A stretch of 64,000 nt of DNA from a virus (Duplodnaviria; Caudoviricetes): the IMG/VR virus record IMGVR_UViG_3300021426_000063, positions 169,104-233,103 of that record. One strand, 5' to 3'. Position 1 is the stretch's first letter; each line of letters starts with the position of its first letter. Below the pieces are notes generated by a model, which searched no databases, had not been told where the DNA came from, and saw only the letters and a program-made list of their open reading frames with translations. Both the position numbers and the translations under genes were made by a program. This document shows, one piece after another, positions 1 to 64,000 of the stretch.

Positions 1-21
1 TTTGTAATTTGTTTTCTATTA

Positions 22-53
22 CAAAGATAATATATTTTTTTGAAATATCCAAA
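22..53 (-). promoter_or_regulatory. Bacteroidota-type (-33/-7) promoter TTTG-N20-TATCTTTG for a gene left of the window
   Basis: Minus strand reads TTTG-20 nt-TATCTTTG, matching the Bacteroides consensus TTTG-N19-21-TAnnTTTG; same geometry at 5200-5231 and 63180-63211. Confidence 0.7.
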
Positions 54-66
54 TTTAATTTAATCT

Positions 67-74
67 CATAAATA
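67..74 (+). promoter_or_regulatory. Putative late promoter CATAAATA (T4 TATAAATA-like)
   Basis: Recurs upstream of genes at + 67, 2361, 6993, 7625, 8234, 18651, 23140, 39039, 41439, 42842, 45700, 47730, 51556, 55097, 63229, 63536 and - 45717, 47712, 59752. Confidence 0.75.
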
Positions 75-99
75 ATTTATAGTATTAAACTGTATTTTT

Positions 100-2355
100 A
101 TGGATAGATTAGAAAACATCAAAAAGTTTGATGAATATATGAATGTCCTCAATGAAGACCTTATTCATGGTGAACAAAAAGATTGTGATAGAGCATTCAT
201 AAGAAGTACTCCAATAATTGACTTTGGTAATGGTGATAAGGTTAAAGCAATTGAAATTGTCAATGCTGTACATGAAGCAACCAGATTATTGGAAGTTAAT
301 CATGGTAGGACATATGAATTTGCAGAGAATACATTGAACATCATTTATCTTGCACATAGTAATAAGATTAAAACTATGGCAGTTGATAAATATATGAATC
401 TTTATATGAATGCAGGTTTCATTTATCATAATTTGAAAATGGACCCAGAACTTATAGGTGCAGTAATTATGCATGAGGCTCTTCATGCTCTTTATGACCA
501 TATTGACAGAAGTATAAACTGGTTGTCTGCAAAAGGAAAACCAAAGACACCAAGTAATTGGCATGATACTAATCTTGCTGCTGATGTTGAGGTGAACAGA
601 ACATTAACCCGTATTGGAGTTATAGAAGAAGATAGACTTATTAATGAGATACATGGTTTGTATCTTAAACAGTTGGATAGATCAACTGGTGTTGTACCTC
701 TTGAAATGATACTTGATAATGAAGAGTATATGCAGAAATTGAGGGAGATGTGTCCTCCTGATCCAGATCCAACGAAGATGCCTTCTACTCCTGAAACTGA
801 AATTGAAACAACAGAAGATTGGGATAATGGATACAAAGATGCCTGGAATAAGGTTGCTGAACTTATTAGAAAGTATGGTGCCAAAGGTGCCTGGGAGAAA
901 CTTATGGATGCTGGTGTTGTGAATGGTGTTGGTGAAATCTATACTAATAAAGAGATAGATGATATTATGGGACTTGAGTTTTTAACTGTCAAGTCTATGG
1001 AGGATTTTATAAATGAAGACCTTAAAGTTGAACCATCAGATAAAGGAAAAACATATAAAGATGGATTTATGAATGCTTTTGGTAAGTTGGTGAATGCACT
1101 TTATACATCCATTAATCCACCAGATGATTGGGATGATGAAGGAAGTGATGGTCCAGAACCTTCAGGTGGAAAAAAGTTTAAATCAAAGATGAAGAAGGAT
1201 GAACTTGATCCAATTAATTTACCACAACCAAAAGGAAAAAAGAAAAAGAAGAAAGATTCAGATGATGATGGTGTGCCTGAAAATATAAATGGTGGTTATG
1301 ATGATAATGAACTTGAAAATGATATAGACAAGAAGACTAATGGAGGTGAGAATAAGATTACAACAAAACAAGATGTTGAGTTTGGTGGAAGAAAAGGTGT
1401 TGGAGGTACAGGTTCATTCCAGGAGGAAGGTTTGTCAGATGATGAATTGAAGAATTCAGGATATAGCACAGAAGACCTTGAAAAGGTTAATAAGGTAAGA
1501 GAGAATAATAAATTCAAAAATACAAAGGCTGGTATTGAGAAAAAGATTGAAAGGATGAAGAGAAATCTTCCTCCAGGTCATCCTATTAAGAAGACTCTTG
1601 ATGCAATTGAAGTTGAGGCCAGTAAGTATAGGAATATCTGGAAAAAGATTCTTAAAGAATTTATGGCCCAGAAAACAAGAAGGGCAGGAACTGATAAATC
1701 AACTGGACACAATGACTGGATAAGAAAGAAGTCAATTGCCAGGGGAGAATATGGTATACATCATCAGAAGACTGCACAGGATCCACAGGATGTGAATATA
1801 TATGTTGATGTATCTGGTTCAATGGATGCTGAACTTCTTGAAATCATTGCAAAATCATTGGTCATCTATACACAACAATGGAAATATTCTGGAATAAATG
1901 TTTGTCCTTGGGCATCTTATAGTGGAGGTGTACATAATGTTGGAGACTTCTATAAGAAAACCGAAGCACAGGTTACAAAGGAAATCCTTGATATTATAGA
2001 TGAAGGTAAATATAAATGTGGTGGAGGTACATCAGGAGATGCTGCCATAGATTCAATGGTTGATTCTGTTGTTGAAACATTGAGTGATTCTAAAAAGAAG
2101 AAGAAAGATGATATCCATGTTGTGATTACTGATGGCTATTTTGATTTTGAAAATATTGAAAACAGAATCAAACAAGCACTTAAATCTGAGATTAATAGAG
2201 ATGATGTTGCAGCAAAAGCACCAAAGAATACAATATGGATGATATATAATGACACTGGTGATTTTAGTGAGTCATTTAAAGATGGATGGAATAATGAGAT
2301 TAAAGAAGGTAGAATCATTTTTATTAACTCAAATGTAGTTAAGAATAATGGATAA
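100..2355 (+). CDS. Putative metallopeptidase (DUF2201-like) + VWA domain protein, partner of the MoxR-type ATPase
   Basis: HEALH (HEXXH) and NLAADVEVN in the N-terminal part; acidic/Lys-rich linker; VWA MIDAS motifs DVSGSM, GGGTS, ITDGY. Confidence 0.8.
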   Translation: MDRLENIKKFDEYMNVLNEDLIHGEQKDCDRAFIRSTPIIDFGNGDKVKAIEIVNAVHEATRLLEVNHGRTYEFAENTLNIIYLAHSNKIKTMAVDKYMNLYMNAGFIYHNLKMDPELIGAVIMHEALHALYDHIDRSINWLSAKGKPKTPSNWHDTNLAADVEVNRTLTRIGVIEEDRLINEIHGLYLKQLDRSTGVVPLEMILDNEEYMQKLREMCPPDPDPTKMPSTPETEIETTEDWDNGYKDAWNKVAELIRKYGAKGAWEKLMDAGVVNGVGEIYTNKEIDDIMGLEFLTVKSMEDFINEDLKVEPSDKGKTYKDGFMNAFGKLVNALYTSINPPDDWDDEGSDGPEPSGGKKFKSKMKKDELDPINLPQPKGKKKKKKDSDDDGVPENINGGYDDNELENDIDKKTNGGENKITTKQDVEFGGRKGVGGTGSFQEEGLSDDELKNSGYSTEDLEKVNKVRENNKFKNTKAGIEKKIERMKRNLPPGHPIKKTLDAIEVEASKYRNIWKKILKEFMAQKTRRAGTDKSTGHNDWIRKKSIARGEYGIHHQKTAQDPQDVNIYVDVSGSMDAELLEIIAKSLVIYTQQWKYSGINVCPWASYSGGVHNVGDFYKKTEAQVTKEILDIIDEGKYKCGGGTSGDAAIDSMVDSVVETLSDSKKKKKDDIHVVITDGYFDFENIENRIKQALKSEINRDDVAAKAPKNTIWMIYNDTGDFSESFKDGWNNEIKEGRIIFINSNVVKNNG

Positions 2356-2390
2356 TTAAACATAAATAAACTATATAAAGTATTTGTACT

Positions 2391-4583
2391 ATGAAAAATT
2401 TAATGAGTAGAAATGAATATCTTCAGAATGTTGAAGAAGGTTTCATCAAAGATACTATTAAGAAAGGATGGGAAAAGGTGAAGTCTTTCTTCAAACTTGG
2501 ATATAAGAAGGTTAAGGATTTCATTGCTGTTATTGATGGGGCTGGTAATGTACTTCCAGTTGTTTCATTTTCAGCAACCATTGATAGGATTGCTGATATG
2601 ACAGGTGTTGATGTATTTGCACCTTCAATGATTTCAGATTTTGTTGTTGAGGCAGGAGGTAATGGTTGTGAAGAGAAAGCGCCATTGATAGAAGATGATG
2701 AGATTTACAACTATGGACCTAATGGTCGTGAAGAGTTTGCATCTTGGATGAAAGACAAGAAATATAAGGAAGAACCAGAGTATAAGAATATGATGACTCT
2801 TACCAAGATGATGGCAGAGAGTAATGGTGTATCAGAAGAAGAGTTTAACAAACTCTTTGAAGATTGGGAAGGAGTTAAAAATGCCAGAGTGAAGTTTGAG
2901 GATGATCAAGAATTAAAGGGAGCAAGAAAAATACATGCTGATAAATTTTCACAGATTCTTAATAAGAAATTAAATGACTGGTCTGTCAGGAGAGGTAAGG
3001 GAAGTGTTGAGATTGATGCCAATGGTAGGAGAAGAGAAGGTGGAGTTATGTCAAACATCTTGGTGTTTGGTGCTCCGGGTATTGGTAAATCAACTGTACC
3101 AAATGCTGTTATTAAAGAGTATAACAGTCGTGTTACAAATCCAGAAGATATGATTTCATTGATTAATATTAACTGTGCAAACATTGATGAAGGTGATTTT
3201 ATGATGCCTACAATGCCAAGAGAAGTTAATATCACAGATGAGATTGAAAATTTCAAGGATGCATTCCCACAGGCAAGTGCTGAACTTGAAAAACTTTCTC
3301 CTGCACAAAAAGAGAAACTTGCAAATGTAATTTATCATAGTAATCAGTTTAAGGCAACAGATGCACCTAAATCCTGGTTACCTTCATATAGAAAGACAGG
3401 TAATGATTTCATTGATAAACTTCTTAATGATGCCGCCAATGGTGGTGTATATAGTAATGATGATGGTTCAGTGAAAGTTGGTGGTGGTGGTATCATCCTT
3501 CTTGATGAGTTCCTCAGATGTAAACCTGGTGTGTTTGGTCAGTTGATGAACTTTTTGAATGATAGAACACTCAATGGTTGGGTACTTGGTGACAGATGGA
3601 CAATCATTGCTTGCTCTAACAGACCTTGTGATGATGGTGAAGTTGCAGAAGCATGGGGTAACTTCCATATAGCAGGTAAAGATAGATGGGGACATATGTA
3701 TCAATTGATTCCAACAGCAGAAGAATGGAAAGAATGGGTAAGAAGTAAAGGTTGGGATGAACTTCTTCTTGAATTTATTTTTGAAGATAGTGAAGAATCA
3801 ATGGCAGGTAAAGAGTATGCAAGATGGCATAGTGGTGTCTTGAATGGTGCAGAAGCAAGTAGTCAGGTGAAACCTATTACTCCCCGTGAATGGGAACGTG
3901 TGTTCAGAGAATTGACAGAGTATGAAATTGAAAATGGTTACAGTGATATTTCAGAAATGACTATGGAAGAAATTGATGATATATTGGGTGGTGCTTTTGA
4001 TGATGATTTTGTAGAAGAAATTAAGGATTGGTTGGAAGACCACAAGGATAAGATTGACCTTGATAAAGTTATGAATAATCCAGAAGATGTTTATATGCCA
4101 AAACAGTTCATCAATGACCCTGCAAAGGCACTTATACTTATTCAAAGTCTTTATAAGGATTTTGCTAGAAGATATAAAGATGACATTGATGGATTTACAG
4201 ATGAGCAACTTGCTAACATATGCTTATGGTTAGGTATTAATTATAAAGATGATTATCAAAATGTATATGGATTTGTTGATAAACTCACAAAGACTGTATT
4301 GAAAGATAAATCAGATCATAATATTACTAATTACATAAAGACTATGCAAGTATTGATGGCAGGATATCCTTTGAAAGGTTTTGAAGAAGATGTTGAATAT
4401 GGAGAACAAAATCAAAATTGGCCAGAAGGAAGTCTTGAAATTATCAAAGACCTTATGCGAAAATATTTCCCTTGGAGAATTGATGGTGATAAGATTAATT
4501 ACTTTGATAATTTTGATATGAGTGAAGTTGAAAAATATTCTGCAAAAATCAATACAATTGGTGATAAAGTAGAAACAGAATAA
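2391..4583 (+). CDS. MoxR/AAA_5-type AAA+ ATPase
   Basis: Walker A GAPGIGKS, Walker B IILLDE, sensor-1 ACSN, TPREW sensor-2; adjacent to a VWA gene. Confidence 0.8.
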   Translation: MKNLMSRNEYLQNVEEGFIKDTIKKGWEKVKSFFKLGYKKVKDFIAVIDGAGNVLPVVSFSATIDRIADMTGVDVFAPSMISDFVVEAGGNGCEEKAPLIEDDEIYNYGPNGREEFASWMKDKKYKEEPEYKNMMTLTKMMAESNGVSEEEFNKLFEDWEGVKNARVKFEDDQELKGARKIHADKFSQILNKKLNDWSVRRGKGSVEIDANGRRREGGVMSNILVFGAPGIGKSTVPNAVIKEYNSRVTNPEDMISLININCANIDEGDFMMPTMPREVNITDEIENFKDAFPQASAELEKLSPAQKEKLANVIYHSNQFKATDAPKSWLPSYRKTGNDFIDKLLNDAANGGVYSNDDGSVKVGGGGIILLDEFLRCKPGVFGQLMNFLNDRTLNGWVLGDRWTIIACSNRPCDDGEVAEAWGNFHIAGKDRWGHMYQLIPTAEEWKEWVRSKGWDELLLEFIFEDSEESMAGKEYARWHSGVLNGAEASSQVKPITPREWERVFRELTEYEIENGYSDISEMTMEEIDDILGGAFDDDFVEEIKDWLEDHKDKIDLDKVMNNPEDVYMPKQFINDPAKALILIQSLYKDFARRYKDDIDGFTDEQLANICLWLGINYKDDYQNVYGFVDKLTKTVLKDKSDHNITNYIKTMQVLMAGYPLKGFEEDVEYGEQNQNWPEGSLEIIKDLMRKYFPWRIDGDKINYFDNFDMSEVEKYSAKINTIGDKVETE

Positions 4584-4587
4584 AAAC

Positions 4588-4619
4588 AAAAAGAGAGAAC
4601 CAAACAGTTCTCTCTTTTT
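4588..4619. terminator. Bidirectional intrinsic terminator
   Basis: AAAAAGAGAGAAC-caaaca-GTTCTCTCTTTTT between convergent genes. Confidence 0.8.
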
Positions 4620-4803
4620 ATTTGTTTTGATCTGTGATGAGTATTTCTGATTCACATATCTTTGTACTCTCACTCAATTCTTTCTGGAATGGTCTGTCAA
4701 TATAGATACCAATCTTGAAACCATTACCCACATCCATTTGAATGGGTGTGATATGAATCCTCATATTCTTTTTGAGGAATCTTATGAGTTCATCTTCATC
4801 CAT
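4618..4803 (-). CDS. Hypothetical protein (61 aa)
   Basis: TAATG-coupled to the upstream ORF; ends at the terminator. Confidence 0.6.
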   Translation of the reverse strand: MDEDELIRFLKKNMRIHITPIQMDVGNGFKIGIYIDRPFQKELSESTKICESEILITDQNK

Positions 4804-5192
4804 TAGTCACCAAAATCTATTTCATAGATAGTATCTTCCTTACCAATCTCCCAGAACTTGAATGTTCCACACTTGGTATAATGGTAAGCTTTCATACTGA
4901 TTTCACCATTCTTCTTTGCCTCTTTGAGCAAAGGGAACACCTTGTTACTGTATTTCTGTGAATAAGATCCTTCTATGATGTCATACCCAACAATATATGC
5001 ATCTGCTTCAACAGTAACAGTTTCTTTTCTTAATTTATTATACTGTTGTATAAAGTGAATCTTAACAGGTAGGTTCTCTATCTGTTTGTGTTCTTCAATG
5101 TAATCTTTCTTCAACTGGGTAAGTTCCCGTTTGAGTTGAATCATCTGTGCTGTCTTCTTTGTATGAAGATCAATATATTCTTCTCTTGTCAT
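4803..5192 (-). CDS. Hypothetical protein (129 aa), probable early gene
   Basis: ATG lies 7 nt downstream of a host-type -7 element. Confidence 0.7.
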   Translation of the reverse strand: MTREEYIDLHTKKTAQMIQLKRELTQLKKDYIEEHKQIENLPVKIHFIQQYNKLRKETVTVEADAYIVGYDIIEGSYSQKYSNKVFPLLKEAKKNGEISMKAYHYTKCGTFKFWEIGKEDTIYEIDFGD

Positions 5193-5199
5193 ACTACTA

Positions 5200-5231
5200 C
5201 AAATATAATGAAAATAATTTGCTTATCCAAA
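5200..5231 (-). promoter_or_regulatory. Bacteroidota-type promoter TTTG-N20-TATATTTG
   Basis: Exact -33/-7 elements with a 20-nt spacer. Confidence 0.7.
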
Positions 5232-5236
5232 TAATT

Positions 5237-6370
5237 TTAGATAAGCATTGCATCAAACTCATCATCAGAGAAACATTTTTCTATCTCATCAATATTGAAA
5301 AGGTTCTTCTTCTGAAGGTCATTGACATCTTTTATTGTTTCCTTGGTATTGATTGTTTTGAGATATTGTCCCCATAGGAACACAGGTTTGTGTTCTTTGA
5401 GTTTCTTCAATGATTTCTCTCTTCCAGTCTTGTCATTGTCAAACAGATATCTCACAGTCTCCACCTCATCAAAGAATCCATCCAGATGCTTGGCAGCACT
5501 CTGTAAGGCAATGGAGTTCGCTATCGCAAGTGAATCAATAGGACCCTCCATAATGGTGAGAGGTTGACTCATATTGACATTCATAATATTGAAAAGACCG
5601 GACAGTCTGTCAAGATTGGCCACAATGTTCTCAATACCATCCTCTTCATCAATGTACTTCTGACCAAGTGGTTCTTTAAGTAGAAGTCTTTCTACAATAC
5701 CATTGATGTCCTTGTTGAACACATCTGAATATATCTTTGTCAATCTACTTGACATATATCTCTGCTTATTGGATTTAGGATCCAGTTGTCTTATCTGATA
5801 ACCTATCACCCTATCAGATGGAGATATGTTCAGGATATAGAGTTCCATTGTTGAAGGATTGTATGCAAAGTACTTCCAATCCTGGATACCAATCATCCTT
5901 GATTTGAGATAGTTTGATACTTCCTGGTTCTTATAAGGAGAGATGATTCCCAGTTGTTTGAAGAGTATCATCTTTGGTATTGCCAGTTTATCAAGGAGAG
6001 TCATTGACATTGATGCCTGGTTTCCTGATACTTTCCTCTCAAACTTCTTTGCATTCTGTTGGATTTCATGGATAACAACCCTATCATCAATGGACAGTTC
6101 TTCACCAAAGTCTGAAAGAAGTCTATTTACACCAGTAGAGTGTGAGCAATTGAAACAATGATACCTGAGAGAATCAAGATAAAGGTTTCCTCTCTTCTTT
6201 CTTACATCAGTTCTGCTATCATTGCAGTAGACACAAGCAAAGTTAAGTCTATCATGATAGACATCAATCTTTCTTTTGATATAACTATCATTTGCAAACT
6301 TCTTATTTAATATGTTCTGAATTTTACCTTTGATATTTTCAATGGTTGTATTCTCTGAATCTGTCATCAT
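5237..6370 (-). CDS. DNA primase, T4 gp61-like (start probably ATG 6370 rather than 6409)
   Basis: Zn finger CVYC...CFNC with KKRGNLY; TOPRIM motifs EGPIDS, FDND, KDVND. Confidence 0.85.
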   Translation of the reverse strand: MMTDSENTTIENIKGKIQNILNKKFANDSYIKRKIDVYHDRLNFACVYCNDSRTDVRKKRGNLYLDSLRYHCFNCSHSTGVNRLLSDFGEELSIDDRVVIHEIQQNAKKFERKVSGNQASMSMTLLDKLAIPKMILFKQLGIISPYKNQEVSNYLKSRMIGIQDWKYFAYNPSTMELYILNISPSDRVIGYQIRQLDPKSNKQRYMSSRLTKIYSDVFNKDINGIVERLLLKEPLGQKYIDEEDGIENIVANLDRLSGLFNIMNVNMSQPLTIMEGPIDSLAIANSIALQSAAKHLDGFFDEVETVRYLFDNDKTGREKSLKKLKEHKPVFLWGQYLKTINTKETIKDVNDLQKKNLFNIDEIEKCFSDDEFDAMLI

Positions 6371-6605
6371 AAACTGAATCATAAATGTCCTGGAGACTAA
6401 ACTGACCATACTTGGAATGAAGTTCAGACATCATTCCATCTTCTTTCTCTTTGATTGATTTCAAGGTTTTTTCAAGTTCAATGACCTTATCTTGAATCTC
6501 TTCTGCTTTCTTTTGATATACAAACAGTTCTTCAGAGACATTCCTGTACTCTTCAACAATGTCTCTGATTTCTTTTGATTCCTGTTCTGTGAAGTTAATC
6601 TTCAT
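6339..6605 (-). CDS. Hypothetical coiled-coil protein (88 aa)
   Basis: Overlap-coupled between GroES and primase; heptad-like E/K-rich sequence. Confidence 0.7.
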   Translation of the reverse strand: MKINFTEQESKEIRDIVEEYRNVSEELFVYQKKAEEIQDKVIELEKTLKSIKEKEDGMMSELHSKYGQFSLQDIYDSVYDDRFREYNH

Positions 6606-6867
6606 CTTTTACAATCTTTGCAAAAACAAATCCTTCCTTTATACAATCATATTTTACACCATCTATCTTGATTGGTGTTGACCTGCCAATAGGTTTTACA
6701 ATGATGTCACCTTCTTTGAGTATTGAACCATCATATACTTTCAACACCCTGGCAAATCTGTTGTATTGTTCATCTGGTATATATAAACCAGATTTAGTTA
6801 TATTCTCATTCTTTATGTCCTGGATGAGTATATAACCATTCTTCATTTCTATTGGTATGTTATTCAT
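6595..6867 (-). CDS. groES: GroES/Cpn10-like co-chaperonin
   Basis: 90 aa with NGYILI, mobile loop TKSGLYIPD and LKEGDIIV. Confidence 0.75.
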   Translation of the reverse strand: MNNIPIEMKNGYILIQDIKNENITKSGLYIPDEQYNRFARVLKVYDGSILKEGDIIVKPIGRSTPIKIDGVKYDCIKEGFVFAKIVKDED

Positions 6868-6871
6868 ATTG

Positions 6872-6884
6872 TAAATATAACAAA
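6872..6884 (-). promoter_or_regulatory. Putative middle-class promoter TTTGTTATATTTA
   Basis: Exact 13-mer at - 6872, 39023, 46592, 46784, 60182 and + 21147, 42313, 57706, 58081; variants at + 55083 and - 41462; each copy lies just upstream of a gene start and points into that gene. Confidence 0.75.
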
Positions 6885-7023
6885 AGACAATAACTTCTAA
6901 AAAAACATAATTTATTAATTGAAAAATATGTATTGAAAGTCCTAATATATTAGATATGTTGTTTTATAAAGATACTTATTTGTACTATTGTACATAAATA
7001 TTATATAAAAAAGTAAAGTTTAT

Positions 7024-7566
7024 ATGAATTATTATATAGCATTGGAGATGGTAGGATATTCATCTGTGAGTAGTTTCTTGAGTAGTCTTGGTGAAAAACC
7101 AACATATGGTACTTGTGAAGATTTTTCAGATCCTTTTAATAGTTATACACCTGATAGCCAATTTCACAGTAGAAATACTGGTTCTAGTACTGGTCAATGG
7201 TATCCATCTCCAAAATCCTATAGTGGAACAACATATGCATTATATAGAATTGATGGATATGAATTAGATAATTTTGATATAGGAACTCTTGCTGCCCGAG
7301 ATGATATTCATAGTTCTCTTTGGTTATATGTGAATGATAGTGGTGCAAGTGGTGATCAGATAGTATATCTCAATAAATATGTTGCACCAACTTTAACATC
7401 TATATCAATTAAGATTGGAGGTTCATATGTGTCATCAAGTACAAGTATAAAGGTAGGTGAACAAAAGGAAATACAAATAATTGGAAATTACAGTAATGGT
7501 GAGACTAGGAATATCACTACTTCTGCATCATTGACACGTAGTAATACAAATATAAGTATTGTATAA
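7024..7566 (+). CDS. Cassette 1: variable N-terminal domain + truncated (N-part) Big_2-like Ig domain
   Basis: Own CATAAATA (6993) and terminator; C-terminus PTLTSISIK...IKVGEQKEIQIIGNYSNGETRNITTSASLTRSNTNISIV-stop. Confidence 0.75.
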   Translation: MNYYIALEMVGYSSVSSFLSSLGEKPTYGTCEDFSDPFNSYTPDSQFHSRNTGSSTGQWYPSPKSYSGTTYALYRIDGYELDNFDIGTLAARDDIHSSLWLYVNDSGASGDQIVYLNKYVAPTLTSISIKIGGSYVSSSTSIKVGEQKEIQIIGNYSNGETRNITTSASLTRSNTNISIV

Positions 7567-7572
7567 ATTAAG

Positions 7573-7599
7573 GACTTCTTTTTAGAAGTCTTTTTTTTT
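7573..7599 (+). terminator. Intrinsic terminator after cassette 1
   Basis: GACTTCT-tttt-AGAAGTC followed by T9. Confidence 0.75.
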
Positions 7600-7664
7600 A
7601 TCCAGAAAATTCCAAATGATATTGCATAAATAACATATATTTAATAATTAGATTGTTTAGAGTT

Positions 7665-8171
7665 ATGGCAGCAGGAAGTGTTATTTGTGTTGAATCAAGT
7701 ACAAGTTATATAAATACATTCAGAAATTCATATGGCAGTAATTTGACAGTGTATAATGGTGATGCTATAATTTATAATGTACCTACTAATGAATGGATAA
7801 AAATTAAAACATTTAATAATAAATATTATGCTTGTGCTTATGTTGGTAGATTTGTAGGATCTTCAGCAAATTTAAATGTTATAAATTCTGGGTCTAATAC
7901 ACCTAAAAAATGGGTATATGATACAAGTACAAGTATAGTTGACCCAGATTTTCAGGGAGGTATGACAATTACAGCATATTTATTAAAAGAATATGTCCCT
8001 GCTGTTACATCTATTTCAGTTACAGTAGGAGGTTCATCTGGAAGTACATCAGTTAAGGTAGATGAGCAAAAGGAGATTGTGGTTACAGCAAATTATGATG
8101 ATGGTTCTACTTCTACTGTAACACATAGTGCAACATTGACACCTAGTAATTCAAATATAAGTATTGTATAA
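7665..8171 (+). CDS. Cassette 2: different N-terminal domain + the same truncated Big_2-like Ig N-part
   Basis: Own CATAAATA (7625); ATG 7665 preferred over TTG 7653; C-terminus PAVTSISVT...VKVDEQKEIVVTANYDDGSTSTVTHSATLTPSNSNISIV-stop. Confidence 0.75.
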   Translation: MAAGSVICVESSTSYINTFRNSYGSNLTVYNGDAIIYNVPTNEWIKIKTFNNKYYACAYVGRFVGSSANLNVINSGSNTPKKWVYDTSTSIVDPDFQGGMTITAYLLKEYVPAVTSISVTVGGSSGSTSVKVDEQKEIVVTANYDDGSTSTVTHSATLTPSNSNISIV

Positions 8172-8193
8172 AAATCTTAATTATAATATATAT

Positions 8194-8227
8194 AAATGAC
8201 CTGTCTTATTTGACTGGTCATTTTTTT
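8194..8227 (+). terminator. Intrinsic terminator after cassette 2
   Basis: AAATGACC(t)GTC-ttattt-GAC(t)GGTCATTT followed by a T-run. Confidence 0.65.
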
Positions 8228-8272
8228 ATTTCCCATAAATAACTTATATGAAAATAACATAAGTATATAGAT

Positions 8273-8494
8273 ATGGAAAATGACATTCAAACAATTTCCT
8301 ATATCAATTTGGGAGATGGTCAGGAACACCCAATAGATGCTGTTTCAGTTGGTGGAAAACTTGGTGAAAATATCCAGGTGACCAATAATCTTGTTACATC
8401 TGTGAATTCAAGTTCATCAGATACACAATATCCATCTGCAAAATGTGTATATACATTGATAGGTGATATAGAAACTCTTTTGAGTAATATTTAA
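8273..8494 (+). CDS. Small fibre-associated/adaptor-like protein (73 aa), paralog of 63257-63529
   Basis: HPIDAVSVGGKLGENIQV.NNLVTS......DTQYPSAKCVY shared with the gene at 63257; late promoter at 8234. Confidence 0.7.
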   Translation: MENDIQTISYINLGDGQEHPIDAVSVGGKLGENIQVTNNLVTSVNSSSSDTQYPSAKCVYTLIGDIETLLSNI

Positions 8495-8511
8495 AAAAAA
8501 TGATTTAATTT

Positions 8512-11500
8512 ATGGCAAAATATGTAAAGGGTTTAAATGCTGGTTCCTCAACATTGACTGCAACATATTCAGGTAAAACTGCTAGTATTAATATAACAGT
8601 TAATAAGGGTGCTGGAACTTTAGGTAGTGCTGATGCATTATCTGACCATGAATATCGTACAGGTCCACATACATATACATTAACAGTTACAGGAGCATCA
8701 GGAAGTGTATCATTTAACACAAGTTCATCATATTTAACTGTTACAAAAGATGGAAGTTCTTATAATAAATCTGGATGGTCAGTTACATCTACTGGAGGTC
8801 TTGCAACTGCTGCTTCAATAAATGCTGGTACATATACAGTTAAGTGTTATGTTACATCTGCTGCAACCACTAATTATAATTCAGTATCTGGATATTTAAC
8901 TTGGACATTTAAAATTACAAAAGCCACACCAACCTGTTCAATATCAATACCTGATTATACATATGGTGGAACAAAATCTAATTATAATTTCTCTGCTAAT
9001 ATGGGTGTTGGAAGTGTTGATGTATATCTTAACTCAACCAATTCAACATCTGGTGGAACATTGTGGGGTAATGCAACATCTACAACATTGAATGCTGGTA
9101 CAAGATATATATATGCAATTGTTGGTGCTGGAACAAATACAAATGCAGTTACTGTTGGACCAACTGCTTTTACAATCAGTAAAGCTAGTCAGTCTGCTCC
9201 AACTGCATCAGGTAATTCAAGTACATATTCAACATCTGGTTCAATTAGTGGTAGTGCATCAGGAGGTGGAGGTGTTGGTACACTTTATTATAAGGCAGAT
9301 ACATCAGGTGGAACAAGTTATGGTACAGCTGCAACATCTGTATCAAGGTCAAGGTCTTCTGTTGGTACAACAACCTTTGTTGCTTACTGGAGTGGTAATG
9401 ATAACTATAATGCATCACCAAATTCAAATCAAGCAAGTCTTGTTATTGGTAAAGCAGATCAGTCTGCTCCAACAGCATATGGAGATACAAAATCATATGG
9501 TTCAACAGCAACTGCAACAACATCTGGTGGTGGCGGTCAGGGTTCTATTGAATGGTCTAATGGTAGTACAAGAACAGATGTTGGTTCACAGACAACAAAA
9601 GCAAGATGGTCTGGTAACAGTAATTATAATGCATCAGGTTGGTCTAATGAGGTAACACTTAAAATCAACAAAGCAGATCAGTCTGCTCCAACACCAAAAG
9701 GATCATCAAGTACTTATTCATCATCTGGTTCAATTAGTGGTAGTGCATCAGGAGGTGGAGGTCATGGTTCACTTTATTATAAGGTTGATACATCAGGTGG
9801 AACCAGTTATGGTTCTGCAACAACTACTGCACCTTCAAGAAATAGGAACTCTGTTGGTACAACCACTTTTGTTGCTTACTGGGGTGGTGATGGTAACTAT
9901 AATGCATCACCTAATTCAAGTCAGGCAAGTCTTGTTATTGATAGAGCAGGTCAGCCTGCTCCAACTGCAACAGGTTCATCAGTAACATATCCTAATACTG
10001 CAACTGCATCATATTCAGGTGGTGGAGGTGTTGGTACGCTTACTTGGACAAATGGTAGTTCAAGATCTGCAATTGGTTCACAGACAACAAAGGCATATTG
10101 GAGTGGTAATGGTAATTATTATGCTTCTGGATATTCTAATGAAGTAACACTTTCTGTATCTAAATATACACCAACCATTTCTTTGTCTGCAACAGATAGG
10201 ATATATAATGGTAATGCCCTTTATGCAACAGCAACAGTATCTGTTCCTTCTGGTGGTAAAACTATGAAAGGTACTATTTATTATGGTACATCTTCTGGTT
10301 CAACATCATATAGTGTATCCTATAGTGGTTCTGCTGTATCATTGAGTTCAGTGAGTGTAACTAACTATAATAGTGGTTCTGGTAATTCAGTAACTGTATT
10401 TGCTTACTTTGTACCTGACAGTACTTGTAATGATGTATATAATAGTTCAGGCAATGCAAGTAAGACTATGACCATTACTGGTCCTACAAGTCAGTCTGCT
10501 CCAACAGCAACAGGTGCTTCTTCTCAATATGCAACATCTGGTTCAATTAGTGGTAGTGCATCAGGTGGTGGTGGGCATGGTACACTTTATTATAAGGCAG
10601 ATACTAATGGAGGAACAAGTTATGGTTCTGCTGCAACATCTGTATCAAGGTCAAAGAGTTCTTTGGGTACAACAACCTTTGTTGCTTACTGGGGTGGTGA
10701 TGGTAACTATAATGCATCAGGTAATTCTAACCAGGCAAGTCTTACTGTTGTAAAGGCAGATCAATCTGCTCCAACAGCAACCGGTTCATCAGTAACTTAT
10801 CCTAGTACTGCAACTGCTTCTGCATCTGGTGGAGGCGGTCAGGGTTCTATTGAGTGGTATAATGGTAGTTCAAGGTCTGCCATTGGTTCACAGACAACAA
10901 AGGCAAGATGGTCTGGAAATACATATTATAATGCATCTGGATATTCTATTGAGGTAACTCTTTCAGTTGCAAAATATACACCAACTGTTACATTGTCTGC
11001 AACAGATAGAGCATACAATGGTAATGCTTTATATGCATCAGCAACAGTATCTGTACCATCAGGAGGTAAGACAATGAAAGGTACAATATACTATGGTACA
11101 TCTTCTGGTTCAACATCATATAGTGTATCATATAGTGGTTCTTCTGTATCATTGAGTTCAGTAAGTGTAACTAATGTTGGTTCAGCAACAGTATATGCTT
11201 ACTTTGTACCTGACAGTACTTGTAATGATGTATACAATAGTTCAGGTAATGTAAGTAAGACATTTACTGTTAGAAAGGCTGATCAGGATGCTCCAACAGC
11301 AACTGGTTCATCAGTTACTTATCCTAGTACTGCTACTGCTTCCGCTTCAGGTGGAGGTGGTCAGGGTTCTATTGAATGGTATAATGGTTCATCAAGAAGT
11401 TCTGTTGGTTCACAGACAACAAAAGCAAGATGGTCTGGTAACAGTAATTATAATGCATCAGGTTATTCTAATGAAGTAACTCTTTCAGTTGCTAAATATA

Positions 11501-14500
11501 CACCTTCTGTAACATTGAGTGTAACTGATAGGAAGTATAATGGAAATGCACTTTATGCAACAGCAACTGTATCAGGTGCATCTGGTGGTGCAACTCCAAA
11601 GGGAACTATTTATTATGGTACAAGTTCAGGTTCAACATCATATAGTGTTTCATATACTGGTTCTTCTGTATTATTGAGTTCAGTGAGTGTAACTAATGTT
11701 GGTTCAGCAACAGTATATGCTTACTTTACACCAGATTCTACTTGTAGTGGTGTCTATAATAACTCTGGTAGTGCAAGTAAGACATTTACTGTTAGTAAGG
11801 CTGACCAATCTGCTCCAACAGCAACAGGTGCAACAGTTACTTATCCTAGTACTGCTACTGCTACTGCTACAGGTGGTGGTGGTCAAGGTACACTTACTTG
11901 GACTAATGGAGATACACAAAGTGGTGCTGGTTCAAAAACAACAAAGGCTTACTGGGCTGGTAACAGTAATTATAATGCATCAGGTTATTCTAATGAAGTA
12001 ACACTTAAAGTTAACAAGGCTGCTGGTTCTACTGGTGTATCAACATCAGCAATGTCAATTACTTATAGTACAACATCTGCAACAAGAACAGTATCTGGAA
12101 ATACAAATACTGTATCTGTTTCTTCAAGTAATGAAAATATTGCTACTGTATCAATTTCTGGTTCAACTATTACAGTAAACAGAATTGGTTATGGTAGTGC
12201 AACCATAACTGCTTCTGTTGATGCTGCTACTAATTATGAGGCAGCAACATCATCATTCACAGTTACTAATTACAAGGCTGCTGGTAGTGTTAAGACTGCA
12301 CCAGCCAATAATGGTGCAACATATGGTTCAGGAAGTTATTTGTGTACAACAGGTGCTTCTGATACAGGTACAATGTATTATAGACTTGGTACAAGTGGAA
12401 GTTATAGTACAACAAGACCAACAACAAGTGGACTCAATGTTGGTTCATATACATTGTATTACTATGCTGCTGAATCAACTAATTACTATGCAACAAGTGC
12501 TGCATCTATTACAGTTACAGTTGTACAGGCAAATGGTTCAGTTGCTGGTAATGTTACTGATAGAACATATAATACTTCAGGTCAGACTGTAGGTACACTT
12601 ACATCTGCAACTGGTGATTATTATCTTGGATTTGGTAGTTCAACATCTTCTGGTCCATCATCTTGGGGAACAAAGAATGTTAATACTATTTCTGCAACAA
12701 CAGCAGGAACATATTATGTTTGGGCAAAATGTGATGCTTCTACAAATTATAAAGCTGTTGGTGCGACATACATTGGAAAAGCAATAATAAGTAGGGCATC
12801 AACCAATGCTCCTGTTCTTGTTGCCGGTGGTACAACAACATATACAGGTTCAACCTATTATGCTACTGCTGCCAATGGTAGTGGTAACCCTTCTGGTACA
12901 ATCAAGTATGGTGCAACATCAGGTGCTTCTACTTACAGTATGACAGCAGGTACTGCTGCTAATATGACAAGTATGGGTAGAAGTGATGTTGGTACAACAA
13001 CCATCTATGCCTTCTTCCAACCAACAGATACAACCAACTATTCTAATTCTGGTGTTGCATCAACAACTGTAACCATTACTAAACCAGCAGGTGGTTCAGG
13101 TAGTGTAACAATGTCAGGTTGGACATATGGTGGAACAGTAACTAACCCTAATCCATCATCAAGTACTAATGGTACAAGTAATGTATCTTACACCTGGTAT
13201 GATTCTGGAAAGACAGCTTTGTCATCAAAACCAGGTTCTACTTCAACAGCAGGAACATATTATGTAAAGGCAACCTTTGCTGCCACTACAAACTATACAG
13301 AATACACAACTGATTATGTATCATTCACAATCAGTAAGGCTACTGGTTCAGGTAGTGTAACAATGTCAGGTTGGACATATGGAGGTACTGTAACAAATCC
13401 ATCACCATCATCAAGTACTAATGGTACAAGTAATGTATCTTACACCTGGTACAATTCAAGTAAGACAGAGTTGTCAAGTAAGCCAGGATCCAACTCAACA
13501 GCAGGAACATATTATGTAAGGGCAACCTTTGCAGCAACAGCAAACTACAATGCTGTGACAACAGATTATGTATCATTCCCAATCAGCAAGGCAGCAGGTA
13601 CTCTTTCAGGTAGTACAACTAATAGTACATATAATGGTTCAGGACAGGTTATTGGTACAATAACATCTACCACAGGTACATACTATCTTGGATTTGGTAG
13701 TTCTGCCACATCTGGTCCATCATCTTGGGGTTCAGCAAATACATCACTTTCAGCAACCAATGCCGGAACATATTATGTATGGGCATACTGTGATGCTTCA
13801 ACTAACTATAATGGTGTTGGTTCAAAGTACATTGGTCCAGCAACAATATCACAGAAGTCAGTTACAGTCACAGCAGCATCAGATTCAAAGGTATATAATG
13901 GTACTGCATTGACAAACAATACTGCATCCATCAGTGGTCAGGTGAGTGGTCATACACTTAACTCTGTAACGGTAACAGGTTCACAGACAAATGTTGGTTC
14001 ATCTTCCAATGTACCAAGTGGTGCAAAGATTTATTCTGGTTCAACAGATGTTACAAGTAATTATAGTATTACTTATACAAATGGTACATTGACTGTTTCA
14101 AATGCAACCATCACAGTATCTGCACCTAACCAGAGTTATACATATACTGGTTCAGCACAGGGTAATGCCATTACAGTAACAACTGTTAACAGTCAGACAG
14201 CAACCATCAAGTATGGTACAACATCTGGTACATACAATTTGACATCAGCACCACAGATAACCAATGTTGCTGAATCAAAGACTATCTACTATAAGGTAAC
14301 TGCACCTAACCATGCTGATAAGACAGGTTCTTATACATTGACTATAACCAACAAATCAATCTCTATACCTACTCCAACAAGTGTATCAAAGACCTATGAC
14401 AGGACAGCATACAGTGCAACCTTTGGTGCTGCAACTGGTGCAACAATAACCAAGTGGAGATACTCAACAGATAACTCTACTTGGACAGAGACATCAAGTG

Positions 14501-17500
14501 GTAATCCAACACAGACCAATTATGGTACACTTTATGTCCAGGCATATTATTCTGCAAACACAAACTACACAGGTAGTAATTGGTCTGCATCTGCAACCAT
14601 CTCAATAGCAAAGAGGGAGGTAACCCTTACTTGGGGTACACATACTTGGACATATGATGGTGGTGCAAAGACTGTTACTTGTACTGCTGGTAATGTTGTT
14701 TCAGGTGATACTTGTACTGTTACATTAAGTAATCAGAGTAGGACCGCTGCTGGTTCACAGACAGTTACAGCAACAGGTTTGAGTAATTCAAATTATAAGT
14801 TGCCATCATCTACTACAACAACATTGACTATAAACAAGGCTACATTGACTGTTGTTGAGTCAAGTTATAGTGGAACATATGATGGAAACAACCATTCAAG
14901 TACTGTTAAGGTAACAAATTCAGACTGGACAGGTAAGACCATTGTTTATGGTTCAAGTACATCTTATGGTTCAACTGCAACAACTACTGGTACTTATAAT
15001 ACAGCATATGCAGTACATACTGCAAAGGATTACACATCATCAATAACTATCTATTATAAGATTACTGGTGATGACAACTATAATGACTTTGCTGACAGTG
15101 TAACCTTCCAGATTGGTAAGGCAACAGGTACACTTACTGGTAGTACATCAAACAAGATATACAATGCATCATCACAGGTTATTGGTACAATATCTTTCAA
15201 TACAGGTACATACTATCTTGGTCTTGGTAGTTCAACTACATCAGGTCCATCATCTTGGGGTTCAGCAAATAGTTCACTTTCTGTAAAGGATGCTGGAACA
15301 TACTATGTATGGGCAAAGTGTGATGGTTCAACCAACTACAATGCTGTATCAGCAAAGTACATTGGTCCAGCAACAGTATCACAGAAATCAGTTACAGTTA
15401 CTGCCGGTTCAGCAGAGAAGGTATATAATGGTACTGCATTGACCAGTAGTAATGCAACAGCAACTGGTCTTGCAAGTGAGAATCACCATCTACATTCTTG
15501 GACTTGTACTGGTTCACAGACCTATGTTGGTTCCGGTCCTAACACTGCAAGTAATGCCAAGATTTATGAAGGTACTCATAATGGTACAGAGATTGATGTA
15601 ACATCTAATTACAGTATCTCTTACAGTCAGGGTATATTGTCAGTTACAAAGGCAACACCAGTTGTGACAGTTACGGGTGTAACAGCAGACTACACAGGTG
15701 GTTCATTCTATTCAACTGCAAAGGCCAATGCAATTGGTACATTCTATTGGAAGAAGGGTTCTGCACCTACAACATCATCTTATGATGGTAGTGTTGAGTT
15801 GTCTACATTGAACACAGCAACCAATGCTGCTTTTGTAAAGAACAACTCTGATGACTTTGAGATGTTCTGGTTGTTTGTTCCAAGTGGTACAGCAACCATT
15901 GCATCAGGTCAGACATACTCTGCCAACTTCAGTTCTACATCAAGTGGTAGTTCAGGTGTCAACCTCATCATTAATCCAAGAGATATATCAAAGGTATCTG
16001 CATCAGTAGCATCAGTCACATACAATGGTTCACAGCAGACTGCATCAGTAAATGTAACTGATACAGCAACCATCACTTCGAGTGATTATACCATCTCTGG
16101 TAATACTGGAACCAATGCTGGTAATTATTCAATCACCATCACAGGTAAGAATAACTACACAGGTACAAAGACCATCACCTGGACAATAAATAAGAAGTCT
16201 GTCACAGTTACAGCTGGTTCAGCATCAAAGGTATATGATGGTACTCCATTGACAAAGACTGATGGTGTAACCACAACAACACTTGGTACTGGAGACCATC
16301 TCCACTCATTCAAAGTAACTGGTTCAATCACCAATGTTGGTATTGAAAACAATGTATTGAGTGAGATCAAGATTTACAAGGGTACTCATAATGGTACAGA
16401 AACAGATGCAACAAGTAACTATACCATCACTTCTGAAAATGGTACATTGATTGTTAACAATGCAACAATCACAGTATCTGCACCTAATCAGGAATACATC
16501 TATAACGGTTCAGCCCAGGGTGCTGCTATCTCTGCATCTGCTGTTGGTGGTCAGACAGCAACCATCAAGTATGGTACAACAAATGGTTCTTACACATTGA
16601 CAACAGCACCACAGATAACAACTGTTGCTGAATCAAAGACCATATACTATCAGGTGACTGCACCTAACCACACAACAAAGACAGGTTCATACACTCTTAC
16701 TATCAAGAAGTTCACAGTCAATGCAACTGCAACCAATCAGTCAAAGACCTATAATGGTACCGCATTGAATGCTGAAAACACAGGTAGTATAGTTGAGACT
16801 CTTCCTACTGGACATACCATTACTTATAGTTGTACTGGTTCACAGACCAATGTTGGTTCATCTGCCAAGACTTTGTCATCTGTAACTATCAAGAATGGTT
16901 CAGGTACAGATGTGACTGCAAACTTCACAGTCAATAAGAACAATGGTACATTGACAGTTAATGCAGCAACCATCACAGTATCTGCTCCTAAACAGTCATA
17001 CACATATGATGGTAATAAGCATGGTAATGCTATCACAGTAACAACTGTGAACAGTCAGGAAGCAACCATCAAGTATAGTACATCATCAACAGGTACATTC
17101 ACAACAACTGTTCCACAGATTACTAATGTTGCTGAATCAAAGACTATCTACTATCAGGTGACTGCACCTAACCATATTGACAAGAGTGGTTCATATGAAT
17201 TGGAGATAACTGAAAAGTCAATCTCTATTCCAGCACCAACTGCAAAGGAAGAGACTTACACAGGTACAGCATATTCAGCATCCTTTGGTTCTGCTACTGG
17301 TGCAACCATCACCAAGTATCAGTACTCATCAGATAACTCTACTTGGACTGATTCAAACACCAATCCAACCAGGACTGATGCAGGTACAACTTATGTGAGG
17401 GCATACTACACTGCTGGTACTAACTACAAAGGTAGTGGTTGGTCAACTAGTACAACCATCAAGGTTAACAATGCTACAATGACAGTGTCTGCACCTAACC

Positions 17501-18639
17501 AGAGTTATATGTATAATGGTTCATCTCAGGGTACTGCAATATCTGCTACAACAGTTAACAGTCAGGCCACAACAATCACCTATGGTACAACATCTGGTTC
17601 ATATACATTGTCATCTGCTCCAAAGATAACCAATGTATCAGAATCAAAGACTATCTATTATAAGGTGACTGCACCTAACCATAATGATAAGACAGGTTCA
17701 TACACATTGACTATCACCCAGAGGGCAATCACCTTCAAGGCTGATGATCAGTCAAAGGTATATGATGGTACTACATTGTCAGCAGAGAACACTGCAACAA
17801 GAGTCACATCAACAGGTAATGCTCTTGTTTCCGGACACACTGTTGCATTCACCTGTTCAGGTACACAGACAGTAGTTGGTTCATCTGACAAAACCTTGTC
17901 AACTGTAACCATCTATGATGCATCTACCAATAATGTATCTGCTAACTATGCAATCACAAAGAACAAGGGTACATTGACTGTTACAGCAAGGACTGTTACA
18001 TTCACAGAACCTACATTCAACAGTGATACATTGACATACAACAAGTCATCAAAGACTCTTGCTTCTGGTGCAACCTGTTCTGCCGGTGGAGTTATGTATT
18101 ACTATGCATCAACATCATCAACACCTGCTACATTCTCTACAACCACTTGGAGTACTGATTCAGCAAGTGCAGTTAATGCAGGCACATATAATGTATGGTA
18201 TTATTGTTATGTAGTAGATACAGATAACAACACAGGTACAGGTATCAACACAGCAAATAAGATGAGTGGTACAAAGACCATTGGTCAGAGGGAGGTAACA
18301 CTTACCTGGGGTACAAGAACATGGACATATGATGGTTCAGCACACTCAACAACCTGTACTGCTGGTAATCTTGTTTCTGGTGATACTTGTACTGTGACAT
18401 TGACTGGAAACTCAATAACAGAGATTGGTTCACAGACTGTGACAGCATCTTCATTGAGTAATCCAAACTACAAGTTACCAAGCAACAACACAGCAACCCT
18501 TACCATTGAACCAGGTATGTTTGTTAAGTTGAGTGGTTCTTGGACAGTAGTTAAGAAGATATACAAGAAGATATCAGGTCATTGGACAGAACAGTCATTT
18601 GACTCATTGAGTACAGATGATTTCTATGTCAAGAGATAA
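8512..18639 (+). CDS. Giant Ser/Thr/Gly-rich Ig/MBG-repeat fibre or adhesin-like virion protein (3375 aa)
   Basis: No signal peptide; many internal beta-sandwich repeats; starts with the C-terminal strands of a Big_2-like domain; C-terminal FVKLSGSWTVVKKIYKKISGHW motif resembles phage fibre anchor motifs. Confidence 0.8.
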   Translation: MAKYVKGLNAGSSTLTATYSGKTASINITVNKGAGTLGSADALSDHEYRTGPHTYTLTVTGASGSVSFNTSSSYLTVTKDGSSYNKSGWSVTSTGGLATAASINAGTYTVKCYVTSAATTNYNSVSGYLTWTFKITKATPTCSISIPDYTYGGTKSNYNFSANMGVGSVDVYLNSTNSTSGGTLWGNATSTTLNAGTRYIYAIVGAGTNTNAVTVGPTAFTISKASQSAPTASGNSSTYSTSGSISGSASGGGGVGTLYYKADTSGGTSYGTAATSVSRSRSSVGTTTFVAYWSGNDNYNASPNSNQASLVIGKADQSAPTAYGDTKSYGSTATATTSGGGGQGSIEWSNGSTRTDVGSQTTKARWSGNSNYNASGWSNEVTLKINKADQSAPTPKGSSSTYSSSGSISGSASGGGGHGSLYYKVDTSGGTSYGSATTTAPSRNRNSVGTTTFVAYWGGDGNYNASPNSSQASLVIDRAGQPAPTATGSSVTYPNTATASYSGGGGVGTLTWTNGSSRSAIGSQTTKAYWSGNGNYYASGYSNEVTLSVSKYTPTISLSATDRIYNGNALYATATVSVPSGGKTMKGTIYYGTSSGSTSYSVSYSGSAVSLSSVSVTNYNSGSGNSVTVFAYFVPDSTCNDVYNSSGNASKTMTITGPTSQSAPTATGASSQYATSGSISGSASGGGGHGTLYYKADTNGGTSYGSAATSVSRSKSSLGTTTFVAYWGGDGNYNASGNSNQASLTVVKADQSAPTATGSSVTYPSTATASASGGGGQGSIEWYNGSSRSAIGSQTTKARWSGNTYYNASGYSIEVTLSVAKYTPTVTLSATDRAYNGNALYASATVSVPSGGKTMKGTIYYGTSSGSTSYSVSYSGSSVSLSSVSVTNVGSATVYAYFVPDSTCNDVYNSSGNVSKTFTVRKADQDAPTATGSSVTYPSTATASASGGGGQGSIEWYNGSSRSSVGSQTTKARWSGNSNYNASGYSNEVTLSVAKYTPSVTLSVTDRKYNGNALYATATVSGASGGATPKGTIYYGTSSGSTSYSVSYTGSSVLLSSVSVTNVGSATVYAYFTPDSTCSGVYNNSGSASKTFTVSKADQSAPTATGATVTYPSTATATATGGGGQGTLTWTNGDTQSGAGSKTTKAYWAGNSNYNASGYSNEVTLKVNKAAGSTGVSTSAMSITYSTTSATRTVSGNTNTVSVSSSNENIATVSISGSTITVNRIGYGSATITASVDAATNYEAATSSFTVTNYKAAGSVKTAPANNGATYGSGSYLCTTGASDTGTMYYRLGTSGSYSTTRPTTSGLNVGSYTLYYYAAESTNYYATSAASITVTVVQANGSVAGNVTDRTYNTSGQTVGTLTSATGDYYLGFGSSTSSGPSSWGTKNVNTISATTAGTYYVWAKCDASTNYKAVGATYIGKAIISRASTNAPVLVAGGTTTYTGSTYYATAANGSGNPSGTIKYGATSGASTYSMTAGTAANMTSMGRSDVGTTTIYAFFQPTDTTNYSNSGVASTTVTITKPAGGSGSVTMSGWTYGGTVTNPNPSSSTNGTSNVSYTWYDSGKTALSSKPGSTSTAGTYYVKATFAATTNYTEYTTDYVSFTISKATGSGSVTMSGWTYGGTVTNPSPSSSTNGTSNVSYTWYNSSKTELSSKPGSNSTAGTYYVRATFAATANYNAVTTDYVSFPISKAAGTLSGSTTNSTYNGSGQVIGTITSTTGTYYLGFGSSATSGPSSWGSANTSLSATNAGTYYVWAYCDASTNYNGVGSKYIGPATISQKSVTVTAASDSKVYNGTALTNNTASISGQVSGHTLNSVTVTGSQTNVGSSSNVPSGAKIYSGSTDVTSNYSITYTNGTLTVSNATITVSAPNQSYTYTGSAQGNAITVTTVNSQTATIKYGTTSGTYNLTSAPQITNVAESKTIYYKVTAPNHADKTGSYTLTITNKSISIPTPTSVSKTYDRTAYSATFGAATGATITKWRYSTDNSTWTETSSGNPTQTNYGTLYVQAYYSANTNYTGSNWSASATISIAKREVTLTWGTHTWTYDGGAKTVTCTAGNVVSGDTCTVTLSNQSRTAAGSQTVTATGLSNSNYKLPSSTTTTLTINKATLTVVESSYSGTYDGNNHSSTVKVTNSDWTGKTIVYGSSTSYGSTATTTGTYNTAYAVHTAKDYTSSITIYYKITGDDNYNDFADSVTFQIGKATGTLTGSTSNKIYNASSQVIGTISFNTGTYYLGLGSSTTSGPSSWGSANSSLSVKDAGTYYVWAKCDGSTNYNAVSAKYIGPATVSQKSVTVTAGSAEKVYNGTALTSSNATATGLASENHHLHSWTCTGSQTYVGSGPNTASNAKIYEGTHNGTEIDVTSNYSISYSQGILSVTKATPVVTVTGVTADYTGGSFYSTAKANAIGTFYWKKGSAPTTSSYDGSVELSTLNTATNAAFVKNNSDDFEMFWLFVPSGTATIASGQTYSANFSSTSSGSSGVNLIINPRDISKVSASVASVTYNGSQQTASVNVTDTATITSSDYTISGNTGTNAGNYSITITGKNNYTGTKTITWTINKKSVTVTAGSASKVYDGTPLTKTDGVTTTTLGTGDHLHSFKVTGSITNVGIENNVLSEIKIYKGTHNGTETDATSNYTITSENGTLIVNNATITVSAPNQEYIYNGSAQGAAISASAVGGQTATIKYGTTNGSYTLTTAPQITTVAESKTIYYQVTAPNHTTKTGSYTLTIKKFTVNATATNQSKTYNGTALNAENTGSIVETLPTGHTITYSCTGSQTNVGSSAKTLSSVTIKNGSGTDVTANFTVNKNNGTLTVNAATITVSAPKQSYTYDGNKHGNAITVTTVNSQEATIKYSTSSTGTFTTTVPQITNVAESKTIYYQVTAPNHIDKSGSYELEITEKSISIPAPTAKEETYTGTAYSASFGSATGATITKYQYSSDNSTWTDSNTNPTRTDAGTTYVRAYYTAGTNYKGSGWSTSTTIKVNNATMTVSAPNQSYMYNGSSQGTAISATTVNSQATTITYGTTSGSYTLSSAPKITNVSESKTIYYKVTAPNHNDKTGSYTLTITQRAITFKADDQSKVYDGTTLSAENTATRVTSTGNALVSGHTVAFTCSGTQTVVGSSDKTLSTVTIYDASTNNVSANYAITKNKGTLTVTARTVTFTEPTFNSDTLTYNKSSKTLASGATCSAGGVMYYYASTSSTPATFSTTTWSTDSASAVNAGTYNVWYYCYVVDTDNNTGTGINTANKMSGTKTIGQREVTLTWGTRTWTYDGSAHSTTCTAGNLVSGDTCTVTLTGNSITEIGSQTVTASSLSNPNYKLPSNNTATLTIEPGMFVKLSGSWTVVKKIYKKISGHWTEQSFDSLSTDDFYVKR
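9181..12020 (+). repeat. Intragenic repeats: 8x (K)AxQSAPTA...GGGG units and 3x KYTP...YNGNALYA units
   Basis: QSAPT-type units start near 9181, 9451, 9670, 9943, 10489, 10753, 11275, 11797; KYTP units at 10162, 10972, 11494; high nucleotide identity. Confidence 0.85.
13093..13590 (+). repeat. Tandem duplication of an 84-aa MBG-like unit (252-nt period)
   Basis: GGTTCAGGTAGTGTAACAATGTCAGGTTGGACATATGG at 13093 and 13345. Confidence 0.85.
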
Positions 18640-18662
18640 TTTTGAATTTTCATAAATACATT

Positions 18663-18983
18663 ATGAGTTTTGTAAAATTTAGATACAGAAGAAGTAAACC
18701 ATTAGATCCGGTTCCTGGTTCATTCTATTGGGTTGAACTGGATGATGATGAAACACATCAGATATGGTTTGCCCCGGATACAAACCCTGAACACCTGATA
18801 CTTCTCAATGAGAATGTTGATTTGAGTTCATATGTGAGTGAAGAAGTTCTTGCAGAAGTCCTTGCTGATTATGCCAAGACAACAGACATTCCAGAAATAA
18901 CAGAATTAACAGAATCAGATTATGATAAGATTGCTGAAAAGGTTAATGAAAAAACATTACACCTGACCTGGCAAGAAATATAA
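18663..18983 (+). CDS. Small virion/fibre-associated hypothetical protein
   Basis: ATG 4 nt after CATAAATA (18651); start revised from TTG 18642. Confidence 0.65.
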   Translation: MSFVKFRYRRSKPLDPVPGSFYWVELDDDETHQIWFAPDTNPEHLILLNENVDLSSYVSEEVLAEVLADYAKTTDIPEITELTESDYDKIAEKVNEKTLHLTWQEI

Positions 18984-19015
18984 TATACAATATAAAAAAC
19001 AATAATAAAAAAATT

Positions 19016-21094
19016 ATGGCAAAAACAACCGCTTTAAGTTTTATTGGAACTGCTTCCGAAAACTACATTCAGCAAATCACTGCTCTTGAAGGAACATTTG
19101 ATATTGCCCCAAAACATAAGATTGTATTTTATGATGGTGCTGGTGCTGTTTCAGGTATTGAATGGAATGGTACACAGGATTTGGAAGTTGTAATTCCTAC
19201 TATTGCAGATCTTATAAAGGATCCTGTTAAGTTTGCTGGTACTGTTGATGCAGCAGATGGTACTATTACTTGGAAAGAAACAGGTCATACTGCTCAGACT
19301 GGTGACTTGGTTTATATGACTGTTGATTGTACATTTAACACTATTGCTTGTGAGGCAGGTGATATGGCAATCTATGATGGTAAAAACTGGCATGTTGTTA
19401 CTGGTGAGAACCAGGTAACTATCAATGCAACAGCTGCTACTGTTTCAGGTAATGACAATCTATTCTCAATCACAGGTTCAGCAAAGACTCTCCTTACTGT
19501 TGAAGGTAAGACATTGAGTGTAAAGATTGATTATGCTGATGTAAGAAGTAAACTTGGTCTTGTATTTAATGATGAAGTTAATCGTAGTGTTGATAATGCA
19601 AAGGTTACTGTTGATACAGTTAAACTTTCTGTTTCAAAAGTTGATGGTACACCTAGTGATATCACAACATCAGTAAGTTTTGATTTACCTACTGCTCTTG
19701 CAGATGGTACAGTTACTATTAATCAGAGTGTTCTCACTAGTGGAGACTTCACATTCGAAAGAGGTGTATTCCCTGCTGTTGTTAAGAATAGTGCATCAAT
19801 TAGTGCAGAAGTATCAGGTAATTTGACAATTGGTAAGTCAAGTTTGGAAGATAGTGAAAATGGTGATTATGTTACTACTGTTGATGCTATCAAGGCAGTT
19901 TCATTTGCTCCAGCAACAGCAGCAAGTCATCAGTTTGCTTATGTTGCCAATGTATCAACAAGTGGTTCAAAATCATTTGTAAGTGGTCTTCACACATTTG
20001 TAGATGGTACTGATGATCCAGCAAAGGCAGACTTCACTGTATATGGTGCTGTAACCGCAGCTGCTGCAAGTAATACATTTGCAACTGGTTGGGATGTAGA
20101 GGCAGCAACTGGTGAAGTTGTTTCATCAATCACTGTTGGTAATGTAACTATTGGTGCATCTAGTGCAAACAATGTTCTTGTAACTGGTCTTTCAGGTGAA
20201 GGTTCAACAGTTGTTACTGATGTAACATTTGGTTCAATCTCATTTGGTGCTGGTACAGACTTTGTAACTGGTCTTGGAAATACAGAGGCAGCAACTGGTG
20301 ATGTTGTTACAACTGTTAGTTTTGGTACAACCTCTCTTGTTGAAGATTCAACAGTCACAGCAAAGTCAGCAGCAATTGTAAGTGCAACTGTAAGTAATCA
20401 TGTTCTTTCATTCACAACTGCTGACTTTATGAAACCTGTTAGAGTTGATGTTACTGGTCAGAGTGTTTCAAAGAAGGAATTCACAAAGGGTTCTGCAACA
20501 CTTACTGGTTTCAGCTTTACATCAGATGCATTAACATTTGGAGGTATCAGTCAGGCAGATACAACAATTTCTTACAAGAGTCTTTTGAAAGGTGAGGTTA
20601 CTTTGACACAGGATTCTACTTTGTATTATCTTGATAAGGCAGCACAGGATCAGTATGTTGTAGAGATGTCTTATGCTGATTGGTCATTCACAGCAGCTAC
20701 TGTATCAAAGAATACTCCTGTACTTAACAATCCAGGTTTGACAGCATACATTCCTGCTAACACAGTTGCTGTTTCTCTTACAGATGGTACATTACCTTCA
20801 TTAACAATTGCTGATCCAACTAGTAAACTTACTGCTTCTGTTGGCACAGCATTGTCAACAGAAAAAGTTGCATTCTTGGCTGTTAGTTCTGATAAGAAGA
20901 ATATTGCTATTCCTAGTTTCTCATTGGTTTCTGTTTCTGCTGAAGCAGATGGTATCAGTGTTGCTGTTGGAGGTAACTATGCTGTTACTGATGGTACAGT
21001 TACAATCCTTTCAAATACATTTGTTAAAGGTGTTATGGTTGATGATTCTGCTGTTAGCACATATGTTGCTCCTACTCAAGAACAAGGTAACTAA
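19016..21094 (+). CDS. Beta-rich virion/fibre-like protein (692 aa)
   Basis: T/V/S/A-rich; EAGDMAIYDGKNWHVV fibre-type motif; internal EAATG(E/D)VV repeats; located in the late cluster. Confidence 0.6.
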   Translation: MAKTTALSFIGTASENYIQQITALEGTFDIAPKHKIVFYDGAGAVSGIEWNGTQDLEVVIPTIADLIKDPVKFAGTVDAADGTITWKETGHTAQTGDLVYMTVDCTFNTIACEAGDMAIYDGKNWHVVTGENQVTINATAATVSGNDNLFSITGSAKTLLTVEGKTLSVKIDYADVRSKLGLVFNDEVNRSVDNAKVTVDTVKLSVSKVDGTPSDITTSVSFDLPTALADGTVTINQSVLTSGDFTFERGVFPAVVKNSASISAEVSGNLTIGKSSLEDSENGDYVTTVDAIKAVSFAPATAASHQFAYVANVSTSGSKSFVSGLHTFVDGTDDPAKADFTVYGAVTAAAASNTFATGWDVEAATGEVVSSITVGNVTIGASSANNVLVTGLSGEGSTVVTDVTFGSISFGAGTDFVTGLGNTEAATGDVVTTVSFGTTSLVEDSTVTAKSAAIVSATVSNHVLSFTTADFMKPVRVDVTGQSVSKKEFTKGSATLTGFSFTSDALTFGGISQADTTISYKSLLKGEVTLTQDSTLYYLDKAAQDQYVVEMSYADWSFTAATVSKNTPVLNNPGLTAYIPANTVAVSLTDGTLPSLTIADPTSKLTASVGTALSTEKVAFLAVSSDKKNIAIPSFSLVSVSAEADGISVAVGGNYAVTDGTVTILSNTFVKGVMVDDSAVSTYVAPTQEQGN

Positions 21095-21114
21095 TCTTAT
21101 GAAACATATTTTTA

Positions 21115-21149
21115 GAAAAGGACTTGAAAAATCAAGTCCTTTTCTTTTT
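21115..21149 (+). terminator. Intrinsic terminator fused to the downstream TTTGTTATATTTA promoter
   Basis: GAAAAGGACTTGA-aaaa-TCAAGTCCTTTTC then TTTTTGTTATATTTA. Confidence 0.8.
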
Positions 21150-21181
21150 GTTATATTTAACATATATAATATTTTGTTTAT

Positions 21182-22186
21182 ATGGAACATAAAAAACTTC
21201 AATTTTTAGTTCCCCAGTATAAAGAGACAGAAGAAATTATTTCTTTTCTTTTGGATTCCATAGAGTGTCAGGCTTATATTGATAAGAAGGATATAGGCAT
21301 GATTATCTGTTCTGATGGTGGACAATATATTCTTGACAGAAAATTCCTTGATAAATACTCTTATGATATTGATTATGTCATCTGTAAGCACAGGGGTGTA
21401 TCAGCAACCAGGAACACAGCATTCTTGTTGTCTGATGCAGATTATGTGATGTATTGTGATTCTGATGATGGATTCTGTAACACCTTTGCTCTTAAAATCA
21501 TATTTGAGAATATCAAGATTAGTGAAGATGAAGGAAAACCTTTTGACTTATTGAGTTCCAAGTTCTATTCTGAAAAGACTGTTACAGAGAAAAACAAGTT
21601 ATGGGCATTGAGTATTGTTGACCATAATAACATCTATATACACAGTCGGGTTTACAGGAGAGATTTCTTGGTCAAGAATGGTCTTTACTTCAATGAGAAC
21701 ATCTGGGCCAATGAAGATAGTTTCTTCAATATAACCACCAACTTCTTCTCAAAGAATACAAAGGCATTGAACATTCCAATTTATTGTTGGAGAGGTAATC
21801 CTTTGTCAGTTACTCATGATCCAAAGTACATAATGAAGACTCTTCATCAATTATTGTATTCCAATGACAGTGTTGTTGAAGTGATGCTGTTATTGAATAA
21901 AGACAAGAAGGAGATTGCAAAAACAACATTTGATGTGATATGCAAGTTGTATCTGGATATGAACAAACCTTGTTGGTATGAACCGGAGAATGAAGAGTAT
22001 AAGGATATTACATTAAAGACATTGAAGTGGTATCTTTTGAAGAGAGGTAAGTTGTGTGAGGTGTTAACTGATGATGAAAAGAAGGAAGTTCTTCAGGGTG
22101 CCAGGAAGACTGAACATTACAAGAACATTGAGAGTATCACATTTAATGATTTTATAAAATGGGTTATTAATTATGAAAAGAAATAG
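21182..22186 (+). CDS. Glycosyltransferase family 2
   Basis: LVPQYK, CSDGG, HRGVSATRN, YVMYCDSDD (DxD), ANED motifs of the GT-A/GT2 fold. Confidence 0.85.
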   Translation: MEHKKLQFLVPQYKETEEIISFLLDSIECQAYIDKKDIGMIICSDGGQYILDRKFLDKYSYDIDYVICKHRGVSATRNTAFLLSDADYVMYCDSDDGFCNTFALKIIFENIKISEDEGKPFDLLSSKFYSEKTVTEKNKLWALSIVDHNNIYIHSRVYRRDFLVKNGLYFNENIWANEDSFFNITTNFFSKNTKALNIPIYCWRGNPLSVTHDPKYIMKTLHQLLYSNDSVVEVMLLLNKDKKEIAKTTFDVICKLYLDMNKPCWYEPENEEYKDITLKTLKWYLLKRGKLCEVLTDDEKKEVLQGARKTEHYKNIESITFNDFIKWVINYEKK

Positions 22187-23099
22187 AACAGAATGGGTAA
22201 TACATGTCTGGGGAAAGAAGAGAGATACCCTGGAACTGAATGATGTTGAGAAATTCCATATTGATATGTTGCGAATGTTTCAGTCGCAACAGAAGAAGTT
22301 TGATAAGATACTTATCAATATTGCATTGTATGATGTCAATGATATGAACCTCTTCAATTTCTTGAAGGAAAAGATTTCAGAGGTATTGGTTAATGACAAT
22401 GTTGAGTTCAAGTATTGTCAGAATGACCCAAACAAAGGAGAGTATGTCACATTCAGACCATATGTGTTTGACAGGATTGGTGAGGATGTGAATGTGTTTT
22501 ATTCACACTTCAAAGGTTATGCGACACATGTGAGTTTGATTAGAGAATCATTTCCTGTAAGGGTTGTTAATCTGTGTGAGTTGTTCTGGTCATATATAAT
22601 GTATAGATATTCATTGGACATCAAGGATGTTAATGAAAAACTAAAAGACCACAGTACATATTGTTGGTATGTCTTTAAATGTGAACAGAGTGAGACTGGT
22701 GTCTTCTGTGAAAAATATAATAGTATTCTCAATAGTGTAGATAATAATTTTGAAAAGTATGTGAAGGATAAACTTCATAAACATTCTCCTGGAAGTTTTG
22801 CATGGTATAATCTCAAAAGGATTGGTGAACAATTAAAGGATGTACCTTATGTAACACAGATTCCAACAAGTGTTTTGGAAAAGGAATGGGATGGGACTTT
22901 ACAATTATGTACACATTTCAGTGAAGTTTACATAATGCAATTCCTTGATGAGAAGGAATGTTATTCTGTAAAAAATTACGACAAAGAATTGTCAGAGGAT
23001 ATTAATCCATTATATATTACAATTTATCCATCAAAGAAGTTTGGAGAAGAGTACATAAAGGATTTTGAAAAGTATTTAATTGATAATAATTTGTTCTAA
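22173..23099 (+). CDS. Hypothetical protein, possibly glycosyltransferase-like
   Basis: Overlaps the GT2 gene; FYSHFKG and GSFAW motifs resemble phage GT-like proteins. Confidence 0.45.
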   Translation: MKRNRTEWVIHVWGKKRDTLELNDVEKFHIDMLRMFQSQQKKFDKILINIALYDVNDMNLFNFLKEKISEVLVNDNVEFKYCQNDPNKGEYVTFRPYVFDRIGEDVNVFYSHFKGYATHVSLIRESFPVRVVNLCELFWSYIMYRYSLDIKDVNEKLKDHSTYCWYVFKCEQSETGVFCEKYNSILNSVDNNFEKYVKDKLHKHSPGSFAWYNLKRIGEQLKDVPYVTQIPTSVLEKEWDGTLQLCTHFSEVYIMQFLDEKECYSVKNYDKELSEDINPLYITIYPSKKFGEEYIKDFEKYLIDNNLF

Positions 23100-23100
23100 A

Positions 23101-23138
23101 AAGAAGAGGGATGATTTCAACAGTCATCCCTCTTTTTT
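23101..23138 (+). terminator. Intrinsic terminator
   Basis: AAGAGGGATGA-loop-TCATCCCTCTTTTTT. Confidence 0.75.
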
Positions 23139-23151
23139 CCATAAATATAAT

Positions 23152-24081
23152 ATGATTACAGAAGAGATTAAATTCATAAAAACTACTCCATCAAAATTGG
23201 AGTCAGAGAATGTACAGGAAGATTATCCTAATTCATTCATCCATACACATAATGAGAATGGTGATGACCAGTTGTATATTGGTGAAGACAGGATTACAGA
23301 CAATCTGAACATTGGTAACACAGATCCTGCTATGCCAACCAGGAAGATTGGTGGTCTCCAGGCTTCTACCATTGGTGCATTACAACAGAGGACATTGAGT
23401 GATATTGTCATTGATATACTCAAACCAGATGTTGTTGAACCAAGTGTGAGTACACATGCTGGTGTAAGTATTTCTTATGTTGGGACAAAACTTATTGAGG
23501 CTGGTACATCACTTCCTGAGAAGTCACAAATCACATCAACAATAGTTAATGGTGCTTGGTCTGATGGTACACCTTATTCTGGAGGAAGTGGAAATGAAAC
23601 ATTGACTATGAGTCCAGATAAATGGGGACAACCAGCAGAAGAAGGAAAGTATAGTATTTCAGAAACTGTTGAGTTCACAGAAGGTGGAATACCAAAGGAT
23701 AATTTTGGAACACCTTATCCAAATAAACAATATCATGGTGATGTTAAAAGTTCAAACACAATAACCATAACTGCTGTTGAACCTATGTATATCAATGATG
23801 GTGATGATATTGAGTTAATGGTTAAACATCTGTATGATTATATAACAGGCCAGACAATAGATATAGTAATCCCAGAAGAATCAGAAGAACTTCATTTTAT
23901 GGTTGTTGTCCCAGAGGAGTTCACAACATTTACAGTTAAGCAGTTCAATCCTTTGACACAAACATATGATATTGATATACCAATGAAATTTGTTTCAGGT
24001 AATGATTCATATTATGTAAGGGATGATGATAGTTACACAAATACATTAAGTACAAGATATAAAATTAATTTCAAGAAATAA
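23152..24081 (+). CDS. Virion structural/fibre-associated protein (309 aa)
   Basis: ATG 4 nt after CATAAATA (23140); C-terminal domain resembles that of 51591-53231. Confidence 0.6.
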   Translation: MITEEIKFIKTTPSKLESENVQEDYPNSFIHTHNENGDDQLYIGEDRITDNLNIGNTDPAMPTRKIGGLQASTIGALQQRTLSDIVIDILKPDVVEPSVSTHAGVSISYVGTKLIEAGTSLPEKSQITSTIVNGAWSDGTPYSGGSGNETLTMSPDKWGQPAEEGKYSISETVEFTEGGIPKDNFGTPYPNKQYHGDVKSSNTITITAVEPMYINDGDDIELMVKHLYDYITGQTIDIVIPEESEELHFMVVVPEEFTTFTVKQFNPLTQTYDIDIPMKFVSGNDSYYVRDDDSYTNTLSTRYKINFKK

Positions 24082-24084
24082 TAT

Positions 24085-27000
24085 ATGCCAAAAACATTCA
24101 AAGGTTCAATTGACTTTACTTCCAATTTTAATGTCCAGACCACAAGGCCATTGGATGTTAGATTGGTTGTAGATAGTTTTGATGACCTGACAAATGGTTC
24201 TATTGAAGCACCATATCAGGGTATGGTGGTGAATATTGCCGGCACATCTGAACTCTGGGTTTTACAGACTTCAGGTATTGAAGCATCAAGGAATCCAAGA
24301 AACTGGAAATTGGTTACTGGTTCTGGTGGTTCTGGTGGAGATGGTCTCTCAAAGTATTCACTTCCTGTTATGACACCAGAGATGGCAGATCATGCTACTG
24401 CCAATCCAGATGTTGAGTTTGATGAATCAGAAGACCCATATATAGAGATTAGTTATGATCCTACCACACCATCACACACAGAGAGTGATGATGTGTATAT
24501 GAGTATGATTTATGATATGACCCGGGCAATCAGGTCTCTCCAGGCTGAGGTTACCAGGTTGAAGAACTCATTTGAGTATGGTTTTGATTCATACAATAAC
24601 ACAAGGACTGCCAAATCTGTACAACTTGGTTCAATGAATGATATTGAAAGTGTTGAACCATTATGGGCACTTGATCCAGAGGTTGGACTTTCATTGGTAC
24701 CAGACAGTGCAATCTTCAATACACTCCTTGATATCAACCACAAGTTTGCCAAGATTGGTCCTGGTGTAATAGATACCAATGTTGAAGGACAACTTACATT
24801 CAATGATTGTAAGGGTGTCTTCTATGATGGTAATGAAGATGGTGCAACAGATGAAAAACTCACATTGTACCACTTGAAGGATTCCAAACTGGTTACATAT
24901 TTGGTCACAGATAAACCAACCATCAAGATGACTCTTGTATCAATGGATGACAAGACCAGGACCAGGGAGATTGATTTTGAACCATTGATGAATGGTAATT
25001 CTGTAAGCAAGTATGGTTTCTGTGTTATATTAAGTAGGAAGCAGACAGTTGATGATGAAGAGAAAGGATTCAATTATATCTATTTTTCAATCATCAACTA
25101 CAAGAATAATGAGAAACTTTATGAAGGTTATTTGACAAGTAATGGTACATTGACTGATACAAGGGTTGATGTATCAGAAAGATATTCAATCCAATCAATA
25201 GAGTTTGACAGACTCACACTTTCAAGGATGGTATTCTATACCAAGTTTGAGGATTTCACTGAAGAGGTTATTCCTTCTGTACCAAGTGAAGATGATTGGA
25301 AGTATGATGTTGCACATATTGCTATCAGGTCTGTGAAGGATTCAGAGATGTTGAATAGTATTGCCAACCAATTAAGAGATAATGAATTGATTTGGAACAA
25401 GAAAGCAGGTACATTGCACATCAAGTCAGATGGTAAGATACATGTTATCGGAGCCAAGTCTACCCCAGATGATAAACCAAAAGATAATGATATGACAGAT
25501 AGAGAAATTTTGGCAGCCCTTGAGAGAATGGGTATTGTCATAAATGTTAAGTACAAAGTTGAAGATGGTGAGGAGACTGATGATATTGAATCATTAGAGG
25601 ATATGTCATTAGCACCTATCTCTGATTTCACATTTGTAAACCAGGAGACTGGTAAGAAGTTTACCTTTGCTGTTGATACAGAAGGTAATCTTACTGGAAA
25701 AGACAATTCTGCAACTACCATTAAGGAGTTTATGGATAGTCTTGGAACAAGTGCTGGTAACTATGATGCTGATAGTTACCAGGCTGTAAGAGGATTCATT
25801 GCAGATTATCTTGCAAGGAAGAATAAGAAGTACAACATTTCTGATGGTGTGAATAAGACTGGTGATGCCGGTAAGTTGTCAGATAGATTGAGGATTTCTT
25901 CATTCTATGCACCTATCACAACAGATGAGGTACATGGTTGTACACACTCATTCATTGAGTTGGAGAATACATCAGAGGTTGATATTCCTTTGACTGGTAT
26001 ATATCTCCACTTCTACAACCCATCAGAGAATGATTATGAAGGTGCAGTACATCATCTTGCACTTGATGGTGTATGTCCTGCTGGAGGTACTTACCTCATC
26101 AGAGGTGCAAAGCATGCAGAGTTTGATGATGAATCTGCATTCATCAAGGTGAAGACTTTTGATAAGGAATGGTATGAGAATGGTAGTCCTGTATCCTTTG
26201 AACAGGAACCAGTGAAGACTGTTGTTGTTGATTCAACAGAGAAGGTTGCTGATGACAGTCTCATCAAGACTGCATACAGGTTCTGCCTCACTTATGGTCT
26301 TCCTACATTGAGTGCAGACACAATTCTTGTACAGAGGAACACTGGTGGTGTAATCATCAATGGTGCAGAGTATGATGCAACAACATATCCTAATATTATT
26401 GTTAATCCAAGATTTATTGATTCTTGCTCATACTCAACCTTTGCTGCTGTATCAGCATTGTCAGATGAGAAGAACCCTTGGTATGCAAAGGGTGATGCAA
26501 AGGGTATTGGTATCACCATTGCAAAGAACTCAATGTTCAGATTAATGTTTGCATTGGATCCAGCAAAGCAGGCATTCAATGGATTCAACACAAAGGATAG
26601 TTCCCGTGTAAGATATAATAAAGCAACTGATATTCAGATACTTAATCTTGACAAGGAGTTTATTGGATATCCATTCAGTAATGAGACTATCAAGATTGAC
26701 AGATATACACCAAAGGCATCCTTTGAAAAGAGGAATGTTATGACTGATAAGTCACAACTCAACAGGGAGAAACCTAATATGGTTACTTGTTCATTTGGTG
26801 TTGATGTTTATAACACAAGATGTTTCAACTGGATTTCTTGTGGTGCATTTGATGAGTATGTATGGGTAAGGAAGCAGGGAGAGACTGCTTGGAATAAGTT
26901 CCAGTCATACACAAAGGTATCTGCTGATATAGAAGAAAAGACAACAGCAATCCACAGGAAGGAGTATCCAATGATTGTTAACAATGCTGGATATGCAAGG

Positions 27001-29100
27001 ATGATTAACAGATTCCCTGGTAATGATGTTCTCTTTACATCACACAAGTGTGTTATTGTTCTTCCAGATGCAACAACCGATCCAGAGAAGTATGAGTATG
27101 TAGTTGGTAGACCAGACAAGGATGGTAATCCAGATTTGGAACACACAAATGAAACCTTCACATTCACAATCTATCCAAGGACTTATGAAGGTAGAGTATA
27201 TCAGATTACTGACCAGCAGGGATTCCATTGGATTGAATATCAGGTATGGGCTGCATCAGCAGAGTTCTTGAATACAAAGATAGAATCAGAGTGTAATGCA
27301 ATCAATAGTGTTGCTGGTAACACAAAGGTATTTCCTATCCTTCTCAACACTGGTGATATGACCCAGTCTGGTGCCCGTATCAATGAGTGGTTGGATTATT
27401 ATAATGGAGGTAAGAGTTTGTTCAATCATATGGAACAGATGAACTGTGTAGGTAACAATGACCTTTGTCCTATCAACCCAAGAGAACTTGGTACAGGTAA
27501 TGATAATGATAAGTCAAGCTCACACTTCTTCCATTACTTCTATTGCTTCGATGTGAAGGATACAGATAAGTATGATTCTGCTTCAGCAGAAGACAAGAAG
27601 TTCTTCTCTGGTGAGACACTTGTTGTAAAGGCACACACAGGTTCAGTTGGTTCTGGTGATTCAGCAGTTAATATCAATAATAAGGAAGACAGGTTCATCC
27701 CTTCATTCTATTATTTCAAGACCAATAAGGTTCTTTATGTGATGGTTAATTCAGAGATTCCTATCTCTAACTGTCAGAAGTGGTTTGGACTTTGTTCAGC
27801 AGATCATCAGTATGTGAACATCTATACTGGTATTGAGTCTGTTCCAAATGGTAAGTATGCTGGTAACAATGATTACTTCACACCATTATATGAGACAATG
27901 TATGCTTGGTTGAAGTCAAATCAGGATGAAGGCAACAACAGCAAGAAGGTCATTGTTGCAATGCATGAGATGCCATTCACAGTTATCACAAAGGTATCTT
28001 TGGATAATGCATCACAGAAACAGTTACCTTGTACAAGAAACCACCCTACAAAGGCAGGTAGACTTGGATCCAATGTCAATCAGTTGAGTATTGATGAGAA
28101 CAGGGGTATCTACTGGTGTTCAAGACTTCTTGAATACTTTGGATGTAAGTTGGTGATTGGTGGTCACAAACACACATATGCTCTTTCTTATCCTGTTAAG
28201 GAGAAGTACAGTTGGACATACAATGGTGTTACAAAGGACAGTGCCACTGAAATCAAGCCAATGTTTGCTACCCTTGTTGATGAAGCTGGTGCAACACCAA
28301 CATATGAAGTATCCTGGGATATTGACATCACAAATGATGATGTGAGAAATGAATATCATATCACAACAACAAGAGAGGGTGATAATGGTGTTCCTAACAC
28401 AGTAAAACTCAATAGTACAAAGACTCCATATGTTCCTGAAAATCTTTATCTTGGATATGGTAAGGATGCTTATGAGAAATCAAATAGTGGATTGTTCCGT
28501 TGCTGTACTCCATTGACAGTAACCAACAATGACAATTATGATGGATTTGTAACCTATTCAATGTGTCAGGCAACAGGTTATAAGTTGAAATCAAACAAGG
28601 AGTTACCATCAGAGGTTCAGGTATTCTCAAAGATTATTCCTTTGACCACACATGGTGCAAGTGATAGTCCTAGTGCTGAACAGTTGTATCCAATGTACAG
28701 TGTACTTGAATTTAACAATGACTGTTCAGAGGTTGATGTTACAATGAACCGTATCACAGGTATCTTCAAGAAAGATGGTGCAGATAAGTTTGACCAGTTG
28801 AACTATGGTTCAAAGGAAATGACCAAACAATGTCTCTGCACATTTGAGAAGGAAGATTGTACAGCATTTGGTACATATGCTGAAAGACATGGTGAGAATG
28901 ATGGTGATACATATTATGCAACTGATCAGAACAAGATTTACCAATACAATGTATCAGAGAGTGGAAACACTTGGACATTGTTCAACAAGAGGATGTATGG
29001 TAAGTGGTTGAAGGAAAAAGATGCAAAGGCAAGATTGGATGAATATAAGGCAAATCCTACAACTGCTTCAGATAACAGATATTTACACATTAAATTTTAA
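24085..29100 (+). CDS. Large virion-associated protein with a lamin-tail-like domain and a purple-acid-phosphatase-like metallophosphoesterase
   Basis: LTD-like FIELENTSEVDIPLTGIYL...PAGGTYLI; MPP motifs ITDQQ, NTGDMTQ, VGNNDL, MHEMP, GGHKHTY; N-terminal module shared with 53233. Confidence 0.7.
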   Translation: MPKTFKGSIDFTSNFNVQTTRPLDVRLVVDSFDDLTNGSIEAPYQGMVVNIAGTSELWVLQTSGIEASRNPRNWKLVTGSGGSGGDGLSKYSLPVMTPEMADHATANPDVEFDESEDPYIEISYDPTTPSHTESDDVYMSMIYDMTRAIRSLQAEVTRLKNSFEYGFDSYNNTRTAKSVQLGSMNDIESVEPLWALDPEVGLSLVPDSAIFNTLLDINHKFAKIGPGVIDTNVEGQLTFNDCKGVFYDGNEDGATDEKLTLYHLKDSKLVTYLVTDKPTIKMTLVSMDDKTRTREIDFEPLMNGNSVSKYGFCVILSRKQTVDDEEKGFNYIYFSIINYKNNEKLYEGYLTSNGTLTDTRVDVSERYSIQSIEFDRLTLSRMVFYTKFEDFTEEVIPSVPSEDDWKYDVAHIAIRSVKDSEMLNSIANQLRDNELIWNKKAGTLHIKSDGKIHVIGAKSTPDDKPKDNDMTDREILAALERMGIVINVKYKVEDGEETDDIESLEDMSLAPISDFTFVNQETGKKFTFAVDTEGNLTGKDNSATTIKEFMDSLGTSAGNYDADSYQAVRGFIADYLARKNKKYNISDGVNKTGDAGKLSDRLRISSFYAPITTDEVHGCTHSFIELENTSEVDIPLTGIYLHFYNPSENDYEGAVHHLALDGVCPAGGTYLIRGAKHAEFDDESAFIKVKTFDKEWYENGSPVSFEQEPVKTVVVDSTEKVADDSLIKTAYRFCLTYGLPTLSADTILVQRNTGGVIINGAEYDATTYPNIIVNPRFIDSCSYSTFAAVSALSDEKNPWYAKGDAKGIGITIAKNSMFRLMFALDPAKQAFNGFNTKDSSRVRYNKATDIQILNLDKEFIGYPFSNETIKIDRYTPKASFEKRNVMTDKSQLNREKPNMVTCSFGVDVYNTRCFNWISCGAFDEYVWVRKQGETAWNKFQSYTKVSADIEEKTTAIHRKEYPMIVNNAGYARMINRFPGNDVLFTSHKCVIVLPDATTDPEKYEYVVGRPDKDGNPDLEHTNETFTFTIYPRTYEGRVYQITDQQGFHWIEYQVWAASAEFLNTKIESECNAINSVAGNTKVFPILLNTGDMTQSGARINEWLDYYNGGKSLFNHMEQMNCVGNNDLCPINPRELGTGNDNDKSSSHFFHYFYCFDVKDTDKYDSASAEDKKFFSGETLVVKAHTGSVGSGDSAVNINNKEDRFIPSFYYFKTNKVLYVMVNSEIPISNCQKWFGLCSADHQYVNIYTGIESVPNGKYAGNNDYFTPLYETMYAWLKSNQDEGNNSKKVIVAMHEMPFTVITKVSLDNASQKQLPCTRNHPTKAGRLGSNVNQLSIDENRGIYWCSRLLEYFGCKLVIGGHKHTYALSYPVKEKYSWTYNGVTKDSATEIKPMFATLVDEAGATPTYEVSWDIDITNDDVRNEYHITTTREGDNGVPNTVKLNSTKTPYVPENLYLGYGKDAYEKSNSGLFRCCTPLTVTNNDNYDGFVTYSMCQATGYKLKSNKELPSEVQVFSKIIPLTTHGASDSPSAEQLYPMYSVLEFNNDCSEVDVTMNRITGIFKKDGADKFDQLNYGSKEMTKQCLCTFEKEDCTAFGTYAERHGENDGDTYYATDQNKIYQYNVSESGNTWTLFNKRMYGKWLKEKDAKARLDEYKANPTTASDNRYLHIKF

Positions 29101-29108
29101 TTGAGATT

Positions 29109-32100
29109 ATGAAAATCAAAAAGGGAGATAAAGTATATCCATTTATAACTGGTGATGATGTTATCATTACAAAGGGAATCAATCATCCTGGAAAGACTGT
29201 TGATGATGCTTTTGAGGAAGTAGATAATACCCTTGATGAACATAAGAGACGTATAGATAGACTTGATAGTAATATGAAGTATCTATATTCTTATGGTGGT
29301 GTAGGTGGTAATGGAACTGGAGGACAAGGAGGTACTACCCCAACAGGTAGTGCATCCTTGTTCGTCTCACTTGGTGGTCACCAGTTACAGAATGGTGGAA
29401 ATGCAATAGTACTTAATGAACCTGGTACTTATGTAGTAGAAGGTAATGTAAGTAATAGTGGTGGTGAGGTGTTCTATGTTACTGTTGGATATGGTAACAA
29501 GATTGATTACCCAGACACATTCAAGTTGAGTACAGAACTCAATAGATGTAGATTCTCCAGTGGTCTTAACTTGAAGAACAATGGTGAGATTGTAATCACA
29601 TTCTATGATTCTGAATATTCAACATTGTCAGTTATCCGTCAGAATTACATTGTTAAACCTCACACATTTGCTGTGAAGTTTATGTATGAGTTTGATAATG
29701 GTAGTGGTATCATCCAGGAGAATGAGTTCAATCCTTATGAATACTTCATTGGTGATTCTACTTATCAGAATCCATTTATTGATTCTACATTTAAGATCGA
29801 TATTCCAAATGTAACCAATGTCTCCCTTACTTATTCAATTGGTGACACTACTGATGGTCAGGGTGTTGAGTCATTTGGTACAGTGACAGATATATCTAAT
29901 AACCATTTCAAGATTCATCTTAATGAACTCCACAGAAATGGTAAGGTCTTCACTGATGAGAGTAACACAGGTACTTATACAGTCAATGTAAAACTGAAGT
30001 ACTATGTTAATGCAGAACTGGTTGAGACAGAAGAATCATTCAAGATAACATTGATTCCAAGTTATCTTTACATCAATGTGAGAAATCCTCAGAACTTGAT
30101 TTATGATACTCTCGAGGAACTCCTCGCTGCAATAGACAATGGTGTTGATGGTATTCCAGAAAGATATGTGAATGCTGGTTCATATACATCATTCTATTGT
30201 AAGATATATGAAGGTCCAATCAAGACTGCAAAGAAGAAATACACATTGAGGTTTAATTCATATGACTTGGTTGATGATGATTCAGATCCCGATACCCCAG
30301 ATGTATTTGTTCTTAATGAAGATATGAAACAGAGTCTTGATGGTGTTGATGAACAGGTTGAGACACCAAGACCAATCACAGTAGCATTTGAGACTCCTGG
30401 TATCAAACAGATTGAGTTCTCCACTCTTGGCCAGAAGACAACAGACCATAGTGATGAAAGACCAGTTGTGAAGTATATCTATGTTAAGGAAGCAAGTAGT
30501 GAAGTATCTTGGTTCCCACAGGATATTGAGCACAATGATTTCTACTTCAGGGCAAATCTTGGTGCAGGAACATATTCAGCTGGTTTCCCAAGATTGTCAT
30601 CTGGTTCATCACCATTGGAGATAAGTGAATCAGACAGACCTATAACTCTTTCAGATGAACAGTGGTCAAATCCATCACAGGGATTTGATACCACCATCTT
30701 GTCATTGGGTATGCAGTACAGTGTGGTTAACAATGATGGCGCAAAGATACTTGAAACCTATTCAAGTGATGGAGGTTATTCACAGGTACCAGATATTGTA
30801 TTATATGCAGACAAGTTGTTCTCTGATAACAACAAGAAGATTTGTATTCCAAAGGAAAGTAACTTTGACAAGTCTGTAAATGAACAGTACCACTTGGTTC
30901 AGATTGTAAGATACAGGGTTGGTTATAACAACCTTAATAAACCACAGTATGCATCATATTTGTATATTGATGGTAAACTTGAATCAAATGAACCAATATT
31001 GAGAGAGAACCAATTACACATTGGTAAGATTGTGTTGAACAATGTAAATGTAATTTACAACTTGATTGAGATTCAGTATGTGAACATAAAGGATCCAAAG
31101 TTTGAAGTAAAGTATACTCTTGATAGTCTTATTTATCAGTACTATCTTGGATATAAAGAGATTATGCATGCTGGTGAAGTATCAGAATCTGAAATGGCAA
31201 TTCTCAAAAACATATCAGAAATGAAATTTGATGGTGAGAATGTTATTGTTCAGAAGTCATTTGTTGATACTGTTGCACCACATATGCCTATTCCTACAAT
31301 GATGATGGAATACACAGGCACTGATGTTGATACCTTCATCAATGATTTGTTCAAGGGTTATCCTAATGGTGATGATAGTTTCCATCAGAAACCTATTTCA
31401 CTTTATTGGTGTGAAGGTTTGAAGCAGGGTATAACCACATCATTGACAGAGATTCATATTCCTAATATCACAGATAGGGAAACAAACATTGAGTACTCTG
31501 GTGACTGGTATGTTGAACTCCAGGGTACATCAACAATGAGAAACAGAATCAAGAACTTCTCACTTGTATTGAATACAAGAAACACAACAGGTGATAAGGT
31601 TATTTTGATGTCTCCAAACTATGATGCCAATGATCCTAACACCTTCCTTCCAGAAAGGATATGGACAATAAAGGCTGATATTGCTGACTCTGCTCATGCT
31701 AACAACACAGCAGTGGGTAAGTTTGTTAACCATACTTGTACTCCTTTCAGTAATGGTTTGACATTCCCTTCAAACATCACTCCTTATATCAAAAACACAC
31801 TTGAAGGTTTCCCTGTTTTGATGTACTTCAAAGTAGGTGAATCAGTGTACTATCTTGGTGTATATAACTTCAATATGGGTCGTAACTCATATTACAACCT
31901 TGGTTACCATACTGCTAATGATATGGTTGATATGATGAACAATATCACAGCAGGTGATGCATCATTCTCTTATTCACTTGGTAATGGTCTTGTTGTTGAT
32001 GACTTGGCCATTGGTGAAGTACAGGATAACTTCGCACAGTTTGACTTCCACCAGTATGATGACTCTGTATTGTTCCAGAGTAATGACAGTTCAATCACCA

Positions 32101-35100
32101 AGATGTTTGGTAAGGACAGTAAGATAACCGGTGCAAACATTGGTGCAGCAAAGAACACATTGAAGAACTTTGTGAAGTCTGTTGCTATTGCCGGTGCATA
32201 TTGTTTTGCTAACATAGGTAAGACACCTATATCAAGTAAATCAGATGAAAATGATGACTGTATCAATAGATATAATGCAGTTAAAGTAGATGGTGAGGAT
32301 CACCAGTTCATAGAGTATGTACCAGACATTAGTTGGCAGTTCAGGTATGCTGGTACCAACAAGGTATGGGAACAGAAGACAGACCTCACCTTTGACACTA
32401 TCAAGGGTAATATGGAAAACCTCTTACAGTGTATCTCTCCTACTGACCTTGAAGGTAATGTGAGGGATGACTATCATTTCCTTGATTTCACATCTGTTTC
32501 AGAGTATTATACAATTTGTATGGCATTTGGTCTTGTTGACTCAATCTTGAAGAATATGAACATCAAGTCATGGAATGGTAAGAAGTGTTATGTTGCTTTC
32601 TATGATATGGACTGTGCCCTTGGTGAGAACAATGCTGGTGGTGAGGATGTATCATACCTTGCAGCAACTGACTTCTGGCATTCAAATACAAGTAGAGGTT
32701 ATGTTGAACCAGTTGATATTAACTATGACTACTGGGATGAATCAGTTGGTAAGGGATTTGACTTCTCATCAAGTTATCTCTTTGCTATTGCCAAGTATGC
32801 CCAGGCTATCATAAGTAAGAGTGACAGTGGTTTGATATTGAACAACTATCCTCAACAGTTCTGGGCAAAACTACGTCTTGCTGATGGTGAGTTGAGAAAT
32901 GCAAAATATTTTGTTGATAATTATTTTTCATCAGGTATTGGTAAGGTTCCAGCATATCTTGCATCATTGAACTATCAGGTTAAGTATCTTTATAAGGGTA
33001 CTATCCTTGATGATGAGACTGGTCTTCCAACAGAAGAGAGATTCCTTGCTAATGAATCAGCATTCAATGGTACTCGTATTGAGAAGGTAAAGGATTGGTT
33101 GAACAAGAGACTTCACTTCTTGGATGTGATGTTCAATGTACAGGGTGTTGGTATTAATATTGGTGGTGGTTACACCATTCCAATGGCAGATAGTAATACA
33201 TTGAGTAACCTTGCAAGTAATACAGATATTGTTGTATTGTCAGATGCATTCTCAACTCCAAATGCAAAGAGTGCTCTTATGAGTAGTAATGCTCTTCCTG
33301 TTGATGTATATGCACCAATGAATACTCCTTTCATTATCAATAGGGGTAGTTCTAATGAAATATTCCTTCTTTGTGCAGGAACAGATGAACCAAATCCTAT
33401 CAGGATTACCGCAACTAGGTCAGAATCTTATAGATTCCTTGGTTCAAAAGAGTTCACTAATGTAAGTATGGTTGAACCATTCCTTACATCTGCTACTCAG
33501 ATTATTTCTAATAACATTGAGGAGATTAAATATGGTGGTAGGGATGTACCAAGTTATGACCTTGACTTGAAGATATTCTCAACATCTGTTAAGAGTGTTA
33601 AACTTGATATACCTACATTCACAGGTTCATTGACTATTGATAATACTAATCTTAATGGTCAGGCTATCCACACATTGAATGTATCTAACTCTGGTCTTAT
33701 TGGTTCTTGGACTAGTTTGAAGAATCTTAAATCAGTTAACATATCATCTGTTGTAAATGCTAATGGTACAATAACAGTATCTAACTGTCCTATCATTGGT
33801 GACCAGTGTTCTATCTCTGGTACAGAAGATAAACCTACCACATTGCAGTCATTGATTATGACAGGTGTATCTGGTAACTTCAATATCAGTAACACAAAGA
33901 TTCAGTCAATCCAGTTTGATGCCGCTGATGGTAGTGATTCATCATTTGAAATCAATGGTGATACATTGTTGAGGACTCTTAACTTGTCTGGTTTCAAGAA
34001 AATCAAGATAACAGGTTGTCCTAACATTGAGAATCTTGTCATTTCAGATATCAATAATGTATGTGAAGAGATTATTATCAGTATACCTGAATACACCAAT
34101 GCAGATGGTTCTGCACAGAGAGAATTGAAGAAGTTCAATTCAGACAGAGATGGTGTATTTGATTTCACTTCATATGCTAGTTTGAAGACCTTGGGTATAT
34201 CTGGATGTAATCAGGCAGTGGTTATCAAGATGCCTGACCATAAGGTATCAATTGAGACACTTGCTAATAATAAGAATCTTGAATTTATTGATACTATTGG
34301 TAAGAATTCTGTTATTGAAATTACCAAAGATAGTACTTTCTATAATTCTTCAAGATATGCAATGAAGCAGAGTTGGTGTACTGCTGGTGATGGTGATGAC
34401 AATAATAAAGACATTACAACATTGACAGGAAATTATAGTTATAGTAAACTCAAGAATACAAAGATGTGTATTGGTGAGGGTTGTGTTACACTTGCTCATA
34501 CATTTGATAAACTTGATTCTGGAATTGTATCTAATTATAATTCAACAAAATATACTAATGAGTGGGGTCAAAAGGTTAACAATGGAGAAATCCGTGTTGC
34601 TGAATGTGCCTGGTTCATCAATGATGTTGTTGGTGGTCAGAAACTTGATGATGCCTGGATTGATAGTTCAAACATCATCCATGATACTCCAAACACAAGA
34701 GTAAAGATTGGTGAAGACAGAAGAGGACAGATTGTATCTTTGGCAGGTTGCTTCTATAAGCAGAAGGGTATTGTAATTGGTACTGGTTCAAATATAACCT
34801 TCCCAGTTTTGAGACAGTATACTTCATTGAAAGATATATCATTTATGTATTATGGTACAAGTGTAACTTATCTTTCACCTGGATTGTTGGATCTTCCTGA
34901 TTCAAAAAACAACAATGATGATGAGAATGCATTGTCTTGGGTTGAGTTCATTCAGAGTGGTGAATGGAGGATTGCACAGGATGCATTCAAACACATCTCT
35001 TACCGTATATCTGAATTCACATCAATGAGTCTTACAGTATATGATCCAACTGACCATAGTACTATCCTTAATTCAGATGATGAACTTGTTGATAGACTTG

Positions 35101-37478
35101 ATGCAAGGTCTATATTGTGTCCACATACTGACCCAGAAACAGGTGAGTATATACCTTTCACAAGGATAAAGACATTCAACTCATTCTCAATAAATCCAGT
35201 ACAGTGGGTAGATTATACTCATTTCATTGAGATATGTCCTAATGTTGTTTCCTTGATTGGTTTCTTGAGTACTGATTTGTCAAGGGCAAAGATTGATGGT
35301 ATGTTGAAGACTTGTACAAAACTTGAAATTGTATCAGATTCATTTAACCATTCAGGTATTGTTGAAGAATTGGATTCAATTGATTTGTATGATTTCTTCA
35401 ACTGGAGTGATGGAACTGACTATCCTTTGAAGAACATTCGTAGGTTGTTTGATTCAACTGCAACATCTTCTGTTGGTTTCTCTATAAAGAAACACATCAG
35501 TCAGGAACACTTTGCAGAGATTATTGAATCACTTCACAACTATAAGAATATCACAAAGTTGTCAAACATATTCAGTTATTGTACAATTACTAATTACAAT
35601 CCTGATTATGAGATTAAACTTGAAGGTGATATGAACAATATCATCAGTTTGAGTGGATTATTCTATCGTTGTGATACTGGTAATAAACAGCCATTGAAGA
35701 TAAGACGTTCATTCTTTGAACATCTCAAGAATGTGACATCAGTTGCAAATACATTTGGTGGTGTACACTTTGACCATATGTTGTCATATGATTTCTTCTG
35801 TAAGAGATCAAATGTTGTTGAAGATGTATATGTAAAGATTAATGACAGTTATTTACCTGCCAAGTTGTACACAACTGGTTATGGTCAGAATGTTCTCAAT
35901 GATATGCTCTGCTGCTTTGAGGGAAGTGTATTTGAGAATTGTAAGTCTTGGTTTGATGTCAATGATGGTAATGCTGAATTGATACCAGCAGATGACAGGG
36001 TTGTATATAATGATACTGAATACCAGACATACTATAAGAAAGAAGGAGGTAAGTATATTGAGTATACAGTAAAGAGACCAGATGAGTACATAGATACACT
36101 AAATAACTTCACACATTATGTTGATAGTATTAAGATTGTTGCAACAGAATGTATAATTGATAATCACAACATAGAGGCTGATTTGAACTTGTATGGTACT
36201 ATCCAGGCTGCTGGTAGACCATTTACAACCAATGATTATAATCTCTATCCAACATACTGTTGTTTGCCACCAGACATCTTCTATGGATGTAGAAATGACT
36301 GTCAGCTTGTGAATGTGTTCTCCAACTCAAACATCATTGGTGTTATACCTCAACACCTTTTGAAGAACTGTTATAACAGTAAGTTGAACAATATGTTCCA
36401 GAATGTAAACATCCTTCCTAACTTGATTTATCATTATAATAAAGATTTTGATAATGATCCAGGTTATCTTGAATTCATTAGTGGAATTGAAGTTGATAAT
36501 GATAGTATCAATGTACACAAGAATGAGGATGATACAACAGAATATGTACTTGCAGAAGGAAATGAAACAGTATTGTTCAGGAACAGTGATGGTGAATTGA
36601 GGAAGAGGAAACCAATTGTTGACAATGAGTACAGTAAGAGTCAATATGTATATGTACCACAGGGTTATACAACAAATACTAACCTTAAAGAAGCATTCAC
36701 ATTTAGATACAATCTTCCTGACCAGATAAATCTCTATGAGTCAGAATTGCAGGCAAAGGGTATCACTTGGGCTGCTGGTTCATATGGTACAGATTATTCT
36801 CCTGAAATCAGACCAGAGTTATGGCCTTACCATACACAGTACTTCTTTACAGTTGATGAGAGTATTGATTGGAAGAGAATCTACAATATGAGTTCTCCAT
36901 TCATTGCTGATGGACAGGATATTGATTATGAGACAGGTCAAGTCCGTGTGTTCTCATCATCAGATAGAAACTATCATAACAGATGGTGGAAAGACTTCCC
37001 TTCAATTCCTGTTGACAGATCAGAATGGCACATTAAGACCAATGGTTTGTTAAATGTCTTCTTGAACCTTTGTGGTGAGAGAGATACCAGAACAGGAAAA
37101 CTTACTGATTGTGGTTGTCTTGTAAGTAATGCAATGAACAATTATCCACAATTTGATTCGTTTGTTTCAGGATCATTGGTTACCTTCTTGAATGGTAGAA
37201 TGTTCAATGATGGTATGGATGGTGGTAGATTCACCCAGATTAATGGTTCAAGTATTATTAGGTATCCTGGATTCAGTAGGAACATCATACTTCCTTCAAT
37301 CCAATACATACCATCTGGAAATACCAGTAATGCACCAAAGGTATTGCTTTCATATGTTTCTGATATTTCTATATTCTATGACTATATGTTTATTGATAAT
37401 ACATCTATGAATAACTATTCAAGCATATTTGGTTTGGGTAGAAACATAACATCAGTACTGAAATACAAAGTCATCTAA
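29109..37478 (+). CDS. Giant protein with LamG-like, CotH-like kinase and LRR/BspA-like regions (2789 aa)
   Basis: ELQGTSTM, WTIKADIADSAHANN, GFPVLMY, YLGVYNFN, DSILKNM, FYDMDCALG; LRR-like LxxLxIxGC segments and xxMFxxC-type repeats in the C-terminal half. Confidence 0.7.
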   Translation: MKIKKGDKVYPFITGDDVIITKGINHPGKTVDDAFEEVDNTLDEHKRRIDRLDSNMKYLYSYGGVGGNGTGGQGGTTPTGSASLFVSLGGHQLQNGGNAIVLNEPGTYVVEGNVSNSGGEVFYVTVGYGNKIDYPDTFKLSTELNRCRFSSGLNLKNNGEIVITFYDSEYSTLSVIRQNYIVKPHTFAVKFMYEFDNGSGIIQENEFNPYEYFIGDSTYQNPFIDSTFKIDIPNVTNVSLTYSIGDTTDGQGVESFGTVTDISNNHFKIHLNELHRNGKVFTDESNTGTYTVNVKLKYYVNAELVETEESFKITLIPSYLYINVRNPQNLIYDTLEELLAAIDNGVDGIPERYVNAGSYTSFYCKIYEGPIKTAKKKYTLRFNSYDLVDDDSDPDTPDVFVLNEDMKQSLDGVDEQVETPRPITVAFETPGIKQIEFSTLGQKTTDHSDERPVVKYIYVKEASSEVSWFPQDIEHNDFYFRANLGAGTYSAGFPRLSSGSSPLEISESDRPITLSDEQWSNPSQGFDTTILSLGMQYSVVNNDGAKILETYSSDGGYSQVPDIVLYADKLFSDNNKKICIPKESNFDKSVNEQYHLVQIVRYRVGYNNLNKPQYASYLYIDGKLESNEPILRENQLHIGKIVLNNVNVIYNLIEIQYVNIKDPKFEVKYTLDSLIYQYYLGYKEIMHAGEVSESEMAILKNISEMKFDGENVIVQKSFVDTVAPHMPIPTMMMEYTGTDVDTFINDLFKGYPNGDDSFHQKPISLYWCEGLKQGITTSLTEIHIPNITDRETNIEYSGDWYVELQGTSTMRNRIKNFSLVLNTRNTTGDKVILMSPNYDANDPNTFLPERIWTIKADIADSAHANNTAVGKFVNHTCTPFSNGLTFPSNITPYIKNTLEGFPVLMYFKVGESVYYLGVYNFNMGRNSYYNLGYHTANDMVDMMNNITAGDASFSYSLGNGLVVDDLAIGEVQDNFAQFDFHQYDDSVLFQSNDSSITKMFGKDSKITGANIGAAKNTLKNFVKSVAIAGAYCFANIGKTPISSKSDENDDCINRYNAVKVDGEDHQFIEYVPDISWQFRYAGTNKVWEQKTDLTFDTIKGNMENLLQCISPTDLEGNVRDDYHFLDFTSVSEYYTICMAFGLVDSILKNMNIKSWNGKKCYVAFYDMDCALGENNAGGEDVSYLAATDFWHSNTSRGYVEPVDINYDYWDESVGKGFDFSSSYLFAIAKYAQAIISKSDSGLILNNYPQQFWAKLRLADGELRNAKYFVDNYFSSGIGKVPAYLASLNYQVKYLYKGTILDDETGLPTEERFLANESAFNGTRIEKVKDWLNKRLHFLDVMFNVQGVGINIGGGYTIPMADSNTLSNLASNTDIVVLSDAFSTPNAKSALMSSNALPVDVYAPMNTPFIINRGSSNEIFLLCAGTDEPNPIRITATRSESYRFLGSKEFTNVSMVEPFLTSATQIISNNIEEIKYGGRDVPSYDLDLKIFSTSVKSVKLDIPTFTGSLTIDNTNLNGQAIHTLNVSNSGLIGSWTSLKNLKSVNISSVVNANGTITVSNCPIIGDQCSISGTEDKPTTLQSLIMTGVSGNFNISNTKIQSIQFDAADGSDSSFEINGDTLLRTLNLSGFKKIKITGCPNIENLVISDINNVCEEIIISIPEYTNADGSAQRELKKFNSDRDGVFDFTSYASLKTLGISGCNQAVVIKMPDHKVSIETLANNKNLEFIDTIGKNSVIEITKDSTFYNSSRYAMKQSWCTAGDGDDNNKDITTLTGNYSYSKLKNTKMCIGEGCVTLAHTFDKLDSGIVSNYNSTKYTNEWGQKVNNGEIRVAECAWFINDVVGGQKLDDAWIDSSNIIHDTPNTRVKIGEDRRGQIVSLAGCFYKQKGIVIGTGSNITFPVLRQYTSLKDISFMYYGTSVTYLSPGLLDLPDSKNNNDDENALSWVEFIQSGEWRIAQDAFKHISYRISEFTSMSLTVYDPTDHSTILNSDDELVDRLDARSILCPHTDPETGEYIPFTRIKTFNSFSINPVQWVDYTHFIEICPNVVSLIGFLSTDLSRAKIDGMLKTCTKLEIVSDSFNHSGIVEELDSIDLYDFFNWSDGTDYPLKNIRRLFDSTATSSVGFSIKKHISQEHFAEIIESLHNYKNITKLSNIFSYCTITNYNPDYEIKLEGDMNNIISLSGLFYRCDTGNKQPLKIRRSFFEHLKNVTSVANTFGGVHFDHMLSYDFFCKRSNVVEDVYVKINDSYLPAKLYTTGYGQNVLNDMLCCFEGSVFENCKSWFDVNDGNAELIPADDRVVYNDTEYQTYYKKEGGKYIEYTVKRPDEYIDTLNNFTHYVDSIKIVATECIIDNHNIEADLNLYGTIQAAGRPFTTNDYNLYPTYCCLPPDIFYGCRNDCQLVNVFSNSNIIGVIPQHLLKNCYNSKLNNMFQNVNILPNLIYHYNKDFDNDPGYLEFISGIEVDNDSINVHKNEDDTTEYVLAEGNETVLFRNSDGELRKRKPIVDNEYSKSQYVYVPQGYTTNTNLKEAFTFRYNLPDQINLYESELQAKGITWAAGSYGTDYSPEIRPELWPYHTQYFFTVDESIDWKRIYNMSSPFIADGQDIDYETGQVRVFSSSDRNYHNRWWKDFPSIPVDRSEWHIKTNGLLNVFLNLCGERDTRTGKLTDCGCLVSNAMNNYPQFDSFVSGSLVTFLNGRMFNDGMDGGRFTQINGSSIIRYPGFSRNIILPSIQYIPSGNTSNAPKVLLSYVSDISIFYDYMFIDNTSMNNYSSIFGLGRNITSVLKYKVI

Positions 37479-37481
37479 TAG

Positions 37482-37512
37482 AAAAACCCAGGAGTAAATC
37501 TCCTGGGTTTTT
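37482..37512. terminator. Bidirectional terminator
   Basis: AAAAACCCAGGAG-taaat-CTCCTGGGTTTTT between convergent genes. Confidence 0.85.
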
Positions 37513-39005
37513 TACATTTTCAGTTTCTTCACCTCATAAGGGAATCCCTGACTCTCATAAATCTTTATTCTCTCCCTGGCATGTGCCATCTCATAACAAC
37601 CGGAATATAAATCATCAGAGATGTCATAGATGTTCACAAAGTCCTTGTTGATGTTCTCATTCTTTCTGAGACCTCGACCAATACTCTGGAGAACAGTGGA
37701 GATGGATTTGTAACTACTTACAAAGAAGATGTTGAATATCTTGTCAATACTGATACCTGTTGATGATGTACCAAAGGAAGCAACCAGAATCACATCATCC
37801 TTTATTTCCATCCTCTTTCTTATCTCCTCACGGACTTTCTTGTCAATCTGTCCATCAATATAATATACCATCTTTGTGGTATTTTCTTTCATCCACTTGA
37901 ATACCTTCTTACCATAGTCAATATCCTTGAAGAGAACCATTGTGTTCTGTTTGGTGTTGGCGATCAGTTTCGTAATGATATAGAATCTCCTTTCACTCTC
38001 ATTCACAAACTTGTTTTCAAGTTGGAACATATCTTTACCCTTACCTGCTTTCACCAGGTTCTTCTTTGCACCCTTGAATGCTTCTTTCTGTTTATCAGAG
38101 GTGTAATCAAGTCTGACCTGTGTTATTTTACAGTTGGAGATGAACCCTTCCTCCTGGAGTTGCTTGGCCTTGATATCAACCATTATCGGTCCGAAGTTTG
38201 AGATGAGTGTAAGACCATCAGCATACTTGGTTCCTGGAATTGTACCAGATAGTCCAATTCTGTAAGGAAACTTACACATATCCATAATCTTTATCTGTGA
38301 AGCAGAACAGGCAAGGTGTACCTCATCAGTGAGAACCACATCAAACTGTTTAAAGAAGGTTGCACATTCTTTACAGAGAGACTGGTATGTACCTATATAG
38401 ATATTGGCATCAGGTGTTGCTTTACATCCAGAGAATATCTGTTGTATCTTGATATCCAGTTTACCATTGTTGTATTCAGTGAAGTCTGCTGTTGGTTGGA
38501 GTACTAAATCAACCTTTGGAACGACCATCATTATCTTCTTCACATTTCTATGAGTGAGTAACCAGGCAAACATCATAAAGGCAATGAATGTCTTACCAGC
38601 AGAGGTTGCCAACTGTAACATACATCTCCTGTATTTCAATCCCTTGTATGCTGAATCAATCTGATAGTATCTTGGTTTCTTCTTTGCATCCTTGAAGAAG
38701 TCATCACACCATTCCTTGAACTCATCATAATCAATGTCATTGTCAAAGAGAGTATCCAGTCCTTCAATTTCACAAGAGAATCCAAACTGTTCGCAGACAC
38801 TAAACAGATAGTTATATGAAGTTGCCGGGAGATACTTACCCCTCATAAAGTTTATCTTACCATCCCAGCTTCCTGCTTTATATTGTGGAGAGAACCTTGC
38901 ATTTTTCACATCCTTATTAAAGGAGATGCACAACTGGTCATACTCCAGCTGTGTGCATTCATCTATAACAAGGTACTCTTTTGTATCGTCTATATGTAAT
39001 TTCAT
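37512..39005 (-). CDS. uvsW: UvsW-like SF2 DNA helicase
   Basis: WDGKINF, PRYYQ, LATSAGKT, TYQS, DEVH, GLSGT, STGISI, QSIGRGLR; ATG 39005 follows the promoter at 39023. Confidence 0.9.
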   Translation of the reverse strand: MKLHIDDTKEYLVIDECTQLEYDQLCISFNKDVKNARFSPQYKAGSWDGKINFMRGKYLPATSYNYLFSVCEQFGFSCEIEGLDTLFDNDIDYDEFKEWCDDFFKDAKKKPRYYQIDSAYKGLKYRRCMLQLATSAGKTFIAFMMFAWLLTHRNVKKIMMVVPKVDLVLQPTADFTEYNNGKLDIKIQQIFSGCKATPDANIYIGTYQSLCKECATFFKQFDVVLTDEVHLACSASQIKIMDMCKFPYRIGLSGTIPGTKYADGLTLISNFGPIMVDIKAKQLQEEGFISNCKITQVRLDYTSDKQKEAFKGAKKNLVKAGKGKDMFQLENKFVNESERRFYIITKLIANTKQNTMVLFKDIDYGKKVFKWMKENTTKMVYYIDGQIDKKVREEIRKRMEIKDDVILVASFGTSSTGISIDKIFNIFFVSSYKSISTVLQSIGRGLRKNENINKDFVNIYDISDDLYSGCYEMAHARERIKIYESQGFPYEVKKLKM

Positions 39006-39068
39006 AGTAAAATCCTTATAATTAAATATAACAAAAGTCATAAATATACTATATATTTATAGAAATTT

Positions 39069-39719
39069 ATGGCAGTAAGTTCTATTGATTTTAATAAGGT
39101 TATTACTTATTCATTAAGTCATTGTTTCCAAAAATCCAAATCAAAATGTGCTGAATATGTAAAGAGGGCATTTGAAGTTGGAGGATGTAAATATATTATG
39201 GGTAATGGTTGGAGTAATCAGAGATGGTGTAAGGAGAATGGATTCCAATTGATAGGAGATTTTGTTCCAGAAGATTATCAACCAAGGGCACACAATGGAA
39301 AACCAATACAGTTTCCTACTGGGTATAAGCAACAGGCTGGTGATGTGTGTTTGATTGACCATGGCACATATGGTCATATCTGTTATGCAATGAGTGATGA
39401 TATTGATTCCTGGGTATCTGATTACTTCCAGAAGTATCCAGGACAACAGACTGGTACAGGTCCATATTGTTATGGTGAAGGAAATGTGAGGAGAGTTCAG
39501 TTCTGGAGACATTCATCTGTTCTTAATGGTGCCCCGGTTATTAATGTACCAACAACACCAAACACATATCCAATAAATGAATATGCAAAAAGTAGGAACA
39601 GTGGTTATAGTGGTTCATCATCAACAGAACCTCTTACAGTTAATGAACTTTCAAGTATGAATGATGATGAAAGAACAAATATGGGTATTACACTTGGATA
39701 CAATATGAGACAAAGATAA
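39069..39719 (+). CDS. CHAP/NlpC-P60-like peptidoglycan hydrolase
   Basis: CAEYVKRAF (catalytic Cys), GDVCLI...YGHIC (His), WVSDYFQ. Confidence 0.65.
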   Translation: MAVSSIDFNKVITYSLSHCFQKSKSKCAEYVKRAFEVGGCKYIMGNGWSNQRWCKENGFQLIGDFVPEDYQPRAHNGKPIQFPTGYKQQAGDVCLIDHGTYGHICYAMSDDIDSWVSDYFQKYPGQQTGTGPYCYGEGNVRRVQFWRHSSVLNGAPVINVPTTPNTYPINEYAKSRNSGYSGSSSTEPLTVNELSSMNDDERTNMGITLGYNMRQR

Positions 39720-39742
39720 AGGAGATCAAGCAGATCTCCTTT
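39718..39742. terminator. Bidirectional terminator
   Basis: AAAGGAGATC-aagca-GATCTCCTTT. Confidence 0.7.
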
Positions 39743-41441
39743 TGTTTATTTGTTCCTTTCTCTTTTTAAGATTCTCATTCATCCTCTCCCTGTCTTCATC
39801 ATCCAGTTCATTGGATTCAGCAATGTATCTTTTCAGACTTCCCAGTGTGATTGGTTTGATATATAACTTCTTCAAGTTACTGTTTACTTCTTTAAGGAGT
39901 TCTTTCCTGGTTATCTTTGTACTTTTATTCAATACTTTATCAACCAATATGAGTTTGATTTCCTTTTTGAAACATCTTGATAGTTGTGATTTCATTCTGT
40001 CCTCATTTGAGTAAGAGAAGTTATTGATGTTGTTGATTGCATACTGGAATGCAGAGTTGAATGCTTTCCTGAAATCATTTGTTGAGAACACAGATATGTT
40101 TGTTGTATCAGGCCAGATACCACCATACTTTTCATTTTTGTTCTTGAACATCTGGTGAACAATATTGTATATCTCTGATTTGAACACATTGAACTCTTCA
40201 TGGGACATCTTGTTGATGTCTTCCTTACTTCTGTAACCATATCTCTTGAATGTTTCAAGGGTTATATGTCTGGTACAGTTGATAACATAAGTGTTTCTTG
40301 ATTCACCAAAATCTTCTGTCTTGGTGAGTTTCCTTTCTACCTTTTCAAGTGGTTTGATCTCTGACACATCCTCTGCATCATTAATCTTCATCATCTTCTT
40401 CACATTCACCTTTTCAACAAGAGGATCCAACAGTTCAGATAATCCATTATACCATTCTTGAAGAGTTGGTGCATCACCGTAATACAATCTCCTTGCTTCC
40501 TTTGAAGAAAATAGATTCCACATCTCATCATCTGAATAATACTTGATTTCTCCATGTGAGTAATAAGGCATCTTCAGTTCCAGTTCATAGATGCCGGCAA
40601 GTGCAGACATAGGGTTCTTTGCTTTCCAGAAGGTGTAGTTCCTATCACCAAACTTTCTTCTTGAATTTATTTCACAAAGAGCAAGAGTGTATTTTCTATA
40701 TTGAATACCAATAGGTGATATTTCAGTGAAGTCTATCTTCCTGTAATCAAGTTCCCTGTTCTTGTTTGTGTCATTGTTCAGTTCATTGGTGATGTTAGTG
40801 ACAACCTCATTGTTGATGTCTTTGTATTGTAGATCCTGGATCAACCATTGAAGTTGGATATGTTTTGACTGATGATTGAAGATATAGAAATCAGGAAGTG
40901 AATTATACTTTGCAAACAGAAGGAGAAGGTTGTTGACATCTTCTTTGTTATCTGGTTTTGTACAATCCACATCAATATCCATCACCACAAGGTTTCTCAC
41001 ATCCCGTGTATATCCAGTTCCAATAGCAGTATAATCTCTGTGTTCATAACATAGGTCAAGGAAGTTTTCAATCCCTTTGTTCTTCATTTCTCCTTGTGTG
41101 ATTCTGAATGAAGGATCATTCTTGGTCTTGGAGATGTCATTACTCTTTACAGAATAATCAACAAGGACTTTGACATATGTTGGTACACTGTTCCTGTACA
41201 TTGCTCTTTTAGGGTCTACAAAATAAGCATTGGATTCATCTGACTTATATGCCAGGAAGAATCCATTATCCCTTCTGAGATATACAGGTTTGAAAGTATA
41301 ATCCTTGAATGATTCATCTGTCCATCTTGGGTCTACCATCTTGAATGTCCAAGTGGAATGATCCCTCTTTGATGGTTTGAACACCTTGATTTGATAGATG
41401 TCATTATTGTTCTTTATTATATCTTTTAGTGTTTTAGCCAT
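39726..41441 (-). CDS. AEP-superfamily protein resembling ColE2-type plasmid replicase (Rep-primase)
   Basis: VVMDIDVD, NHQSKHIQLQW, GDRNYTFWKAKNP, PriCT-like GESRNTY, basic C-terminal HTH-like region. Confidence 0.55.
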   Translation of the reverse strand: MAKTLKDIIKNNNDIYQIKVFKPSKRDHSTWTFKMVDPRWTDESFKDYTFKPVYLRRDNGFFLAYKSDESNAYFVDPKRAMYRNSVPTYVKVLVDYSVKSNDISKTKNDPSFRITQGEMKNKGIENFLDLCYEHRDYTAIGTGYTRDVRNLVVMDIDVDCTKPDNKEDVNNLLLLFAKYNSLPDFYIFNHQSKHIQLQWLIQDLQYKDINNEVVTNITNELNNDTNKNRELDYRKIDFTEISPIGIQYRKYTLALCEINSRRKFGDRNYTFWKAKNPMSALAGIYELELKMPYYSHGEIKYYSDDEMWNLFSSKEARRLYYGDAPTLQEWYNGLSELLDPLVEKVNVKKMMKINDAEDVSEIKPLEKVERKLTKTEDFGESRNTYVINCTRHITLETFKRYGYRSKEDINKMSHEEFNVFKSEIYNIVHQMFKNKNEKYGGIWPDTTNISVFSTNDFRKAFNSAFQYAINNINNFSYSNEDRMKSQLSRCFKKEIKLILVDKVLNKSTKITRKELLKEVNSNLKKLYIKPITLGSLKRYIAESNELDDEDRERMNENLKKRKEQINKRRSA

Positions 41442-41479
41442 AAATATTTTGTAAGTTGTATTAAAAATAACAATAATTT

Positions 41480-41743
41480 ATGAGAAAATTAGGAGAAATT
41501 TTGAATGAGAATGTAAATCCTAATCCAAATAACTGGCCTGATGTAAAGACTCTTGGTGATGGTGAATATGATGGTGCTCTCTGGGGACATTGCTTTGTAT
41601 ATGAAGGAAAGAAGTACTATTCAGAGTGTGGATGGAAGAACATATACCCAAGTTATTGTAAGATGGTTATTGAGAATGGTAAAGCCTGGGCACACCAAGT
41701 TGATATTTATCAGAGACCAAAACTAAAAGAATTGTTTGATTAA
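41480..41743 (+). CDS. Hypothetical protein (87 aa) with a capsid-targeting-like N-terminus
   Basis: MRKLGEILNE; late promoter at 41439. Confidence 0.6.
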   Translation: MRKLGEILNENVNPNPNNWPDVKTLGDGEYDGALWGHCFVYEGKKYYSECGWKNIYPSYCKMVIENGKAWAHQVDIYQRPKLKELFD

Positions 41744-42312
41744 TGGATAAGTATAATATACTTGAATGGTCAGACCATTTTGAAAAGAATAATGGAGTGG
41801 TTGACCCAAAGAGAGACTTCCTGGAGAGCAACAGTATAGTACTTTATCCGGGAAGATTCTATGTCTTGGAGTATTTTGCAAAGACTAAAGATATGTATAA
41901 TACAAGACCTGTCATCATCAGTATGGGTATAAGTAAGAAAGAACCAGATTCATTCCTTTGTGTTGATTTGTGTGTTATGCCTATCCAGGTCCGCAGGAGA
42001 TTCATTGAGATGTACTTTAATATCTTCAAGAGAGAGATAATGGATAATATGGACAAACATTTCTTTGTTGATGATGCAGACAAACAATCTTGGATGAGAA
42101 GTTTCAGTTATGAGAATCTTTGTAAGTCAATGCAGATGTTACCAATCAAGAATGCAATTAAGAGGTATAAGATTGAGAACACAAGGAAGATTTATTCACT
42201 TCCATTCAGTGGTGTATATAAGGTGATAGGAAGATATTGTGATGAAGATTATTATGTGAATGGACATCTAAAAGATATACAGTTGGAGTTCATTAATAAG
42301 ATGAGGAAGTAA
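41743..42312 (+). CDS. T4 gp2-like DNA end protector protein
   Basis: YPGRFYVLEYFAKTK...PVII...DLCVMP...AIKRY resembles the gp2 pattern PGRxYxFxYDAKxK...PLI...NLHYLP...IKRY. Confidence 0.6.
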   Translation: MDKYNILEWSDHFEKNNGVVDPKRDFLESNSIVLYPGRFYVLEYFAKTKDMYNTRPVIISMGISKKEPDSFLCVDLCVMPIQVRRRFIEMYFNIFKREIMDNMDKHFFVDDADKQSWMRSFSYENLCKSMQMLPIKNAIKRYKIENTRKIYSLPFSGVYKVIGRYCDEDYYVNGHLKDIQLEFINKMRK

Positions 42313-42329
42313 TTTGTTATATTTAGTAT

Positions 42330-42611
42330 ATGACACTTGAAGAATTAAAAACAGAATTTAAAATCCAGGGGTTTAAGATTGAAGGAAACTCATTTATACA
42401 TGAGTTTGAAGACCCAAATACAATTATCAATGGTGTTCATCCAAAGAAGAGATTTGAGATGGAATATGTATGTGAGGGATGTATGAGGGATGCTGGTGAT
42501 TCAGATGATGGAGAACCAATCTATCAGTTTGATATACTTGGTCAGAACAGAGAACCAGTGGTTACTATCTGTTTTGGAAGTTTTGAAGAATTCACAAGAC
42601 TTGTAGGATGA
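42330..42611 (+). CDS. Hypothetical protein (93 aa)
   Basis: ATG 4 nt after TTTGTTATATTTA (42313). Confidence 0.65.
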   Translation: MTLEELKTEFKIQGFKIEGNSFIHEFEDPNTIINGVHPKKRFEMEYVCEGCMRDAGDSDDGEPIYQFDILGQNREPVVTICFGSFEEFTRLVG

Positions 42612-42823
42612 AAAGGATAGGAAGATTTATAAAAGCATTATGGAGATATATCAGGTATGGTAAGAGAGTTTCATTTGATGAATATGTTACCAGACTGAAT
42701 GATTGTAGATACTGTCTCCATAATGATACTGAAAAATGGATATGTAAGAAATGTGGTTGCTATATCATCAAGAAGTGTAAAATGTCCACAGAAGAATGTC
42801 CTGTAGGAAGATGGTTGGTGTAA
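42608..42823 (+). CDS. Small Cys-rich protein (DUF6171-like)
   Basis: RLNDCRYC...CKKCGC...CPVGRW; ATGA overlap with the upstream gene. Confidence 0.55.
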   Translation: MKRIGRFIKALWRYIRYGKRVSFDEYVTRLNDCRYCLHNDTEKWICKKCGCYIIKKCKMSTEECPVGRWLV

Positions 42824-42869
42824 ATCACATCAACCATTTTTCATAAATACCATATAATAGTATATACTT

Positions 42870-44942
42870 ATGAATAATATAAAGAGTTTTAATGAGTACA
42901 CTGGACAGGAACTTGAACAAATAGTTTATGATCAGGAACTTAATGAAGGAATAATGGGTAAAGGAATCAGAGGATTCTTCAACAAGAGTGCTGCCAGGAA
43001 GGTAAGGGCAGAACTTGCTGATGAGATTGAGATGAGTAAATCCATTATGGATGGAATCAAGGAAGGTCTTGAAGCAATGAATGATGATTTTGATGCAATC
43101 AAGAAAAGTCTTGATGATTCTGATGAGAATGATAAGAAGAAGGGTGATAAGCAGAAGTTACTTGAAGAAATCACAAAGATTCTTGAAAATTCAAGGAAGA
43201 ATACTTGGGACTTGAATGAACTCATTGATGAAGGTGAGATTGATTATACAGGTTTCACTGCCAATATTGGTATTGCTACTGTTGCTAACTTTGGTGTCCT
43301 CTTTACACCATTCAGGTCAATGGTTATGATTCATAAGGGATATAGGTATTTCTTCAATATTATAAAGAATACTGTGAGAAAATCTCTTGTAATGTTACAG
43401 GTGAATTTTGATCAGTTTGAAAATCTTATTGTAACCCAGAGTTTAAGATGTGCTGGTGTTATTACTGCAACTGATACAAGTGGAGATATTGGTGAGTTCT
43501 ATGGAAATATCTGTGCTCAGATTGCAGAAAACAAATCAATGAGTAAAAAGCAGCTTGAAAAAGTAAAGACTTTGTTAAATGCAGCAAAAAACAAGTTTGA
43601 TCAGCAGGTAAAGGCTGATAAGTTGAAAGATACTGCTGAAAATTTGTATAACAATCTTGATCCATATAACAACACATATACAAAATCTCTTGAAGTGTTG
43701 AGGCAGTATTCTGGTGATGATGTACAGAAGCATCTTGATGCAATCAAGACATCTATGAATAAACTTGCTGGTCAGGATGTAGACCTTCAGACATATGCAG
43801 AACTTATCATTGCTGCTGCTGAGGAGCATGCTTATGAAGTATCTTCTTCAATTTATAATAAGTTTGCAAAGATGACAGAGGTGTTCAGTCTTCCTAATCA
43901 GCAGAAACTTATTGATTTGATTCTTGCTGCTAATAAAGAAGATAAAGCTGCTGCCAAGAAGTTGAGGGATGAAAAGAAAGCAGAAAAGTTAGAGCAAGAA
44001 AAATCTGAAAAGGAAGAAAAGTGTACAGAAATATTTGAAAAGATTGAAGGTACAAAACTTGGTGAACTTGATAATGAAACAAATAAATATGATGAATCAA
44101 AAATCAAGGCAGACAAGTGGACATATGAAGAGTTTAGTAAATTGGATGAGGATGACCAGGATTTGTTTGGTTCTTGGTTAGACTGTCATAGTGAAGTACT
44201 GAAAAAGTGTGATGAAACTCTTTGGGTGTATATAACAACACCACCATCACAGAATAGAAATACATCATACATTGATTCATTGATTGATTATATCGGACCA
44301 TGTCTTCTCCCATTGGAAGAATCAAGTAGTGTACATATTCTCAACTTTGATGAATATGTTAATGAAAGTACTGAATATAAATTATCAAAGAAAGAAACAG
44401 ATGATCTTGATAAAAAATATGATGACCTTGGTTCAAAAACTAGTTTTGAAAATTTGTTAAATATAATTTTTGATGAGGAAATTGAAGATTTTGATTCTCT
44501 TGAATTAACAGATGAAATAGAAGCAAGGTATTATTATATAATGTCTAAATGTGATGAAGATGAACTTGAAGAAGAATTGAGTAAACTTAAAGCTTTCAAA
44601 AAAGGTATAGATAAAAAGAATAAGTTCAACATTAATTTTGATAGTATTGATGATAATCAGATTAGTGACCTTAAAGAGTTATATGAAAATAAGGATGTTG
44701 CAATTGTAGCTCTTAAAGCAATTGGTAAAAAGGTTCTTAAAGATACAACATTTACCAAAAATAGTAAAGTTATAGTTGAAAATATAAACAAATGCTTTGA
44801 AAAGGGTAAGTGTAGAGTTTCATTAATGACATATATTTTACTTGCAAATGCTTTGAAAGATTTGAAGCAATTGAGAAATAATGATTATGCTGAAATTGAA
44901 CAAGAAGCAGATAATGAAGAAAAGAAAAAGAGTGAGAAATAA
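42870..44942 (+). CDS. Helical acidic protein, probable internal head protein (690 aa)
   Basis: N-terminal IKSFNEY...LNEG and internal ILNFDEYVNES motifs; late promoter at 42842. Confidence 0.6.
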   Translation: MNNIKSFNEYTGQELEQIVYDQELNEGIMGKGIRGFFNKSAARKVRAELADEIEMSKSIMDGIKEGLEAMNDDFDAIKKSLDDSDENDKKKGDKQKLLEEITKILENSRKNTWDLNELIDEGEIDYTGFTANIGIATVANFGVLFTPFRSMVMIHKGYRYFFNIIKNTVRKSLVMLQVNFDQFENLIVTQSLRCAGVITATDTSGDIGEFYGNICAQIAENKSMSKKQLEKVKTLLNAAKNKFDQQVKADKLKDTAENLYNNLDPYNNTYTKSLEVLRQYSGDDVQKHLDAIKTSMNKLAGQDVDLQTYAELIIAAAEEHAYEVSSSIYNKFAKMTEVFSLPNQQKLIDLILAANKEDKAAAKKLRDEKKAEKLEQEKSEKEEKCTEIFEKIEGTKLGELDNETNKYDESKIKADKWTYEEFSKLDEDDQDLFGSWLDCHSEVLKKCDETLWVYITTPPSQNRNTSYIDSLIDYIGPCLLPLEESSSVHILNFDEYVNESTEYKLSKKETDDLDKKYDDLGSKTSFENLLNIIFDEEIEDFDSLELTDEIEARYYYIMSKCDEDELEEELSKLKAFKKGIDKKNKFNINFDSIDDNQISDLKELYENKDVAIVALKAIGKKVLKDTTFTKNSKVIVENINKCFEKGKCRVSLMTYILLANALKDLKQLRNNDYAEIEQEADNEEKKKSEK

Positions 44943-44955
44943 TCTCACTCTTTTT
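44925..44955. terminator. Bidirectional terminator
   Basis: AAAAAGAGTGAGA-aataa-TCTCACTCTTTTT. Confidence 0.8.
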
Positions 44956-45683
44956 TATTTTATATCAAACATATCTTTCAGTTTCTTCACAAATTCTGGG
45001 TGTCTCATACTTGAATTATAGAAACCTACCCATCTACAATTGTTCCAGAAGGTCTCACCACATGTACAATGGAATTCATCAAAGTTTGGTACTCCTCTTT
45101 CATTTATGAAGTTATAGTACAGATCATAGATGGTGATACCTGTTTCAGTCTGGTAAGGAAATTTGTTACACATCTTGATGAACTTGTGTTTGTTCAATGG
45201 GCTTGGGATGTGTGGATTGAAGAACCTACAACCAATACCATTTCTGGGGAATCTGCTGAAACATTTAATCAGTCTCTTATACCAGATCCTGTTCTTTGCC
45301 ATATTCATAAACCAAGGTATTGTAGATTCATTATAGATTCTCATATATCTTGGTGTGGTATCAGACCATTCAGTGTCTTTGGTGATGAACTGGTCGTCAC
45401 TCCACATTATAAAATCATCAGTCAGGTCTGGTACTTTCTCAATGGCTGCTCTTACCTTCTCAATAATATTTGCATCTTTGTCATGTCCATAGATATCATC
45501 CTGGTAAATCCAGATAATGTCATCCCCAAGTTCTTTGATTGGTTCAATCTGTGTGACAATGATGATTCTGTTAAGACATTTGAAATATTTCTTGATACTT
45601 GCAACAGCAACCTTGATTTCAAAGTTATCATTATTGAAACTTTTTACTCCAAGTGGAATTACAACATCATGCTTATTTTCCAT
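44955..45683 (-). CDS. Stealth-family-like sugar-phosphate transferase
   Basis: EIKVAVASIKKY...RIIIV and DDFIMWSDDQF (CR2-like); HIPSPLNK (CR3-like). Confidence 0.55.
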   Translation of the reverse strand: MENKHDVVIPLGVKSFNNDNFEIKVAVASIKKYFKCLNRIIIVTQIEPIKELGDDIIWIYQDDIYGHDKDANIIEKVRAAIEKVPDLTDDFIMWSDDQFITKDTEWSDTTPRYMRIYNESTIPWFMNMAKNRIWYKRLIKCFSRFPRNGIGCRFFNPHIPSPLNKHKFIKMCNKFPYQTETGITIYDLYYNFINERGVPNFDEFHCTCGETFWNNCRWVGFYNSSMRHPEFVKKLKDMFDIK

Positions 45684-45731
45684 AGAATACTATATTTAGC
45701 ATAAATAATATATAAATATTTATGTTCAGAT

Positions 45732-45968
45732 ATGGCAGCAAATAATGAATCAACAACATCAAATGTAGTTTCCAGGCTTGGATCTGTTTCAAAAAGGAAT
45801 GAGATTTTGGCCAAGCAAGATGCAAACCGTAAGGAAGAGTTTGAGTCTTTGAGAAACAAGATGTCAGCTGCTGCACCAAAGATGGGAAGAGAGATTCTTA
45901 TGACAGCTGAACTATATGACTCCAATATATTAAAGGGAGACCAGGAAGCAAGAAAGGAGAAGATTTAA
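45732..45968 (+). CDS. Hypothetical protein (78 aa)
   Basis: CATAAATA at 45700; terminator at its 3' end. Confidence 0.6.
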   Translation: MAANNESTTSNVVSRLGSVSKRNEILAKQDANRKEEFESLRNKMSAAAPKMGREILMTAELYDSNILKGDQEARKEKI

Positions 45969-45980
45969 GTCTTCTCCTTT
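45953..45980. terminator. Bidirectional terminator
   Basis: AAAGGAGAAGA-tttaag-TCTTCTCCTTT. Confidence 0.7.
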
Positions 45981-45983
45981 TCA

Positions 45984-46439
45984 TTATATCAGTTGTTGAG
46001 ATATTATCTCCAGTTTATTTCGTACCGCAAATCCAAAGTTGTCCAATGTCTTCACACATTCTTCAAAGTACATTATCTGTGTCTTTATCATATTGACCTG
46101 TTGTTTGATTGCAATACAGTCTGCACTTACAAAGGCATTCTTTTCTGCACTACTGAGCTTGATGTCATAACTTAAACAATAATCCCTGAACCTTGCTGTT
46201 GTCTGTGTCTCCAACATTCCTTGTCTCTTGTCGAGGAGGATCCTGTATGCTGCTAACTTTTCCTGGACCTGTTGCCTATATGATAACTGAAAGACCTGGG
46301 CTTCTGAAAGTTTCTTGTTATCCTTCATCATACTGATGAGTTCAATAACCTTATCCCTCCATTCTTCCCTTTCCTTCTTCAATTCATCTTCCAGTTTGGC
46401 ATTCTGTTCAACAGTCTTCTTGTCATCTAATGGTTTCAT
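45984..46439 (-). CDS. uvsY: UvsY-like recombination mediator
   Basis: 151-aa helical protein; IKLSSAEKNAFVSAD...FEECVKTLDNFGFAVRNKLE matches the UvsY C-terminal pattern. Confidence 0.6.
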   Translation of the reverse strand: MKPLDDKKTVEQNAKLEDELKKEREEWRDKVIELISMMKDNKKLSEAQVFQLSYRQQVQEKLAAYRILLDKRQGMLETQTTARFRDYCLSYDIKLSSAEKNAFVSADCIAIKQQVNMIKTQIMYFEECVKTLDNFGFAVRNKLEIISQQLI

Positions 46440-46585
46440 AGGGTAATCTGTTTATCCTTTAATTCCTTTAACTCTTCTTCGAGTCTTTCATCAGGTTCAA
46501 ACTTGGCAATGAGTTTCAGTTTCTTATTTCGGGTTTCCAAGTCTTTCTGATAAATTTCAAATTCTTTATTTATCTTATCTCCCAT
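46436..46585 (-). CDS. Small ORF not in the track (49 aa, MGDKINKEFEIYQKDLETRNKK...KQITL)
   Basis: ATG 6 nt after the promoter at 46592; TGA overlaps the UvsY ATG (ATGA). Confidence 0.65.
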   Translation of the reverse strand: MGDKINKEFEIYQKDLETRNKKLKLIAKFEPDERLEEELKELKDKQITL

Positions 46586-46620
46586 ATAAACTAAATATAA
46601 CAAAATTGGCAGGAATGTGG

Positions 46621-46779
46621 TTAATCCTGCCAGTCTTGTAGTTTAATTTTCTTTAATAATCTTCTCAATGAAGGTGTGTAGAATGCAAATCCCTTGGGTC
46701 CTTTGTTGTCTTTGTCTTTCAACATTGAAGGAACATAATGGGAGTTCTTCAATTTCTTTTTCTTATTCAGTGATACCAT
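46621..46779 (-). CDS. Small basic ORF not in the track (52 aa, MVSLNKKKKLKNSHYVPSM...KIKLQDWQD)
   Basis: ATG 4 nt after the promoter at 46784; terminator hairpin TGGCAGGA...TCCTGCCA at 46607-46632. Confidence 0.6.
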   Translation of the reverse strand: MVSLNKKKKLKNSHYVPSMLKDKDNKGPKGFAFYTPSLRRLLKKIKLQDWQD

Positions 46780-46796
46780 ATATTAAATATAACAAA

Positions 46797-47684
46797 TTAA
46801 AGAGAGAGAATCATATCTATAAGATTTGGTTGTGGAGATAAATCAAATTTATCACGTCTCACATTTGCATGGGTAATCATACCTTTAACTTTTCCATCAT
46901 AGGCATCCTGGTGGAATTCAAATGCCTTGTCAGCACCTTCATCTTTTATCCACTGATAGATTCCTTTATGTAAATCAATATTGTCTCTGTTAGCAATATA
47001 CAACAACAAAGAGTATAATGCCTTCAACTGGTTATCTGAATACCTGTGCCATGTATAATAACCTCTGAATGCTTCTTTGAGTCTCACAATCTGGTCTGCT
47101 CTGACAGGAGTGTTCACATAAGTGAGACCATTCTTTACATATCCCATATTGCAGAGTTCAATACCAACTGAATGTGAGTTCATATATGATGAACCAGATT
47201 TGCCAATATGATAACCCTGGTTTCCTTCTGGATAAGATCTGATTACTTTTCCATCATATATACTCCTTCCATCAGAACTTCTCTGACCACCGATGACAAA
47301 CTCTGTTGCCACTCTTCCAAGTGTATCTTTTGCCCAGCAGTCAACAACTGCCTTTGGGTTATCATGTCCTGCTGTATGATGTAGGACAATATAATCATTC
47401 AAATATTTACCATTTAAATATTCCTTCTTTGGGAGGAAATAATCTTCAATGTCAATGAGAGATACTGGTTCAATTATAGGACTCAAATCTGTATCAAACT
47501 GTGGCATAAGTTTTTCAATGGTTTTCTTACCTACAACACCATCTGCAAAGAGACCATTTTCCTTCTGGAATTTCTTTACTGCTGCTTCAGTACCCCTTCC
47601 AAAAACACCATCAGCCTTAAGACCAAGTGCCTTTTGAATCTGCTTGATTTCATCTCCCCTACTACCAATTTTGTAAACAGCCAT
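46797..47684 (-). CDS. Endolysin: PG-binding domain + N-acetylmuramoyl-L-alanine amidase (Amidase_2)
   Basis: GSRGDEIKQIQ..ADGVFG..TEAAVKKFQ..DGVVGKKT; IVLHHTAG, SVGIELCN, THANVRRDKFD; late promoter at - 47712. Confidence 0.85.
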   Translation of the reverse strand: MAVYKIGSRGDEIKQIQKALGLKADGVFGRGTEAAVKKFQKENGLFADGVVGKKTIEKLMPQFDTDLSPIIEPVSLIDIEDYFLPKKEYLNGKYLNDYIVLHHTAGHDNPKAVVDCWAKDTLGRVATEFVIGGQRSSDGRSIYDGKVIRSYPEGNQGYHIGKSGSSYMNSHSVGIELCNMGYVKNGLTYVNTPVRADQIVRLKEAFRGYYTWHRYSDNQLKALYSLLLYIANRDNIDLHKGIYQWIKDEGADKAFEFHQDAYDGKVKGMITHANVRRDKFDLSPQPNLIDMILSL

Positions 47685-47771
47685 AAGTTTAGAAATTTTA
47701 ATTGTATAAATTATTTATGAGGTATTCACCATAAATACATTATATATAGTGTTTAATAAAAATAGACATTT

Positions 47772-50700
47772 ATGACAAAGATTAAAAACTCTTTAAGTAC
47801 CTATTTGGAACAGGCAATTGTTATGACTGGAAACAGTCTTGAAACAATGGATAAAATAAGTGATGCAGTGTCATCATCAGAGGATAGTGTCAAGCTTATC
47901 CTCACTGATCCAAATGATCCAAAGAAATCTGTGGAGTATATCATTCCATCATTTGGATATTTGAAATCAGAGATAGACAGACTGTCTGCAAGTATCAACA
48001 CAATGACCAACATCACTGATGGTGCTGGTAGTAGAATCAGATTGTCTGATGGTTCATATAGAAAGATTATTGCAAGTAAGGTTCCAAGTGAGGCACCAAC
48101 CATCACCCAGGTTGACAACATAACAAATTTCAATTTCAAGTCAAACTGGTTCTTTGAGGATATGCTTAATCCTTCACTTTACATCACCTGGGATTTATCA
48201 AGTCAGATAAATCCAGAGACAGAGAGGGTGATGATTCAGAGATACATCTTGAAGTGTGATACACAGGTAAAGATTGATGCTTTCAATAAAGACATCAAAG
48301 GAAGAAATGATATTGATTATAAAGAGTTCCTTACCTTCCTTCTTAATAATAGGATTAAATACACTCTTGATGATGAGATTAAAGATCTTCCACCAAGAGC
48401 AAGAAGGTATTATGGTACATTCTCTGTAATCAGGATTGAGACAGAGAAAGACCTGAAAGGAATGACAGTGAAGAGATATATCCTTGACAGTCTTGAATTC
48501 ACTGATTCAAGAAGTGGATTTGAGAACACAAGGGTTCTTTCTGTTGGTGATTTTGTTGAGGTCAATTCAAATCCAACCACAACAAGATATGAAGTGATTT
48601 ATGTTGAGGCATCTGAAAACAAGGTTGGTCTCAAATGTATTGAAGGTTGTGAAGGTGTAAGGATTGGTGCTGATACATTGAAGATAAGTGCATCACAGGA
48701 TACACTTGTATCTGCTGATATTCCTATTGGATTTGATGAGAGGGAAGTAATCTTTGTTAAGTCTATTGACCCAGATTCAAATATCCCTTCAACAGTATGG
48801 TCTCCTGGTGTTGGTTTTTATAGTAATGAACTCACTTATGTTGATGAGAGTGGTGCAACACAGACTCTTCAGAAGTTCTATCAGAGAAATGTGGTTGACT
48901 TTGGTCAGGTATTGTTGTCATATGCCAATGACTATTATCCTTCAATCAGGGAAGGTATCATACCTAATGTACCAGTATTGAACTATGCTGGTGGTGAAGG
49001 TGACTTCAAGATTGTTCAGATTAACACTCAACTCACAGAGACAACAGATGCAGAGACATTCAGGAGTCTTGTTTCAGATAAGATAAAGATTCAGAGTGAG
49101 TTGGATAATGTTGCTAATGAGATTGAGAAACAGAAAGAGGCAATCCAGACAACACAGTATAAGTCAACAACAGATAAGTTGAAGGCCCAGGCAACACTCA
49201 AATCCCTTATTGATAGTCAGTCTGTACTTACATCAGATTATAACAGTAAGGTTAACAGTATCAAGGCGAGGGTCGAGTCTGGTAATTTAGTAACACCGAA
49301 GTATCGTGTCCGTGGTTTCTGGGATATTCCTGATTCAAAGATTAGTCCTTCATCCGGTGAACAGAAGATTATCAAGTTCAAAATCAGATACAGATATTTG
49401 AGTGAGTATGGTAATGCCAACAAGGAGGAAGAATTCACCTACACATCAGGTAATGCTACAGTCACAGGTAGGTTCTCAAACTGGAATGAGATTGAAACCA
49501 AGCTCAGGAAGAGAGTGAAGACTGATTCTGGTTGGGACTGGGCAAAGATAAACAATGCTGACCCAGATGAGGTTGACATCAATCAGTTGGATATTCCTAT
49601 CAATCCTGGTGAGCAGGTTGAGATCCAGGTGAAGTCTGTAAGTGAGGCTGGTTGGCCATCTAATCCATTGGAATCAGATTGGTCAGAACCTATTGTTGTT
49701 GCTTTCTCTGATTTTGCAGAGTTACAGGCGGATGATATTTCAGAGGTTATAGAGCAGAACAGGATTGATGCTGCTGTTGCCAATGTGACAAAGATGTTTA
49801 GTGGTACTGCTGCACATGCAAGTTCAAGTTTCTATACCAATGATAAGTACTTTGCTCACAGTGCAGAGAACATCACATCTGGTTTCTTGTCACCTGAACA
49901 GACACCTATCACATTGTTTGATAAACTCCAGGAACTCCAGAATCAGATTGATATGATCATTGAACAGATTAATAATACAGTTGGTGATTTGACAGTTACA
50001 TTGCAGGATGCATCTGATGAATCAAAGATTTATACACTCAATGAGGGTGGTACAACCTATATCAATGCTGGTGATTATCTTACAGCAATTGGTGGTGAAC
50101 TTATAAAACCTGATGATGAGCAACATCGTAATAGTAATAGTGGTTCAATTGTATCAAAGATTTATTATCTTAACATCACAACAGATTCAAAGTCTGGTTT
50201 ATTCCTTTTGAGTAAGTTGACAGGTAACAGATTGTCAATGTGTCCAAATACAACAGAGAGGACATCTAGTGTAGTTGGAGGTAATGATTATTACAATTAT
50301 GATAATGTTACAACTCATTCAAGTACAAGTGGTTCATATTATTATGAGCAGGGTAGATATGATTTGGTACCTATCAACTTAACAAATCCAGAGTATATTG
50401 ACTTCCAGGTTGGTTCTCCAACAATGTATCAGTCAGCACAGTGTAGAGGTCAGTTTGTTTATTCAAGATTTAGAAACATTGGTGATACATTTGATATGTA
50501 TGCCAACACAAGTAAGCATTATGCAAATCTTGATTCTGATTCTGAATTGGAAGAAGATCCAGATAATAGGACACCTTGGTTTAATCCAGATGCACAATTC
50601 CGTGAAGCAGAGGTTGTTTATAAAACTGATCAGTCAGTAAATTATGTTGAGGAATATAATACTATGACAGGTTCAGAAGTTACAACTACAGATGATTCTG

Positions 50701-51509
50701 TTCGTGATATAGTAAATAGATTACCTAAAAACTGGATTAAACCTGATACAGCAAGTATAAGAAATCTTTCAAGTAAAAAGACATTGCTTAGACTTAATAG
50801 TTTGAATGATGGTATTTTAAATAAAGAGGCAAGGTTGACTGCACTTCAAAAAAGAATATCACAACTTGAAACTCCTGATTCATCATCAGTGTATACAATA
50901 ATACCTAAATTACAAACCGCATATGGTTTCACAGATTTAGGAAAAATTTTAGGAGATAATAATGGTCTTTCATTTGATACTGATATAAATGGAAAAACAT
51001 TTATAACAACTCATAAGATTGGATATGAAGAAAAGGATAAGAGAGCTGTTGGTCCAGATACTTGTGATTCTTATTTGTTCTTGAGCCCAGTAAATCATAG
51101 TGAGATTCAGGTTGATGGAGATACATTGAATTCAAGTAAATCATTGAAGAGTGGTGAGGTTTTGAGAGTTCCTATAATTTATCAGTATAGAATGACAGAT
51201 GCTAATGGTTATATTTTTGGTTCAATTAGACCTGAAAATAGTACAACAACAAGAGTAAAGAATGAAAAGTATGCCAACATCATTGGTATTGACATCTGGA
51301 CAAACAGAAATGATTTGAAACCAAAGCAGTATGATATAGTTGTTTATTCAACATATAACAGTACAGTTGATACCAATACAAGTACAACCAAGACATCATC
51401 ACAACAGTCATTGGTTAATGTTGGAAATGAAATTGTAAATGAACTTGAAAAGTTGAGAAGAGACAGTAAATCTGTATCATCAAAGCCAAGAGTTTCTACA
51501 TTAAAATAA
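47772..51509 (+). CDS. Large virion structural protein (baseplate/tail-like, FN3-like segment, coiled coils)
   Basis: 1245-aa ORF with late promoter at 47730; FN3-like VEIQVKSVSEAGW...SDWSEP. Confidence 0.55.
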   Translation: MTKIKNSLSTYLEQAIVMTGNSLETMDKISDAVSSSEDSVKLILTDPNDPKKSVEYIIPSFGYLKSEIDRLSASINTMTNITDGAGSRIRLSDGSYRKIIASKVPSEAPTITQVDNITNFNFKSNWFFEDMLNPSLYITWDLSSQINPETERVMIQRYILKCDTQVKIDAFNKDIKGRNDIDYKEFLTFLLNNRIKYTLDDEIKDLPPRARRYYGTFSVIRIETEKDLKGMTVKRYILDSLEFTDSRSGFENTRVLSVGDFVEVNSNPTTTRYEVIYVEASENKVGLKCIEGCEGVRIGADTLKISASQDTLVSADIPIGFDEREVIFVKSIDPDSNIPSTVWSPGVGFYSNELTYVDESGATQTLQKFYQRNVVDFGQVLLSYANDYYPSIREGIIPNVPVLNYAGGEGDFKIVQINTQLTETTDAETFRSLVSDKIKIQSELDNVANEIEKQKEAIQTTQYKSTTDKLKAQATLKSLIDSQSVLTSDYNSKVNSIKARVESGNLVTPKYRVRGFWDIPDSKISPSSGEQKIIKFKIRYRYLSEYGNANKEEEFTYTSGNATVTGRFSNWNEIETKLRKRVKTDSGWDWAKINNADPDEVDINQLDIPINPGEQVEIQVKSVSEAGWPSNPLESDWSEPIVVAFSDFAELQADDISEVIEQNRIDAAVANVTKMFSGTAAHASSSFYTNDKYFAHSAENITSGFLSPEQTPITLFDKLQELQNQIDMIIEQINNTVGDLTVTLQDASDESKIYTLNEGGTTYINAGDYLTAIGGELIKPDDEQHRNSNSGSIVSKIYYLNITTDSKSGLFLLSKLTGNRLSMCPNTTERTSSVVGGNDYYNYDNVTTHSSTSGSYYYEQGRYDLVPINLTNPEYIDFQVGSPTMYQSAQCRGQFVYSRFRNIGDTFDMYANTSKHYANLDSDSELEEDPDNRTPWFNPDAQFREAEVVYKTDQSVNYVEEYNTMTGSEVTTTDDSVRDIVNRLPKNWIKPDTASIRNLSSKKTLLRLNSLNDGILNKEARLTALQKRISQLETPDSSSVYTIIPKLQTAYGFTDLGKILGDNNGLSFDTDINGKTFITTHKIGYEEKDKRAVGPDTCDSYLFLSPVNHSEIQVDGDTLNSSKSLKSGEVLRVPIIYQYRMTDANGYIFGSIRPENSTTTRVKNEKYANIIGIDIWTNRNDLKPKQYDIVVYSTYNSTVDTNTSTTKTSSQQSLVNVGNEIVNELEKLRRDSKSVSSKPRVSTLK

Positions 51510-51513
51510 TTTA

Positions 51514-51549
51514 AAATGGAAGAATTATAAAAAGATTCTTCCATTTTTT
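51514..51549 (+). terminator. Intrinsic terminator
   Basis: AATGGAAGAAT-loop-ATTCTTCCATT followed by a T-run. Confidence 0.7.
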
Positions 51550-51590
51550 GTTTTCCATAAATAATATAAGAAACAATCACAATAAAAGAT

Positions 51591-53231
51591 ATGCAGAAAA
51601 ATTATAACTACAACTATGTAAACAGAGTTGCTAAGGCAAAGGATGCCATTGAATATTTGAATGTTGAACTTGCTTCTTGTATAAAGAAGGTTCTTGATTC
51701 AGAAAAGGTGACTGATGGTAAGTTATGGCATGCAACTGATGAGAATAAGTTCTATTTCGATTGGAATGGAAAGAGAACTGAATTAAATTTGACAGGTAGT
51801 TCTTCAGATTTGACAGCAGAGATTGAGAAGATCAAGGCTGATGTTGCCAAGATTGACCCTTCAAACATTGACAGGATTGAAGATAGGGTTGATTCTGCTG
51901 TTGCACAGGTAAATACTATGCAGAGTGAAGTTAACTCTGCTATTGCTAATGCAGAGGCAGCAACACAGGCAGCTAATGATGCAGCACAGGTTGCACAGGA
52001 AGCAGCAAGTCAGGTTGCTGATAAGGCAAGTACATCATATGTTGATGATGCTGTTTCACATGCATTTGACAATCTTACTGATGCACAGAAAGCAGAACTC
52101 AAAGGTGATGCTGGTAAGGATGGTAAAGATGGTACTGATGGTAAGGATGGTGAGAAGGGTGACAAGGGTGATCCTTTCACATATGAAGACTTCACACCTG
52201 AACAACTGGCTGCCCTTAAAGGTGCTGATGGTAAAGATGGTAAAGATGGTGTAGATGGTCAGAATGGTGCTGATGGTAAAGATGGTGTAGATGGTGAAAA
52301 GGGTGACAAGGGTGATCCTTTCACATATGAAGACTTCACACCAGAACAGCTTGCTGCACTTAAGGGTGCTGATGGTAAAGATGGTAAAGATGGTGTAGAT
52401 GGTAAAGATGGTGCTGATGGTCAGAATGGTGTCAATGGTTTGTCAGCATATGAAGTTGCTGTTGATAATGGATACACTGGTACAGAAGAAGAATGGCTTG
52501 CATCTCTTAAGGGTGAGAAGGGTGAACCTGGAGAAGGTGGTCTCACAGAAGAGGATAGGGAGAAGATTGATTCTATTCCTAATGATATTGCATCAAAAAG
52601 TGATATTCCTACCAATGTAAGTGATTTTACCAATGATGCTGGTTACCTTACAGAACATCAGGATTTGAGTGGTTATGCAAAGGTAGAAGATGTTATTGCT
52701 GGTTCATTCCCTGAAGATGTTGATGGCTCAGAGGCTGGTGTTGATGGATTTGCAACAGTACAGGATGTGATGAATTATGTAAATGCATTAATTGAAAAAA
52801 AAAAGGATGAGTTAGCTCCTGTTGATACAAAACATTATGCATACATAACAGGTTATGCCCTTGATGGTAAACCAACAAATATCACAATGTTCAATCAATT
52901 TGAATTGAATGATACTGGTGATACAGTTATAGAAATACTTACTGATCCTGAAATTCTCACATATGAAGGTTATGATGATGCATCATCTATTAAATTGACA
53001 GTTGACATTCCTGTTGGCTATATAATCTCAGCTGCATATATTTGGAATGAACAACTTGGAACAGATGGTGACTATGAGTTGATGGATCAGGGTAGAGAAT
53101 TTGGAGTTAATGCAAGATATTCATCAAGAATCATTAATGGTGTAACATATAATAGTTATGCAAGAGGTCCAGTGAATGATACTGGTGCAAGATCGAATGA
53201 GAAATATAAAATAATAATTACAAAACAATAA
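51591..53231 (+). CDS. Collagen-like fibre protein
   Basis: Coiled coil followed by Gly-X-Y repeats (GKDGKDG, GEKGDKG), FTYEDFTPEQLAALKG twice, SAYEVAV..GYTGTEEEWLASLKG. Confidence 0.8.
   Translation: MQKNYNYNYVNRVAKAKDAIEYLNVELASCIKKVLDSEKVTDGKLWHATDENKFYFDWNGKRTELNLTGSSSDLTAEIEKIKADVAKIDPSNIDRIEDRVDSAVAQVNTMQSEVNSAIANAEAATQAANDAAQVAQEAASQVADKASTSYVDDAVSHAFDNLTDAQKAELKGDAGKDGKDGTDGKDGEKGDKGDPFTYEDFTPEQLAALKGADGKDGKDGVDGQNGADGKDGVDGEKGDKGDPFTYEDFTPEQLAALKGADGKDGKDGVDGKDGADGQNGVNGLSAYEVAVDNGYTGTEEEWLASLKGEKGEPGEGGLTEEDREKIDSIPNDIASKSDIPTNVSDFTNDAGYLTEHQDLSGYAKVEDVIAGSFPEDVDGSEAGVDGFATVQDVMNYVNALIEKKKDELAPVDTKHYAYITGYALDGKPTNITMFNQFELNDTGDTVIEILTDPEILTYEGYDDASSIKLTVDIPVGYIISAAYIWNEQLGTDGDYELMDQGREFGVNARYSSRIINGVTYNSYARGPVNDTGARSNEKYKIIITKQ
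52146..52403 (+). repeat. Duplicated collagen block (144-nt period) with GATGGTAAA 9-mers
   Basis: DGEKGDKGDPFTYEDFTPEQLAALKGADGKDGKDGVDG at 52146 and 52290. Confidence 0.85.
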
Positions 53232-53232
53232 T

Positions 53233-54630
53233 ATGGCTAAAACTTATACAGGTGATAAAACAGGTTCATCATTTATAATCAATGTTAATAAACCTGTTGA
53301 TGTTAGGACTGTTGTAGATTCTGTTGCAGATTTGACTAATGGTTCAATACCTTATCCATATGCAGGCTTAGTTGTTAATATCAAAGGTACTGGTGATTTA
53401 TATGTATTGACAACTGGAGGTAGAGGTGCAAGTAATATTAATAATTGGAAGAAAGTTGGTGAAGGTGGTGAGATTGATCCTGAAGATTATCTCTCATACT
53501 ACCAAGAGAAACTTGGCGCAGTCATTCTTGATTCAGTAAGTGGTCTATCATCAATTGAATCTCCATTCATTGGACAGTTTGCATATGTGAAGGATGATTC
53601 TGAAACATCAGAAGATGAATCAGGATTGTACCTCTATGATGGTGGTCTATGGTTAAGGATACTTACTGGTTCAGGAGAGGTTTCTAGTGATTATGTAAAG
53701 AGAGAGGAACTTGAAGATTATTTAAAAAAGGAAGTCCTTGATGACCTTGCAAAGAAATCAGACCTTGATGGTTATGTGAGGGTAGAAGAAGCATTTGAAT
53801 TCTTGACAGAAAGTGACCTTGACATTTATGTAAAAAAGGAAGATTTACCAAAAAATGTAAGTGAGTTTAATAATGATGCTGGTTATCTTACTGAACATCA
53901 GGATTTGAGTAATTATGCAGAAAAGGATTATGTTGATGTTGTGATTGGTAGTCTTGATATTCCTGAACAGTCAGAAGTATTGACAACTGATGGTACAATA
54001 CCTACATCTGGTAGTGGTATTTCTATTTCAACTGATGGAGATGGTTCATTTGTTGAAGAGATTTATGCTGATGATTATCTCCATGCCGGTGTATATTATA
54101 CAAGTAAGGGTATCAACAGTTCAAAGGATAATGGTGGAAGTGAACTTGAAGGTATAGGTTATATTACATTATCTAATGGTGATTCTTGGATAAAGTTTGA
54201 CAATAAAAGTACAATAACAATCTATGTTCGTGATGATTCACTTGGATTTAATGCAGAAAATATTGTGGGCATCATTGATAGTAATGGTAATGAGATTAAA
54301 AATCCTTATGCAGGTTATCCATATACAGAATCACCTATTAGTGTATCTCTAGAAGGTAAGACCTATATCAAGTTTAATAAAGATATTTATTTCACAGGAC
54401 TGACAGAAACAAGGGATGGAGATTCTACTGAATATATCTTTGGTCAGACAGGTAGTAACTATGAAGATTTGGATTTTTACACAACTAATATATTACCTAC
54501 TGTTTATGCTTATTCAGATAACACACCTGTTAGGGTTTTGACAGAGGGTGATAAGGAAGAACTTCTCAACAAGATTGATGAAGCAGAACCTGAAACAATA
54601 TCCAATGAAGATATTATGGATTTATTTTAA
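53233..54630 (+). CDS. Fibre-associated protein (465 aa)
   Basis: N-terminal PVDVRTVVDSVADLTNGSI module shared with 24085; NVSEFNNDAGYLTEHQDLS shared with 51591. Confidence 0.65.
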   Translation: MAKTYTGDKTGSSFIINVNKPVDVRTVVDSVADLTNGSIPYPYAGLVVNIKGTGDLYVLTTGGRGASNINNWKKVGEGGEIDPEDYLSYYQEKLGAVILDSVSGLSSIESPFIGQFAYVKDDSETSEDESGLYLYDGGLWLRILTGSGEVSSDYVKREELEDYLKKEVLDDLAKKSDLDGYVRVEEAFEFLTESDLDIYVKKEDLPKNVSEFNNDAGYLTEHQDLSNYAEKDYVDVVIGSLDIPEQSEVLTTDGTIPTSGSGISISTDGDGSFVEEIYADDYLHAGVYYTSKGINSSKDNGGSELEGIGYITLSNGDSWIKFDNKSTITIYVRDDSLGFNAENIVGIIDSNGNEIKNPYAGYPYTESPISVSLEGKTYIKFNKDIYFTGLTETRDGDSTEYIFGQTGSNYEDLDFYTTNILPTVYAYSDNTPVRVLTEGDKEELLNKIDEAEPETISNEDIMDLF

Positions 54631-54658
54631 GAAACAATAAAAAATTGAATATATAGAA

Positions 54659-55033
54659 ATGGCAACAAAAGGAAAATATTTGGATTATGAGGGTCTTAAA
54701 ACATACCATAATACATTAGTTGGAAAGTTAAAAGACCTTGAATATGGACCATCAACAATGTTTGAATCAAAATCTGCTCTCTTGACATTAAATAACTGGA
54801 AACATGATGAGTATCTTAAAGTTTATGGATTGAGAATAGGTTTGATTGTTACTGTTGATGATGAACTTTGGCAACTTGTTAACCCAGCAAAGTTCAATGA
54901 GAAACTCATTGAAATGGGTAAGACTCCTCAACAGAAGAGTGAACAGTACTCAGTGGAGGACATTGGTTGGAAGGTTTTGGGTGATGGTATTGATTATGTT
55001 ATCGTTGGTCACACATTACAGTTAATAAAGTAA
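54659..55033 (+). CDS. Small fibre-associated hypothetical protein
   Basis: KYLDYEGLKTY N-terminal motif; last gene before a terminator. Confidence 0.6.
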   Translation: MATKGKYLDYEGLKTYHNTLVGKLKDLEYGPSTMFESKSALLTLNNWKHDEYLKVYGLRIGLIVTVDDELWQLVNPAKFNEKLIEMGKTPQQKSEQYSVEDIGWKVLGDGIDYVIVGHTLQLIK

Positions 55034-55050
55034 GAATTGATGAAATAGAA

Positions 55051-55085
55051 AAAGATGGATAGGAAAACACCTATCCATCTTTTTT
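55051..55085 (+). terminator. Intrinsic terminator abutting tandem middle-variant and late promoters
   Basis: AAAGATGGATAGG-aaaaca-CCTATCCATCTTTTTT. Confidence 0.8.
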
Positions 55086-55135
55086 GTTATTTTTATCATA
55101 AATAAATTGTAGGTTAAATACTTATAATATTGTAA

Positions 55136-55858
55136 ATGATTGTAGTCACATTAACATCTTGGACAAAGAGAATAAATCATGTCAAGAAGGTTGTTGAAAG
55201 TATAATGAACAACACTATTCAACCAGACAGGGTATATCTCAATTTGAGTCAGACAGAGTTTGAAGGAATTGAATTACCCAAGGATTTGGTTGATTATTTT
55301 AACTCTGATCCAAGACTTATCATCAACTGGGTTTCTGGTCCCAATACAAAATCCATGAAGAAAGTGTTTCCCATCCTGGAATATCTCCAGGATGATGACA
55401 TCATTATTGATGCTGATGATGACATTCTTTTCCCAAATGATTTGATTGTAAGTCGATTGAATGACTTTAATAGAAATGGTAGGAAGTTTAGTATATCTTC
55501 CAATCAACACACAAGTGTTGGTTTTGGTGGCCAGATGGTAGTTGTATCAGCAATCTCTTTATTCCAGAAGAAGATGTTCAAAAACTGGGAGAAATACCTT
55601 ACACAGAAGATACTTGATACAAACAATGATGATAGGACATATCTTCATCTCATGTGGTTGAATGGATATAAAAACAAGGGATGTACAAAGTGGTCTATAC
55701 ATGAATTGTTAGAAAAATATGATATGGATATAGGAAACAAACTTAAAACAGTTGCTACATTCATTGGTGGTAAATTGTATGATAATGTTGTTAAAAATGA
55801 GGTTTATAAAGAAAAAGACATAATTAAATCATTTGGGTTGTGGAGAACAAAAGAGTAG
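55136..55858 (+). CDS. GT-A fold glycosyltransferase-like protein
   Basis: VVTLTSWTKRI, QPDRVYLNL, KKVFP, IIIDADDDILFP, NNDD. Confidence 0.7.
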   Translation: MIVVTLTSWTKRINHVKKVVESIMNNTIQPDRVYLNLSQTEFEGIELPKDLVDYFNSDPRLIINWVSGPNTKSMKKVFPILEYLQDDDIIIDADDDILFPNDLIVSRLNDFNRNGRKFSISSNQHTSVGFGGQMVVVSAISLFQKKMFKNWEKYLTQKILDTNNDDRTYLHLMWLNGYKNKGCTKWSIHELLEKYDMDIGNKLKTVATFIGGKLYDNVVKNEVYKEKDIIKSFGLWRTKE

Positions 55859-57699
55859 CAATAGTTGCGATCGCAAGATTGGAGAATGACTATATCAATG
55901 AATGGATTGGACATCATCTTGGTATAGGTGTTAACCATATCTATGTGTATGACAATTCCTCATCAGAGGAGGAGAAGTTGAGATACAGGATATATGATGA
56001 GTATTCTGATAGAGTTAGTGTAATACCTGCATATGATAAACAACAATATCAGATGCCGGCATACAAGGAAGCATATAAAAACTATGGAGACTTGTATGAT
56101 TATATGATTTACATTGACATTGATGAGTTCATTATGTTACAGCAGGACAAGACCATCAATGATTTTGTTCAGAGACTCCCGGATGATTGTGAGTGTTACA
56201 GGATGAACTGGGAGATTTATGGTGATAGTGGTATTGTCAACAGAGATACTTCTTCAAGTGTTGTGAATGATTTCAAAATACCTGCAAAGACAAAGAGGAA
56301 TTCTACAACCAAATCTATCATAAAGGGAAGACTCAATAATATTGATTTCATCTCTGTTCATTATGCTGTAAGGAATGTGAATGGTGAGTATTCAAACCTG
56401 AAGACCTATTATGGTAATATGATAGATATCACATCTGAACTTCCTATTAAATCAAAATCATTGAACATCCACAAGATTGATTATACATATATCAAGTTGA
56501 ACCATTATATCACCAAGAGTATTTGTGAGTTCATCTGTCAGAAGATGAGAAGACCAGATGCCGCCTGGAATTATGAAAGGAACATTGATAAAGATTTCTT
56601 CCATTATAATGACTACACACAGGAAAAGATAAATGTGTATAAGAAATCAAGTAATGTAATGAAGTATTACTATTGGTCACCAAAGAGTAATATGTATCAT
56701 AATGCCGGTGATTACTTCAATAAGATTCTCATTAACAAGTTGTATCATTGTGTGTGTGAACCAGTGAATATACAAACCAATATTGACATTGCTTTTTGTG
56801 GATCCATCCTTACCAATAAGAATATAAAGTTTGCAAGGAGTATTGTTGGTTGTGGATTCCAGAATGATTATGCGCCAACAAATAAAGATGTCACAGCTTA
56901 TTATGCTGTCAGGGGAAGATACACAAAGAGTAGACTTAAAGTACATGGTGTCAATATTGGTAATGATGTGAAGTTTGTTGATCCAGGCTTGATGGTGTCA
57001 AAGATATATGACTTTGGTAATGTAAAGAAGAAGTATAAGATTGGTATCATACCTCATTATGTTGATGAGGATAAGATAATAAACAAGTATGGTGATGAGT
57101 ATAAGATAATCTCAATGAAGACTACAGATGTACAGAAGGTATGTAGAGAGATTAGTGAGTGTGAAATGATATTATCATCCAGTCTTCATGGTATCATCTT
57201 CTCACATTCAATGGGTGTTCCTGCATATCATATTGAGTTGAGTAAGTTACAACAGGGTGATAACTTTAAATTCAAGGATTACTATTCTTGTTATGATCCA
57301 AGTATTCATTATGAGACATTCAAGTGTTATGATTATAACATACCATTTGAAATTATCATTAAATATGATGCTGATAATAGATACAACTGTAATCCAACAA
57401 CTGAACAGATATTAAACAAGCAGGAAGAGTTTTTGTCTGTATTACCATATAAAGAGTATCTCAATAAGAAGTACATCAGTGATAATAACAATGTACCAAT
57501 TAAACAATTGTTATCAACACTTCCGGAACCAGAGATTGAGGACATTAAAAAGAAAACACAAGAGGATATTAATAAACAAGTAACACAAGAGGTTGTAGAA
57601 AAGAAATCCAGTATTTCTAGATTGAGAGAAGATATTTCATCTGGAAAAGTGATAAGAGTTCCAACCAATGGTGGATTTATCTGGAAGAGAGTAAAATAA
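55840..57699 (+). CDS. GT2/GT92-like glycosyltransferase fused to a polysaccharide pyruvyl-transferase-like domain
   Basis: AIARLENDYINEWIGHH, YDNSS, YIDIDEF, NHYITKS; then NAGDY, GSIL, AVRG, DPGL, GIIPHY, SSSLHGII; GTG start. Confidence 0.75.
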   Translation: MENKRVAIVAIARLENDYINEWIGHHLGIGVNHIYVYDNSSSEEEKLRYRIYDEYSDRVSVIPAYDKQQYQMPAYKEAYKNYGDLYDYMIYIDIDEFIMLQQDKTINDFVQRLPDDCECYRMNWEIYGDSGIVNRDTSSSVVNDFKIPAKTKRNSTTKSIIKGRLNNIDFISVHYAVRNVNGEYSNLKTYYGNMIDITSELPIKSKSLNIHKIDYTYIKLNHYITKSICEFICQKMRRPDAAWNYERNIDKDFFHYNDYTQEKINVYKKSSNVMKYYYWSPKSNMYHNAGDYFNKILINKLYHCVCEPVNIQTNIDIAFCGSILTNKNIKFARSIVGCGFQNDYAPTNKDVTAYYAVRGRYTKSRLKVHGVNIGNDVKFVDPGLMVSKIYDFGNVKKKYKIGIIPHYVDEDKIINKYGDEYKIISMKTTDVQKVCREISECEMILSSSLHGIIFSHSMGVPAYHIELSKLQQGDNFKFKDYYSCYDPSIHYETFKCYDYNIPFEIIIKYDADNRYNCNPTTEQILNKQEEFLSVLPYKEYLNKKYISDNNNVPIKQLLSTLPEPEIEDIKKKTQEDINKQVTQEVVEKKSSISRLREDISSGKVIRVPTNGGFIWKRVK

Positions 57700-57745
57700 G
57701 AATTTTTTGTTATATTTAATAGTAGATAATGTAAATTTATATTGT

Positions 57746-58051
57746 ATGTTTGGATTAAAACTTGTTAAGAGTCAGGATTATACTGATTTGAATTGGAGAC
57801 TTGAACAAGCATTGAAACTCATTGATGAGAAGGATGCAAAGATAGCAAAGCAATCTGGATATATCAGTGAACTTGAAGACAAGATCAAGGATCTTGAAAA
57901 TGAGAGAACTGCTGTAAAGAAAGACTCCAAGAAAGTAGTACTTCTTACTGATGTGGCAGAAGAACCTCTCAAAGAGGATAAACCAAAGAAGGTCATAAAG
58001 AAGAAAGAGAGTACAACTACGAGAAAGAGAATTCGTAAGAATGAGGAGTAA
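57746..58051 (+). CDS. Hypothetical coiled-coil protein with a basic tail
   Basis: ATG 57746 downstream of the promoter at 57706. Confidence 0.6.
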   Translation: MFGLKLVKSQDYTDLNWRLEQALKLIDEKDAKIAKQSGYISELEDKIKDLENERTAVKKDSKKVVLLTDVAEEPLKEDKPKKVIKKKESTTTRKRIRKNEE

Positions 58052-58117
58052 AAAGAGAGTCATCACATTTGTGGTGACTTTTTGTTATATTTAATATATA
58101 TTAAACAGTTTATAGAT

Positions 58118-58783
58118 ATGAAAAAGTTTGTAGGTTTAGTAAATGGTAAGTCTTTCGATAATGAGGAAGACTTCAACAAGGCTGCACAAGAAGCCATTGA
58201 TTCTAATGAGGGTAATCTTGCCATCTCATCTTATTATTCTTATACAAATGATGAAGATGGTGATAAAGGTGAACAGAAGGTTGATGACAGGTATGTATCA
58301 ACCAATGAGTATTTTCTTGGTGACAGGAAACCAGACAAGGTAGAAAAACTTGATTCTTCAATGGTTGGTTTATCTGGTTATTCAAATGTTGAATACACTG
58401 TATCTCCTGAACTGGAAGAGAGATTGAAGGTTGCTTCAAATAAGAACAACATCAAGGAGAGTATCAATTACCATGTAACAAAACTTGTCAACAACATCAA
58501 GCGTTACAAGGAAGATTTGAGAGAAACTGAAAAGAGGATTGAAGACCTTCAGAAAAAGTTGTATGAGCAGCAGGCATTACTCTTGGACCAGGAAGGAAGA
58601 AGGAAGTATTACAACCATCTTCTTGATGTCCTTGAAATACCAGAAGATAAGGTTGAAGATAAGAAGACAAATGAAGATTATGTCAAGCCAGAAGTAAAGG
58701 ATAAGTTCAAGGAAATCCTTGCTGGCACTAGTTATAATGGAAGTCTTCTTGACATATTGAAACAATTGGGAATCTTGAAGTAA
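58118..58783 (+). CDS. Hypothetical coiled-coil protein
   Basis: ATG 58118 downstream of the promoter at 58081. Confidence 0.65.
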   Translation: MKKFVGLVNGKSFDNEEDFNKAAQEAIDSNEGNLAISSYYSYTNDEDGDKGEQKVDDRYVSTNEYFLGDRKPDKVEKLDSSMVGLSGYSNVEYTVSPELEERLKVASNKNNIKESINYHVTKLVNNIKRYKEDLRETEKRIEDLQKKLYEQQALLLDQEGRRKYYNHLLDVLEIPEDKVEDKKTNEDYVKPEVKDKFKEILAGTSYNGSLLDILKQLGILK

Positions 58784-58784
58784 T

Positions 58785-59318
58785 ATGGTTATAAAAGGTA
58801 TTGCAAAAGGTGACAAGGATCTGAGACATTTCACCTTTGATGACAGTGATTATGTTGTAAGAGGTGGTGTTTATTACTATAAGGTCAATTATGGTAAGAA
58901 TGCCCTTGAAGGTGAATATGGCGAGGATGAGATTGGATATGTAGAATGTACCAAGGTTATGCCTCTTGGTGGTAAGAAACCAAAACCTATTCCTGAATTA
59001 GAAGCAAAGAAAGCAGAACCTGCTGTTGGACAAGTATCACAACAGGAAGAAGTTCAGGAACCCAAGAAGAGGGGTAGGAAACCAAAGGTTGAAAAGATTG
59101 AACCTGGTACAGATGTAATTTCAGTTTCAACATCCGGTGAACCAGGAACATATGAATATCTTGTTAATGAAATCAAAGCAGATCACATTGAAGAGTTCCA
59201 GGATAAATTGAACAGAAAGGGAGATGAAGGATGGGAACTGTGTGGATTTGATACCAACAGACATTCATTGTTTGGAGACATTCATATTATAGCAGTATTC
59301 AAAAGAAAAAGAGGTTGA
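58785..59318 (+). CDS. Hypothetical protein with a C-terminal DUF4177-like domain
   Basis: YEYLV...LNRKGDEGWELCG...FKR; AT-hook-like KKRGRKPK. Confidence 0.55.
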   Translation: MVIKGIAKGDKDLRHFTFDDSDYVVRGGVYYYKVNYGKNALEGEYGEDEIGYVECTKVMPLGGKKPKPIPELEAKKAEPAVGQVSQQEEVQEPKKRGRKPKVEKIEPGTDVISVSTSGEPGTYEYLVNEIKADHIEEFQDKLNRKGDEGWELCGFDTNRHSLFGDIHIIAVFKRKRG

Positions 59319-59338
59319 TGATTCAACCTCTTTTTTTG

Positions 59339-59731
59339 TTATCTTATGACACCACCAAGTTTATCAGCCCAGGCCTCTGTATAGAATTTGTAATAACCAT
59401 TATGACTTATTGGTATTACATTACCATATAATCCAGTCCAGATGATTGAAGGAAGTTCTATTACAATGAGATAAAGAGGACCCAGGTACATTGACTGAAT
59501 CTGATGACCGTGCTCATGCATTGATGTTGCTCTGTCAAGGGTACTGACCATAATGGTACTACCAAGAGAGATACCTCCAGGGAAATTAATATTATACAGT
59601 ACAGGAACATCAGCAATAACCATCTTTTCATAGTGTGGATAGATGAGTCTTACAATAAGACCAATGATGTTCTGTGGTAGTTGCCAGATATACATAATGA
59701 TGCCCAGGAGGACTTTAAAGAATTGCTTCAT
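59339..59731 (-). CDS. Membrane protein with HEXXH motif (putative metallopeptidase-like)
   Basis: WQLPQNIIG, GISLG, HEHGH.IQS..LGPLYL, EAWAD; hydrophobic segments; late promoter at - 59752. Confidence 0.6.
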   Translation of the reverse strand: MKQFFKVLLGIIMYIWQLPQNIIGLIVRLIYPHYEKMVIADVPVLYNINFPGGISLGSTIMVSTLDRATSMHEHGHQIQSMYLGPLYLIVIELPSIIWTGLYGNVIPISHNGYYKFYTEAWADKLGGVIR

Positions 59732-59772
59732 ATAGTTATATGTGTTTTTATTATTTATGAGAAAAGCGGGGA

Positions 59773-60177
59773 TTATTCATCCTCGCTTTCTCCATAATCA
59801 CTATCATCAATATCTATTTGGAATACCTTATTTATACTTTGTTTTACTCCATTAACAATATCAGTTAGTTCTTTATGGTATTCCTCAATAGATGATGTAT
59901 CAAAGTCTTTTGGTATGTATTGCTTGTTTGCCTGTAACCAATCAACAAGACTGATGTCATTACCTTTCTTTGCTTCCATCCATTGTTTGAACACATCATC
60001 CGGGAAATCACTCTCAATGTCAAAGATGATGTCATTGATGTTTATCACATCACCATTCTCAAATACAATGTCAGTCATATAGTCATCCAGTGTAACAGGT
60101 GATGAATATTTGACTGTTATCTTTCCTGATAGTTTATGTTTCTTGAAGAATAGTTCAAGATAGTTAATATTAGTCAT
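59773..60177 (-). CDS. Hypothetical acidic protein (134 aa)
   Basis: ATG 4 nt after the promoter at 60182. Confidence 0.65.
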   Translation of the reverse strand: MTNINYLELFFKKHKLSGKITVKYSSPVTLDDYMTDIVFENGDVININDIIFDIESDFPDDVFKQWMEAKKGNDISLVDWLQANKQYIPKDFDTSSIEEYHKELTDIVNGVKQSINKVFQIDIDDSDYGESEDE

Positions 60178-60199
60178 ACATTAAATATAACAAAAAAAA

Positions 60200-60223
60200 G
60201 AGTCCTCCAATTTTGGAGGACTC
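60200..60223 (-). terminator. Terminator of ompA fused to the next promoter
   Basis: GAGTCCTCCAA-tt-TTGGAGGACTC; the minus-strand T-run continues into TTTGTTATATTTA. Confidence 0.8.
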
Positions 60224-60255
60224 AATAAAGTGTAACGTTTAAGTTATTTTATTTA

Positions 60256-61446
60256 TTATTCAGTAACTGTGATTACAGCAGCCCTACTTGCAGCAGGTTC
60301 TGCATTTGTATCAAGTGCAGTTGAAGTGGTGATCCTGTCAGCACTTACACCAAGATTGACAAGTGCATTCTTGACTGCCTCTGCCCTCTTTTCAGAAAGC
60401 TTCTCATTGGTCTTCAAAGAACCAGTGGCAGTGTCAGCAGAACCAACAATGTTTACATTCTCATTTTCTGCGAGTACACCGGCGAACACACCAAGCTTTG
60501 CCAACTCAACCTTATTCAACTTGGATGAACCAATCTTGAAGGTGATGATTGTAGAGAACTTGTTGTTCACAACAGGCTTCTCAACAACAATAGTGTCAAC
60601 CTGGGTCTTAACAACAACCTTCACTTCAGGAGCATGATTTTCAAGTTCATTAATCCTCTTGGTGAGAGCATCTCTTTCCTCTGCTGTTACAGTGTAAGGG
60701 CAGAGAACAAAGTTATGGGAATGCTTCTTCTTGGATCCAAACTTATAGGTCACACCCAACTGTATATTTGCTCTTGCATCCTTGCCCCAGGTAGGGAAAC
60801 TCTGGTACTCACCAGAACGCTTGCTGAACCAGAGTACGCCAGGACGGACATTAATCTGCCATGCCCTTGCCTTACCAAGATTAACATTGAGTTCCAGACC
60901 GGTATTGTATACAATATAGTTCTTATCAGTGAAATTAATACCATTGGAGTTATAAGGGTCATGTCCTACAACAGGTTCAAGACCATTATCAAGTCTGGAA
61001 GTCCAGGTCTGACCATTACCTACATAATCACGGCCCCAACCAAGACCAACAACACCAACTACTTCTACTCTACGAGGTTGTCCCTTATATCCACCAAACC
61101 AGTTAGAGAAATTAATTTTACCATTGGCAAGAACAGCACTCTCATCAATAAATGTATAAGAAGTGGTAGTATTATAGAAAGCAAGACCTTCAATAGAAAG
61201 TCCAACAACAGGTGTTACATACTTACCAAATTCAAGTCCAGCAAAAGGACGGACACCATTGGCAACACCCTTTGCTCCATTCCAGTAGAAAGGAGTTGGT
61301 ACATTAGCAAACTGACCTGTGGTTGTACCACCACCAACAAGGGTCACATAAGTGTTTTCAAAAAGACGTGAATGTTCAACCGTCTGTGCATTTGCAAGAC
61401 CAATCATCAATGCAAATGCAATAATCATACTTAAAATTTTCTTCAT
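60256..61446 (-). CDS. OmpA-family outer membrane protein (Bacteroidota type)
   Basis: Signal peptide MKKILSMIIAFALMIGLANAQ; beta-barrel ending LGVTYKFG; OmpA C-domain FKIGSS...GSAD..TGS...NEKLSEKRAEAV. Confidence 0.85.
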   Translation of the reverse strand: MKKILSMIIAFALMIGLANAQTVEHSRLFENTYVTLVGGGTTTGQFANVPTPFYWNGAKGVANGVRPFAGLEFGKYVTPVVGLSIEGLAFYNTTTSYTFIDESAVLANGKINFSNWFGGYKGQPRRVEVVGVVGLGWGRDYVGNGQTWTSRLDNGLEPVVGHDPYNSNGINFTDKNYIVYNTGLELNVNLGKARAWQINVRPGVLWFSKRSGEYQSFPTWGKDARANIQLGVTYKFGSKKKHSHNFVLCPYTVTAEERDALTKRINELENHAPEVKVVVKTQVDTIVVEKPVVNNKFSTIITFKIGSSKLNKVELAKLGVFAGVLAENENVNIVGSADTATGSLKTNEKLSEKRAEAVKNALVNLGVSADRITTSTALDTNAEPAASRAAVITVTE

Positions 61447-61550
61447 AGCATTTCTTTTTGTAAACGTTACATTTATATTTGAATCTTACCACCTAATTTG
61501 CCCATAGAGGCACTTTAAGGTTTCAGATGATAAAGATTACATTATGAAAA

Positions 61551-61575
61551 AGAACACCCCAATTTGGGGTGTTCT
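61551..61575 (-). terminator. Terminator after the DUF2828 gene
   Basis: AGAACACCCCA-att-TGGGGTGTTCT with a minus-strand T-run. Confidence 0.75.
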
Positions 61576-61581
61576 GGGGTT

Positions 61582-63150
61582 TTATGCACCAAGTACTTCC
61601 TCAATGACAGAGTACCTGTCAGAATCAAGTACAGACTTCAGTGCAGTCCAAGGATTCATCTCACCAGAGAGAATCATCTTGACATTGTTCACAGAGAATC
61701 CTGCAACCAGGATAACACCTGCTTCATTGGAAGAGACTGGGAGAGTCTGGGTCCTGGAATTAACATTCCAGAACACAATGTAAGGCATTGTGTAACCAGC
61801 AGCAGTCCACTTCTGCTTGATTGTCTCAAAGAGAGTCTGGTACTGCTTCATAATGTTCTGATGGTCATGATCATAATAGGCTGTATACTCACATGCCCGG
61901 TCAAACTCCATATCAGAGACAATGAGGATTCTCTGAAGGAGTTCACTCTGGGGGAGGTTGTACTTGATGGCAGTGGCAAGAAGAAGGTCAAACACCTTCT
62001 CAAGGTTGGTGTTAGAACAGTCATCATACTTGTTCATAACATTGTACTTTTCTGCAAGGGTCTTACAACCAGACAGGTCAATGTACCTAGGTCTTGAAGA
62101 GAACTCAATGACCTTATCCTTGTACTCACCAGTGTTCCTTTCAGAGAAGAACACAGAGAGAGCCCTGGACACATCAATGGCCATAATGTTGTTTGCACCC
62201 TTGATGGTAGAGCACATAGAACCAGAACCATCGCATACCACCATAGTGTTTCCAGTGGTAGGGATGTTCTTGAGGTTTGCCCACAGAGCCTCAATACCCT
62301 GGTCCATTCTAACATCTGGACAATAGCGGTTACCACCAGTGTACTTTGCATACACCTCATGTGGATAGAGGTTAGAAGCATGCATCACTGCACCAACAGG
62401 TGTATTGGACATAAGGTCATCCAGATACTTCTGTCTCCTTTCAGGGTCATGCTTCATAAATGCCTTGACATAGCGAGCATTGGCATTGGAAGAGACCTTG
62501 TTGTAGTCAATCTCATTCCACTTGTCTCCACAGGTCTTCACCTCTGTCACATCAATATACTTACGGAGTGCAGAGAGCATCTTACGGTACACCGCATTGT
62601 ACAGTTCCATAGACTGTGAAATTCTGATTGCCACCTTTCTGGACTTCTTGGAAGCATTGATAGAAGGCAGCCACTTGGCAAGAAGTGACACAGACTTTCC
62701 TTCCTTCATATTAAGAAGGTCTTCATTGAGTTGCTTTCCAATGAGTTCATAGATGGATGTAGAGAGATCACTACCTTCAGATGTCCTGCCAAGAAGGTCT
62801 ACAACATCTTTCCAACGACCAAACTCTGGTACAAGAGGAAGAACCTTCATAGCTGCCTCCCTATCAAATGAATAGAGAGTCATAAAGAGGTTCACAAAGG
62901 AATCCCTCTCCCCAAGTCCTTCACGGACATCACGGAGATAGAAGAGCCACTTGATGGCAGTGACCTTGTCTTCATTCAGAGCATTGAGGAATGTAGTGAT
63001 GTCTTCCATAGTCACATTGTTGTGATTGGAAGGTACACGGAAGTTGAGGTCAACCAGGTTCTGTCCAGAAGTGGAGTAACCTACTGCACCATTTTCTGTG
63101 TGCTGAATTGAATTGACCTTATCAAGGGTCTGCTTGTATTCGTTCATCAT
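61582..63150 (-). CDS. DUF2828-family (TROVE/VWA-like) protein, probable early gene
   Basis: TENGA, RDVREGLGER, GRWKD, SLLAKWLPS, MIDAS DGSGSM, SDMEFD, FWNV; host-type promoter upstream. Confidence 0.8.
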   Translation of the reverse strand: MMNEYKQTLDKVNSIQHTENGAVGYSTSGQNLVDLNFRVPSNHNNVTMEDITTFLNALNEDKVTAIKWLFYLRDVREGLGERDSFVNLFMTLYSFDREAAMKVLPLVPEFGRWKDVVDLLGRTSEGSDLSTSIYELIGKQLNEDLLNMKEGKSVSLLAKWLPSINASKKSRKVAIRISQSMELYNAVYRKMLSALRKYIDVTEVKTCGDKWNEIDYNKVSSNANARYVKAFMKHDPERRQKYLDDLMSNTPVGAVMHASNLYPHEVYAKYTGGNRYCPDVRMDQGIEALWANLKNIPTTGNTMVVCDGSGSMCSTIKGANNIMAIDVSRALSVFFSERNTGEYKDKVIEFSSRPRYIDLSGCKTLAEKYNVMNKYDDCSNTNLEKVFDLLLATAIKYNLPQSELLQRILIVSDMEFDRACEYTAYYDHDHQNIMKQYQTLFETIKQKWTAAGYTMPYIVFWNVNSRTQTLPVSSNEAGVILVAGFSVNNVKMILSGEMNPWTALKSVLDSDRYSVIEEVLGA

Positions 63151-63179
63151 ATGCTTGTTTGTTTAAAAGTTTAACAATA

Positions 63180-63211
63180 CAAAGATAACAAATAATTTTG
63201 AATTTTCCAAA
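63180..63211 (-). promoter_or_regulatory. Bacteroidota-type promoter TTTG-N20-TATCTTTG
   Basis: Exact -33/-7 elements with a 20-nt spacer upstream of the DUF2828 gene. Confidence 0.75.
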
Positions 63212-63256
63212 TTTATCAAATGTTTTTTCATAAATATGTTATATAGTTACAATATT

Positions 63257-63529
63257 ATGGAAGTACCTGAATCAATAAGATATATAGATTTTGGTGATGG
63301 TGTTGGAAATCATCCAATAGATGCTGTTTCAGTTGGAGGAAAACTTGGTGAAAATATTCAGGTGATCAATAATCTTGTTACAAGTATTGATGAAAATTCA
63401 ACAGACACACAGTATCCTTCTGCAAAATGTGTTTATGAGATGATTTATGGTCATATTGATACTCCAACATCAAATCTTTGGAATGGTTCAAATACTTGGG
63501 ATAGAACTTCAATCTGGCAACAAAACTAA
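63257..63529 (+). CDS. Small fibre-associated/adaptor-like protein, paralog of 8273-8494
   Basis: Near-identical core at protein and DNA level; late promoter at 63229; Trp-spaced C-terminal extension. Confidence 0.7.
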   Translation: MEVPESIRYIDFGDGVGNHPIDAVSVGGKLGENIQVINNLVTSIDENSTDTQYPSAKCVYEMIYGHIDTPTSNLWNGSNTWDRTSIWQQN

Positions 63530-63562
63530 AAAATACATAAATATATAGAAAACTTTTATAAT

Positions 63563-63991
63563 ATGGCAGATATTGCAAATAAAACAGAATCTTGGAATGG
63601 ACATACTTTAGGTGAGGTTGAGAGTCATATTAAATCAAGACTCAATACTGATGAAAGTATTGTAGGTTTTTATACCTGTGGAACAGCAGCAGAAACAGCA
63701 GCCAAAGTAGTTGCTGCATCTAATTATGTTCTTACAGATGGTGGTTCAATCAAGATTAAATTTACATATGCCAATTCTGTGGCATCACCAACATTGAACA
63801 TTAATTCTACTGGAGCAAAGGCCATTGTATATAATGGTTCTGTTGCAAGTGCAACTAATACCTGGAAAGCAGGTGATGTTGTTGAGTTCTACTATGATCC
63901 TACTTATAATTCTAATGTTGGAGCATATATTGGTATACCTACTGTTGTTGCAACACCAGAAGAAGTTAGTCAGTTAGGCCAAAAGAGTTGA
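63563..63991 (+). CDS. Tail-fibre-like protein N-terminal region (142 aa as read; may continue in another frame)
   Basis: CGTAAETAAKVV...IKFTYANS...PTLNINSTGAKAI...WKAGDVVEFYYD, a common fibre domain; late promoter at 63536. Confidence 0.6.
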   Translation: MADIANKTESWNGHTLGEVESHIKSRLNTDESIVGFYTCGTAAETAAKVVAASNYVLTDGGSIKIKFTYANSVASPTLNINSTGAKAIVYNGSVASATNTWKAGDVVEFYYDPTYNSNVGAYIGIPTVVATPEEVSQLGQKS

Positions 63992-64000
63992 CAAACTTTT

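Follow-up and report, generated by a model that had tools for sequence, protein, structure and literature searches.

In chaperone-usher pili (donor-strand complementation and exchange) and type V pili (strand exchange), an Ig-like subunit without its terminal strand or strands is filled by the extension of another subunit, resulting in very stable non-covalent chains. One strand is donated in these systems, which need a periplasmic chaperone and an usher, or a protease. In SpyTag/SpyCatcher and related engineered split CnaB domains, which are Ig-like, a short terminal peptide is separated from the remainder of the domain; the two reassemble spontaneously and are locked by an isopeptide bond. 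In the baseplate tripod of the Lactococcus phage Tuc2009, the C-terminal hairpin of BppU completes a sheet of BppA domain 2, the composite resembling a titin Ig domain (PMC4742702). The split nozzle of the Pseudomonas podophage A1002 has a tail domain on two genes that is rebuilt by beta-strand complementation, as determined by cryo-EM (PMC13730344).

Here, we analyzed a stretch of 64,000 nucleotides (the window) of a giant bovine-gut phage, in which one Big_2/Big_3-type Ig-like beta-sandwich appears to be divided between separate genes. The likeness to BppA-BppU is one of layout, no sequence relationship being claimed and the complex here being predicted only: an accessory protein with its own N-domain (carbohydrate-binding in Tuc2009) is fixed to the phage adhesion device, and strands of the partner complete a sheet. 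In Tuc2009, a baseplate protein donates two strands, in the form of its C-terminal hairpin, to a single acceptor, whereas here about three strands, as judged by the Big_2 sequence pattern, would come from the first 30-33 residues of a fiber of 3375 aa. Furthermore, this donor would have a choice of two to three acceptors whose N-domains are unrelated to one another, and in relatives the joint would also link fiber segments. The A1002 nozzle is a beta-propeller/platform with one fixed partner, in contrast to the Ig domain with predicted alternative partners described here. Compared with the pili, about a third of the domain would be donated, and the components are cytoplasmic products of the phage; Pfam and PHROGs searches found neither a chaperone nor an usher near the locus. 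Unlike SpyTag/SpyCatcher, this is a naturally occurring split without any indication of isopeptide chemistry.

Anatomy of the locus and of the divided domain

All features described here are located on the plus strand, and the neighboring genes are of phage type (primase, ATPase, fiber-like proteins, and glycosyltransferase-like ORFs). Two small late-type genes, termed cassettes, were defined by ORF, BLASTP, HMMER, and AlphaFold2 (AF2) analysis. Cassette A (P0001, 180 aa, 7024-7566) combines a unique N-domain (aa 1-117) with an acceptor half (aa 118-180, 7375-7563), and cassette B (P0002, 168 aa, 7665-8171) combines a beta-sandwich N-domain (aa 1-109) with an acceptor half (aa 108-168, 7986-8168). 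An earlier note on this DNA had assigned each of them its own promoter and terminator, and both assignments were confirmed: the late-promoter-like motif CATAAATA is found at 6993-7000 and 7625-7632, and the TAA stop codons of both genes are followed by terminator-like hairpins with a U-run at 7570-7600 (-13 kcal/mol, z -2.9) and 8194-8229 (-14 kcal/mol, z -4.9, 0 of 200 shuffles being as good), respectively. A third copy of the motif (8234-8241) precedes P0003, a conserved, fiber-repeat-like gene of 73 aa (8273-8494). These three copies are placed 30-40 nt 5' of their genes, and the motif is absent directly 5' of the giant fiber gene P0004 (8512-18639; 3375 aa with Ig-like and MBG/YDG-type repeats). 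Within the window, CATAAATA occurs 19 times versus 6.1 expected, a number reached in 0 of 100 shuffles, with most copies 25-40 nt 5' of ORF starts. Because no copy lies between P0003 and the fiber gene, the two probably share one transcript. A contig from an RNA library is colinear with 8408-8609, i.e., across the fiber start.

The N-terminal parts of cassettes A and B are unrelated in sequence (BLASTP E 0.45), whereas the C-terminal 63 residues are homologous to each other (59% identity, E 2e-21), and both proteins terminate at the identical residue, ...SN(T/S)NISIV followed by TAA, the variant of cassette A being SNTNISIV. The fiber opens abruptly in the middle of a domain with MAKYVKGLNAGSSTLTATYSGKTASINITV, an in-frame stop codon being located two codons upstream. 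Its residues 1-33 (8512-8610), the donor peptide, match the last strands of an Ig domain by Pfam, alignment, and conservation; this is the sequence that comes after the acceptor segment in intact Big_2/Big_3-type domains. The fiber itself hosts an intact copy of the junction, SSSNENIATV/SISGSTITVNRIGYGSATITA, beginning at aa 1204 (nt 12121), within an internal domain (approximately aa 1170-1255, 12019-12276) that aligns with the split junctions. The same-residue stop, the mid-domain fiber start, and the internal copy had all been noticed before and hold true.

Joining the pieces in silico yielded a Big_3 (PF07523) score of 22.6 bits for cassette B plus fiber (cut-off 21.2), covering positions 17-68 of the 68 in the profile and thereby spanning the junction, and of 21.0 bits, just under the cut-off, for cassette A plus fiber. 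The fiber peptide alone scored 16.1 bits, and the acceptor halves alone obtained no Big_3 score in the Pfam search. The earlier classification as a Big_2-type Ig domain needs a correction: the rebuilt domain is at the threshold of Big_3, and Big_2 was not matched by the in silico joins, although precomputed PF02368 (Big_2) or PF07523 assignments exist for remote homologues of the acceptor half. Among 88 large multi-Ig proteins, an acceptor-like segment precedes 77 of 91 donor-like segments, and the projected gap between both amounts to 0-5 residues in 68 of 78 pairs (mode 0-1), as exemplified by the intact junction ...VTWISSNTLVATI/SAGGLATGVSAGSTPIVAILSG of P0013. Judged by these alignments, the donor continues the domain precisely where the acceptor leaves off, without a missing or a shared portion. 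In the window as well as in seven relatives, this domain is not one continuous polypeptide: between its halves lie a stop codon, a terminator, and one gene or more.

The AF2 model of P0002 has a confident N-domain and a C-terminal part of three strands with the last 11 residues loose, which aligns to approximately 52 of the 82-89 residues of PKD/FnIII domains. As anticipated, this C-terminal part does not model as a complete domain on its own; the model, together with homology covering only the first part of intact domains, depicts the acceptor half as a beta-sandwich without its full strand set, and by alignment to intact domains fiber residues 1-33 represent the missing part as a terminal extension. 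Prediction of the complex proposed in the earlier note with ESMFold2 (P0002 residues 100-168 plus fiber residues 1-40) gave an ipSAE of 0.59 compared with 0.01 for the best control (0.00-0.01 for unrelated partners), which is above the mark but graded as weak support. Of 80 solved complexes, 58 attain this mark, as do 2 of 110 mismatched pairs; the passes at 0.60 or below comprise 7 of the 80 solved complexes and both passing mismatched pairs. Three runs shared at least 95% of contacts at a partner pLDDT of at least 75, and the pLDDT of either side dropped to 42-52 with unrelated partners. The weak pass may result from a likeness to solved Ig domains.

The N-domains of the cassettes retrieved nothing significant in Pfam and PHROGs, no Foldseek match at E ≤ 0.001 in PDB and BFVD, and, in the ESM Atlas, only TM values below 0.5 by shape and no usable match by features. 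The best hit of a wide VIA-align search was a pullulanase N-terminal/CBM-like sandwich with a Z of 5.2, inside the stated noise range of the tool. The former proposal of receptor- or glycan-binding tips serving host range or mucus binding gained support from no test.

Conservation of the cut among relatives

Close homologues of the cassettes are all stand-alone proteins of 146-180 aa ending at the same terminal residue. Seven related loci were found in metagenomes of at least six samples; in these, the acceptor half forms the end of its ORF in 12 of 12 cases and the donor peptide forms the start of its ORF in 7 of 7, showing that the split pattern is not a matter of chance. N-domains of at least three types (A, B, and C), unrelated to each other, are joined to the acceptor half, and the stop position is constant across N-domains that are only 50-60% identical. 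Relatives differ in how many cassettes they have (one in L003, apparently three in the run X3 phage), with P0003 always being located between cassettes and fiber. Fused orthologs, for which a search had been proposed, were found in none of the relatives, all of them keeping the cut. An acceptor-half profile run against longer proteins recovered close relatives as stand-alone proteins only, and the longer homologues of P0002 comprised one weak Ig match. Exhaustive HMMER searching with P0001 revealed a single representative family sharing the N-domain of cassette A, the remaining matches being internal Ig repeats of large proteins.

Extension of the metagenome scan with the 73-aa protein mostly retrieved unrelated phages sharing only its C-terminal fiber motif. 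L009 was the sole further instance of the split gained from it, and L010 has a different fiber and no cassettes. The region 6900-9500 had no DNA counterpart in a collection of phage records, scanning IMG/VR with the two cassette proteins returned no relatives, and the scan for acceptors in the phage's own 233-kb record (62% complete as estimated by CheckV) detected no further acceptor half.

Comparison of the window with L003 showed the donor to be 89% identical versus 30% for the next 215 codons, at a pN/pS of 0.21 (pS 0.31, pN 0.06); the donor peptide is under purifying selection, its synonymous sites having diverged. The acceptor half is 80% identical in the same comparison versus 50% for the N-domain, with moderate pN/pS values of 0.4-0.9 derived from short comparisons.

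The same kind of cut, a stop followed by a new start, also occurs between fiber segments in two relatives, L005 and L004. In L005, a 518-aa protein bears the donor at its start and a type-2 acceptor half at its end, followed by TAA TAT TAA ATG and a gene that opens with a donor (MATIKGIKAGTTTINVSY), this second joint being in frame through two TAA codons. In L004, a 550-aa protein bears a second, type-2 acceptor end. The intact domain of the window fiber aligns with these segment joints. Modeling of the L005 joint by AF2 with its two stops translated (TAA as Gly, 8-row alignment) gave a mean pLDDT of 40, speaking neither for nor against. As the joint would link successive fiber segments in these relatives as well, the split joint is suggested to act as a general connector.

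Proposed completion in trans and competing explanations

Since every relative found keeps the cut, the small proteins probably clip onto the N-terminal end of the fiber as interchangeable caps. The best account, which we consider fairly probable, is that a split Ig domain is completed non-covalently in trans and thereby provides alternative caps. A small late protein would contribute its own N-domain plus the acceptor half, i.e., the opening portion of the sandwich with approximately 60 residues, and the giant fiber would supply the remaining 30-33 residues at its start. After translation, the donor strands would insert into the acceptor half to form one complete domain, thereby tying the small protein non-covalently to the fiber's N-terminal end, which may be either the distal tip or the virion-attached end. 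With two acceptors for one donor in this phage and one to three in relatives, the acceptors would compete, and fibers would carry one cap or another, provided that both are used; the result would be a mixed population of fibers without any DNA rearrangement. The earlier note had proposed such a completion without DNA rearrangement, and the conserved cut, the exact fit, the selective conservation, the lack of fusions, and the weak pass of the complex argue in favor of it, as do the Pfam match across the junction, the incomplete C-terminal part of the model, the second joint, the expression signals of each cassette, and the Tuc2009 precedent. On the other side stand the Pfam score of cassette A just under the cut-off, the missing match of the joins to Big_2, and the moderate pN/pS of the acceptor half. 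The data show the anatomy of the sequence, its conservation, the fit of both pieces, and the lack of fused forms, whereas physical binding, its stoichiometry, and a function of the caps are inferred.

An unlikely explanation regards the halves as by-products of module shuffling: recombination in conserved Ig-coding DNA would have swapped 5' modules of the fiber and left truncated 5' ends behind, so that the half-domains are inert tails and the small proteins act alone or do nothing. The locus is indeed a mosaic with cassettes varying in number and kind, and the regions adjoining the halves diverge fast. The final 41 nt of cassettes A and B are identical at 38 positions compared with 53-68% identity upstream, and because of this block, recombination or gene conversion could account for part of the conservation. 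However, no relative has a whole domain at this position, the fiber always beginning at the donor, and every cassette retains promoter motif, terminator, and an intact ORF. The stop position is constant behind diverged N-domains, and relics would not explain the purifying selection on the donor. Quite unlikely in our estimation is that both halves are functional without being mutual partners, with the acceptors dimerizing or docking on another virion protein and the fiber strands inserting elsewhere, e.g., in the baseplate, the capsid, or the 73-aa protein. The constant position of the 73-aa gene between cassettes and fiber would fit this, as would the weak support from an in silico complex covering one pairing; against it stand the exact adjacency of the pieces in intact homologues, without gap or overlap, the near-zero scores of unrelated partners, and the empty acceptor scan of the phage's own, incomplete record.

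Covalent joining before or during translation, be it by a DNA rearrangement present in a fraction of the phages, RNA splicing or trans-splicing, or ribosomal bypassing or recoding, is highly improbable. Nothing positive speaks for it apart from a 10-nt microhomology (the ACATTGAC region) between cassette B and the fiber 5' end and the in-frame second joint of L005. Independent contigs from the bovine gut are colinear over the interval between the cassette B end and the fiber start and contain no fusing joint, and the RNA-library contig is likewise colinear across the fiber start. The reading frames differ, with TAA-T-ATG out of frame in L004 and 340 nt plus a gene in between in the window, and both cassette genes end in TAA followed by terminators. 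An Rfam search of 6000-9500 (E up to 1) gave a chance miRNA match only and no intron, ribozyme, or other RNA family. An intein or splicing reading was rejected, given the inconsistent frames and the failure to find any splicing element. The same applies to an assembly artefact, since independent assemblies agree.

Implications for giant fibers

If the joint works as proposed for completion in trans, it would be a natural, enzyme-free attachment of interchangeable modules to a very long phage fiber, recognizable from sequence by its approximately 60 plus 30 residues. It would explain giant fiber genes starting or stopping in mid-domain, otherwise read as pseudogenes or assembly errors, and would offer a natural split-Ig tag/catcher pair for protein engineering. 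The occurrence of homologous joints in fused and split form among close relatives renders the idea directly testable. For the phage itself, it would provide a route to variation in host range or adhesion without DNA rearrangement. A broader and more tentative possibility is that the split Ig joint serves as a universal connector of the whole lineage, chaining fiber segments head to tail and accepting several separately transcribed caps. If this is true, one phage would build a mixture of giant adhesin-like fibers that differ in their ends, and moving whole genes would be enough for the lineage to reshuffle its caps and segments, which would provide a protein-level alternative to tail-fiber gene recombination, DNA inversion, and diversity-generating retroelements.

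Genomic setting and candidate transcription signals

The virus record comprises 233 kb and is 62% complete by CheckV estimate, with the window representing its last 64 kb. The stretch is present mostly in sequencing runs of bovine and goat gut metagenomes, and the adjoining ORFs are phage genes (primase, ATPase, collagen-like and other fibre proteins, and several very large ORFs). Two large ORFs (24085-29100 and 53233-54630) share the N-terminal motif ...F/YxGxxxxxSxFxxNVxxxRPLDVRxVVDSxxDLTNGSIxxPYxGxVVNIxGT..., which suggests that one type of attachment domain may be carried by two different fibre/spike proteins.

The motif CATAAATA occurs 19 times within the window on both strands (e.g., at 67, 2361, 39039, 42842, 47730, 51556, 55097, and 63536), representing an approximately threefold over-representation (6.1 expected), mostly 25-40 nt upstream of ORF starts. 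We regard it as a candidate late promoter, similar to the T4 late promoter TATAAATA. Both small cassette genes, cassette A (P0001, 7024-7566, 180 aa) and cassette B (P0002, 7665-8171, 168 aa), indeed possess a promoter motif and a terminator-like element of their own, with CATAAATA upstream and a hairpin followed by a U-run downstream. A third copy lies upstream of the 73-aa gene (P0003, 8273-8494), and the interval between this gene and the giant fibre gene (P0004, 8512-18639, 3375 aa) is free of the motif; therefore, both genes probably form a single transcription unit. A bovine-gut metatranscriptome library contains a contig of 207 nt that is colinear with 8408-8609 with zero differences and leads from the end of P0003 into the fibre start; it fits this co-transcription, with DNA carry-over as an alternative source.

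Anatomy of the cassettes, the fibre, and the intervening gene

The four ORFs match the description in the earlier note. The two cassettes are unrelated in their N-terminal parts (BLASTP E 0.45) and share 59% identity over the last 63 residues (E 2e-21), both ending on the same residue with ...NISIV followed by TAA. On nucleotide level, 38 of the final 41 positions are identical (7526-7566 vs 8131-8171), compared with 53-68% further upstream, and the similarity stops at the stop codon. This block could reflect gene conversion, a short recombination or exchange anchor, or a strong constraint on the last strand. Since a stop is found two codons ahead of its ATG, the fibre ORF has no possible upstream extension. 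The intact internal copy of the junction was likewise found in the fibre at aa 1204 (nt 12121).

Pfam reports nothing for the whole fibre protein, unlike for its C-terminal half (13600-18639, aa about 1700-3375), which matches MBG_2 with 32.1 bits (cut-off 25) as well as YDG and MBG_3. MBG_2/YDG-type repeats are found in bacterial fibrillar adhesins. The C-terminus carries a short duplicated motif, FVKLSGSWTVVKKIYKKISGHWTEQ, which is not an Ig repeat and might serve as virion anchor. Relatives share P0003 with 92-95% identity, invariably located between cassettes and fibre. Its C-terminal motif SSSDTQYPSAKCVYTLIGDIETLLSNI is also found in numerous unrelated phage loci from metagenomes (163 relatives by tblastn, the majority over residues 30-73 only), and its Atlas feature matches to phage fibre repeats, fibritin C, and head fibre serve as leads only. 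A more distantly related locus, L010, lacks cassettes and has a 97-aa homologue ahead of a different fibre. In locus L008 (1886-1990) a stop shortens the homologue to 34 residues with cassettes and fibre intact, either as a genuine loss or, this contig being of low coverage, through misassembly.

A domain divided between cassette and fibre

The last ~60 residues of each cassette (acceptor half) alone do not score against Pfam Big_3, and fibre residues 1-35 alone reach 16.1 bits. Joined in silico, they score 21.0 (cassette A) and 22.6 bits (cassette B) at a cut-off of 21.2, the match crossing the junction; this backing is at threshold level at most. Searched exhaustively with HMMER, P0001 retrieved its N-domain in just a single further representative and its C-terminal segment as an internal part of repeats in many large multi-Ig proteins. 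In one of these, P0013, ...VTWISSNTLVATI is followed by SAGGLATGVSAGSTPIVAILSG..., parallel to ...SNTNISIV and MAKYVKGLNAGSSTLTATYSG here. Scanning 88 such proteins with HMMs built for the acceptor half and the donor peptide (fibre residues 1-33), we found an acceptor-like segment before 77 of 91 donor-like segments, with a projected gap of 0-5 residues in 68 of 78 pairs (mode 0-1). Therefore, cassette and fibre encode portions of one domain that directly abut, with neither an overlap nor a gap.

This cut is conserved among relatives. All close cassette homologues are stand-alone proteins of 146-180 aa with a common end position. Within seven related loci recovered from at least six samples (L003-L009), acceptor halves are located at ORF ends (12/12) and donors at ORF starts (7/7), and the acceptor half occurs behind three unrelated types of N-domain (A, B, C). 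L003 has one cassette, the window, L004, L006, and L008 have two, and L005 at least two (B and C); contig pieces of sequencing run X3 suggest a phage with three. Compared with L003, the donor peptide of the window shows 89% identity (pS 0.31, pN 0.06) vs 30% for the next 215 codons, and the acceptor half 80% vs 50% for its N-domain. Since synonymous sites have diverged, this conservation is not only due to recent recombination.

AlphaFold2 predicts a confident N-terminal beta-sandwich for the P0002 family (residues 1-109), followed by three strands only and a loose tail, superposing on about 52 of 82-89 residues of PKD/FnIII domains; the C-terminal part of cassette B alone is not predicted as a complete domain. 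The proposed pairing (P0002 100-168 with fibre 1-40, both sides as alignments) received an ipSAE of 0.59 vs 0.01 for the best control, rated as weak support: 58 out of 80 solved complexes attain the mark, as do two out of 110 mismatched pairs, and at 0.60 or under it is attained by only seven of the 80 and by both passing mismatched pairs. Contacts agreed to at least 95% over three runs with a partner pLDDT of at least 75, compared with values down to 42-52 for each side with unrelated partners. For halves of a common fold, resemblance to solved Ig domains may itself cause such a pass.

Regarding a covalent joining of both pieces, no intron or other RNA family was found within 6000-9500. Three independent DNA runs yielded contigs colinear with the window that lead from the cassette B end across P0003 and into the fibre (e.g., 8082-8616, 7986-8608). 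No joint fusing cassette and fibre was found; the only joints seen exchange the cassette N-domain for other sequence, which is mosaicism. Reading frames at the joints vary among loci. The sequence observation of the earlier note is confirmed, and its proposed completion of a split Ig domain in trans is, on comparative sequence evidence and a weak structural prediction, the best explanation and a moderately probable one.

Proposed capping and chaining of fibre segments

Family and fold searches with the cassette N-domains gave no family match and weak fold matches at best. For the putative receptor- or glycan-binding "tips" of the earlier note, "cap" is the safer word, as either fibre end could be attached to the virion. 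The nearest solved case to this joint is phage Tuc2009, in which BppU completes one sheet of BppA domain 2 through a C-terminal hairpin, giving a titin Ig domain-like composite, with BppA domain 1 showing similarity to carbohydrate-binding domains (PMC4742702). In podophage A1002, the nozzle consists of two proteins with mutual beta-strand complementation (PMC13730344). Our literature search on phage fibre joints formed by donor strands or strand complementation did not reveal a closer case.

A second joint was observed in L005, where a 518-aa protein has the MAKYVKG donor at its start and a further acceptor-like half at its end (...SDTGSLIEFNKTENI). After this end come TAA TAT TAA ATG, and the next gene product starts with MATIKGIKAGTTTINVSY, a second donor type. 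The N-terminus of this next protein aligns best with window fibre residues 1143-1387, the region of the intact internal domain, and in a multiple alignment the cut coincides with the junction within that domain. AlphaFold2 modeling of this joint read through the stops gave a pLDDT of 40 and was not used as evidence. L004 encodes a 550-aa protein that shares the acceptor-like end of the 518-aa protein, starts without a donor, and is located immediately ahead of the MAKYVKG fibre (TAA-T-ATG); this protein would represent a third cap, of larger size. Homologous joints are found in both fused and split states among close relatives, and from the L005 and L004 joints, one cut would thus serve both capping and chaining of fibre segments.
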